Shown here one piece after another: positions 1-32,000 of a stretch of DNA of 32,000 nucleotides. The stretch is taken from the NCBI RefSeq assembly GCF_000283555.1, contig NC_016012.1:1206639-1238638 (forward strand), in the 5' to 3' direction. A model generated the notes under the pieces. That model did no database searches and was not told the origin of the DNA. It was given only the letters and a program-made list of their open reading frames with translations. Source of the stretch: Candidatus Arthromitus sp. SFB-rat-Yit. Lineage in GTDB: Bacteria > Bacillota > Clostridia > Clostridiales > Clostridiaceae. The position numbers and the translations under genes are program-made. How positions within the stretch are numbered: position 1 is the stretch's first letter; the number at the start of each line of letters is the position of its first letter.

Positions 1-1169
1 CTTCTTATCTTATCTACAGACATATTTAGAAGATCCTCAAGAAGAATAACTTCTCCTTTTCTTGTTGAAAGTTTTTTATCCTTAAACTTCACAAGACCAA
101 ATCCAACATGAACACAATCCTTTGCCCACTCATATCCCATAAGCTCAATAGTTTTAAACACTTGCTTAAAATGAAGTGCCTGAGGAGTCCCTGCTACATA
201 TATATTCTTATAAAAATCATACGTTTTCTTCCTATATAATAAAGATGCTAAATCTCTCGTTGCATAAATTGTTGCACCATCTGCTTTTTTAATAATGCAT
301 GGAGGCATATTATACTCATCGAGTCTAACAACCTTAGCTCCAAGCGAATCACTCAAAAGACTTTTCTCCTCAAGCTCGCAAACTACCTCATCCGTCTTAT
401 CAGAAAAAAATGCCTCTCCATCATAAGAATCAAACTTAACCCCTAAAGTTTTATACAATTTTTCAAACTCTAAAAGGCTAAGATCCCTAAACTTTTTCCA
501 AAGTTCTCTACACTCTTTATCCCCATCTTCAAGCATTTTAAAATACTTTCTTCCTTCATCTTCAATCGATGGATCATTTTCCGCCTCATTATGGAATTTT
601 ACATATATTCTAAATAGTTCATTTATGGGACTCTTTTCAAGTTCATCAAGGTTAACCCATCTTTTATATGCATAAATAAGCTTACCAAATTGAGTTCCCC
701 AATCCCCTAAATAATTAATTCCAACAACATTATACCCTTGAAATTTATGTAATCTATATAAAGAATTTCCTACAACAGTTGTAAATAAATGCCCTATATG
801 AAATGGTTTTGCAATATTTGGTGAAGAATAATCAATAACTATAGTCTTGCCTTCACCATAGTTTGATCTTCCATAATCATCTTTTAATTTTAATATAGTA
901 TTTAAAACACTTTTTGAAAAAATAGACTTATCTATGAAAAAATTTAAATATGCTCCAATAGTTTCAACTTTTTCAATACTCTCATGAGATATTTTTAATT
1001 TTAAATCCTCGGCAATAATTTGGGGAGATTTTTTAAGTTCCTTTGCAAGTTTAAAACACGGAAATGCAAAATCACCCATATTTTTATCAGGAGGTATCTC
1101 TATAAAATTATAAACATTTATCCCAATTATCTCTTCTATTAAATCACTTATAATTCTTTTATAATCCAC
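1..1169 (-). CDS. argS: Arginine--tRNA ligase (class I aaRS), 5' part only; the 3' end runs off the window
   Basis: My translation of the minus strand from GTG at 1167-1169 gives [10 protein letters not shown]...[23 protein letters not shown]...[10 protein letters not shown]...[13 protein letters not shown]. This contains the HIGH motif and typical ArgRS N-terminal and catalytic core blocks. An RBS, AAGGAAGGGGA, lies inside the trmB 3' end. The ORF is missing from the supplied track because it is open at the window edge. Confidence 0.88.
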
Positions 1170-1170
1170 A

Positions 1171-1815
1171 CTATTTTCCCCTTCCTTTATATTTTGAAAC
1201 AAGATGCATTATCTTCATTCCCTTATTTATAAATTTTTCCTCATACTCCGTCATAATATTTTTTATATTCTCACTATGTAAATCAAAAGTTTTATATATA
1301 ATCTCAAAATCATTCTCTTCTAGATATTCTATTGAAGCTAAAAAAAACTCCTCATGATCAGTTTTAAGTATTATCTTAGAATCATCTTTCATTATTTTAA
1401 TATACTTTTGTAAAAATCTAGGATAAGTTAACCTTCTTTTATTGTGTCTAGCCTTTGGCCATGGTGTTGAAAAATTTAAATATATATCCAAAACTTCATT
1501 TTCTTCAAACACTTCATCTATGTAATTAATATCAAACGATAAAATTCTTACGTTGTTTAAATTTAATTCCTCACATTTACGTTTGACATAAACTAAAACC
1601 TCATCCTTCAAATCCACAGCAACAAAATTTTTATCCATATTCTCTTTTGCAATATTTTCTATAAATTTTCCTTTACCGCATCCAAGCTCTAAACAAATAT
1701 CATTTTTATTTCCAAACAACTCATGAAATCTTCCTTTAAATTCTCTCGGATTTTTTATAAACAAATTACTCTCCAAAAGTTCTGGACGTGCCCAAGCTTT
1801 CCTTCTCAATCTCAT
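1171..1815 (-). CDS. trmB: tRNA (guanine46-N7)-methyltransferase
   Basis: The 214-aa product has [13 protein letters not shown] at the N-terminus, the SAM-binding motif [10 protein letters not shown], and the blocks [18 protein letters not shown] and MTEYEEKF. These are collinear with Bacillus TrmB. Confidence 0.9.
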
Positions 1816-1880
1816 CTTATCTACCTCAAATAAAGAAATACTCTTAACAATTAATTATTTTATCATATAAAATATAAAAT

Positions 1881-1909
1881 TTGACATTATTTGAAATATT
1901 TTTTATAAT
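1881..1909 (+). promoter_or_regulatory. Consensus sigma-A type promoter upstream of birA
   Basis: TTGACA (1881-1886), an exactly 17-nt spacer, then TATAAT (1904-1909), 35 nt upstream of the birA ATG. Confidence 0.6.
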
Positions 1910-1944
1910 TAATCATCTAATTTTAGCGTATTGGGGAGTTTCAT

Positions 1945-2706
1945 ATGAGCTTAAACAATATATTTAACGCAGATATTTATGAATTTGAAACAATTTCATC
2001 AACTAACGACTTCGCAAAGCAATTATGTACGAATAGCCCAAAGAATGGAACAATTATCATCTCAAACGAGCAGACAAAAGGAAAAGGTCGTTTAGGAAAT
2101 ACATGGTCTTCAAAAAAAGATAAAGGTTTATATTTCTCCATAATTTTTAAATGCATCAATATAAAGTCAAATTATGAAACTCTAACCCTTATGATATCCC
2201 TTGCAATTTCTGATCTCCTCAAAACCTACTCATTAAATCCTAAAATTAAATGGCCAAATGATATATTGATAGATGATAAAAAAGTATGTGGCATACTCTG
2301 TGAGCTTAAACAAAATTCGCATGAAAACTTTATCATATGTGGTATAGGCATAAATCTATATCATGATATATCAGACTTTGATGAAAGTATAATAAATAAA
2401 GCAACAAGCATTATTTTAAATACAAACATAAAAATAATAAAATATGAGTTTATAAACAATTTAATTTCTCATCTTCACACCTACTACAATAATTTTATAA
2501 ACTTATCTTTTAAACCATTTTTAGATAAATATATAAGTCTGTCATCTATTTTAAATAAAGAGGTTTGTTTAAAAATAAATGGAATTGACGTGTCTGGAAT
2601 TGTCGATGGATTTGATGAATTTGGTCATTTATTATTAAAAAGGGAAAATAAAATAATTAAAGTATCATCCGGAGAAGTAACCCTTAAAAATACATATAAA
2701 AAATAA
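1945..2706 (+). CDS. birA: Biotin--[acetyl-CoA-carboxylase] ligase, class I (no N-terminal HTH repressor domain)
   Basis: GKGRLGNTWSS matches the GRGRxGRxW biotin/ATP loop, and KWPNDILIDDKKVCGIL...GIGINL is the BPL catalytic core. At 253 aa it is too short to carry a DNA-binding domain. RBS GGGGAG lies 6 nt before the ATG. Confidence 0.85.
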   Translation: MSLNNIFNADIYEFETISSTNDFAKQLCTNSPKNGTIIISNEQTKGKGRLGNTWSSKKDKGLYFSIIFKCINIKSNYETLTLMISLAISDLLKTYSLNPKIKWPNDILIDDKKVCGILCELKQNSHENFIICGIGINLYHDISDFDESIINKATSIILNTNIKIIKYEFINNLISHLHTYYNNFINLSFKPFLDKYISLSSILNKEVCLKINGIDVSGIVDGFDEFGHLLLKRENKIIKVSSGEVTLKNTYKK

Positions 2707-2729
2707 AGGAGCAATTATTGCTCCTTTTT
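2705..2729. terminator. Bidirectional intrinsic terminator between convergent genes
   Basis: Hairpin AAAGGAGCAA-TTA-TTGCTCCTTT followed by a T-run. It starts at the birA stop codon and overlaps the last codons of the convergent minus-strand gene. Confidence 0.6.
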
Positions 2730-3167
2730 AATTTCTTTCTCTTTACACTTTCCTCTATATTTAAATTCACTATCTAAAATATTTTTAATTTCCTCTTTAG
2801 ATTTAGCAGAATTTATTTTTTCCTTTGTTCCCTTAATTTTAGAAATTTTCTCCTCTAATCTCTTAACCTTATCATTATCATTTTCACTTTTATATTTTTC
2901 AATCTCTTTCTCAATAAATGAAATCTTACTATCTAAATGAGCTAAAACATTCTTCTTAGCCTCATCAAAACTACCATCCTCTAAAAGTTTAATCATAGAT
3001 TCTTTATGTTTATTGATCATCTTCTTACCATTTAAACACTGCGGACACTCTCTAGATATTTTTTTATCCATCCCCATTCCTGTAACTGATTGACCTTGAA
3101 TCACTCCTGCTATAAAAACTAAAACACATCCTAAAATCAAAATAAAATTTTTAATTTTGTTTTTCAT
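2715..3167 (-). CDS. Small exported or membrane-anchored coiled-coil protein, unknown function (paralogue of the next gene)
   Basis: I place the start at the ATG at 3165-3167 (MKNKIKNFILILGCVLVFIAG...), preceded by the RBS AAGGAGAG. It has a hydrophobic N-terminus, a CPQC motif, and a Lys/Glu-rich helical C-terminal part. Confidence 0.6.
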   Translation of the reverse strand: MKNKIKNFILILGCVLVFIAGVIQGQSVTGMGMDKKISRECPQCLNGKKMINKHKESMIKLLEDGSFDEAKKNVLAHLDSKISFIEKEIEKYKSENDNDKVKRLEEKISKIKGTKEKINSAKSKEEIKNILDSEFKYRGKCKEKEIKKEQ

Positions 3168-3202
3168 GTTAACTCTCCTTATCATTTTTATTTATTTAAA
3201 AT

Positions 3203-3592
3203 TTAAATAACTTCTTTATGCCTAACCTGCATAGCATCTCTTAAATCATCTTTTGTCTTTGCAGAATTTATATTGCTTAAAATTTTATTCAATCTCTTAA
3301 TTTCACTCTCATACAATCTAATCTTATCTTCATTATTCTCTTTTTTAAAATCTTCAAGTTTTGTAACTGTAATCTCCATCATGTTATCTATGTACCCAAG
3401 TATGGATCCCCTGATCTCATCAATTGGTGTATTATCCCAATAATCATTTGGATCAACTTCACTAACCCCAAGAGAAGCCATTGAATCTTGAGTATTAATA
3501 CTAACTGCCTCATCTTGTTTATTTGAATATCCAATACAAAACGCTGAACAAACCAAAACTCCAATAATTGAAAACATAAACATCTTGTTCAT
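3203..3592 (-). CDS. Small exported protein, unknown function (paralogue of 2715-3167)
   Basis: RBS TAGGAGGGA, a signal-like N-terminus MNKMFMFSIIGVLVCSAFC, and a C-terminal half that aligns without gaps to the neighbouring protein (..ENNEDKIRLYESEIKRLNKILSNINSAKTKDDLRD..). Confidence 0.6.
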   Translation of the reverse strand: MNKMFMFSIIGVLVCSAFCIGYSNKQDEAVSINTQDSMASLGVSEVDPNDYWDNTPIDEIRGSILGYIDNMMEITVTKLEDFKKENNEDKIRLYESEIKRLNKILSNINSAKTKDDLRDAMQVRHKEVI

Positions 3593-3609
3593 AAAATCCC
3601 TCCTAAGAT

Positions 3610-4272
3610 TTAATAAATTACACCTTCTGCATAATTTCTCTCTTCACCATCTTTAATAATCAATATTTGGTCATTAACTCCATTTTCAAGTCTAAAGCTC
3701 GGTCTATACGAAGCTTCCTCAGGATCTTTTGAAAATACTAAAAGCACATTATTTTTATCGCTGTTATTCCCAAAAATCTGTTTATACAAACCTTCAAGCT
3801 CTTCTTCAAATATCCTATCTAAATTTTCAACAACAACTGTACAATGACGAACATTTTCTCCATTCTTCTTATATTCAATAGATTCAAACACATTGTAGAA
3901 TAACTCATTACTTTCATTATCAATTTCATGTTTCAAAATTCTAAGGGTATCTTCTCTTAAACTATCTCTAAGCTCGAGTTCTACAAAATTCCTATATTCT
4001 TTTTTCAAATCAACTCGAATAGATGGTTCAAACTTATCATAAAACTCTGAATATAATTCATTCTCAACCTCTACCTTTATCGCACTTTTCATACTATTAA
4101 AAACTTTCTGACGCTCCTTATCTATATTGTTTATAATACCAATTATCGCAATACCAACAGATATAAACAAAATAACTAGAACCTTTAACCACTCTTTTTG
4201 AAAAATATTTGTCTTGCTTCTCAAAAATTTACTATCATTAGAAACAACATTTCCATTCTCTTGCTTATACAA
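3610..4272 (-). CDS. Single-pass membrane protein, unknown function
   Basis: The ORF is open to 4293, but the best start is the TTG at 4270-4272, 6 nt after GGAGGAGAG. One TM segment is visible (WLKVLVILFISVGIAIIGII). I recognise no domain. Confidence 0.5.
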   Translation of the reverse strand: MYKQENGNVVSNDSKFLRSKTNIFQKEWLKVLVILFISVGIAIIGIINNIDKERQKVFNSMKSAIKVEVENELYSEFYDKFEPSIRVDLKKEYRNFVELELRDSLREDTLRILKHEIDNESNELFYNVFESIEYKKNGENVRHCTVVVENLDRIFEEELEGLYKQIFGNNSDKNNVLLVFSKDPEEASYRPSFRLENGVNDQILIIKDGEERNYAEGVIY

Positions 4273-4310
4273 CTTTATCTCTCCTCCAAACAATACAAAT
4301 AAAATATCAC

Positions 4311-4622
4311 TTAAGATTTAATCCATTTTCTCTCAAGCCTAATCTCTTTTATCAAATCCTTTTTAAGACTTTCCCTAACATCATCTAAAAGCTCAACTCT
4401 AAGTTCTTTAAGTACTTCAGACTTTAACGAATCTTTAAGTTTTGCTTTAACTTTCGTTTCAACTCCGTTTAAAATCTCTTCTTTAACATCCCTCTTATAA
4501 TTTGTTACCATATATCTCGAAGACTCTGCCTTCACAAAATTAATTATTGGTATTTGAATAATAGTCGATAAAAATAAAACAACAATCGGAATAAGTGCAT
4601 ATTTAAATTTTATAAACTTCAT
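4311..4622 (-). CDS. Small membrane-anchored or secreted coiled-coil protein, unknown function
   Basis: RBS GAGGGAGAAG, a hydrophobic N-terminus (ALIPIVVLFLSTIIQIPIINFVKA), then a charged heptad-like stretch. Confidence 0.5.
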   Translation of the reverse strand: MKFIKFKYALIPIVVLFLSTIIQIPIINFVKAESSRYMVTNYKRDVKEEILNGVETKVKAKLKDSLKSEVLKELRVELLDDVRESLKKDLIKEIRLERKWIKS

Positions 4623-4724
4623 TAAAATCTTCTCCCTCGTTTAATCGTTAGATCTATTTTGGTATAATTGGATAATTTTAATACATTTGTAAAATTTAAA
4701 GTTTTTTGGTTTTTTTTAACGAGA

Positions 4725-4765
4725 TAAAAAAAATATGAAGAATAACTTAACAATTATCTTCATAT
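4725..4765 (-). terminator. Intrinsic terminator after the lipoprotein gene
   Basis: On the minus strand the hairpin is ATGAAGATAA..TTATTCTTCAT with one bulge, followed by a T8 run (A-run 4725-4734 on plus). It separates 4777-5325 from the four-gene operon downstream. Confidence 0.5.
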
Positions 4766-4776
4766 TTGAAAATCTT

Positions 4777-5325
4777 CTATTTAGTTGTATACAATAAAAT
4801 ATCACTGAACATTGAATCACTCACATTCTTGATTACTTTCTCGTAGTTATCAAACTGAAGTGATAAATCTATTTTCCCATTTGGGTGATCATACCTATCT
4901 ATATTTTTTATCTCCGTTAAATGAATTATTTCTTTTGAATATCCATTATCGGGCGTAAATACTATTGAATTTCTTGTAACTTCAAAATTTCCCAAAATAT
5001 CAACACCATCTAAATTGTATTTACCATAATATGTATTTTTTATATTAGCTAAATCCTCATCCTTAAATTCCTTTGCTTCAATATATGTACTATTTTCTCC
5101 TCTGCTTTCCATGTTTTCTCTCTTATCATAGGAATTCCTAGAAGTATTTCCCGTATCTCTGTTATAATTTTCAAAAGTTTTTTTATCACTTACACTGCTT
5201 AAAGCACTCTCAAACTTATCAACATTCGCACTTTTTGTACAACTAACCATTATGATTAATATCAAAACCATACAAAATATAATAATAGGTCTTGTTATAT
5301 TAAAAGAATTTCTACCATTGTTCAT
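4777..5325 (-). CDS. Putative lipoprotein, unknown function
   Basis: RBS AAAGGAGAA and a signal peptide ending in the lipobox-like IIMVSC. The mature part is polar (Asn/Ser/Asp-rich). Confidence 0.6.
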   Translation of the reverse strand: MNNGRNSFNITRPIIIFCMVLILIIMVSCTKSANVDKFESALSSVSDKKTFENYNRDTGNTSRNSYDKRENMESRGENSTYIEAKEFKDEDLANIKNTYYGKYNLDGVDILGNFEVTRNSIVFTPDNGYSKEIIHLTEIKNIDRYDHPNGKIDLSLQFDNYEKVIKNVSDSMFSDILLYTTK

Positions 5326-5479
5326 TTTTAAAATTCTCCTTTCTTATAATAATAATTTTTGTTATAATTAGCTTATTTCAATTTAGTTATACTTAAGATT
5401 ATGTATTATATTTCCAGATTTATCGATATTTTATACTAAATATTTTAAAATTAATAATTTTGGAGGATCTTTACCTGAG

Positions 5480-6373
5480 ATGAATTTAAATATAATAACT
5501 GTTCCTACATTTTATGGATGTGATAAAAAAGGAGTTGAACTAGGCCCTAAAACTCTAATTGTAAATAATCTTATATCTACTATTGAGAATTGTGGACACA
5601 AAATAAATGAAATAATTGATATACCAATAAAAATAGATGATAAAGATAAATTTAACACTAATAAACAAATCAAATATTTTGATAAAGTAATACCTATGGT
5701 TAAGAATATCTCAAAAATAATTGAAGAAAGCCATAAAAACAATGTATTCCCATTGGTTATAGGTGGAGATCATTCTATATCTATCGGATCTCTTGCTGGT
5801 TTTTCTAAAAGTTTTAACGATACTGGAATAATTTGGGTGGATGCTCATGGAGATTTAAATATTCCAAGCTCATCTCCATCGTGTAATGCTCACGGAATGC
5901 CTCTTGCTTGCTCTCTTGGATATGGACATAAGGAATTTATATCAATATTTGAAAAAACTATTGATCCAAAAAATGTATTTTTATTTGGAATACGCTCACT
6001 TGATAATTGGGAAAAAGAATTTATAATCAAAAATGAAATGCACGTTTACGATGGAAATTCATTCGATAATATCCCTCAAAATACAATGATCGAAACCCTA
6101 AATAAATACATAATAAAAAATAATATTAAAAACTTCCATTTATCATTTGATATAGATGTATTTGATCCTTTTATTGCACCTGGAACTGGTACTCCTGTAA
6201 AAAAAGGATTATCTATGGAGAACGTTAAAAATCTTATGGATAAATTATTATCTTCTTTAAACATAGTTTCAATGGATTTTGTTGAATTTAATCCTCTTCT
6301 TGATAAAAACAATAAAACATTGAATGCTTGTCTTGAAATTCTTGACTTTACATTTAGGAGGATAAACAAATAA
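5480..6373 (+). CDS. rocF: Arginase (ureohydrolase family)
   Basis: The Mn-binding ureohydrolase motifs GGDHSISIGSLAG, WVDAHGDLN, SPSCNAHGMPLA and SFDIDVFDP are present, and the protein is collinear with B. subtilis RocF over its whole length. Confidence 0.8.
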   Translation: MNLNIITVPTFYGCDKKGVELGPKTLIVNNLISTIENCGHKINEIIDIPIKIDDKDKFNTNKQIKYFDKVIPMVKNISKIIEESHKNNVFPLVIGGDHSISIGSLAGFSKSFNDTGIIWVDAHGDLNIPSSSPSCNAHGMPLACSLGYGHKEFISIFEKTIDPKNVFLFGIRSLDNWEKEFIIKNEMHVYDGNSFDNIPQNTMIETLNKYIIKNNIKNFHLSFDIDVFDPFIAPGTGTPVKKGLSMENVKNLMDKLLSSLNIVSMDFVEFNPLLDKNNKTLNACLEILDFTFRRINK

Positions 6374-6984
6374 TGAGATTATTATTTTTAGATACTGAAA
6401 CTACGGATAAATCTCCGGGTCAAATATGCCAATTAACATATATAATATATGATACAGATTTACCTAAGGAAAATAGAGTTCAAGCAAAAAATTTCTTCTT
6501 TTCTGTAGACTTTGTCACAGATACTGCCTATAATGTCCATGGATTTAATATTGATATACTAAAAAAATTAAGTGGAAATTTGAAATTTAAAGACCTCTAC
6601 AAATTATTCAAAAAAGATTTATTAGAGAATGATTTCATAATCGGTCACAATGTAAATTTTGATATTTCTTTTTTAAAAAGAGAGTTCGATAGAATCGACA
6701 TTGAATTTAAACCTAAAAATTTGTTTTGCTCTATGAACTATTTTAAAAATATACTCAAACTTAAAAACTCAATTGGAACAATTAAATCACCAAAATTATC
6801 TGAGCTTTTAGATCATCTTAAAATCACTGAAGATAATATCTTAAGCTCCACAACCAAATTATTTAATAGTGATGAAACTCATTTCCATGACGCACGGTTT
6901 GATACAACAGCACTCTATCTTGCAATTATAAAATCCATTAAGCTTAATTTAATAAGTAATGGATTTTTTTCAAGTCAAATATAA
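6373..6984 (+). CDS. DEDDh 3'-5' exonuclease (DnaQ / Pol III epsilon-like)
   Basis: ExoI LFLDTETTD, ExoII GHNVNFDISFL and ExoIII HDARFDT motifs. The start ATG overlaps the arginase stop codon (TAATG). Confidence 0.8.
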   Translation: MRLLFLDTETTDKSPGQICQLTYIIYDTDLPKENRVQAKNFFFSVDFVTDTAYNVHGFNIDILKKLSGNLKFKDLYKLFKKDLLENDFIIGHNVNFDISFLKREFDRIDIEFKPKNLFCSMNYFKNILKLKNSIGTIKSPKLSELLDHLKITEDNILSSTTKLFNSDETHFHDARFDTTALYLAIIKSIKLNLISNGFFSSQI

Positions 6985-7005
6985 AATTTACTAGGGGTGT
7001 TTTTT

Positions 7006-8352
7006 ATGATTAATGCAAAAAATTATATAAAAGATGTTTACCAAAAGGTTATATCTAAAAATCCCTCAGAACTCGAATTTCATCAAGCAGTACACGAAAT
7101 TCTATTTTCGCTTGAACCTTTATTGGAAAAATATCCAAAATATATAGATCAAAATATATTAGAAAGAATTGTTGAACCAGATAGATTTATTCAATTTAGA
7201 GTAGCATGGGTTGACGATAATGGAAAAACTCAAATTAATAGAGGATTTAGAGTTCAATTTAATAATGCAATAGGACCATATAAAGGAGGTCTTCGTTTTC
7301 ACCCAACAGTTTGCCCTTCTATAATTAAATTTTTAGGTTTTGAGCAAATATTTAAAAATTCACTAACATCCCTTCCTATGGGTGGTGGAAAAGGAGGTTC
7401 TGACTTCAATCCAAAAGGAAAATCGGATAATGAAATAATGCGATTTTGTCAGGCATTTATGAGTGAACTTTATAAGTACATCGGCGAAAATATAGATGTT
7501 CCTGCTGGAGATATCGGAGTTTCCTCAAAAGAAATCGGATATATGTTTGGAGAATACAAGAAACTTAAAAATGATTTTACTGGAGTTCTAACTGGAAAAG
7601 GAATTAATTTTGGAGGAAGTCTTGCTCGCACTGAAGCTACCGGATATGGTTTATGCTACTTTGGAGAAGAAATGCTAAATACATTCTCTAAATCTTTTAA
7701 AAACTCTAAAGTTTCTATCTCAGGATCTGGTAATGTTGCAATTTACGCAGCTCAAAAATCTTATGAACTTGGTGCAACTGTGGTATCTATGAGCGACTCC
7801 TCTGGATACATTTATAATGAAAATGGAATCGATATATCTATTATAAAGGAAATCAAAGAAGTTAATCATGAAAGAATAAGTAAATATTTAAACTTTGATA
7901 AAAGCACAAAATTTGTTCCGAATTTTAAAGAAATTTGGAATGAAAAATGCGATATTGCACTCCCATGTGCAACACAAAATGAAATAGATGAAGAATCCGC
8001 AAAAATATTAGTTAAAAATGGATGTTTCTGTGTTTGTGAAGGATCCAATATGTCATCAACTCCCGAAGCTATAAAATTATTTTTAGATAACAACATTTTA
8101 TTTGGACCTTCAAAGGCTGCAAATGCTGGTGGAGTTGCAGTTTCTGGTCTTGAAATGTCACAAAACTCTCTTAGATATTCATGGCCTTTTAAGGAAGTTG
8201 ATGACAAACTTAAAAATATAATGAAAAATATATTTACGATTTGTTACGATACGTGTAATGAATTCTCTCTTGGAAATAATTTTCTTGCAGGTGCAAATAT
8301 TTCTGGATTTAAAAAAGTTGGAGATGCAATGATATCTCAAGGTGTATATTAA
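7006..8352 (+). CDS. gdhA: NADP-specific glutamate dehydrogenase
   Basis: KGGLRFHP, PMGGGKGGSDF and GSGNVA (the Rossmann glycine motif) are present, and the length is typical of hexameric GDH. I prefer the ATG at 7006 (RBS TAGGGG, 8 nt upstream) over the GTG at 6997 used in the track. Confidence 0.9.
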   Translation: MINAKNYIKDVYQKVISKNPSELEFHQAVHEILFSLEPLLEKYPKYIDQNILERIVEPDRFIQFRVAWVDDNGKTQINRGFRVQFNNAIGPYKGGLRFHPTVCPSIIKFLGFEQIFKNSLTSLPMGGGKGGSDFNPKGKSDNEIMRFCQAFMSELYKYIGENIDVPAGDIGVSSKEIGYMFGEYKKLKNDFTGVLTGKGINFGGSLARTEATGYGLCYFGEEMLNTFSKSFKNSKVSISGSGNVAIYAAQKSYELGATVVSMSDSSGYIYNENGIDISIIKEIKEVNHERISKYLNFDKSTKFVPNFKEIWNEKCDIALPCATQNEIDEESAKILVKNGCFCVCEGSNMSSTPEAIKLFLDNNILFGPSKAANAGGVAVSGLEMSQNSLRYSWPFKEVDDKLKNIMKNIFTICYDTCNEFSLGNNFLAGANISGFKKVGDAMISQGVY

Positions 8353-8357
8353 AAATT

Positions 8358-8390
8358 AAACGGTATGAAAATCTCATACCGTTTTTTTTA
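8358..8390. terminator. Intrinsic terminator between convergent gdhA and the lipoprotein gene
   Basis: AAACGGTATGA-AAATC-TCATACCGTTT followed by T8. An A-rich tract on the 5' side allows action in both directions. Confidence 0.7.
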
Positions 8391-8397
8391 TACAAAA

Positions 8398-8880
8398 TTA
8401 TTTTACTAACTTCTGTAGGTTTTCAAGAATCTTTGCTGCATTATCAGCTATAATATATCCTTTTATATTACCCTCAGTAAACTTTTTAACTCCTTTAACA
8501 AGTTCATACTGATCAGGTAAATATTTACTCCATGTCACTTCTAAATCTTCTAATCTTTTTGTAATTCCCTTATCAATTGCATCTGATTGTTCTTTACTTG
8601 AAAATTTAAATATTGCTATCTCTGTCGCTTGAACATTCATCATACTCATAGAAAATGTAGCTTCATCATAGTTAGAAGAAGTTATAGAAGTTAAACTTTC
8701 TATTTCACTTGAAGAAATTTGATTCAATTTTGGAAGTTCAACTCCATTTGTTATTTTATCATAAACCTCTTTAGTTGAAATAGTAACATTTTTGTTTTTT
8801 GCTCCACCACAAGAAACCATAATACCAACCAATAAAAAACACACAAAAACAAATGAAAACCTTTTTATATTATTAAACAA
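8398..8880 (-). CDS. Putative lipoprotein (possibly DUF4358-like), unknown function
   Basis: The best start is the TTG at 8878-8880, 6 nt after AGAGGTGG. This gives MFNNIKRFSFVFVCFLLVGIMVSC-GG, a classical lipoprotein signal with lipobox. The track ORF extends to 8952 without a convincing RBS. The family assignment is from memory only. Confidence 0.55.
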   Translation of the reverse strand: MFNNIKRFSFVFVCFLLVGIMVSCGGAKNKNVTISTKEVYDKITNGVELPKLNQISSSEIESLTSITSSNYDEATFSMSMMNVQATEIAIFKFSSKEQSDAIDKGITKRLEDLEVTWSKYLPDQYELVKGVKKFTEGNIKGYIIADNAAKILENLQKLVK

Positions 8881-8966
8881 AATAAACCACCTCTTTAATT
8901 TATTAATCTTATTTTGCATCACATAATTTTTTTTTATACAAAAAAGTACCACACAAATGCAGTACT

Positions 8967-10061
8967 TTAATCTCCAAATCCGATCCCCATACTCCTAGAT
9001 ATCTTTACTAACTCATGATCAGGATTAACAAATTTCTCATTTCCAATAACATCTTCAAGCTTTATATATGAAATTTCATCACCATTTAAGCAAACCATAT
9101 TTCCAAACTTTCCTTCATAAATAAGTCTAGCTGCTGCTGCTCCATACCTAGTTGACAAAACTCTATCATATGTTGAAGTGTTTCCTCCTCTTTGGATATG
9201 GCCAAGTATTGTTGATCTAACTTCTTGGTCAGATATTTTCTTCTCTAAGTCACTTGCGAGCTTGTTTGCTATTCCTCCAAATCTTATAGGATCTGGTGAA
9301 TCTTCAACAACTTTTGCAATAACAGTTTCTCCCGAAATAGACTTAGCACCTTCAGACACAACTATTAAAGTATATTTATACCCCTTAGCCTTTCTCTCAT
9401 TTATCTTTTCTATAATTTTATCCAAACTATAGGGTATCTCAGGTATTAAAATTATATGAGCATCACCGGCAATACCAGAATGAAGTGCAATCCATCCCGC
9501 ATTCCTTCCCATAACTTCTGCTATCAAAATTCTATGATGAGATTCAGCTGTTGTATGAAGTCTATCTAAACAATCAGTAACTATTCCTATTGCTGTATTA
9601 AAACCAAAAGTAAAATCCGTAGACCCTAAATCATTATCAATAGTCTTAGGAACCCCCACAACATTAACACCCTTTCGTGCGAAATCTCTTGCTGATGTTA
9701 AAGTTCCATCTCCACCAACTATAACTAAGGCATCTACATTTTCCTTTTTTATATTTTCGATGGCAACGTCCGAAACATCTTTTTTAACCTTTTGTCCATC
9801 TTCTTCTACTACATAATCAAAAAGATTATCTTTATTGGAACTCCAAAGTATAGTTCCACCTTTATGTAAGATATTATCAACTGCACTAATATCAAGGTTC
9901 ATATAATCATTATTGTACAAACCTCTATATCCAAACCTATACCCTATAACTTCATATCCATATTCTAATATAGCTGTTTTTGTTACTGCTCTTATAACTG
10001 CATTAAGACCTGGACAGTCTCCTCCACCTGTAAGTATCGCAATTTTCTTTATTTGATTCAT
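8967..10061 (-). CDS. pfkA: ATP-dependent 6-phosphofructokinase
   Basis: MNQIKKIAILTGGGDCPGLNAVIRA, GGDGT, PKTIDNDL and MGRNAGWIAL motifs. The true start is the ATG at 10059-10061, behind the RBS GGGAGGA. The 37 extra N-terminal codons in the track overlap uppP and look spurious. Confidence 0.9.
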   Translation of the reverse strand: MNQIKKIAILTGGGDCPGLNAVIRAVTKTAILEYGYEVIGYRFGYRGLYNNDYMNLDISAVDNILHKGGTILWSSNKDNLFDYVVEEDGQKVKKDVSDVAIENIKKENVDALVIVGGDGTLTSARDFARKGVNVVGVPKTIDNDLGSTDFTFGFNTAIGIVTDCLDRLHTTAESHHRILIAEVMGRNAGWIALHSGIAGDAHIILIPEIPYSLDKIIEKINERKAKGYKYTLIVVSEGAKSISGETVIAKVVEDSPDPIRFGGIANKLASDLEKKISDQEVRSTILGHIQRGGNTSTYDRVLSTRYGAAAARLIYEGKFGNMVCLNGDEISYIKLEDVIGNEKFVNPDHELVKISRSMGIGFGD

Positions 10062-10096
10062 AGTAATCCTCCCAATATCTGAGTACACTGAGATTA

Positions 10097-10125
10097 ATTG
10101 TAACATAAAACATAAAATGTGTAAA
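10097..10125 (-). promoter_or_regulatory. Sigma-A type promoter for pfkA
   Basis: Minus strand: TTTACA (10125-10120), a 17-nt spacer, then TACAAT (10102-10097) with a TGn extended -10. It lies about 35 nt upstream of the pfkA start. Confidence 0.55.
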
Positions 10126-10137
10126 TATGTTAACCCC

Positions 10138-10974
10138 TTATACTTTAATAATATTAAGATTAACAAGTACAATAAGAAGTATTGCTATTACTATCCTATA
10201 ATACGCAAAATATTTCATAGGATATTTTCTCAAAAATTTCATAAAAATATCAACAACTAAAAGTGCAACCAAAAATGCAACTAAAAATCCAACTATAAGT
10301 GCAATTCCATGAGAAAATGTAAAATTTGAATAATCCGTACCTAAAAGTTCATATGCTGATGCCCCAATCATAGTCGGTATTGCTAAAAAAAATGAAAATT
10401 CTGCTGCAAGCTTTGTTGAACATCCAAATATCCAAGCTCCAGATATAGTAGATGATGATCTACTCATTCCAGGACACAAAGATAAAACCTGAAAGCATCC
10501 AATTCCAAGTGCTTGTTTGAAATTTATGTTTTTTATATCACACGTTTGCTTGTCTACATTTTTAGTTGAGAAATACTTTTCAACAACTAAAAGTATAATT
10601 CCTCCAATAATGAGTCCAAGTGAAACACTAAATGTATTGAATAATTTAGCTTTAATTATATCATCTACTAAGACTCCAATAATTGCAGATGGTAAAAATG
10701 CTATAATTATATAAAACCACATCTTAAATCCATATTCTTTTAAGTGTATAATCGAATCTATAATTTTTTTTCTATACAAAACCATAATAGCAATGATTGC
10801 TCCTAATTGTATAACAATCTCATACATATGTGCAAAATTAACACCACTAGTTTCGACAAAGTTTATTATATCTCCTACAATTATCATGTGACCAGTCGAT
10901 GATACAGGCAAAAACTCAGTTATACCTTCAACAATTGCAATTATAACTGATTTTAATAATAACAAAACCTCCAA
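10138..10974 (-). CDS. uppP: Undecaprenyl-diphosphate phosphatase
   Basis: The signature EGITEFLPVSSTGHMII, PGMSRSSSTISG, and a polytopic membrane profile. I favour the TTG at 10972-10974 as the start (RBS AAAGGGGGA, 9 nt upstream; N-terminal length matches other UppP). The ATG at 11013 is possible but has almost no RBS spacing. Confidence 0.85.
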   Translation of the reverse strand: MEVLLLLKSVIIAIVEGITEFLPVSSTGHMIIVGDIINFVETSGVNFAHMYEIVIQLGAIIAIMVLYRKKIIDSIIHLKEYGFKMWFYIIIAFLPSAIIGVLVDDIIKAKLFNTFSVSLGLIIGGIILLVVEKYFSTKNVDKQTCDIKNINFKQALGIGCFQVLSLCPGMSRSSSTISGAWIFGCSTKLAAEFSFFLAIPTMIGASAYELLGTDYSNFTFSHGIALIVGFLVAFLVALLVVDIFMKFLRKYPMKYFAYYRIVIAILLIVLVNLNIIKV

Positions 10975-11045
10975 AATATTGTATCCCCCTTTTAAAATTA
11001 AGTTAAATATCATTACCTATATTAACATTTTATATTTTTAAATAC

Positions 11046-11080
11046 AAAAAAACTTTAGGAAAATAATTCCTAAAGTTTTT
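11046..11080 (-). terminator. Intrinsic terminator after the TPR gene
   Basis: AAACTTTAGGAA-AATAA-TTCCTAAAGTTT with T-runs on both sides, 8 nt downstream of the stop codon at 11088. Confidence 0.6.
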
Positions 11081-11087
11081 AATATTT

Positions 11088-12953
11088 TTAGTACAAATAA
11101 TCTAAAGTAGGTATTTCTTCGCTTAAAATTTCTCCAGTTGTACTATCATAAATAGCTTTGAGCTTAAAATAATTCTCACGTATTATAAACGCCTCATACT
11201 CACTGTAAGAATTATCTAATCCCTCATAAGCTGCTTCAATATTTGAAAATGCTCTCTGTATATTTTTCTCTATATTTGTATAATAAGCTCCTGCATTATT
11301 TAAATTTAAAATATCTTCTGGATTAAGCTCATAAGCTCTTCTTATACTATCTATACCAGGACCTTCTTCTCCCATATTCAAAAGAAGCAATCCATATGTT
11401 CTAACATAAATAGAATCCTCTTTTAGAGCTATCGCTTCCATTAATTTTTGTTTAGCCTCTTCATACTTTTTCAAATCTATATAAATTTTGGCTGCTTGAT
11501 ATCTAAGCCCAGACTCATATATAGAAATTTTATTTGAAAATTTAAGTATTTTAAGTGCACTTTCTATATCATTAAACTCATTTGTATATTTAAGTACAAA
11601 AATTTTATCAATATAAGTATTTAATATATCTAGTGATTTCATTTTACAATAAAAGTAATTCATATTTACAATTTTTTTCTGTCCAATAAGTACATTAAGT
11701 AATACCTTATAACTTAAAGCAAAATCACCATTTAATTTAATGCTCTGAGTTATTTCATTTAAAGATTCATTATAGTTCTCAAGCTCTAAGTTATGCTTTG
11801 CCAAAATATAATGAACATAAAAATTCTTATCTTTTATACTCCTTAATTCATTTAAAATGACGTTGGCTTCATCTAATCTATTTGCGTTTGTAAGTATCTC
11901 GAGTCTTATCCCATTTGATAGCATATTTGTATTATATTTTTTCGAAAACTCATAAACATCTTCAAGATTTAATTGAGTCCTATACACATCTTCTATATGT
12001 ATAATAGCACGAATAAATCGTATCTCTGGAGTTTCTCCAAAAGATTCTATAAAATAATTCACAGCATTATTTGCATTATTTATATCATAATACTTGATCA
12101 TATCTACAATAGATAAAACATTTATATTTTCAGGATCAATTTCAAATATCTTAACTAAAGCATTTAAAGTATTATCAAATCTATTAAATATAACACTTAG
12201 CTTACCATAACTAATCACATCATCTATATCTAAGACATTTGATAAATCTATCCCATTATAAATATATAGAGCATTCTCTGTATTACCTGTTAAAAGATTA
12301 TATACTATCTCCTTTTCTTTAAACCTTACCTCATGTCCTAAATTCTGGGCATTTTTATCTAAAATTTCTCTTGCTTCTTCTAGGTTTTCATATAAAAATA
12401 AACTATCTAAGAACTTGTACACATTTTTTTTATACTCATCTTGATTTCTTGCAATAACACTTTGAGATAACTTATTTTTTATTAAGGAAAGCTCTTCTTT
12501 TACCTGTGAAACATTATTGATAGAAGCAAGCATCGTTACAAGTTCTAAATGACTTTCCATAGAAATTGATGAATCATTTCTATATGCACTTATAAGTTTT
12601 TGAAAATCTCCACGTATTATATAATCCAAAGAATTATTTATTATCTCTTCCTCTTCTTTCTTACCCTCTATCTTATTTACCAAAAGTTCTATATTATTGT
12701 CAATAATACTATACGTTCCTGTAACGCTATAACTCACTACTAAAAACACTATACAACATGAAACAACAACCATGCGTTTAAAAAATTTATTTGATGGAAG
12801 TACTTTATAATTTTTGCGTATATCCTTCTCTCTCAAATAATTAATTATCTCATAAGGTGACATGCCCGTGAAGTCTACTTTCTTCTTTTTTCTCTTAACT
12901 ATCTTATCTAAGCGTTCAAAGTAAACTTCCCTACCTTTCAAATTTTTCTTCAT
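11088..12953 (-). CDS. Membrane-anchored TPR-repeat protein, unknown function
   Basis: The 621-aa product has a basic N-terminal segment, one TM helix (MVVVSCCIVFLVVSYSV), then about 540 aa of helical repeats. The C-terminal third has clear TPR-like units (e.g. AAKIYIDLKKYEEAKQKLMEAIALKED, IDSIRRAYELNPED). Confidence 0.65.
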   Translation of the reverse strand: MKKNLKGREVYFERLDKIVKRKKKKVDFTGMSPYEIINYLREKDIRKNYKVLPSNKFFKRMVVVSCCIVFLVVSYSVTGTYSIIDNNIELLVNKIEGKKEEEEIINNSLDYIIRGDFQKLISAYRNDSSISMESHLELVTMLASINNVSQVKEELSLIKNKLSQSVIARNQDEYKKNVYKFLDSLFLYENLEEAREILDKNAQNLGHEVRFKEKEIVYNLLTGNTENALYIYNGIDLSNVLDIDDVISYGKLSVIFNRFDNTLNALVKIFEIDPENINVLSIVDMIKYYDINNANNAVNYFIESFGETPEIRFIRAIIHIEDVYRTQLNLEDVYEFSKKYNTNMLSNGIRLEILTNANRLDEANVILNELRSIKDKNFYVHYILAKHNLELENYNESLNEITQSIKLNGDFALSYKVLLNVLIGQKKIVNMNYFYCKMKSLDILNTYIDKIFVLKYTNEFNDIESALKILKFSNKISIYESGLRYQAAKIYIDLKKYEEAKQKLMEAIALKEDSIYVRTYGLLLLNMGEEGPGIDSIRRAYELNPEDILNLNNAGAYYTNIEKNIQRAFSNIEAAYEGLDNSYSEYEAFIIRENYFKLKAIYDSTTGEILSEEIPTLDYLY

Positions 12954-13035
12954 AATTTAAAAAACCTCATTCAACTACATTTTTATTACTTAGTTTGATA
13001 ATACTAAATAAAAACTAATTACAAGGGGACTTAAA

Positions 13036-13935
13036 ATGAAATTTTTAATAAAATCATTACTTATCATCACGTTTTTAACAGGATTTTATCTTTGTACATA
13101 CGAAAATATTTTTTCCGAGTCCATACATCTTTTAACATTTTATTCTCAAAACTTTAAAGATTATATAAGTAACATTCTACTACAAAATAAAAATATTAAC
13201 AACACACTAGAGGAAACAAATACAAAATCACTATTAAACGAATACTTCATAACAATCTTTAATGAATGTCATATGAATGATAATTTTAAAGAAAACATCA
13301 ATTCTTCAAACTTTAAAATTTTAAACCTAAATAATGAAAAGGTTTCAAATATAGACAATATTTCAAATTTTTCTGGAAAAAACTTTTGCGTTTTAAATTC
13401 CCCTGAGGATTATGAAAATATTGAAAATTTTAAGATAAACAATCAAACTTATAAGCTATTTAATTACGATAATTATTCAATTTCCTATATTAATCCAAAA
13501 CTTTTAACAAATAAAGACTTATTAGATCTCTACAAATATTTAAGCGTATTTGAAAAAAATTTTTATACATCTGTTATCTTCTTAAATAAAAATGATGCAA
13601 AAGAAAAACTCATCTCTCAAATATTAAATAAATATAGAATAATTATAACTCTTGGAGATGAATTTGTAGTTAAAGATTTTAAAAACTTTCCATTAATAAC
13701 GCTCGGCAAATTAAACGATGTAAATCTCTTATATCAGATAAACCTCTTTATTTCGGATTATGCTATTAAAAAAATAAAAATAAAATTATTTCCAACAAAC
13801 GAGCACGGAATAACTCTTTCCCATGAAAAAATACAAGAAGTTTTAAATAATTTAATAGAAAATTCTGAATTAAAATTCCATATGAGCGAAAATGGTGACT
13901 ATATTTATAGTGAATATGATATACTTAAGAAATAA
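13036..13935 (+). CDS. Hypothetical exported or membrane-anchored protein
   Basis: RBS AAGGGGA and a hydrophobic N-terminus (LLIITFLTGFYLC). The protein is Asn-rich and I recognise no motif. It is the first gene of the murT-gatD operon, 29 nt upstream of murT. Confidence 0.5.
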   Translation: MKFLIKSLLIITFLTGFYLCTYENIFSESIHLLTFYSQNFKDYISNILLQNKNINNTLEETNTKSLLNEYFITIFNECHMNDNFKENINSSNFKILNLNNEKVSNIDNISNFSGKNFCVLNSPEDYENIENFKINNQTYKLFNYDNYSISYINPKLLTNKDLLDLYKYLSVFEKNFYTSVIFLNKNDAKEKLISQILNKYRIIITLGDEFVVKDFKNFPLITLGKLNDVNLLYQINLFISDYAIKKIKIKLFPTNEHGITLSHEKIQEVLNNLIENSELKFHMSENGDYIYSEYDILKK

Positions 13936-13964
13936 TTAATAAAAATTTTAGAGGTTAGAGTAAA

Positions 13965-15305
13965 ATGAAAAAAATACTATCAATTATAATAACAAAAATA
14001 GCTATTATAATTTTAAAATTAATGAAAAAAGGAAGCTCATTCCCCGGCAAAATCGCTCTAAAAATTTGTCCAGATATATTAAAACACGTATCTAAAAATG
14101 TAGATACAATTTTAATCACAGGAACAAATGGAAAAACAACAACAACTGCTCTAACAAATCACATATTTAACAATGCATTTATTAATTGTTTTTCAAATTC
14201 TACAGGGGCAAATATGTTACCTGGAATAGTCTCAACTTACATAAAAAACTATAGTTTATTTAATAAAAAAATTTCCAAGACAGCCTTAATAGAAGTAGAC
14301 GAAGCAAGTTTAAAACACATATGCAAATTCATAGAACCAAAAATAATTGCTGTTACAAATATTTTTCGGGATCAACTAGATCGTTATGGTGAAGTATATA
14401 CAACTCTAAACCATATAAAAGAAGGAATAAAGTTATGCAATAACTCAAAACTCATATTAAATGGAGATGAACCTCTTTTATGTTCTCTTAAAAAAGTATA
14501 TAACAGCAAATATTATTTTGGATTTGATAATTATAAAGACACTTCACATGACAAAAATTTAAACGTGGAGGCTATCAACTGTAAGTTTTGCGGATCACCA
14601 TATGAATATAAATTTGTAACTTATAATCATTTAGGAGATTTTAAATGTAGTAAATGTGATTTTAAAAGAGAGCAACTTGATTTTTCTATTGCAGATGTTT
14701 TAGAAAGCAATATAAATGAAAGCATTATAAAAATCAAGAATAATATACTCACAATAAACCAAGGAGGAATTTACAATATATATAACACTCTTTGTGCGTA
14801 TGCAATAAGTTCTGTTTGTAGCATACCTGATTATATTATTGTCGATTCCATAAAGACATTCTCAAATGTATTCGGTCGTCAAGAAACTTTCAAGATTAAA
14901 AATAAAAACATAACTATGTTTCTTGTAAAAAATCCTGCAGGATTCAACGAAACATTAAACACTATAAATTTAGATAAACAAAATGAATTATCCCTTGGAT
15001 TTTTGTTAAATGATAACTTCGCAGATGGTCAAGATATATCTTGGATATATGATGTAGACATCGAGATGATAAACGATTTTAAATTAAAAGATGTGTTTAC
15101 AGGTGGAATTCGAACGCATGACATGGCACTTAGGCTAAAACTTGGAGAAGTTCAAAACATAAATGTATTTGAAAAGTATGAAGAAATTTTGGAAAACTTA
15201 GAAAGCAAAGAAAACGAAACCATTTATATTCTTTGTAGTTATACTTGTATGCTTGAGTTTAGAAGATTTTTGTATGGAAAAAAGTACATAAATTCAATTT
15301 GGTAA
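13965..15305 (+). CDS. murT: Lipid II isoglutaminyl synthase, Mur-ligase-like subunit
   Basis: The Mur ligase P-loop ITGTNGKTTTT, the Cys4 ribbon CKFCGSPYEY...FKCSKCDF characteristic of MurT, and a C-terminal DUF1727-like part. It is immediately followed by gatD. Confidence 0.85.
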   Translation: MKKILSIIITKIAIIILKLMKKGSSFPGKIALKICPDILKHVSKNVDTILITGTNGKTTTTALTNHIFNNAFINCFSNSTGANMLPGIVSTYIKNYSLFNKKISKTALIEVDEASLKHICKFIEPKIIAVTNIFRDQLDRYGEVYTTLNHIKEGIKLCNNSKLILNGDEPLLCSLKKVYNSKYYFGFDNYKDTSHDKNLNVEAINCKFCGSPYEYKFVTYNHLGDFKCSKCDFKREQLDFSIADVLESNINESIIKIKNNILTINQGGIYNIYNTLCAYAISSVCSIPDYIIVDSIKTFSNVFGRQETFKIKNKNITMFLVKNPAGFNETLNTINLDKQNELSLGFLLNDNFADGQDISWIYDVDIEMINDFKLKDVFTGGIRTHDMALRLKLGEVQNINVFEKYEEILENLESKENETIYILCSYTCMLEFRRFLYGKKYINSIW

Positions 15306-15322
15306 ATTAGGAGAGTTTTAAT

Positions 15323-16048
15323 ATGGAAATAACAATACATCATTTCTACCCCAATTTATTAAATACATATGGTGATATTGGAAATATCTTAGCCTTAAAG
15401 AAAAGATGTAAAGATAGAAATATAGATGTTAATATAAATAACATCAAAATAGGAGATGATATTTCTTTAAATATCGGAGATATAGTATTTATTGGTGGTG
15501 GACAAGATTTTGAACAATCTCTCGTTGTAGATGATTTATTATCGAAAAAGGAAATATTGAAAAATTTTATAGAAGATAATGGATGCGTGCTTGCTATATG
15601 CGGTGGGTATCAACTTCTTGGAAAGAGTTATACAACTCAAAATGGAGATATCATAGAAGGACTTGATATATTAAATATTTACACAGTTGCCTCTGAAGTT
15701 CGCAAAACAGGTAATATCATAATAAAAAACGAGGAAACTGGGGAAACTTATGTAGGATTTGAGAATCATTCAGGAAACACATATATAAATGATCACACCC
15801 CACTTGGAAAATGCTTAATTGGTTTTGGAAACAATGGAGAAGATTCCTATGAAGGAGTTACATATAAAAATACAATATGTACATATATGCACGGTCCACT
15901 TCTTCCAAAAAATAGAGAACTAACAGATAGATTAATATCAAATTGTTTAAAATTAAAATATGAAGATTTCATAGAACTAGATGACATTGACTCTACATAT
16001 GAAGATAATTGCAAAAATTCTTTATTAAATAGATTTGACATAAAATAA
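15323..16048 (+). CDS. gatD: Lipid II isoglutaminyl synthase, glutaminase subunit (CobQ/GATase1-like)
   Basis: The nucleophile elbow ICGGYQLLG and a C-terminal HGP motif. Its size and its position after murT both fit GatD. Confidence 0.85.
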   Translation: MEITIHHFYPNLLNTYGDIGNILALKKRCKDRNIDVNINNIKIGDDISLNIGDIVFIGGGQDFEQSLVVDDLLSKKEILKNFIEDNGCVLAICGGYQLLGKSYTTQNGDIIEGLDILNIYTVASEVRKTGNIIIKNEETGETYVGFENHSGNTYINDHTPLGKCLIGFGNNGEDSYEGVTYKNTICTYMHGPLLPKNRELTDRLISNCLKLKYEDFIELDDIDSTYEDNCKNSLLNRFDIK

Positions 16049-16087
16049 TTTAAACTTAAAAATTTTAATATATTTGGAGTAATTTTC

Positions 16088-17335
16088 ATGAGAAGACTTA
16101 AGAGGAAATTTTTTATATTTATATTTACTATTTTTACAACAATTTTATATACAACAAATATTTCTCTAGCTACAACGCCCTATACTTACAAAATAACGCT
16201 CGAAGAAGATATACAGTTTGTACACGAAACAATAATAGACTACGATGGTAATGGAAACAATCAAGAAATAAATTACATCGAATTTGACTTAAACAACAAA
16301 AACATTTCATTATCACTTATTAAAGCAAATAACTTAACGGCATCAAAGGAAACTTTATTAAACCAATTAAATGCTTCTGAAAGTATAACAGGTAAAAACA
16401 TAATAGGAGGGATCAACGGAGATTTTTTTCAAATTTCAAATGGTCAACCACTTTTTACAACAATATCAAATGGTGAAATATTCTCTATAACAGGCGATCC
16501 TTCTGATTATTTAAAAAGACCTGTATTTTATATAGACAAATCTGGTAACTACGATTTTGATTATTTATATATAAATGGAACGCTTAAATTTCCAAAAAGT
16601 TCGTTTAAAAATTTAACTATAGACTCTATAAACAGGCTTGATTCATACAAACATACGAACATATCAAATTACAAAATTAATGAAGAGTCAACATACTACC
16701 CACATGAAGGCATACCTTCTAGATATATGTTAATAGAGCTTTTTAACAGTGATGGAAGTATCATTGCTGGAACAACAATATATGGAAAAGTAATTGATGT
16801 GGGGGAAATGAATGAACCTAAAGAAATTAGAAAGAATGAAATTTTAATTACTTCCTATGGGGATGATAATTATTATGATATAAATTACACATTTTTAAAT
16901 GAAATTGTTTCCTTAAATTTTGATATTTACTCTACTAATCAAGGTAAATTTAAAAATGATATTGTAAGTGCCTTCACGGGACACGAATATTTAATATTAT
17001 CCGGAGAAGAAATGAACATTAATTATTATAAAACCCTAGGTGATACGGCTTTTATTTCAGGGCGTCACGCAAGGACAGCTTTAGGCATAACAGATGATAA
17101 TAAACTAATATTATTTACAGTTGACAAATCAAATAATAGTGCAGGCATGACACTTTCTGAGCTAGCAAGATATTTAAAATATCTTCACGTAACTTCTGCG
17201 ATAAACTTAGATGGTGGAGGATCAACCTCAATAGTACTTGAAAATAATACATATGATTTAAACTTAATGAACGATCAAACAAAATATCAAAGAGAAATAA
17301 CAGATGGAATTGGAATAATAATAAATAAGGCGTAG
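16088..17335 (+). CDS. Secreted phosphodiester glycosidase family protein (NAGPA/DUF2233-like)
   Basis: Signal peptide (..TNISLA-TT). The blocks GGINGDFF, RTALGITDDNKLILFTVD and NLDGGGSTS are typical of the 'uncovering enzyme'-like phosphodiester glycosidase domain. Confidence 0.7.
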   Translation: MRRLKRKFFIFIFTIFTTILYTTNISLATTPYTYKITLEEDIQFVHETIIDYDGNGNNQEINYIEFDLNNKNISLSLIKANNLTASKETLLNQLNASESITGKNIIGGINGDFFQISNGQPLFTTISNGEIFSITGDPSDYLKRPVFYIDKSGNYDFDYLYINGTLKFPKSSFKNLTIDSINRLDSYKHTNISNYKINEESTYYPHEGIPSRYMLIELFNSDGSIIAGTTIYGKVIDVGEMNEPKEIRKNEILITSYGDDNYYDINYTFLNEIVSLNFDIYSTNQGKFKNDIVSAFTGHEYLILSGEEMNINYYKTLGDTAFISGRHARTALGITDDNKLILFTVDKSNNSAGMTLSELARYLKYLHVTSAINLDGGGSTSIVLENNTYDLNLMNDQTKYQREITDGIGIIINKA

Positions 17336-17360
17336 ATTTAATATCTACGCCTTTTATTAT
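17327..17360. terminator. Intrinsic terminator between convergent genes
   Basis: AAGGCGTAGAT-TTAAT-ATCTACGCCTT followed by TTTATTATTTT. It overlaps the stop codon at 17333-17335 and is usable from both directions. Confidence 0.7.
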
Positions 17361-17401
17361 TTTCGGTAAATCACATGTGTTAGATAAACTTTTTCAAAAT
17401 T

Positions 17402-20400
17402 CTACCATTCAAAATTTATTTTTTGAGCTAAATTTTTAAGTTCAGTTTCATTAACCATTCTATCAGCTATAGCTTGAAGAGTTGCAGTAGCTGATCCATA
17501 AACTGCTAATAATTTTTTATATTCTTCAACCCAGAATGCTTTTCCTTGAGTATCAGAATCTCTATTAACTATAGCATTATATAATGCTTCTACTTTAGTT
17601 TCAGCAGTTGTATATATTTTCTCAAATTCTCTCTCATTTATCATATTCAACAAGAATGCTCTTAGAGAAACTCTCTTATTGCTTAAGTTGTCTAAATGGA
17701 ACATATATCCATTTTCATCAGCTGGCCTATTAAATACTACATTATAAACGTTAGCTAAATAGCTTTGTCCTTCATTTGTAGCGTTAATTTTTACATTTTT
17801 AAGGAATAAAGTTCTAGTTCTGTTATTTCTATCATTGTAATTAATACTTATCTCAACGTAATCTTTTCCTGGAACTAGTCCATCAACAACTACTCTTCCA
17901 TTCTCAAATCTAACTTTAACATTTGAGTATTGGTCATTAGTTTCAGTTACAGTTTTACCATCTTTATCTTTATATTTAAATCCAGCAATTGAAGGATTTG
18001 AATTGCTTTCGTGATGGTAAGTTCCTGAAGGTAGAGTCACACTTATTGAATTTGAACCTGTAGTTGAGTTAGTTCCTGTTACATTTACTGTAGTAGAAGA
18101 AGTTGATGAAGAACTACCTGAAGAACCGCCAGATATTGTTCCACTATTTGATGAAGTTGGCTTAGTTGTAACTGTTAAAACATTAGATTCAATCGTATCA
18201 TTATTTAGTGGATCATTTGTTTCATTATAAGTATAAACTGCTACAAATTCATACTTTGTATTAGCCTTTAATCCAGAAACAACCTTAGTTATTACACCAT
18301 CTTTTATATCTTGTGGAATAGCTAAATCAAGTTCTTTATATGGATTATTAGTTCCAGCTTCCCTATAACTAATATAAGCTGCTTTTACACCAGTTGTAGC
18401 ATTTCCAAAGAAATCAGCATCAATTTCTAAAGTAACTGAAGATGATGTTGTACCATATTCATCAATGTATATTGTTATAGGCTGATTGCTTACAATTACT
18501 CCAGCACTATAAGTTCCTTGATATTTTCCTGTACCCACAACATTATTAATTGCATGACTTCCCTCTTTAAATTGATCAAAAGTAACTCTATCACTAGTAA
18601 TAGTATCTACAGTAACTTTACCACCAGTAGGCACAGTAGTTCCAAAACTTGCATCAACTTTAAACTGATCAGTTATATTTTCCATTCCTTGGTTTGTAGC
18701 CTTAACACTTGTTAAATTAACTGATTCAACAGCTCCGCCAGTCAAATCTACTTCTCCTGTCGCAGTTTTATCTCCTATTTTAAGAGTCCAATCAGCATCA
18801 TTATTATTTGGAACTTGTCCATTAAACTGAACATCGAACACTAAATCTTTACCATTACTCTTTGTACTATTAACTGTAGCCTTACCACCATCAACTGTTA
18901 ACAATGCTTTAGTATAATCTGCTGAACCAACAAATTTAGTCAACAACTCAGTACCACCAGGTATTGTAATTTGTCCTTCAGAAGAACTAGTCTTAACAAA
19001 GCTAGCTTGTACAGCAGCACCATCAATCTTATCAGTTGAAATTATTAATGATGTTTTAACAGTACTTGCTAATCCTGGAGTAAACTCTGATTTTACCTGA
19101 GTTGCACCAGCGTCTAATGATTGATTTCCACTTTCAACTTTTGCTTTATCATCAGTATCATTATACTCAAATATAACTGGTATAGCTTGATATCCATGTT
19201 TAAAACTATCTACATTTAATTTAACTTGAGCATTTACATCTATCCCAATAAAGTCCGTTTTTCCATTTTGGATATCTACATAAGCATAAGTAGTAGTACC
19301 ACCACCTGGAACACTAGTTGTTGCTGCAACTGTTACCCCACTAAATGCATCAAAATATACTGCACTACCATGTCCATCTATATTAAACGAATGTTTACCT
19401 ATCAACGCAGTAGCACTCGTAGTAGCATTACCCCCTGCTTGAGGAGCTACAAATCCATAACTTGCCTCAGGTGTAGGAACAAAATTATCTTCAAGAGCTG
19501 TAGCATCATTAGCCAGTTTTGCAGATTCTACAGTAACTGTAACCTCTTTACCTGTTGTAGGATCTATCTTTAATTTTGCTCCCCCAACTTTAGCTGTGTT
19601 ACCTGTAGTTTCTTCCATAACTGTTTGTACATACGTCAACAATGGAGCACTTCCAAGTTGTATTCCATAACTAGACTTATCTTTTTCATGAGTTGGAAGC
19701 GTTGGTGCAGTGGCTTCACCAAAATCAGTTTTTATAGTATCTGCTAAAGTTCCCATATTAGTTGAATCATTAGTAGCAGTAACTCCTTTAATTGAAGAAT
19801 TTTGATCTTCAAATAAAATAATATCTGAAGTTAAAGTATACTGACCGTTTCCATAAGTAACATCTACTTTTATTGTATCATTTAAATCCAAGTTTCCGTT
19901 TTTACCTAACTTTAATAAGCTTACTGTATAATTTCCAGTAGTAGTATCTTTAGTAAGATCAAATCCTTTTGTCGCATCTGTTCCTATATAAGCAGTAACT
20001 TTCTCTGGATTAAAAGTAGTAATATCTTTTGAGCCATTATTAAATTTAAGATTCTTCACTACAAGCTGTCCTGTAGTTATATCAGTATCAAAACTTATAG
20101 TATCGCTTGGTTTCTTAACTAAACTTAAAGTATACTTTTCTGTACTATTATCTTTATAAGTTACAGTAACATCTCCAGTATAAATTCCTGGGTCAGTCAT
20201 TCCACTTACAGTTAATTTTTTTGTAGTACTATCCCAAGCTCCAGTAGCACCATTTCCGTTAGTCTCGATATTTACTCTTTCATCAAAAATTTTATGAGCA
20301 AATGTACCAGCGTCAATCTTATTTACATTATTAAAATCTAAATTCTTAAACGTAACTTCTGCGTTACCATTTGTAGTAACCTCAACAGATGTTTCTAAGT

Positions 20401-20563
20401 ATTTTATTTGCAAAGCATCTAACTTAGCTGCTAAATCTGCACTCAATCTTGAATCTTGAGCGTGTGCTATTACTGCTTGTCTACCTACTGTTCCAACAGT
20501 AACCATTAAAGAATTTATTCCAAGTGCTGCTGCTAAAGCAAGCGCTACTCTTTTTTTATTCAT
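17402..20563 (-). CDS. Large secreted surface protein (candidate S-layer protein) with C-terminal tandem DUF4214-like repeats
   Basis: Start at ATG 20561-20563 (RBS GGAGG). The signal peptide is MNKKRVALALAAALGINSLMVTVGTVGRQAVIAHA-QD. The mature protein is Thr/Gly/Asn/Val-rich with no Cys. It has repeated Ig/FN3-like segments, a Ser/Thr linker, and a C-terminal 120 aa with two [FY]xxxYxxxxxRxxDxxGxxxW-type repeats. Confidence 0.8.
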   Translation of the reverse strand: MNKKRVALALAAALGINSLMVTVGTVGRQAVIAHAQDSRLSADLAAKLDALQIKYLETSVEVTTNGNAEVTFKNLDFNNVNKIDAGTFAHKIFDERVNIETNGNGATGAWDSTTKKLTVSGMTDPGIYTGDVTVTYKDNSTEKYTLSLVKKPSDTISFDTDITTGQLVVKNLKFNNGSKDITTFNPEKVTAYIGTDATKGFDLTKDTTTGNYTVSLLKLGKNGNLDLNDTIKVDVTYGNGQYTLTSDIILFEDQNSSIKGVTATNDSTNMGTLADTIKTDFGEATAPTLPTHEKDKSSYGIQLGSAPLLTYVQTVMEETTGNTAKVGGAKLKIDPTTGKEVTVTVESAKLANDATALEDNFVPTPEASYGFVAPQAGGNATTSATALIGKHSFNIDGHGSAVYFDAFSGVTVAATTSVPGGGTTTYAYVDIQNGKTDFIGIDVNAQVKLNVDSFKHGYQAIPVIFEYNDTDDKAKVESGNQSLDAGATQVKSEFTPGLASTVKTSLIISTDKIDGAAVQASFVKTSSSEGQITIPGGTELLTKFVGSADYTKALLTVDGGKATVNSTKSNGKDLVFDVQFNGQVPNNNDADWTLKIGDKTATGEVDLTGGAVESVNLTSVKATNQGMENITDQFKVDASFGTTVPTGGKVTVDTITSDRVTFDQFKEGSHAINNVVGTGKYQGTYSAGVIVSNQPITIYIDEYGTTSSSVTLEIDADFFGNATTGVKAAYISYREAGTNNPYKELDLAIPQDIKDGVITKVVSGLKANTKYEFVAVYTYNETNDPLNNDTIESNVLTVTTKPTSSNSGTISGGSSGSSSSTSSTTVNVTGTNSTTGSNSISVTLPSGTYHHESNSNPSIAGFKYKDKDGKTVTETNDQYSNVKVRFENGRVVVDGLVPGKDYVEISINYNDRNNRTRTLFLKNVKINATNEGQSYLANVYNVVFNRPADENGYMFHLDNLSNKRVSLRAFLLNMINEREFEKIYTTAETKVEALYNAIVNRDSDTQGKAFWVEEYKKLLAVYGSATATLQAIADRMVNETELKNLAQKINFEW

Positions 20564-21305
20564 ATTATTTTTTTGCCTCCATTTTTTATTTGAAATCAAT
20601 ATTTTCTTATTCTTATGTAAATATTAACTATGCAAGTTGTTCCATAGAAGTTCCAAATCCTTTTTACAAATCATCTTCATACTTCCAAATCCCCAACTAA
20701 AAGTTATATTTTATCATCTATCTACTCATTTGTTAGACTCTGTTTTATCAAAATAATTATAAAAACCTATTTTTTCGCTTGATTATCAATTTTAATAGTT
20801 TAACATTGTTTATTGCTTGTCCATTTACTAAACCTAGCAATGATACACTACCATGTCGAAATTCATTAAAATATCTTGAAAACAAAACTAAATAACTAAA
20901 ATTTCCTATTATTAAAATAATATTTTTTTCGGTTTTATGTCAAACTTTCCAGTAAAAAGATAAAACTTCTCCTCAAAAATTTTATCTGCATTGTTATACA
21001 ATATAAACTTAGAGAATTCTTTCTACATGTTCCCTCCAATTAACTCAAACATAAAGAATTGCATTAATTTTTATAAAATAATAACAATTACATTACAATA
21101 TTACTACATTTTTTATACTAAAGTCAACCTATTTTATAATTATTTTCCTAAAATATATACTTGTTTCCCTATATTTTATAGTAAAATATTTCATATTTCA
21201 TAAACTATAATTGCTCATAATACCCGAAACCTTAAGTTAATTTAACTAAAATTTTATTTATAAAATCTAAAAATGTTATACCATACTAATTTTAAATAAA
21301 ACAAA

Positions 21306-21332
21306 TAGTCATTTGAAAATTTCAAATGACTA
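21306..21332 (-). terminator. Intrinsic terminator at the end of the glycosyltransferase gene
   Basis: A perfect 11-bp stem, TAGTCATTTGA-AAATT-TCAAATGACTA, that includes the stop codon. On the minus strand it is followed by TTTGTTTTATTT. Confidence 0.55.
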
Positions 21333-22313
21333 TACAAACAAAAACAAATTATAAAGATGTCTATACCCAAAATCCATAAGCTTACTTTCTATTATTTTAA
21401 TAAAACCAATCCCACTAAATATTGCAGTTCTACTACTCTCATATTTGAATACATCCTCACCCATAAAACAATTAAAACCATACTCATCTATAAATCTACA
21501 TTTAACATCTGGATAATATCTCTGCATTATATCATTAATAATCATTATAATATCTTTTTCATACACAATAACTATGTTCTCAAAATTTCTTAAAACATTA
21601 TCAAACAAATAAATCAACTTAAGCTCAAAATTTCTATACATCATTTCTAATTTATTCTCAGGATTAAGCGATGTATTTGTTTTATGAACTCTATAATTAT
21701 AAACCACATCAGGTAAATTTCCTATCTTAAACCCTGCATTATGAAATTCAAGATAAATAAGCTTATCCTCAATAATCGAAAACTCCTTCTTAAATGGCAT
21801 AAGTTTTATAAATAAATCACGTCTACCGAATAACCCTCCCCCGTTTATACAAGACCCAGAATATATCCTTAAAAATTGAATATCTTCATTTAGAATTTCA
21901 TAATTAAGAGTTTCCATCATTTTCATATAAAGCTTGCTACCATTACCAAAACTCTTTAAATAACATCCTATAAGATCATAATTACCCTCTTTTAAATACT
22001 TAAGTTGCTTCTCATACCTATAAATCTCATTAATATCATCTCCATCACACCTTGCAATATATTTTCCACGAGAAAGCAAAACTCCAACCTTCATAGCCTC
22101 ACATATTCCACCATTTCTTTTTGTTATAACCCTAATTCTTTCATCCTTTTTTTCATACTCTCTTAAAATATTGTAACTCCTATCTGTAGAACCATCATCA
22201 ACCAAAATTATATCTAAATTAGTATGAGTTTGATTAACAATACTATCAAGTGTATCCCTTAAATAAATTTCATTATTATATACTGGTACAATAACACTTA
22301 TTAAATCCTCCAT
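21330..22313 (-). CDS. Family 2 glycosyltransferase (GT-A fold) with an uncharacterised C-terminal extension of about 110 aa
   Basis: ISVIVPVYNNEIYLRDTLDSIVNQTHTNLDIILVDDGSTD is the canonical GT2 N-terminus, and a DGDD (DxD) motif is present. RBS AAAGGGGA lies 9 nt before the ATG. Confidence 0.85.
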   Translation of the reverse strand: MEDLISVIVPVYNNEIYLRDTLDSIVNQTHTNLDIILVDDGSTDRSYNILREYEKKDERIRVITKRNGGICEAMKVGVLLSRGKYIARCDGDDINEIYRYEKQLKYLKEGNYDLIGCYLKSFGNGSKLYMKMMETLNYEILNEDIQFLRIYSGSCINGGGLFGRRDLFIKLMPFKKEFSIIEDKLIYLEFHNAGFKIGNLPDVVYNYRVHKTNTSLNPENKLEMMYRNFELKLIYLFDNVLRNFENIVIVYEKDIIMIINDIMQRYYPDVKCRFIDEYGFNCFMGEDVFKYESSRTAIFSGIGFIKIIESKLMDFGYRHLYNLFLFV

Positions 22314-22340
22314 AGCACAATGTCCCCTTTTACATAAATT

Positions 22341-22377
22341 AAAAAATAGCTAGAATTTTTTAAAAAAATCCTAGCTA
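22341..22377 (-). terminator. Terminator-like hairpin between the orphan gene and the GT2 gene
   Basis: Minus strand: TAGCTAGGATTTTTTT/AAAAAATTCTAGCTA, a long AT-rich stem with one mismatch, followed by T6. It lies only about 25 nt upstream of the GT2 start. Confidence 0.45.
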
Positions 22378-22482
22378 AATCTATATAAAATCGAATTCAA
22401 ATTTGATATTAATAATTTACGTAAACCATATAAATTCATTTAATTATAATTCGTGATATATCACAAGTCCTAATAAATTAAA

Positions 22483-23379
22483 CTATAAGCTGTTAAACTC
22501 ATCAATATATTTTTCAAGTGCATCTTTATCTTCCCTTTTAAGTGCATACTCACATAAAATCATTAATGTATTCTTACCTATAAAACTATATAAATCTTTA
22601 TTTAAATTAAAATAATTTTTATATTTGTTACTTATATTAAGTGCATATTTTTCTATAACTTCATCCAATTCTTTATTCTTAATTTTAGAATCAAGTATAT
22701 AATACTCCCAAATTGGATTATCATCAAGTATACTTAATCTATCTAATATAAATCCATCAATCTCATTACATTCAATTAATTTTAAATAATCTCTTATCTT
22801 TATAATATTTATCTTAGTATTTACAAAATTCTTATATTCATAATTACTTACTCTATCTTCTAATACGACCTCTTTATTAACTAAATCATTAATAACAAAA
22901 TTTATATTACATGGCACTATCTCTTTTAATATGAAATATAGTTCATTTAATTCTGAATAATCTTCTAAAAAAAATTCATCAGCATTTAATCTTATAGCTA
23001 TTTTATTAGAACAATCATAATTATGCTTAATTGGATATGAGTTAGAACAAATTTTATATAAATTTTTATCCAAAACCTCATCTTTTAAATTAATCTCTAT
23101 TCCATAATTTCTATAATATAAAAGATTCTCTACAAAATAATCAAAATCCTCATATATGTTATAGTATTCAATCAATTCCTCATAATCATCGCCAAAAAAA
23201 TAATCTTTCAAACCATCTGATACTGAATCTATAAGCTTTAACACCTTAATCCTTTTTTGTACTTTTAAAATTAAATTACTATTTATCCTCTCTTTCCCTA
23301 AAAGTTCATCCATTATATAATAGAAAAAATTAATATTCCCTATTAAAAATTTAGAGTAGGCATGTATAAAATCTCCCAA
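22483..23379 (-). CDS. Hypothetical cytoplasmic acidic protein (orphan)
   Basis: TTG start 6 nt after AAGGAG. The 298-aa product has no signal peptide or TM segment, is rich in Asp/Glu/Tyr/Asn, and carries no motif I recognise. Confidence 0.55.
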   Translation of the reverse strand: MGDFIHAYSKFLIGNINFFYYIMDELLGKERINSNLILKVQKRIKVLKLIDSVSDGLKDYFFGDDYEELIEYYNIYEDFDYFVENLLYYRNYGIEINLKDEVLDKNLYKICSNSYPIKHNYDCSNKIAIRLNADEFFLEDYSELNELYFILKEIVPCNINFVINDLVNKEVVLEDRVSNYEYKNFVNTKINIIKIRDYLKLIECNEIDGFILDRLSILDDNPIWEYYILDSKIKNKELDEVIEKYALNISNKYKNYFNLNKDLYSFIGKNTLMILCEYALKREDKDALEKYIDEFNSL

Positions 23380-23482
23380 TTTATTCTCCTTAAAAATTAA
23401 TTCTCCTTATATTAATAGGTATTAACCAATTAAAATATACCCATAATAAAAGGCATGTACCTATGGCACACACCTTTATTAA

Positions 23483-25648
23483 TTACTCTACTCTTAATCC
23501 AAGACTATATAAGAAGTTTCTAGTTTCTGACTCACCAAGCATTCTTTCAGATATAGCCTGCATAGCCGCAGTTCTATCTCCAACTTGTGCAATTGTTTCT
23601 TCTAAAGTCTTAACCCACCAAGCAAGTCCTTCAGAATCTGATGTTCTTCCTGTAACAGATCTATACATACGCTCTACGTACTTAGTATTATCTAAGTTTT
23701 TCTCTTTATATTCTTGTTCGTTAACTATATTAGACGTGAAATAATTAACTGAAAACTCTTGTGAAGAAAGTTTTGATGTCCAATATGCCATTCCATCTGG
23801 ATCACCATCTCTTAAGAAGAATATATTATAGAAACCTTCAATCCACTCTTTTGCATTTGTAATTTTCTTAGTTGTAAATGGCTCTATATCCATAGCTAAC
23901 TCTTGTCCATCTTTAAGCACAACTACTAATTCAAGTCCTTCAGTTAAATTGTTTGGAATTATTCCATATAACTTAACTAAATTCTCTTTAGTATCATAGA
24001 ATGAACTTGCAATTGAATCTCCAACAATTGAAACATCTTTTATAATTCCATTTGGATCATTAAATAATATTTCAAATTCCGCTTTAGTTGGAGTAACATT
24101 CTTAAGTTCAAATGATTTTAATAAATCTCCTTCTTCTCCAGCTGAAGTACCATTTCCAAGTGTTCTTATCGTCATAGGATTTACAGAAATAACATCATAA
24201 TTTGTAAACCTTCTGTTTATATCACCATCTCCAGAGTTAAACGTAACAATTAATTCCGTAAACTTATAATCTGTTCCAGACTTTAACCCTGTTATCAATA
24301 AATCTTTATACTCAGAGGCATTTTTTTGAGGATCCTTTAAAGTATTATCAAGTTTAGCATAAGACTGCATAGATCCAATTTTAGTATCCTCTTTTAAAAT
24401 CTTACCATCATAAAGATTTCCTTCCGAATCCTTTACTTGTATTCTCTTTATTGTATCCTCAGGATCATATAAAGCATCATAAAGTACTACTCCATCCTCC
24501 AAAGGTCTAACGTTAGCATGATTATATCCTTGTGCTTTATCTTCTTCTGAAAATGGACCAATATAACGGATTATATTATCATCAGTTGATACAATCTCAC
24601 CTTTATCATCTACATCAACATTAACAAAATAAGAAACTGTAGGTTTAATTGCTAAAGGATCTAATGGATTTGTATTATCAATATTTATATTCTCTGTTAA
24701 TAGAGGATCTAAATAAGGAATTATTCCTTTTTTACCTTCTATAGCAGTTTGAGTTGATGTTTTTTGAACTACACTCTTGTCCACAAGTGTTGGAAAAATC
24801 AAAGAACCACCAAAAGATATATTAGTTATCTCAGATCCTGTTGGTAATCCATAAATCTTAAAATAAATATTCCCTTCTTTGTCTACAATTTTAGGAGCAT
24901 TATAAACATTTGTATACTGATTTATCTTACCTGTTGTGGTATCCATAACTAAATCCTCAATTGATATCTTTTTAGTTTCAGTTTTAGCACCACTTGTATA
25001 TGTCACATTAAGTGTAAAATCTTTATTCACCAAATTGCCTGACTCATCTTTCATACCAAGTGAATTTTGTATAATTGTCGCAAGAGTTTCTTGTTGAACT
25101 AATTCAATCTGAGAACCCTTTCCACTTGATAAAATATTTAAATTCTTAGTATATTCATTAACAGCTGCATCTATATTAGACTTCAAAGCAGCTTCAACAT
25201 TACCCGAAAACTTAACCTTGATATAAGCATATCCACCTGTTGATTTATCCCTTAAGTACGATTTTTGATAACCTTGCATATCTTCTCTTGCTACAACTGA
25301 AGTATTTCGAATTACCCCACCTTCAACTCCAGTTATTGTTAAAAACTGCTCTTCTGCATTTACTGACGAAGAAGATTTAACAAAATCTTCCGTTCCTTTT
25401 AATGGTAAAACTTCGTTCTCATCATACTTACCATTACCATTAAAATCAACTGCACCTGGATTCGTTCCAGCTGGCAACTCCATGTTTGAAAGGTTAATCG
25501 TAAATTGGCTATCCCCTTCAACATATCTACTTTGCTGTGCTGGTACAGCCCAAGCAAATTTCGAACCGATATGAGTCATCACACCTGAAGCAACAGATAA
25601 AGATAAAAATATCCCGATTAATTTCTTCATAAATTTTTTACTAAACAT
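23483..25648 (-). CDS. Secreted surface protein with C-terminal tandem DUF4214-like repeats (paralogous C-terminus to 17402-20563)
   Basis: RBS AAGGAGGA and signal peptide ..HIGSKFAWA-VP. The mature protein has no Cys. An FN3-like segment precedes the C-terminal 120 aa, WIEGFYNIFFLRDGDPDGMAYW...YVERMYRSVTGRTSDSEGLAWWVKTL... Confidence 0.8.
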   Translation of the reverse strand: MFSKKFMKKLIGIFLSLSVASGVMTHIGSKFAWAVPAQQSRYVEGDSQFTINLSNMELPAGTNPGAVDFNGNGKYDENEVLPLKGTEDFVKSSSSVNAEEQFLTITGVEGGVIRNTSVVAREDMQGYQKSYLRDKSTGGYAYIKVKFSGNVEAALKSNIDAAVNEYTKNLNILSSGKGSQIELVQQETLATIIQNSLGMKDESGNLVNKDFTLNVTYTSGAKTETKKISIEDLVMDTTTGKINQYTNVYNAPKIVDKEGNIYFKIYGLPTGSEITNISFGGSLIFPTLVDKSVVQKTSTQTAIEGKKGIIPYLDPLLTENINIDNTNPLDPLAIKPTVSYFVNVDVDDKGEIVSTDDNIIRYIGPFSEEDKAQGYNHANVRPLEDGVVLYDALYDPEDTIKRIQVKDSEGNLYDGKILKEDTKIGSMQSYAKLDNTLKDPQKNASEYKDLLITGLKSGTDYKFTELIVTFNSGDGDINRRFTNYDVISVNPMTIRTLGNGTSAGEEGDLLKSFELKNVTPTKAEFEILFNDPNGIIKDVSIVGDSIASSFYDTKENLVKLYGIIPNNLTEGLELVVVLKDGQELAMDIEPFTTKKITNAKEWIEGFYNIFFLRDGDPDGMAYWTSKLSSQEFSVNYFTSNIVNEQEYKEKNLDNTKYVERMYRSVTGRTSDSEGLAWWVKTLEETIAQVGDRTAAMQAISERMLGESETRNFLYSLGLRVE

Positions 25649-25794
25649 TTCTTCCTCCTTGAAAGAATTAAATTTTTAAGATTAATCTTTCAAACCGATA
25701 AATTTATAAATCTAAATTCATGTTATGTTCACATAATCGGAATATTTTTATTTTTATTTACTATGTATAGTTATTTTTATTTAATTTTTTATGT

Positions 25795-26919
25795 TCAGTT
25801 ATTCGAAATCAATTTCATATACTCTTTACTCGATTCCATATTTAAAAACTTATCCAAAAGTTCAATTTTACTCTCATCAACAGTCTCCTTATTAGAAAAT
25901 TTTTCATTAAACTCTTCCAAAGTGATTATTGACACTCTTCCATTTATTATTTTTTTATTAGCTAAAAAATAAATACTATCAACTATCTCTTTATTAGTTG
26001 TATTTATTAAATCAAATTCATCACTCAAAATAATTTCACTCAATATACTCTTTATATCAACTACATTATTTAAAACATTATATAAATTTTGAGAATACTC
26101 TTTTTCAGTTGGATATCTCTTTAAAACTTGAGAATAAATTTTAACAAAATAATTTTCAAGTTCTGAACCATAGTCCATTAAAAGTTTTGAAATTATAAAC
26201 TTTATTTTATTTTGATCCTTATCGTAAGAAACTATTTCCACATTCAAATACTGCTTTCCTGGAATCAAATTGCCAATTATTAATTTGTTGTTATTCTTAT
26301 CATAATTTACACTTAAACCCGAAACTTTATTTCCATTAAAATCAGCTGTAATTGTAAATTTTGAATTTGGATCTATGTTAATATTTTCCGGAATATCAAC
26401 CGAACTAGTTACTCCCTTTGTTGTGTAACCATTAAGTGCAAAAACATTTTCAAAATTTTGATATAACTCATCTTCTATATTAATCATTAAAATATCACTC
26501 ATATAAATTTTATCTCCTTTTTTAAGTGACATCTTCAAATACAAATTTACATTCTTATCCAAGAAATCCAGATTTTTGTATAAATCCTTATCAAAATTTT
26601 CATCAATTTTAATATTAAATCTCTCTATGTAACTATCTTCTGTATTAATATCTTTAGTATGAATGGAAAAAATATAATCTTTTAAATTTTTAGAATTAAT
26701 TTCATTCAAATTATACATAATGTAATTAATTAAATCATTTTTAGTTAGTTTATTAGTATTGATAGGTGATAAAAATAGCTTATCATCTTTTATACCAATA
26801 AATTCTTTACCCAAAATTTTTGTATCTACAGTTTTTAATATGAAATCTAAATTTATAGTTACAAGAAGTATACAAATAAAAACAACTATACCAATAAAAT
26901 TACGTAATTTATAATTCAA
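25795..26919 (-). CDS. N-terminally membrane-anchored protein with a degenerate copy of the same C-terminal cassette
   Basis: TTG start 9 nt after GGAGG, and a TM anchor FIGIVVFICILLVTINL. The segment LIIGNLIPGKQYLNVEIVSYDKDQNK resembles GLVPGKDYVEISINYNDRNN of the 1053-aa protein. It is followed by YFVKIYSQVLKRYPTEKEY...ILSDEF, a degenerate DUF4214-like repeat. Confidence 0.65.
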   Translation of the reverse strand: MNYKLRNFIGIVVFICILLVTINLDFILKTVDTKILGKEFIGIKDDKLFLSPINTNKLTKNDLINYIMYNLNEINSKNLKDYIFSIHTKDINTEDSYIERFNIKIDENFDKDLYKNLDFLDKNVNLYLKMSLKKGDKIYMSDILMINIEDELYQNFENVFALNGYTTKGVTSSVDIPENINIDPNSKFTITADFNGNKVSGLSVNYDKNNNKLIIGNLIPGKQYLNVEIVSYDKDQNKIKFIISKLLMDYGSELENYFVKIYSQVLKRYPTEKEYSQNLYNVLNNVVDIKSILSEIILSDEFDLINTTNKEIVDSIYFLANKKIINGRVSIITLEEFNEKFSNKETVDESKIELLDKFLNMESSKEYMKLISNN

Positions 26920-26985
26920 TTACTTACACCTCCTACATATTTTTAAAAAACAAAGGTATAGTTTTTCACACAAAAAACTTATATT

Positions 26986-27978
26986 TTAATTTTCTATATA
27001 TTTATCCTTAAGTACCAAATCCACCCAGTTCAAATTACTCAAATACCAATTTATAGTATTTCTAATTCCTACTTCAAAATCAGTTATACACTTAAATCCA
27101 AGCTCATTATATATTTTACTACTATCAACTGAATATTTTAAATCATGCCCTAATCTATCATCTACATAAGTTATAAGAGAATAATCTTTATTTAACAATC
27201 TAAGTATTTTCTTTATCAAACTCAAATTATCAATTTCATATCCAGAGGATATATTATATATTTCTCCTTTTTTGCCTTCTTTTATAATCTTATCAATAGC
27301 CATAGAATGATCATGAACATACACCCAATCACGTATATTTTTCCCATCGCCATATACAGGTATCTTATTACCCTTGAGTGCATTTACAATAACAACAGGT
27401 ATTAACTTTTCTGGAAATTGATATGATCCATAATTATTTGTACATCTAGATATTGTTACATTAAGTTTAAACATCTTAAAATAACTCATAACTAACATAT
27501 CCGCTGATGCCTTTGAAACTGAATAAGGTGAAGATGGTCTTAATATATCTCCTTCTTCAAAACTTTTATCATCCTCTAATTTCAAATCACCATATACTTC
27601 ATCAGTTGAAATTTGATGATATCTATTAACACCATACTTCAAACACATATCCATCAAATTCTTAGTTCCTATAATGTTAGTTTCTAAAAATACTTGTCCA
27701 TTATATATTGATTTATCTACATGAGATTCTGCAGCAAAATTTACTACAATATCGAAATCTTCATTTTGAAAAACTTTATCCAAAAAATTATTATCTAAAA
27801 TATTCCCTCTATAAAATTTAAAATTTATATTTTGTCTAACAAGCTCTAAGTTTTCAAGATTCCCCGCATATGTCAATGCATCTATACAAGTAACATATAT
27901 ATCCCTATATTTGTTAATCATATAGTGAATAAAATTGCTTCCTATAAACCCTGCTCCACCTACTACACAAATTTTCAT
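26986..27978 (-). CDS. rfbB: dTDP-glucose 4,6-dehydratase
   Basis: GGAGFIGSNF, AAESHVDKS, STDEVYGDL, PSSPYSVSKASADM (the YxxxK motif), NNYGSYQFPEKLIP and DRLGHDLKY. The protein is collinear with E. coli RfbB throughout. Confidence 0.9.
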   Translation of the reverse strand: MKICVVGGAGFIGSNFIHYMINKYRDIYVTCIDALTYAGNLENLELVRQNINFKFYRGNILDNNFLDKVFQNEDFDIVVNFAAESHVDKSIYNGQVFLETNIIGTKNLMDMCLKYGVNRYHQISTDEVYGDLKLEDDKSFEEGDILRPSSPYSVSKASADMLVMSYFKMFKLNVTISRCTNNYGSYQFPEKLIPVVIVNALKGNKIPVYGDGKNIRDWVYVHDHSMAIDKIIKEGKKGEIYNISSGYEIDNLSLIKKILRLLNKDYSLITYVDDRLGHDLKYSVDSSKIYNELGFKCITDFEVGIRNTINWYLSNLNWVDLVLKDKYIEN

Positions 27979-28219
27979 AAACCCCTCCTACTTAAAAATT
28001 AGATATAAAAATTTATCTAATCTCTATAACGTTATAAGTCTACTATAATTTTTACTTTTCTTCTACTTTAATAAAAATAATTTCCTTGAATTAATTTTAA
28101 ATACTAATATAATAATTCTTAATAATCTTCATAAAAATAATACTTGTCTATTTACAATATTATATTAAAAATATTTAACTGTGAAGATTATTTAGTTTTA
28201 TATAAAGGTGAATTTAAAA

Positions 28220-29959
28220 ATGGATAAAAAAATATATATCGAAAATATTCAAGCATCCATAAAAAAAATTGCTTGCGATTTAGTAATAAAAAATATAACA
28301 ATTGTAGATGTATTTCAAAATTCTTCGTTCGTATCAGATGTTGCTATTCATAATGGTTATATAGTTGGTCTTGGGGATTACTCTGGAAAAAACGAAATAG
28401 ATGGAAGCAAAAAATATATTTGCCCTGGTCTAATAGATGCTCATGCCCATATAGAATCATCTCTTTTAACTCCAAAAGAATACTACAAAACTGCTCTCAT
28501 ACATGGAATAACTTCTGTAATTATAGATCCTCATGAAATTGCAAATGTTCTCGGACGCGATGGGATTAATTTAATGATGGATCTTTCACGCGATATACCA
28601 TTTGACTTTTACTTTATGCTACCTTCATGTGTACCTGCAACAGAATTTGAAAACTCTGGTGCAGTGTTAAATAGTTCTGATCTTTATCCATTTTATAAAA
28701 ATGATAAGGTTCTTGGATTAGCCGAAGTTATGGATCTAAAAGCTGTCCTTGAATGCGATAAAAACATGATAGATAAAATTTATGATGCTTATATAAATGA
28801 TAAAGTCATAGATGGTCATTGTGCTGGATTCTCAATTGATCATATAAATGCATATACAACTGCTTATATAAAAACAGATCACGAATGTCATACCCATAAA
28901 GAATTAATTGAGAGAATTCGTCGTGGAATGTATGTTCATATAAGAGAAAGAACTGTAGCTAAAAATTTAAAAGAACTTATACAAGGAGTATCAATACACA
29001 ATAGTAGAAAATTATGTTTATGTACAGATGATAAACACATAGATGATTTTGTGAAAGATGGATCCATAGATAATTCAATAAAAATGTGTATTAAAAGCGG
29101 ACTAAGCCCAGAAACTTCGATTCAAATGGCTACTATAAATACAGCTGAATGCTATAAATTAAACAAAAAAGGTGCTATTGCACCTGGTTATATTGCAGAC
29201 TTTTTAATACTCGATTCATTACACGATTTTAAAATTTCATCAGTATACAAAAATGGAAATTTAGTTGTTGAAAATAACAAGCTAGTAAACAAAGACATAT
29301 CCAACATAAAAATATCTTTAAAAACTCAAATAAATATACCAAACCTCACAGAGGATCATTTTAAGATATCCATCAAAAACAAATCACTTTTAAATGTTAT
29401 AGAAATAATACCTAATAATTTAAATACTAATCATCTTAAACTAAATATATCTTCCCTCAATTTAAATCACAGTGAATATTTTAATGCCTGCACTAAAAAT
29501 GATTTATTAAAAATTGGTGTTATAGAAAGACATAATAACACTGGAAACATTGGACTTGGAATTGTAAAAGGGCTTATGTTAAAATCTGGAGCAATAGCTA
29601 CAACAATTGCTCATGATTCTCATAACTTAATTGTTTGTGGTACAAACGATAAAGATATGATACTTGCATGTAATCACATAAAAAAAATTGCTGGTGGAAT
29701 TGTAATTATAGATAAAGGAGAGGTTCTCTATTCCCTAAGCTTAGAAATCGGAGGACTTATAACAAATAGAAAGACTCAAGATGTTATAAAAGACTTAGAA
29801 ATTTTACACAGCAAAATTAACATACTCTCACCAAATTTGACCTTCAATCCATTTTTAACATTATCCTTCTTATCTCTTCCAGTAATACCTGATATAAAAA
29901 TTACTGACAAAGGTCTATTTGACACTATTAATTTTAAATTTATAAACGTATGTGAATAA
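28220..29959 (+). CDS. ade: Adenine deaminase
   Basis: The amidohydrolase metal motif PGLIDAHAHIESS, the approximately 580-aa length, and the C-terminal block DSHNLIVCGTND typical of AdeC. I prefer the ATG at 28220 (RBS AAAGGTGA) over the GTG at 28208. Confidence 0.88.
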   Translation: MDKKIYIENIQASIKKIACDLVIKNITIVDVFQNSSFVSDVAIHNGYIVGLGDYSGKNEIDGSKKYICPGLIDAHAHIESSLLTPKEYYKTALIHGITSVIIDPHEIANVLGRDGINLMMDLSRDIPFDFYFMLPSCVPATEFENSGAVLNSSDLYPFYKNDKVLGLAEVMDLKAVLECDKNMIDKIYDAYINDKVIDGHCAGFSIDHINAYTTAYIKTDHECHTHKELIERIRRGMYVHIRERTVAKNLKELIQGVSIHNSRKLCLCTDDKHIDDFVKDGSIDNSIKMCIKSGLSPETSIQMATINTAECYKLNKKGAIAPGYIADFLILDSLHDFKISSVYKNGNLVVENNKLVNKDISNIKISLKTQINIPNLTEDHFKISIKNKSLLNVIEIIPNNLNTNHLKLNISSLNLNHSEYFNACTKNDLLKIGVIERHNNTGNIGLGIVKGLMLKSGAIATTIAHDSHNLIVCGTNDKDMILACNHIKKIAGGIVIIDKGEVLYSLSLEIGGLITNRKTQDVIKDLEILHSKINILSPNLTFNPFLTLSFLSLPVIPDIKITDKGLFDTINFKFINVCE

Positions 29960-29966
29960 AATACAT

Positions 29967-29996
29967 TGATTTATAATCGCAATTAAGTATATAATA
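29967..29996 (+). promoter_or_regulatory. Candidate sigma-A promoter for the codBA leader
   Basis: TTGATT (29967-29972), an 18-nt spacer, then TATAAT. It lies directly after the ade stop codon and upstream of the PyrR-type hairpin. Confidence 0.45.
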
Positions 29997-30014
29997 TCTT
30001 TCAAGAAAACTAGT

Positions 30015-30046
30015 CCTTTAATTTTAGTCCAGAGAGACTAACAAGG
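30015..30046 (+). promoter_or_regulatory. PyrR-binding anti-antiterminator hairpin (PyrR binding site RNA)
   Basis: CCTT-taatt-TTAGTC-CAGAGA-GACTAA-c-AAGG. The core AGUCCAGAGAGACU matches the conserved PyrR box ARUCCAGAGAGGYU with one G-to-A change, and it sits in the expected stem / internal loop / stem context. Confidence 0.75.
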
Positions 30047-30090
30047 CCTTATACGAATGTGTTTTTACATAATTAAAAATAATTCATTTT

Positions 30091-30118
30091 ATAACGGCCT
30101 TTTGGCCGTTATTTTTTA
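30091..30118 (+). terminator. Attenuator (intrinsic terminator) in the codBA leader
   Basis: ATAACGGCC-TTTT-GGCCGTTAT followed by T5, 42 nt upstream of the codB ATG. AAGGCC (30043-30048), which overlaps the 3' side of the PyrR hairpin, can alternatively pair with GGCCTT (30096-30101) as an antiterminator. Confidence 0.75.
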
Positions 30119-30159
30119 TGCTAGTTTGATAAAAATTTAATACGATTGGAGATGGCTAA

Positions 30160-31401
30160 ATGGATAAAAATAAAATTTCAGATATGGATTATTCTTTATC
30201 TTCCGTAGATTCTAAAGACAGAAAAGGGTTCTTTTCAATATTTGTTATAATGCTAGGATTCACATTTTTCTCTGCAAGTATGCTAACAGGTGCAACCATT
30301 GGAGTTTCTCTAAATTTAAATGACTTCCTAAAATCTATATTAATTGGAAACTTAATTCTCTCTATATACACAGGACTATTATCATACATAGGATCTGATA
30401 CTGGATTATCGCTACACCTATTAACTAAATATTCATTTGGATTAAAGGGATCTTATCTCCCATCATTCATTACAAGCATAACTCAAATAGGATGGTTTGG
30501 TGTAGGTATTTCAATGTTTGCAATACCCATATCAAATAGATTCAATATAAACCTTTATGTTCTTGTTCTAATAACAGGAATCTTAATGACTAGTACCGCT
30601 TACTTTGGAATGAAATCACTTACTATATTAAGTGCAATAGCTGTACCTGCTATTGCAATACTCGGTGGTCTATCACTACTTATAGCAATTCAATCAATTG
30701 GTGGATTCGGCGAACTATATAGTATAACTCCAACAAATCCGATGAATTTAATAACTGCAATAACTTTATGTATTGGATCTTTTATAAGTGGAGGTACTGT
30801 TACTCCAGACTTTACTAGATTTTCAAAAACAAAGAAAATCGCGGTATCAACAACAGTAATAGCTTTCTTTATTGGTAACTCCTTAATGTTCTTATTTGGT
30901 GCAGTTGGTGCAATGGTTACCGGAAATTCTGATATAGCTGATGTAATGTTCTCTCAAGGCCTTATTATACCAGCTATAATTGTACTTGGACTTAATATAT
31001 GGACAACAAATGATAATGCGATATATACAGCAGGTCTTGGACTCTCTAATATAACAAAAGTTAAAAAAAACAAATTAGTATTGATAAGTGGTTTAATTGG
31101 AACTCTCGGCTCTATATGGATTAATAATAATTTTACATCTTTCCTAACTTTATTAAATTCAATGCTACCTCCAATCGGAGGTGTTGTCATCGCAGATTAC
31201 TTTTTCATAAAGAAACTCAAATACGATAAAATAGAAATTGCAAAATTCAAAGAGGTTAATCCAATAGCTATAATATCATTTATTATTGGATTTTTAGTTG
31301 CAAATTTTATATCATTTGGTATACCTGCCATAAATGCTATTATTTCAACAATAATTATTTATATTATTGGAATGAAAATTTTTAAAAATAAGGATGTGTA
31401 A
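30160..31401 (+). CDS. codB: Cytosine permease (NCS1 family)
   Basis: Collinear with E. coli CodB: LGFTFFSASM, IGNL..IYT, TQIGWFGVGISMFAIP, GSFISGGT.TPDF.RF, LGLNIWTTNDNAIY and PPIGGVVIADY. Confidence 0.88.
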   Translation: MDKNKISDMDYSLSSVDSKDRKGFFSIFVIMLGFTFFSASMLTGATIGVSLNLNDFLKSILIGNLILSIYTGLLSYIGSDTGLSLHLLTKYSFGLKGSYLPSFITSITQIGWFGVGISMFAIPISNRFNINLYVLVLITGILMTSTAYFGMKSLTILSAIAVPAIAILGGLSLLIAIQSIGGFGELYSITPTNPMNLITAITLCIGSFISGGTVTPDFTRFSKTKKIAVSTTVIAFFIGNSLMFLFGAVGAMVTGNSDIADVMFSQGLIIPAIIVLGLNIWTTNDNAIYTAGLGLSNITKVKKNKLVLISGLIGTLGSIWINNNFTSFLTLLNSMLPPIGGVVIADYFFIKKLKYDKIEIAKFKEVNPIAIISFIIGFLVANFISFGIPAINAIISTIIIYIIGMKIFKNKDV

Positions 31402-31403
31402 TA

Positions 31404-32000
31404 TTGTTAATTAAAAATTTGAAACTCAAAGGAAAAAAAGGAATTTATGATATAAGAATTAAGGATGGTATATTCCATGAAATCTCAAATAATTTAATTC
31501 CCCTTAAAAATGAAGATGTAATAGAAGGAAACTTCAATTTAGCACACCCCCCTTTCATAGAACCACATATCCATTTAGATACTGTACTTACAGCTGGTGA
31601 ACCTAAATGGAATAAAAGCGGCACACTCTTTGAAGGAATACAAGTATGGAATGAGAGGAAAAATTTCTTAACACATGACGATATTAAAAGTCGTGCAAAG
31701 AAAGCTATTAAATGGCAAATAGCAAATGGTATACAATTTGTTAGAACTCATGTTGATACTACAGATAAGAATTTAACTGCAATCAAAGCAATGATTGAAC
31801 TAAGAGAAGAACTTAAAGACTCTATAGAAATACAAATTGTCGCATTCCCTCAAGAAGGAATTCTATCCTACCCTAATGGAATTGAATTATTAGAGGAGTC
31901 TATAAAACTTGGTGCTGATGTTTTAGGTGGAATTCCACATTTTGAATTTACTCGAGAATACGGAGTTCAATCTATAGATTTAATTTTTTCATTAGCTGAA
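31404..32000 (+). CDS. codA: Cytosine deaminase, 5' part (the 3' end runs off the window)
   Basis: My translation from TTG 31404 includes PPFIEPHIHLDTVLTAGEPKWNKSGTLFEGIQVWNERK...KWQIANGIQFVRTHVD...QIVAFPQEGILSYPNG...GGIPHFEFTREYGV, which closely matches E. coli CodA. It is open to the window end and is not in the supplied track. Confidence 0.9.
   Translation, partial: MLIKNLKLKGKKGIYDIRIKDGIFHEISNNLIPLKNEDVIEGNFNLAHPPFIEPHIHLDTVLTAGEPKWNKSGTLFEGIQVWNERKNFLTHDDIKSRAKKAIKWQIANGIQFVRTHVDTTDKNLTAIKAMIELREELKDSIEIQIVAFPQEGILSYPNGIELLEESIKLGADVLGGIPHFEFTREYGVQSIDLIFSLAE

Follow-up and report, generated by a model that had tools for sequence, protein, structure and literature searches.

The stretch of DNA examined here (hereafter the window) comprises 32,000 nt from Candidatus Arthromitus sp. 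SFB-rat-Yit, a segmented filamentous bacterium (SFB). The gene of interest lies on the minus strand and encodes a protein of 1053 aa. The features of the locus are as follows.

16088..17335, plus strand: convergent gene for a secreted phosphodiester glycosidase with a NAGPA domain (PF09992), adjoining the orthologue in every locus
17327..17353, no strand assigned: intrinsic-terminator hairpin, bidirectional, common to the gene and the convergent NAGPA gene
17402..20563, minus strand: CDS of the 1053-aa DUF4214 protein (BAK81633.1 / WP_014095093.1), orthologue of mouse P3340 / SFBNYU_003340
17405..17788, minus strand: DUF4214 module, residues 926-1053, proposed non-covalent wall anchor (Pfam PF13946)
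17789..18097, minus strand: conserved beta domain with GLVPGKxY, residues 823-925 (AlphaFold2 and conservation)
18098..18163, minus strand: disordered Ser/Thr/Gly-rich linker, residues 801-822 (pLDDT <50 at residues 804-821)
18164..18445, minus strand: FN3-like domain, residues ~707-800 (profile match to Ihog FN3 and beta-sandwich model)
18164..20413, minus strand: variable ectodomain, residues 51-800, an Ig/FN3-like beta-sandwich chain (AlphaFold2 pLDDT mostly 80-95)
18800..18844, minus strand: LVFDVQFNGQVPNNN, residues 574-588, aligning with LVFDVQFSGAVPNKT (11/15 identical)
20459..20563, minus strand: Sec signal peptide, residues 1-35, predicted cleavage AHA-QD, hydrophobic core at residues 5-23
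20564..21329, minus strand: non-coding leader and promoter region, 766 nt, with no sense-strand ORF and with blocks ~95% identical to mouse
20576..20580, minus strand: ribosome-binding site GGAGG, kept in mouse
20914..20943, minus strand: proximal promoter-like site P2, TTGACA-18-TATTTT, with a conserved GTTTGAC..AAAAC -35 region
21066..21100, minus strand: block of ~35 nt (TATTGTAATGTAATTGTTATTATTTTATAAAA..) across the -10/+1 region, nearly all invariant in 7/7 SFB lineages compared
21098..21127, minus strand: distal sigma-70-like promoter-like site P1, TTGACT-18-TAATAT, conserved in 7 SFB lineages
21330..22313, minus strand: GT2 glycosyltransferase gene directly upstream (window domain search)
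23483..25648, minus strand: secreted 721-aa paralogue that ends in the same DUF4214 module (Pfam, 50.4 bits)
25795..26919, minus strand: 374-aa protein whose N-terminus has a hydrophobic segment, with a degenerate cassette of beta domain and DUF4214-like module

The open reading frame that a previous sequence-only reading had placed at 17402-20563 holds, on the minus strand, with an ATG start and 1053 codons for amino acids; its product is 100% identical to BAK81633.1 of SFB-rat-Yit. In the ORF listing the longest open frame reaches back to a TTG at 20599. The ATG is taken as the start in preference to this TTG, because GGAGG stands 13-17 nt upstream of it and because MNKKRVAL opens all 39 of the 39 aligned orthologues. 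The same reading had described a Sec signal peptide (AHA-QD), a cysteine-free mature chain of ~1020 aa and a richness in Thr, Gly, Asn, Val and Ala, and these descriptions were borne out. A33, H34 and A35 are invariant in 39/39 orthologues, and cleavage at AHA-QD would leave 1018 aa (~109 kDa, pI 4.85) without a single cysteine and with 135 Thr, 92 Val, 89 Gly, 84 Asn and 83 Ala. Residues 1-38 have pLDDT <50 in the AlphaFold2 model, and no NCBIfam model matches the 1053-aa protein. It is a large, secreted, cysteine-free and surface-associated protein whose expression is probably high.

The gene is situated, as had been proposed, between a terminator (the hairpin at 17327-17353) and a coding-free leader of about 0.75 kb (the 766-nt gap); a second, terminator-like hairpin (21305-21333) closes the upstream GT2 gene. 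The invariant leader block has one copy in the window and one in each SFB locus. A 26-mer of the block is absent from the metagenome collection, and the 17 matches of a 20-mer were unrelated chance matches; the block was rejected as a regulon marker. A riboswitch or other structured RNA in the leader was rejected as well, since it lacks support from Rfam (no family in the 766 nt) and from RNAalifold (5 lineages; -3.6 kcal/mol, the covariation term being unfavourable). The codon usage had been thought less AT-skewed than that of the neighbours, and this had the direction wrong: among the 26 ORFs of the window its GC3 of 0.125 is the lowest, the other ORFs having 0.16-0.25. The total GC of the gene (0.326) does exceed that of its neighbours, owing to the first and second codon positions and hence to the Thr/Gly/Ala/Val content. 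Its codon bias, with a preference for T-ending codons, is the strongest in the window (Nc 33.9). These sequence features (Nc, GGAGG, the tandem conserved promoter-like sites and the long leader) make high expression plausible.

The N-terminal and central ectodomain is 22-35% conserved among orthologues by the conservation profile, and its sequence diverges strongly between SFB host lineages. Its structural neighbours in Foldseek were generic Ig/FN3 ectodomain chains only, at low TM. The FN3-like segments claimed near the C-terminus are weakly supported: the AlphaFold2 beta-sandwiches, the Foldseek chains and a weak profile match to Ihog FN3 (E 0.0056, residues ~718-783) speak for them, whereas Pfam fn3 has no match in the 1053-aa protein. 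At least two tandem repeats of ~100 aa had been claimed near the N-terminus. In a profile-profile comparison of 10 predicted segments together with direct BLASTP, hhalign gave a probability of 8.5% and BLASTP found nothing in register; we rejected the repeats D1/D2, which are adjoining beta-sandwich domains without significant sequence repeat. Residues 801-850, which begin with the linker, are 56% Ser plus Thr.

The beta domain (823-925) and the helical module after it make up a C-terminal cassette. The DUF4214 module is the most conserved region of the protein: the C-terminal 250 aa are 55-72% conserved, in contrast to 22-35% at the centre. PF13946 scored 38.8 bits on the whole protein and 46.3 bits on the module alone, against a gathering cut-off of 23.2 bits. 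The module was modeled as two half-repeats and eight helices with a phycobilisome-linker-like fold (pLDDT 94, pTM 0.84), and in Foldseek its top 37 PDB matches were all phycobilisome-linker domains (TM 0.5-0.6, probability >=0.98). DUF4214 and the phycobilisome linker are members of one Pfam clan. Phycobilisome linkers are the only solved relatives of the fold, and they make protein-protein contacts, not glycan contacts. The fold agrees with that of PF00427 (PDB 3OSJ, 2KY4, 3PRU; TM 0.55-0.60, probability 1.0, 118-126 aligned residues), yet identity is 12-21%, and the linkers are cytoplasmic cyanobacterial proteins that bind phycobiliprotein rings; functional equivalence is not implied. Pamp et al. 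2012 drew the same connection (PMC3371716).

DUF4214-type modules occur in 1823 related clusters of many architectures, at the C-terminal extreme of dozens of otherwise unrelated proteins; in other proteins of the search, multi-copy DUF4214 was found together with choline-binding repeats, Big_2, BspA-LRR or a sortase domain. The GLVPGKxY motif recurs in the consensus of 45 module-bearing proteins. None of these 45 has an amidase domain, and a published link of the module to SFB peptidoglycan hydrolases was not reproduced. Two homologue searches with the short C-terminal module alone gave just 2-5 fragments, and a contig scan for the module gave 3 non-SFB Clostridia loci and no SFB. LPXTG, SLH, CWB2, LysM, GW and choline-binding repeats are indeed lacking, as the sequence-only reading had stated: a regular-expression search found no LPXTG-like motif, the C-terminus being an amphipathic helical domain, and Pfam found none of the other families at E<=1. 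A recognised anchoring domain would, on its own terms, tell against that reading, and the profile search yields a recognised candidate for one in the previously overlooked DUF4214, which lies above the cut-off. SFB are reported to be without sortase, and this C-terminal motif has been postulated as their anchor (PMC7474095, PMC3371716). DUF4214 itself has already been proposed as the SFB surface-anchoring module (PMC12780176, PMC7474095, PMC3371716), and it is present in at least 14-19 different SFB surface proteins (PMC3371716, PMC7474095). We infer that the DUF4214 cassette is a candidate sortase-independent wall anchor.

Two neighbours carry related C-termini. The 721-aa paralogue shares 32% identity with the 1053-aa protein over 113 aa (E 8e-21), and the 374-aa protein, in which Pfam detected nothing, shares 26% over 108 aa (E 6e-11). 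Non-rodent SFB have a tandem divergent paralogue, and its C-terminal part has diverged much less than the remainder. At the position of the GT2 gene, other SFB lineages have 2-4 GT2 genes and a TylF-type methyltransferase; the GT2 gene may be connected with the 1053-aa protein.

The protein homology search returned a mouse orthologue with 54% identity at 100% coverage (1074 bits), and AID45212.1 and SFBNYU_003340 both fall within the 90%-identity cluster of this match. AID45212 is the Th17Ag expressed in PMC12780176. Rat and mouse have the same gene order over 17 genes, the rat window matching the mouse-NL locus gene for gene, and the core of GT2, orthologue, NAGPA, GatD and MurT is retained in 7 further SFB lineages. 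Mouse P3340 (SFBNYU_003340, AID45212) has the length, signal peptide, domain order and gene neighbourhood of the rat protein. The C-terminal DUF4214 cassette is common to both, the last 150 residues being 82-86% identical, whereas the N-terminal and central ectodomain is just 22-40% identical. The SFB peptide LVFDVQFSGAVPNKT, derived from SFBNYU_003340 and used for Th17-cell stimulation (PMC6642154), was found exactly in the mouse orthologue. The exact peptide is absent from the rat protein, where 4/15 positions differ in LVFDVQFNGQVPNNN; LVFDVQFSGAVPNKT defines the mouse antigen, not orthology. The CD8 epitope SGLIYVTL of SFBNYU_003240 has no coding copy within the 32,000-nt window. A well-characterised homologue, whose absence the sequence-only reading had set beforehand as a test, was thus found in mouse P3340, a plentiful cell-wall-associated protein of mouse SFB that is immunodominant in the host (PMC12780176). 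The localisation and immunology of P3340 are known from mouse SFB, the rat protein from its sequence. We hold with good confidence that the gene is the rat-SFB orthologue of P3340 ("Th17Ag"), an abundant cell-wall-associated SFB surface antigen acting by the steps outlined below. The protein is already known and is not a new anchorless S-layer candidate, because it is the P3340 orthologue with C-terminal DUF4214 as proposed wall anchor.

In C. difficile, SlpA and the Cwp proteins attach to the wall polysaccharide PSII through their CWB2 domains. The likeness of the rat protein to this Sec-exported family is a functional analogy only: one conserved non-covalent wall-binding module, variable passengers, and genes that adjoin wall-glycopolymer genes. 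In contrast, the rat protein is without CWB2, its module is helical, C-terminal and of the phycobilisome-linker fold, and the mouse orthologue appears to lie beneath the outermost layer instead of forming it. Psh of Pseudomonas putida KT2440 likewise has a C-terminal helical DUF4214 on a secreted, surface-retained protein, a gene adjoining surface-glycan biosynthesis genes and a proposed glycan-binding role for the domain. This RTX-DUF4214 protein has been proposed to bind LPS O-antigen on the support of genetics and in-silico docking, and >80% of homologues are reported to adjoin O-antigen or T1SS operons (preprint 10.64898/2026.09.02.748959). It differs in its Gram-negative host, in type I secretion and RTX repeats as opposed to Sec and Ig/FN3 domains, and in its function of phage-receptor masking.

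The localisation of the mouse orthologue bears on the claim of an S-layer or major surface protein without a classical anchor. The surface association and the absence of classical anchors stand; the S-layer part is unsupported by the mouse data, which are cryo-ET and immunogold and in which the protein was not equated with either outer layer (PMC12780176). The orthologue was labeled around the whole cell circumference only after disruption of the outer layer (0.5% Triton, 95 C, fixed cells), being otherwise reachable mainly at the filament tip, and the authors regard it as cell-wall-associated and masked, on intracellular offspring by the S-layer and on filaments by the hair-like layer (PMC12780176). 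S-layer hallmarks were also lacking in the rat protein: Pfam gave no SLH or CWB2 (E<=1), and the 50 best PDB matches to the full-length model included no S-layer protein. The S-layer reading is disfavoured. We judge it improbable that a surface layer is built from this protein as its structural subunit, anchored by DUF4214, whether that layer be the S-layer with its ~8-nm spacing on intracellular offspring or the hair-like layer on filaments. Its mass of ~109 kDa, acidity, lack of cysteine and Thr/Ala/Val/Gly/Asn-rich composition are S-layer-like. The signs of high expression (top codon bias among the ORFs of the window, promoter-like sites in tandem, long leader) and an outer part that varies while the anchor is conserved would suit a subunit, as would the tandem paralogue of non-rodent SFB with its much closer C-terminal part, and in mouse SFB the protein is said to be abundant and to occur all over the cell (PMC12780176). 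Yet a nanobody and a polyclonal serum label intact mouse-SFB filaments almost only at the tip, the label does not coincide with the hair-like layer, and just 30% of S-layer-bearing offspring are labeled (PMC12780176). Both developmental forms also contain the protein, even though one layer takes the place of the other. The epitope of the localisation nanobody maps towards the C-terminus (PMC12780176), a position that in a layer would be hidden at its base. There is a slim chance that the P3340 family is the building block of one SFB layer, the DUF4214 cassette a new class of S-layer anchor that binds a polysaccharide from the adjacent GT2/RmlB/TylF genes, and the tip-only label a sign of buried C-terminal epitopes, not of masking.

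Exposure at the attachment tip and enterocyte uptake of the mouse orthologue (PMC12780176, PMC7474095) would also fit a host-specific adhesin or effector whose variable beta-sandwich region binds, at the filament tip, a receptor of ileal enterocytes. Adhesins typically contain chains of Ig/FN3 domains, and the strong ectodomain divergence among SFB hosts matches SFB host specificity, but immune selection could explain this divergence equally well, and both the putative receptor and the binding are hypothetical. The protein covers the whole cell wall and not the tip alone, and the authors of the mouse study regard tip-restricted disordered hair-like structures rather than this protein as attachment candidates (PMC12780176); we consider an adhesin or effector very improbable. 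Another alternative concerns the ligand of the module, which could dock on a protein rather than a glycan, the partner being either a scaffold bound to the wall or the inner face of the outer layer. Every significant structural neighbour is a phycobilisome linker domain, a type of domain that connects proteins with one another and docks in phycobiliprotein rings, and no carbohydrate-binding fold or motif was detected. The occurrence of the module in >=14-19 SFB surface proteins and 1823 clusters of many architectures is easier to reconcile with a shared wall ligand than with one particular protein partner, however, and the adjoining glycosyltransferase genes and the O-antigen binding proposed for a DUF4214 protein (preprint 10.64898/2026.09.02.748959) point the same way. 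Protein docking seems unlikely.

As the P3340 orthologue, the precursor would be exported by Sec and lose its 35-residue signal peptide. The conserved cassette, a small beta domain with the two-repeat helical DUF4214, would then grip the wall non-covalently in this sortase-free organism; its ligand would likely be a wall glycopolymer, with the products of the adjoining GT2/RmlB genes, plus TylF in other lineages, as candidate makers. The long N-terminal Ig/FN3-like chain would project outward, and sequence comparison shows its fast divergence between host-specific SFB lineages. By analogy to mouse SFB, the protein would lie beneath the S-layer of intracellular offspring and beneath the hair-like layer of filaments. 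The mouse SFB literature suggests that it would be exposed mainly at the tip, be taken up by enterocytes and then serve as a dominant T- and B-cell antigen.

P3340 is a model commensal antigen of mucosal immunology and the source of the 7B8 TCR and of tetramer reagents; it elicits the Th17 and antibody responses of the gut to SFB and is already well studied. The orthology of the rat gene explains the puzzle of a large secreted protein without a classical anchor, one that the SFB literature has already raised. To this our analysis adds modest leads: a confident model in which the anchor module takes the phycobilisome-linker fold, a sharp gradient between conserved anchor and variable ectodomain across ~40 SFB lineages, the glycosyltransferase genes that are always linked to the gene, the tandem paralogue of non-rodent SFB and a nearly invariant leader element.

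The minus-strand ORF at 17402-20563 is a genuine gene, which the sequence-only reading had described accurately for the most part. Its ATG start and its length of 1053 residues were confirmed. MNKKRVAL is the N-terminus in 39 of 39 aligned orthologues (M1, N2 and K3 being invariant), and hence this start codon is the correct one; GGAGG is found 13-17 nt 5' of it, and automatic ORF calling extends the reading frame further 5', as far as a TTG at 20599. The proposed signal peptide, with cleavage between AHA and QD, is consistent with the sequence: residues 5-23 form a hydrophobic core, and the AHA at 33-35 is invariant. The mature chain (1018 residues, ~109 kDa, pI 4.85) is indeed devoid of cysteine and is dominated by Thr (135 residues), followed by Val, Gly, Asn, Ala and Ser. 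The strong terminator is a bidirectional hairpin at 17327-17353, common to the convergent downstream gene, and the coding-free upstream region is a gap of 766 nt; the preceding GT2 gene ends at a terminator-like hairpin (21305-21333). The presence of hairpins on both sides and of the coding-free gap makes transcription as a monocistronic unit, which had been asserted outright, plausible.

The codon usage had been read as less AT-skewed than that of the neighbors, and this did not hold. The window is AT-rich (21-35% GC), and the GC3 of the antigen gene, 0.125, is the lowest among 26 ORFs; its raised overall GC is due to amino-acid composition, the surplus lying at codon positions 1 and 2. The gene has the strongest codon bias within the window (Nc 33.9), with T-ending codons favored and C-ending codons almost never used, a pattern that is compatible with high expression and is no proof of it.

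The protein is 100% identical to BAK81633.1/WP_014095093.1, a "DUF4214 domain-containing protein" of Candidatus Arthromitus sp. SFB-rat-Yit, and has ~60 full-length homologues (32-80% identity, each ~1010-1130 residues). Its homologue in mouse segmented filamentous bacteria (SFB), P0020, shares 54% identity over 100% coverage, and the 90%-identity cluster of P0020 holds AID45212.1 as well as EGX28318.1/BAK80293.1, the entry for "SFBNYU_003340". AID45212 was expressed as the "mouse-SFB-NL homolog" of the major Th17 antigen (PMC12780176), and the epitope of the 7B8 TCR comes from SFBNYU_003340 (PMC12738396). The peptide LVFDVQFSGAVPNKT, published as SFBNYU_003340-derived (PMC6642154), is found exactly in P0020; its aligned rat counterpart is LVFDVQFNGQVPNNN at residues 574-588, with 11 of 15 positions identical. 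Every gene around the rat antigen gene stands in the same order as on the mouse-NL chromosome: cytosine permease, adenine deaminase, RmlB, a 374-aa protein, a ~720-aa DUF4214 protein, a 298-aa protein, GT2, the leader, the antigen orthologue, NAGPA, GatD, MurT, a ~300-aa protein, a TPR protein, BacA and PFK. By its position, then, the rat gene is the orthologue of P3340, and it belongs to the already known P3340/Th17Ag family of SFB surface antigens. A PyrR-binding-site RNA (Rfam; 30011-30119, plus strand; 55.3 bits against a gathering score of 54) is seen just 5' of the cytosine permease gene (30160-31401). Automatic calling starts the phosphofructokinase ORF (8967-10172, minus strand) at a TTG, which gives 401 residues and an overlap with the BacA gene. 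The call for its mouse orthologue has 364 residues, and the true rat start thus probably lies downstream of the TTG.

A full-length AlphaFold2 model, built from 39 orthologues (mean pLDDT 78.5, pTM 0.59), gave the following layout.

Predicted layout of the antigen protein (AlphaFold2)
Residues 1-38: signal peptide, low confidence
Residues 51-800: beta-sandwich domains, pLDDT mostly 80-95
Residues 804-821: disordered Ser/Thr/Gly linker
Residues 823-925: additional beta domain
Residues 931-1048: C-terminal domain of eight helices

Ser and Thr make up 56% of residues 801-850. The tandem ~100-aa repeats that had been claimed near the N-terminus are successive beta-sandwich domains between which no significant sequence repeat was detected (hhalign probability 8.5%; nothing in register by BLASTP). 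For the FN3-like segments near the C-terminus, a profile search gave a weak match at residues ~718-783 (E 0.0056). In a Foldseek comparison with the PDB, the full-length model matched only generic Ig/FN3 domain chains of eukaryotic ectodomains, and no S-layer protein was among its best 50 matches. The C-terminal helical domain is DUF4214 (PF13946, above the Pfam gathering score). The C-terminal 128 residues, modeled alone from 45 diverse sequences, reached pLDDT 94 and pTM 0.84, and this module is a single motif duplicated internally (..VYNVVFNRPADENGY.. and ..LYNAIVNRDSDTQGK..FW). Its 37 best PDB matches are without exception phycobilisome linker domains (TM 0.5-0.6, probability at least 0.98), which reproduces the link to 2KY4 noted before by Pamp et al. 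2012.

Conservation among 38 orthologues is ~70% in the signal peptide, 22-35% in the N-terminal and central ectodomain, 40-49% in residues 500-700 and 55-72% in the final 250 residues; the human-SFB orthologue has been reported to show the same pattern (PMC7474095). Turkey-type and several other non-rodent SFB lineages, unlike rat and mouse SFB, have a second paralogue of ~1093 residues ~320 nt 3' of the orthologue.

Second paralogue at other SFB lineage loci
L003, 9439-12717
L004, 9428-12709
L006, 9542-12823
L008, 4803-8087
L009, 3778-7059

The two proteins of the turkey SFB pair are 18-44% identical over the N-terminal 600 residues and 62-98% over the last 400. Such a pattern suggests concerted evolution or gene conversion, or else strong constraint on the anchor end.

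The leader is ~95% identical between rat and mouse over some 230 nt, while the proteins share only 54%. Three elements within it are conserved in seven SFB lineages, the proteins of which are only 32-54% identical.

Leader elements, minus strand of the window
21127-21098: distal sigma-70-like site, TTGACT-17/18-TATTAT (TAATAT in rodents)
~21100-21066: block of ~35 nt directly after the distal -10, TATTGTAATGTAATTGTTATTATTTTATAAAA, almost entirely invariant
20946/20943-20914: second sigma-70-like site, with a -35-like element GTTTGAC..AAAAC and a TATTTT/TATTAT -10

Leader elements at other loci
L001 (mouse-NL), 9440-9650
L003, L004 and L006, ~5640-5870
L005, 5536-5715
L007, ~790-1010
L008, ~995-1215

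The antigen gene accordingly has tandem promoter-like sites. Judged from these motifs, transcription in rat would start at ~21090 or ~20907, and the putative 5' untranslated region would span about 530 nt or 345 nt. No Rfam family matches the leader, and no convincing conserved RNA structure was found in it. The invariant block is present once in each SFB locus fetched; scans of other collections for it returned nothing informative.

The absence of classical anchors was borne out by Pfam, and no LPXTG-like motif was found in the antigen protein. The probable anchor, missing from the sequence-only reading, is the DUF4214 cassette (the module at residues 926-1053 with the beta domain that precedes it), which has already been proposed in the SFB literature. 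Secreted proteins with this C-terminal module number 19 in mouse SFB (Pamp et al. 2012) and at least 14 in human SFB (PMC7474095); SFB are without sortase, and the C-terminal motif has been postulated as an alternative anchor (PMC7474095). DUF4214 has also been termed a "likely surface-anchoring" domain (PMC12780176). Within the window, the secreted 721-aa neighbor (23483-25648) has the same module (32% identity, E 8e-21). The 374-aa ORF at 25795-26919 (minus strand) adds a third cassette-family protein to the window: it has no Pfam match, and behind an N-terminal hydrophobic segment it has a degenerate copy of the GLVPGKxY beta domain and of a DUF4214-like helical region, 26% identical (E 6e-11) to the C-terminus of the antigen. 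An exhaustive HMMER search with the module returned 1823 representative clusters at E<=1e-3. One class comprises proteins of 113-1824 residues that end in a single copy of the module and whose N-terminal parts are otherwise unrelated to each other and mostly unannotated. In another, 6-11 Pfam DUF4214 stretches per protein are accompanied by choline-binding repeats, Big_2, BspA-type LRR, RHS repeats or a sortase domain, which are typical surface-protein contexts. A chicken-gut non-SFB Clostridia MAG, Candidatus Dwaynia gallinarum (locus L010, 2465-6367), has two tandem ORFs of ~630 residues, the first ending in a single-copy module (41% identity); the single-copy form is therefore not confined to SFB.

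We infer that the module holds a wall glycopolymer non-covalently. Directly 5' of the orthologue in SFB there are always one to four GT2 genes (one in mouse and in rat, at 21330-22313, and two to four elsewhere, as in L003-L006 at 1300-5560). A 622-aa TylF-type methyltransferase is encoded at the locus in many, non-rodent lineages, and a dTDP-glucose 4,6-dehydratase near the antigen gene in rat (26986-27978) and mouse. These genes may make a wall polymer or glycan tied to the cassette proteins. At all SFB loci examined, the antigen gene faces a convergent gene for a secreted, cysteine-free NAGPA phosphodiester glycosidase (16088-17335, plus strand), which adjoins the MurT/GatD peptidoglycan-amidation genes (13965-16048), a pair constant at SFB loci. 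A Pseudomonas RTX-DUF4214 protein has been proposed, from genetics and in-silico docking, to bind LPS O-antigen, with >80% of homologues beside O-antigen or T1SS operons (2026 preprint, 10.64898/2026.09.02.748959). The only solved relatives of the module fold are protein-protein connectors, and docking onto a protein partner is for this reason a real alternative to glycopolymer binding.

The S-layer interpretation of the sequence-only reading is opposed by direct, though not airtight, evidence from localization of the mouse orthologue (PMC12780176). Cryo-ET of mouse-SFB-NL and rat-SFB-Yit showed an S-layer of ~8 nm spacing on intracellular offspring, with a hair-like layer taking over on filaments, and the authors tested Th17Ag as a candidate for the latter (PMC12780176). 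Labeling of intact filaments was tip-restricted in 93% of labeled filaments, only 30% of offspring were labeled, and a polyclonal serum labeled the whole surface of most cells only after hot Triton; the authors regard Th17Ag as abundant, cell-wall-associated and masked by outer layers (PMC12780176). The nanobody epitope is near the C-terminus, which leaves some room for the S-layer interpretation, yet we consider it improbable. What remains of value at this locus is the proposed anchoring mechanism, along with the side observations on the leader element, on the tandem paralogue and on linkage to GT genes.

Follow-up and report, generated by a model that had tools for sequence, protein, structure and literature searches.

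A C-terminal region of the DUF4214 type has already been described in SFB. In the part of their study considered here, Pamp et al. 2012 (PMC3371716) described a DUF4214, phycobilisome-linker-like region at the C-terminus of at least 19 secreted ‘Cluster.1’ SFB proteins and of ‘Cluster.3’. The proteins had low overall similarity, strain polymorphism and conserved C-terminal regions resembling PF13946, with tandem helices, a likeness to phycobilisome linker 2KY4 and one member with FN3. Later SFB papers name DUF4214 as a likely surface-anchoring domain. According to the literature, SFB largely lack the wall-binding domains common in other clostridia, and their envelope has an S-layer and a hair-like layer. 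About 20 different proteins with this cassette, a beta domain followed by a helical part, occur per SFB genome. The original prediction called the module possibly novel, which it is not, since it was described in 2012 and a role as surface anchor has been proposed since. As far as that part of Pamp et al. 2012 goes, its clusters and the cassette of the proteins A, B and C analyzed here are one family from one organism group, with no essential difference.

Three other systems invite comparison. The phycobilisome linker/REP domain (PF00427; 3osj, 2ky4, 3pru; ApcE) has in common with the cassette an all-helical fold, detectable homology and the Y...R..D/E motif. Linker/REP domains are located within phycobiliprotein rings, which they bind, and they are cytoplasmic and cyanobacterial or plastid. 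The SFB cassette, by contrast, belongs to exported proteins of a Firmicute that is not photosynthetic, where it stands at the C-terminus and is joined to a beta domain. SLH, CWB2 and choline-binding modules follow the same logic, a single terminal module common to numerous exported proteins that are unrelated elsewhere, among them surface-array-type proteins and wall enzymes, but have no sequence or fold relationship to the cassette (no matches). SLH and CWB2 consist of three basic repeats, and basic anchors bind anionic wall polymers; the SFB cassette instead pairs one acidic globule with a beta domain. Psh, an RTX-DUF4214 protein of Pseudomonas putida, has been proposed to dock on O-antigen (bioRxiv 10.64898/2026.09.02.748959, preprint) from Boltz-2 modelling and gene context only. 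It resembles the cassette proteins in being secreted, with a C-terminal helical DUF4214 domain, adjoining O-antigen genes and a proposed surface-glycan seat, but it is Gram-negative, uses a type I secretion system, has an RTX passenger and does not have the beta domain of the cassette.

The window analyzed here is a stretch of 32,000 nucleotides from Candidatus Arthromitus SFB-rat-Yit. The coordinates and lengths first given for A, B and C are correct; for A we used the ATG start, while an ORF called mechanically from a TTG further upstream has 1065 aa. The gene order rmlB-C-B-298aa-GT2-A-NAGPA-GatD-MurT is shared with mouse SFB, and rmlB-C-B-(methyltransferase-related gene)-GT2-A is kept both there and in an SFB-like genome that is deeply divergent, with C only 47% identical. 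rmlB directly precedes C and B and shares their strand, and no terminator is predicted between C and B, which are directly adjacent. The 298-aa protein has no Pfam or NCBIfam match but is 46% identical (E=5e-74) to a TylF-type O-methyltransferase fusion of a divergent SFB (L009:13531-15408). The N-terminus of the NAGPA-type protein resembles a signal peptide, and its synteny with mouse SFB is kept. Glycan genes are interleaved among the genes for A, B and C, and this linkage is stable.

Table 1. Coordinates of the cassette genes, their parts and their neighbors in the window
Feature	Position	Strand	Evidence
NAGPA-type phosphodiester glycosidase, exported, convergent with A	16088..17335	+	Pfam PF09992 E=1e-28
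Bidirectional terminator-like hairpin, gap between NAGPA gene and gene A	17327..17353	.	11-bp stem then T-run, both strands
Protein A, 1053 aa, DUF4214 surface protein	17402..20563	-	ATG after GGAGG ribosome-binding site
Helical part of A cassette, aa 931-1048, two DUF4214 half-repeats	17420..17773	-	Pfam, two stretches; AF2, 8 helices
Beta part of A cassette, aa 883-924, GLVPGK-Y motif strands	17792..17917	-	AF2, pLDDT 90, four strands
Ser/Thr/Gly-rich linker of A, aa 803-839, upstream of constant C-terminal part	18047..18157	-	Sequence reading
Hypervariable passenger of A, aa ~150-500	19064..20116	-	Strain and rat/mouse comparison
Signal peptide of A, MNKKRVALALAAALGINSLMVTVGTVGRQAVIAHAQ	20456..20563	-	Read off sequence; GGAGG upstream
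Family-2 glycosyltransferase (GT2), between B and A	21330..22313	-	Pfam Glycos_transf_2 E=7e-35; synteny kept
298-aa protein between GT2 and B	22483..23379	-	Homologous to N-terminal domain of TylF-type O-methyltransferase fusion
Protein B, 721 aa, exported DUF4214 protein	23483..25648	-	Pfam DUF4214, two stretches; signal peptide from sequence
Cassette of B, aa 536-721	23486..24043	-	Aligns with A cassette; cassette HMM; helical part ~23486-23854
Protein C, 374 aa, membrane-anchored paralog, diverged cassette	25795..26919	-	BLASTP to A; cassette HMM
Eight-helix domain of C, aa 253-373, diverged DUF4214-like globule	25801..26163	-	AF2, 8 helices, order as in A
Beta-sandwich of C cassette, aa 158-247	26179..26448	-	AF2, ~8 strands
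N-terminal transmembrane helix of C, aa 3-35	26815..26913	-	AF2 helix 3-35; hydrophobic sequence
RmlB (dTDP-glucose 4,6-dehydratase)	26986..27978	-	NCBIfam TIGR01181, 431 bits vs cutoff 365

Proteins A and B align by BLASTP over ~320 aa (E=3e-19), and the last ~120 aa, which had been called nearly gapless, align without gaps. Both carry DUF4214 as originally predicted: Pfam PF13946, with a gathering score of 23.2 bits, matches A at 38.8 bits and B at 50.4 bits, in two stretches each. The tandem arrangement stands as a pair of half-repeats, which are predicted to fold together into a single globule of eight helices of the phycobilisome-linker type. Foldseek with the helical part of A finds 3osj, 2ky4 and 3pru (E 6e-4, target-normalised TM 0.5-0.56, ~120 columns), and the cassette profile matches ApcE at E=1e-12. 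PF00427 is also matched by 49 of the 58 DUF4214 proteins with multiple repeats; B reaches only 13.9 bits against it (cutoff 28.7). Because the cassette invariants Y, R, D, G, W and E-F are also present in phycobilisome linkers, their role is probably to set the fold and not to make up a ligand site. The helical module is acidic, with a pI of 5.2 in A and 4.8 in both B and C (family median 5.4). Before the helical globule lies an Ig/FN3-like beta domain with a GLVPGK-Y motif, an obligatory cassette component; its G, L, P, K and Y are invariant or nearly so among 31 cassette proteins. The FN3-like pattern first noted here is borne out to the extent that AF2 predicts a beta-sandwich (four strands in the truncated A model, ~8 in C) and that Foldseek returns Ig/FnIII tandems at low TM-score, but Pfam fn3 does not match the beta segments of the cassettes.

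A cassette HMM made from 54 cassette sequences, all from outside the window, was run against all 120 ORFs of 50 aa or more in the window. Its matches are confined to A (1e-74), B (1e-49) and C (2e-15), and the one on C spans HMM positions 12-130, which hold the beta part and the first of the half-repeats. In the all-against-all comparison, C matches A (BLASTP E=2e-9 over 108 aa) but has no significant BLASTP match to B. That C carries a degenerate version of the module is supported by the HMM match and by the same predicted fold, although Pfam PF13946 gives only 12.8 bits (E=0.13), under the gathering score. A homolog of C, P0255 (47% identical), has a precomputed PF13946 match on record. The helical domain of C has a conserved KRYPTEKEY in place of the canonical D-x2-G-x3-W and is strongly conserved across 8 homologs (46-75% identity), and Foldseek likens its beta-sandwich to Ig/FnIII tandem domains with probability >0.9 and a low TM-score. 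C is a diverged and previously un-annotated member of the cassette family.

Protein A is BAK81633.1 of SFB-rat-Yit (100% identical) and the rat-SFB positional ortholog of the SFB Th17/B-cell antigen P3340 (SFBNYU_003340; AID45212). Its mouse counterpart, P0173 (= AID45212.1, SFB-mouse-NL), falls in a 90% cluster that includes SFBNYU_003340/EGX28318.1. Gene order, length and signal peptide are alike, whereas overall identity is only 54.6%. By window, the cassette is 76-88% identical between rat and mouse and the passenger 22-68% (22-42% for aa ~150-500), against 72-88% for neighboring genes. Two rat strains have ~35% protein identity over aa 150-500 of A and ~100% over the C-terminal 250 aa; the passenger has no blastn match in the second rat-SFB assembly, though its flanks are 97.9-99.5% identical. 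The site of the mouse 7B8 epitope, placed with what we take to be the epitope sequence, differs, being DVQFSGAVPNKTD in mouse P3340 and DVQFNGQVPNNND in rat A. B is 85% identical to its mouse ortholog, and its last ~120 aa are 94-98% identical. The Ser/Thr/Gly-rich linker of A may serve as a spacer that is flexible or possibly carries glycans.

A and B have typical Sec signal peptides, that of A being kept among ~25 A-type cluster representatives. Neither sequence contains Cys, and therefore neither has a lipobox; LPxTG and a C-terminal TM segment are also absent from both, as are SLH, CWB2 and choline-binding matches in the Pfam search. From immunogold and immunofluorescence the mouse ortholog, AID45212, is reported to be an abundant surface component and is interpreted as wall-associated; only at the tip of the filament is it not concealed beneath the hair-like layer.

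Among the best 150 matches in 1.84 billion representatives, 54 cover all 185 cassette positions in one stretch at or near the C-terminus. The cassette ends on the last residue in most of these and at most ~17 residues away in the others. A signal-peptide-like or TM-like N-terminus is present in 46 of the 54 full-length cassette proteins, and the remaining 8 look fragmentary. All of 31 cassette proteins have a DUF4214 match and 13 an fn3 match, and their passengers are nearly without enzymatic domains. In other bacteria, DUF4214 repeats are joined to LRR, Big_2 and invasin domains and to VanY, GH25, NlpC/P60 and YkuD wall enzymes. The architecture agrees with the original prediction of a module common to otherwise unrelated exported neighbors and resembling a shared C-terminal docking device, in that it is extreme C-terminal and conserved, with diverged passengers and no other anchor.

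We favor, at about even confidence, the reading that the cassette is a putative non-covalent envelope-retention module of an SFB exported-protein family, preferably with a glycopolymer ligand. Homology, predicted fold, export signals, C-terminal placement, conservation pattern and orthology are results of our analysis, and the envelope localization of the mouse ortholog of A comes from published work; the retention role and the ligand are inferred from these. Anchoring is plausible because the cassette is always extreme C-terminal, passengers are hypervariable, other anchors are absent, glycan genes are interleaved, and wall enzymes carry DUF4214 repeats in other bacteria. The surface localization of AID45212, the conserved glycan-gene linkage and the proposed docking of Psh were counted in favor of retention. 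Counted against it were the residues shared with phycobilisome linkers, the choline-binding repeats also present in 3-5 of 58 DUF4214-repeat proteins, and the possibility that the glycan genes glycosylate A and B rather than make the receptor. The only solved relatives, the phycobilisome linker domains, bind proteins and not glycans, and this too was counted against. It bears on a different and rather unlikely reading, in which the cassette serves protein-protein docking or assembly and plugs proteins into a proteinaceous envelope structure, such as an S-layer or hair-like-layer lattice or cassette-cassette oligomers, with C as a membrane base. The fold and profile homology to linker/REP domains, the S-layer and hair-like layer of SFB themselves, and the membrane-tethered, syntenic C with its same predicted fold, placed upstream of B, agree with such docking. 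So does the acidic module, which argues against an anionic polymer as ligand and, being unlike the basic anchors of such polymers, was also counted against retention. However, ~20 cassette proteins per genome require a very abundant common receptor, which in known Gram-positive systems is usually a wall polymer; the conserved glycan-gene linkage also speaks against docking, and wall-enzyme passengers elsewhere fit wall targeting better.

The interleaved glycan genes look like S-layer-glycosylation clusters, which adjoin their substrate gene, and the Ser/Thr-rich tract of A adjoins the cassette. The cassette could then have a structural part, as stalk or folding domain, or act as a glycosylation or maturation tag for the GT2, RmlB and methyltransferase-related enzymes, with the proteins retained by other means or released. 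DUF4214-protein peptides in human gut luminal fluid and the uptake of P3340 by host cells in vesicles are in line with this. We nevertheless regard it as improbable: the ortholog of A is reported to be abundant on the surface and A has no other recognizable anchor, cytoplasmic-type GT2 enzymes have no evident means to read an exported C-terminal domain, and many cassette proteins are encoded away from glycan genes. A host-binding adhesin domain touching the ileal epithelium would suit the intimate attachment of SFB and the standing of cassette proteins as major antigens. [quoted passage not shown] We give this last reading very little weight.

A, B and C belong to an SFB-specific family of exported proteins ending in a constant cassette. 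Under envelope retention, the cassette would, after Sec export, bind an abundant, conserved envelope component and hold the protein non-covalently, with the variable N-terminal passenger pointing outward. As its ligand we prefer a secondary wall glycopolymer. This may be a polymer of 6-deoxy-hexose, made with contributions from rmlB, GT2 and the methyltransferase-related gene that are interleaved here. C, as a membrane-tethered diverged paralog, would probably have an organizing role. To the description of Pamp et al. 2012, our analysis adds four points: two DUF4214 units are predicted to form a single linker-like globule, the GLVPGK-Y beta domain is obligatory in the cassette, the membrane protein C, which had no annotation, is a diverged member, and cassette genes are stably linked with glycan genes.

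Proteins A, B and C, three neighbouring exported proteins, were originally predicted to share a C-terminal cassette, in which a beta domain precedes a DUF4214 helical domain, at the end of otherwise unrelated proteins. BLASTP aligns A and B at E=3e-19 over ~320 residues, the final ~120 of them gapless. The assignment to DUF4214 (PF13946) was also borne out: scored as whole proteins, A (38.8 bits) and B (50.4 bits) both pass the family's gathering threshold of 23.2 bits, and in each the matches fall in two stretches. A cassette HMM made from 54 cassette sequences, none taken from the window, was run against every window ORF of 50 aa or more (120 in all). Exactly three are picked, A at 1e-74, B at 1e-49 and C at 2e-15, and therefore the shared module is real, correctly placed and far beyond chance. 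In Candidatus Arthromitus sp. SFB-rat-Yit, A corresponds at 100% identity to BAK81633.1 / WP_014095093.1, and a Logan contig from run DRR001117 matches the window at 99.98% identity.

Positions of the cassette genes, their neighbours and other features (window coordinates unless a locus from another assembly is named)
Feature	Coordinates	Strand	Remarks
Five small ORFs in succession	2715-5325	minus	156, 129, 227, 103 and 182 aa
TPR-containing protein	11088-12953	minus	621 aa
299-aa protein	13036-13935	plus	
NAGPA-type phosphodiester glycosidase	16088-17335	plus	exported; convergent with A
Terminator-like hairpin, bidirectional	17327-17353		common to NAGPA-type gene and A
A	17402-20563	minus	1053 aa from ATG behind GGAGG; mechanical ORF from upstream TTG, 1065 aa
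Segment of A without nucleotide match in L001	19026-20082		~1 kb
GT2	21330-22313		
298-aa protein	22483-23379	minus	
B	23483-25648	minus	721 aa
C	25795-26919	minus	374 aa
PyrR binding site (RF00515)	30011-30119	plus	55.3 bits, gathering score 54
Cytosine/purine/uracil-type permease	30160-31401		downstream of PyrR site
Adjacent cassette protein and GT2	L001:1-1366 (rat), L011:1-2592 (mouse)		just past the window's right end
Tandem cassette genes	L003:385-6302; L006:1240-5339		Arthromitus-type MAGs
625-aa protein	L009:13531-15408		divergent SFB-like genome

The case of C is less direct. Its PF13946 score is only 12.8 bits, below threshold, but the family HMM and BLASTP to A (E=2e-9 over 108 residues) both identify it as a diverged member. 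Because BLASTP of B against C finds no significant similarity, kinship between those two is shown via A and the family HMM. The HMM match of C (49.7 bits, E=1.9e-15) spans HMM positions 12-130 only, from the beta part to the first half-repeat. The second can be made out through predicted structure only. In C, a segment, KRYPTEKEY, stands in place of the canonical D-x2-G-x3-W. The sequence of the helical domain, KRYPTEKEY included, is strongly conserved among C homologs at 46-75% identity, which argues for a diverged variant under constraint and rules out a decaying copy. A homolog at 47% identity, P0255, has a precomputed PF13946 match. C is thus a genuine yet diverged cassette member.

Modelling sharpens what the module is. 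AlphaFold2, run on the last 185 residues of A with a 19-sequence alignment (pLDDT 90, pTM 0.82), predicts four beta strands, in a model cut inside the beta domain, followed by eight helices. In Foldseek searches of the PDB, ~120 residues of A, comprising both DUF4214 repeats, map onto single phycobilisome-linker domains (top matches 3osj, 2ky4 and 3pru; E down to 6e-4; target-normalised TM 0.5-0.56). The two repeats of the proposed tandem are present, but since they align together to single linker domains they are predicted to form one globule of two half-repeats. Consistent with this, in a relative with ten Pfam DUF4214 stretches the cassette helical region is matched in five stretches. The DUF4214 part is accordingly modelled with an all-alpha, phycobilisome-linker-like fold, and the cassette profile finds ApcE REP domains among PDB sequences at E=1e-12. 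With the linker family model PF00427, B scores 13.9 bits against a gathering threshold of 28.7 and A has no match, so that kinship is at the superfamily level only. The source organism, a segmented filamentous bacterium (SFB), is a non-photosynthetic member of the Clostridiaceae.

The segment ahead of the helices had been described as FN3-like. Beta strands are indeed predicted there, but none of the three proteins' beta segments, run in isolation at E<=10, matches Pfam fn3 (PF00041). In the full-length AlphaFold2 model of C (pLDDT 82), aa 158-247 form a sandwich of ~8 strands, and eight helices occur in the same order as in A. Foldseek neighbours of C are FnIII/Ig tandems at probability >0.9, with TM of only 0.1-0.3 because the query is multi-domain. 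A GLVPGK-Y motif in the beta part is invariant or almost so across 31 cassette proteins. The passengers of these 31 contain almost nothing but fn3 domains; such matches occur in 13 of them and lie in the passengers, outside the segment ahead of the helical domain.

Searched exhaustively with HMMER, 1.84 billion representative proteins gave 11,785 matches to the cassette profile (E<=1e-3). In 54 of the best 150, all 185 cassette positions are matched in one stretch close to or at the C-terminus, ending exactly at the last residue in most and no more than ~17 residues from it in the rest. A signal-peptide-like or transmembrane-like N-terminus is present in 46 of the 54, and the remaining eight look like fragments. 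About 25 clusters are A-type proteins of ~1000-1100 aa, in which signal peptide and cassette are conserved and the middles divergent. All named carriers are Candidatus Arthromitus. A two-sequence profile search of a word-indexed database yielded four fragments only, and a contig search with a five-sequence A-type alignment four loci only, all from Arthromitus-type MAGs. Tandem cassette genes occur in such MAGs, and at L003 an A-like gene precedes another A-like copy that is broken into two ORFs.

The other 96 of the best 150 are multi-repeat DUF4214 proteins matched in the helical region only. Those of other bacteria (P0011-P0112) mostly have signal peptides and carry BspA-type LRR, Big_2 or invasin passengers or the wall enzymes VanY, GH25, NlpC/P60 and YkuD. 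Of 58 multi-repeat proteins, 49 also match the phycobilisome-linker Pfam model, and choline-binding repeats are present in three to five.

The module is not novel, as had been supposed; both the observation and its interpretation are already in the literature. Pamp et al. 2012 described 19 secreted SFB "Cluster.1" proteins and a "Cluster.3", polymorphic between strains and united by PF13946-like C-terminal regions with tandem helices and a likeness to the phycobilisome linker 2KY4, and DUF4214 is named in later SFB papers as a probable surface anchor. The cassette proteins of the window are likewise SFB-encoded, predicted to be secreted and PF13946-like at the C-terminus. The finding of a shared module is therefore a rediscovery. 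The present analysis defines the module more sharply, as a beta domain followed by one linker-like globule, recognises C as a diverged member anchored in the membrane, shows that the linkage to glycan genes is conserved and identifies A as the ortholog of the Th17 antigen in rat SFB.

The mouse homolog of A, P0173, is AID45212.1 from SFB-mouse-NL (54.6% identity overall), whose 90%-identity cluster includes SFBNYU_003340 (EGX28318.1). Gene order in SFB-mouse-NL is the same as in the window, rmlB-C-B-298aa-GT2-A-NAGPA-GatD-MurT. A is assigned as the rat ortholog of the SFB Th17 antigen. AID45212 is the "Th17Ag" examined by immunogold and nanobody labelling, and EGX28318.1 is the origin of the TCR-7B8 epitope; the epitope peptides looked for do not occur in the rat window. 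Roughly ten genes from A lies the next cassette protein (967/981 aa), together with a 468-aa GT2. SGLIYVTL, an epitope of CD8 T cells assigned to SFBNYU_003240, occurs in its mouse copy, and therefore SFB encode a dominant CD4 antigen as well as a CD8 antigen within one ~25-kb neighbourhood.

Conservation is distributed unevenly along A. Between rat and mouse, cassette windows are 76-88% identical and the passenger 22-68%. B is 85% identical overall (cassette windows 94-98%), C 73.5%, and the genes neighbouring A, B and C 72-88%. In a second rat-SFB assembly (L001, SRR19621095) the flanks of gene A are 97.9-99.5% identical to the window, and ~1 kb within the gene has no nucleotide match. At the protein level, aa ~150-500 are only ~35% identical and the last 250 residues ~100%. 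The variable part thus looks like a cassette-like allelic replacement of an exposed segment. A constant foot with a quickly replaced exposed part is as expected for an envelope-docked surface antigen.

The window has a G+C content of 27% and carries genes for the cell envelope of a monoderm Firmicute, namely those for MurT/GatD, UppP, RmlB, GT2 and a NAGPA-type phosphodiester glycosidase. Terminator-like hairpins lie 3' of three genes (298-aa, GT2 and A), which suggests transcription in three units: rmlB-C-B-298aa, GT2 and A. A scan for promoters gave 81 sites where 80 were expected by chance, which gives no grounds for proposing a promoter, and Rfam has no match within or close to genes A, B and C. 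C is only 47% identical in GCA_964271565.1, a deeply divergent SFB-like genome, yet the genes there run RmlB-C-B-(625-aa protein)-GT2-A. The 298-aa protein, for which no family match was found, is 46% identical to the N-terminal 297 residues of the 625-aa protein (E=5e-74); the C-terminal half of the latter is a TylF-type O-methyltransferase, which the rat and mouse SFB copies lack. Because this linkage is kept in a divergent genome, cassette genes are stably interleaved with nucleotide-sugar and glycan-modifying genes, an arrangement that fits two roles, making a glycan receptor or glycosylating A and B. The pairing of the NAGPA-type gene with A is kept in mouse SFB and may hint at phosphodiester-linked wall glycans.

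Other parts of the window hold further observations. The five small ORFs have signal-peptide-like or transmembrane-like N-termini and Lys/Glu-rich, helical-looking tails, and none has a Pfam match. Between UppP and MurT/GatD lie the TPR-containing protein and the 299-aa protein, the latter without a family match; both are kept in mouse SFB at 80% and 72% identity. A PyrR binding site is found upstream of the permease gene.

How cassette proteins are held in the envelope can be considered from what they lack. Read from the sequence, A and B have classical Sec signal peptides and C a transmembrane helix at its N-terminus. Inspection of A and B found neither an LPxTG motif nor a C-terminal hydrophobic tail, nor a lipobox, since neither protein has a cysteine. 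A, B and C have no Pfam match at E<=1 to SLH, CWB2 or choline-binding domains, nor to LysM or a sortase anchor. A 2025 Nature Communications paper reports that the usual clostridial wall-binding domains are largely missing from SFB. Because neither A nor its ortholog has another recognisable anchor, yet the ortholog is reported on the cell surface, and because the cassette is the only element common to A and other SFB surface proteins, the simplest account is that these proteins are retained non-covalently in the envelope by the cassette. The wall-protein-type passengers on DUF4214 repeats of other bacteria count as independent support. The original prediction was right about DUF4214, and its anchoring role is plausible. 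A role as C-terminal secretion signal was rejected, since all members have Sec signal peptides. In composition A does resemble S-layer proteins (12.7% Thr, no Cys, pI 4.7), and it has a Ser/Thr-rich tract at aa 803-839. Mouse Th17Ag is described in published work as an abundant surface component on offspring cells and filaments, which the authors read as cell-wall-associated; the published labelling puts it beneath or among envelope layers and gives no support to A as an S-layer or hair-like-layer subunit.

If the cassette does hold exported proteins in this way, a candidate ligand would be a wall glycopolymer, because so many different proteins call for a single abundant receptor and because the glycan-gene linkage is conserved. 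An analogy may be drawn with Psh, an RTX-DUF4214 protein for which O-antigen docking has been proposed from modelling only. Against a glycopolymer, the helical module is acidic (pI ~5), its solved relatives, the phycobilisome linkers, bind proteins, and its invariant residues are common to those linkers and so look like fold determinants. For these same reasons the main rival is that the cassette is a protein-protein docking module, possibly engaging membrane-tethered C or the lattice of the S-layer or hair-like layer. It is possible, if on balance rather doubtful, that the cassette represents a structurally new class among the non-covalent envelope anchors of Gram-positive bacteria, in which the light-harvesting linker fold would have been repurposed for a neutral 6-deoxy-hexose-containing wall glycopolymer, with rmlB, GT2 and methyltransferase-related genes contributing and C serving as organiser or nucleation point.

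SFB are model commensals for the induction of intestinal Th17 cells. The locus encodes the rat ortholog of their dominant Th17/B-cell antigen, and the ortholog of a recently reported CD8 antigen lies just outside the window; both end in the cassette. Were the new-anchor reading true, it would explain how SFB retain, mask and shed immunodominant antigens, which are SFBNYU_003340 for CD4 T cells and, for CD8 T cells, the SFBNYU_003240-type protein nearby. Knowing the cassette ligand would help explain why the antigen is hidden over the length of the filament although the tip delivers it to host cells, how the S-layer and hair-like layer are made up, and what DUF4214 does.
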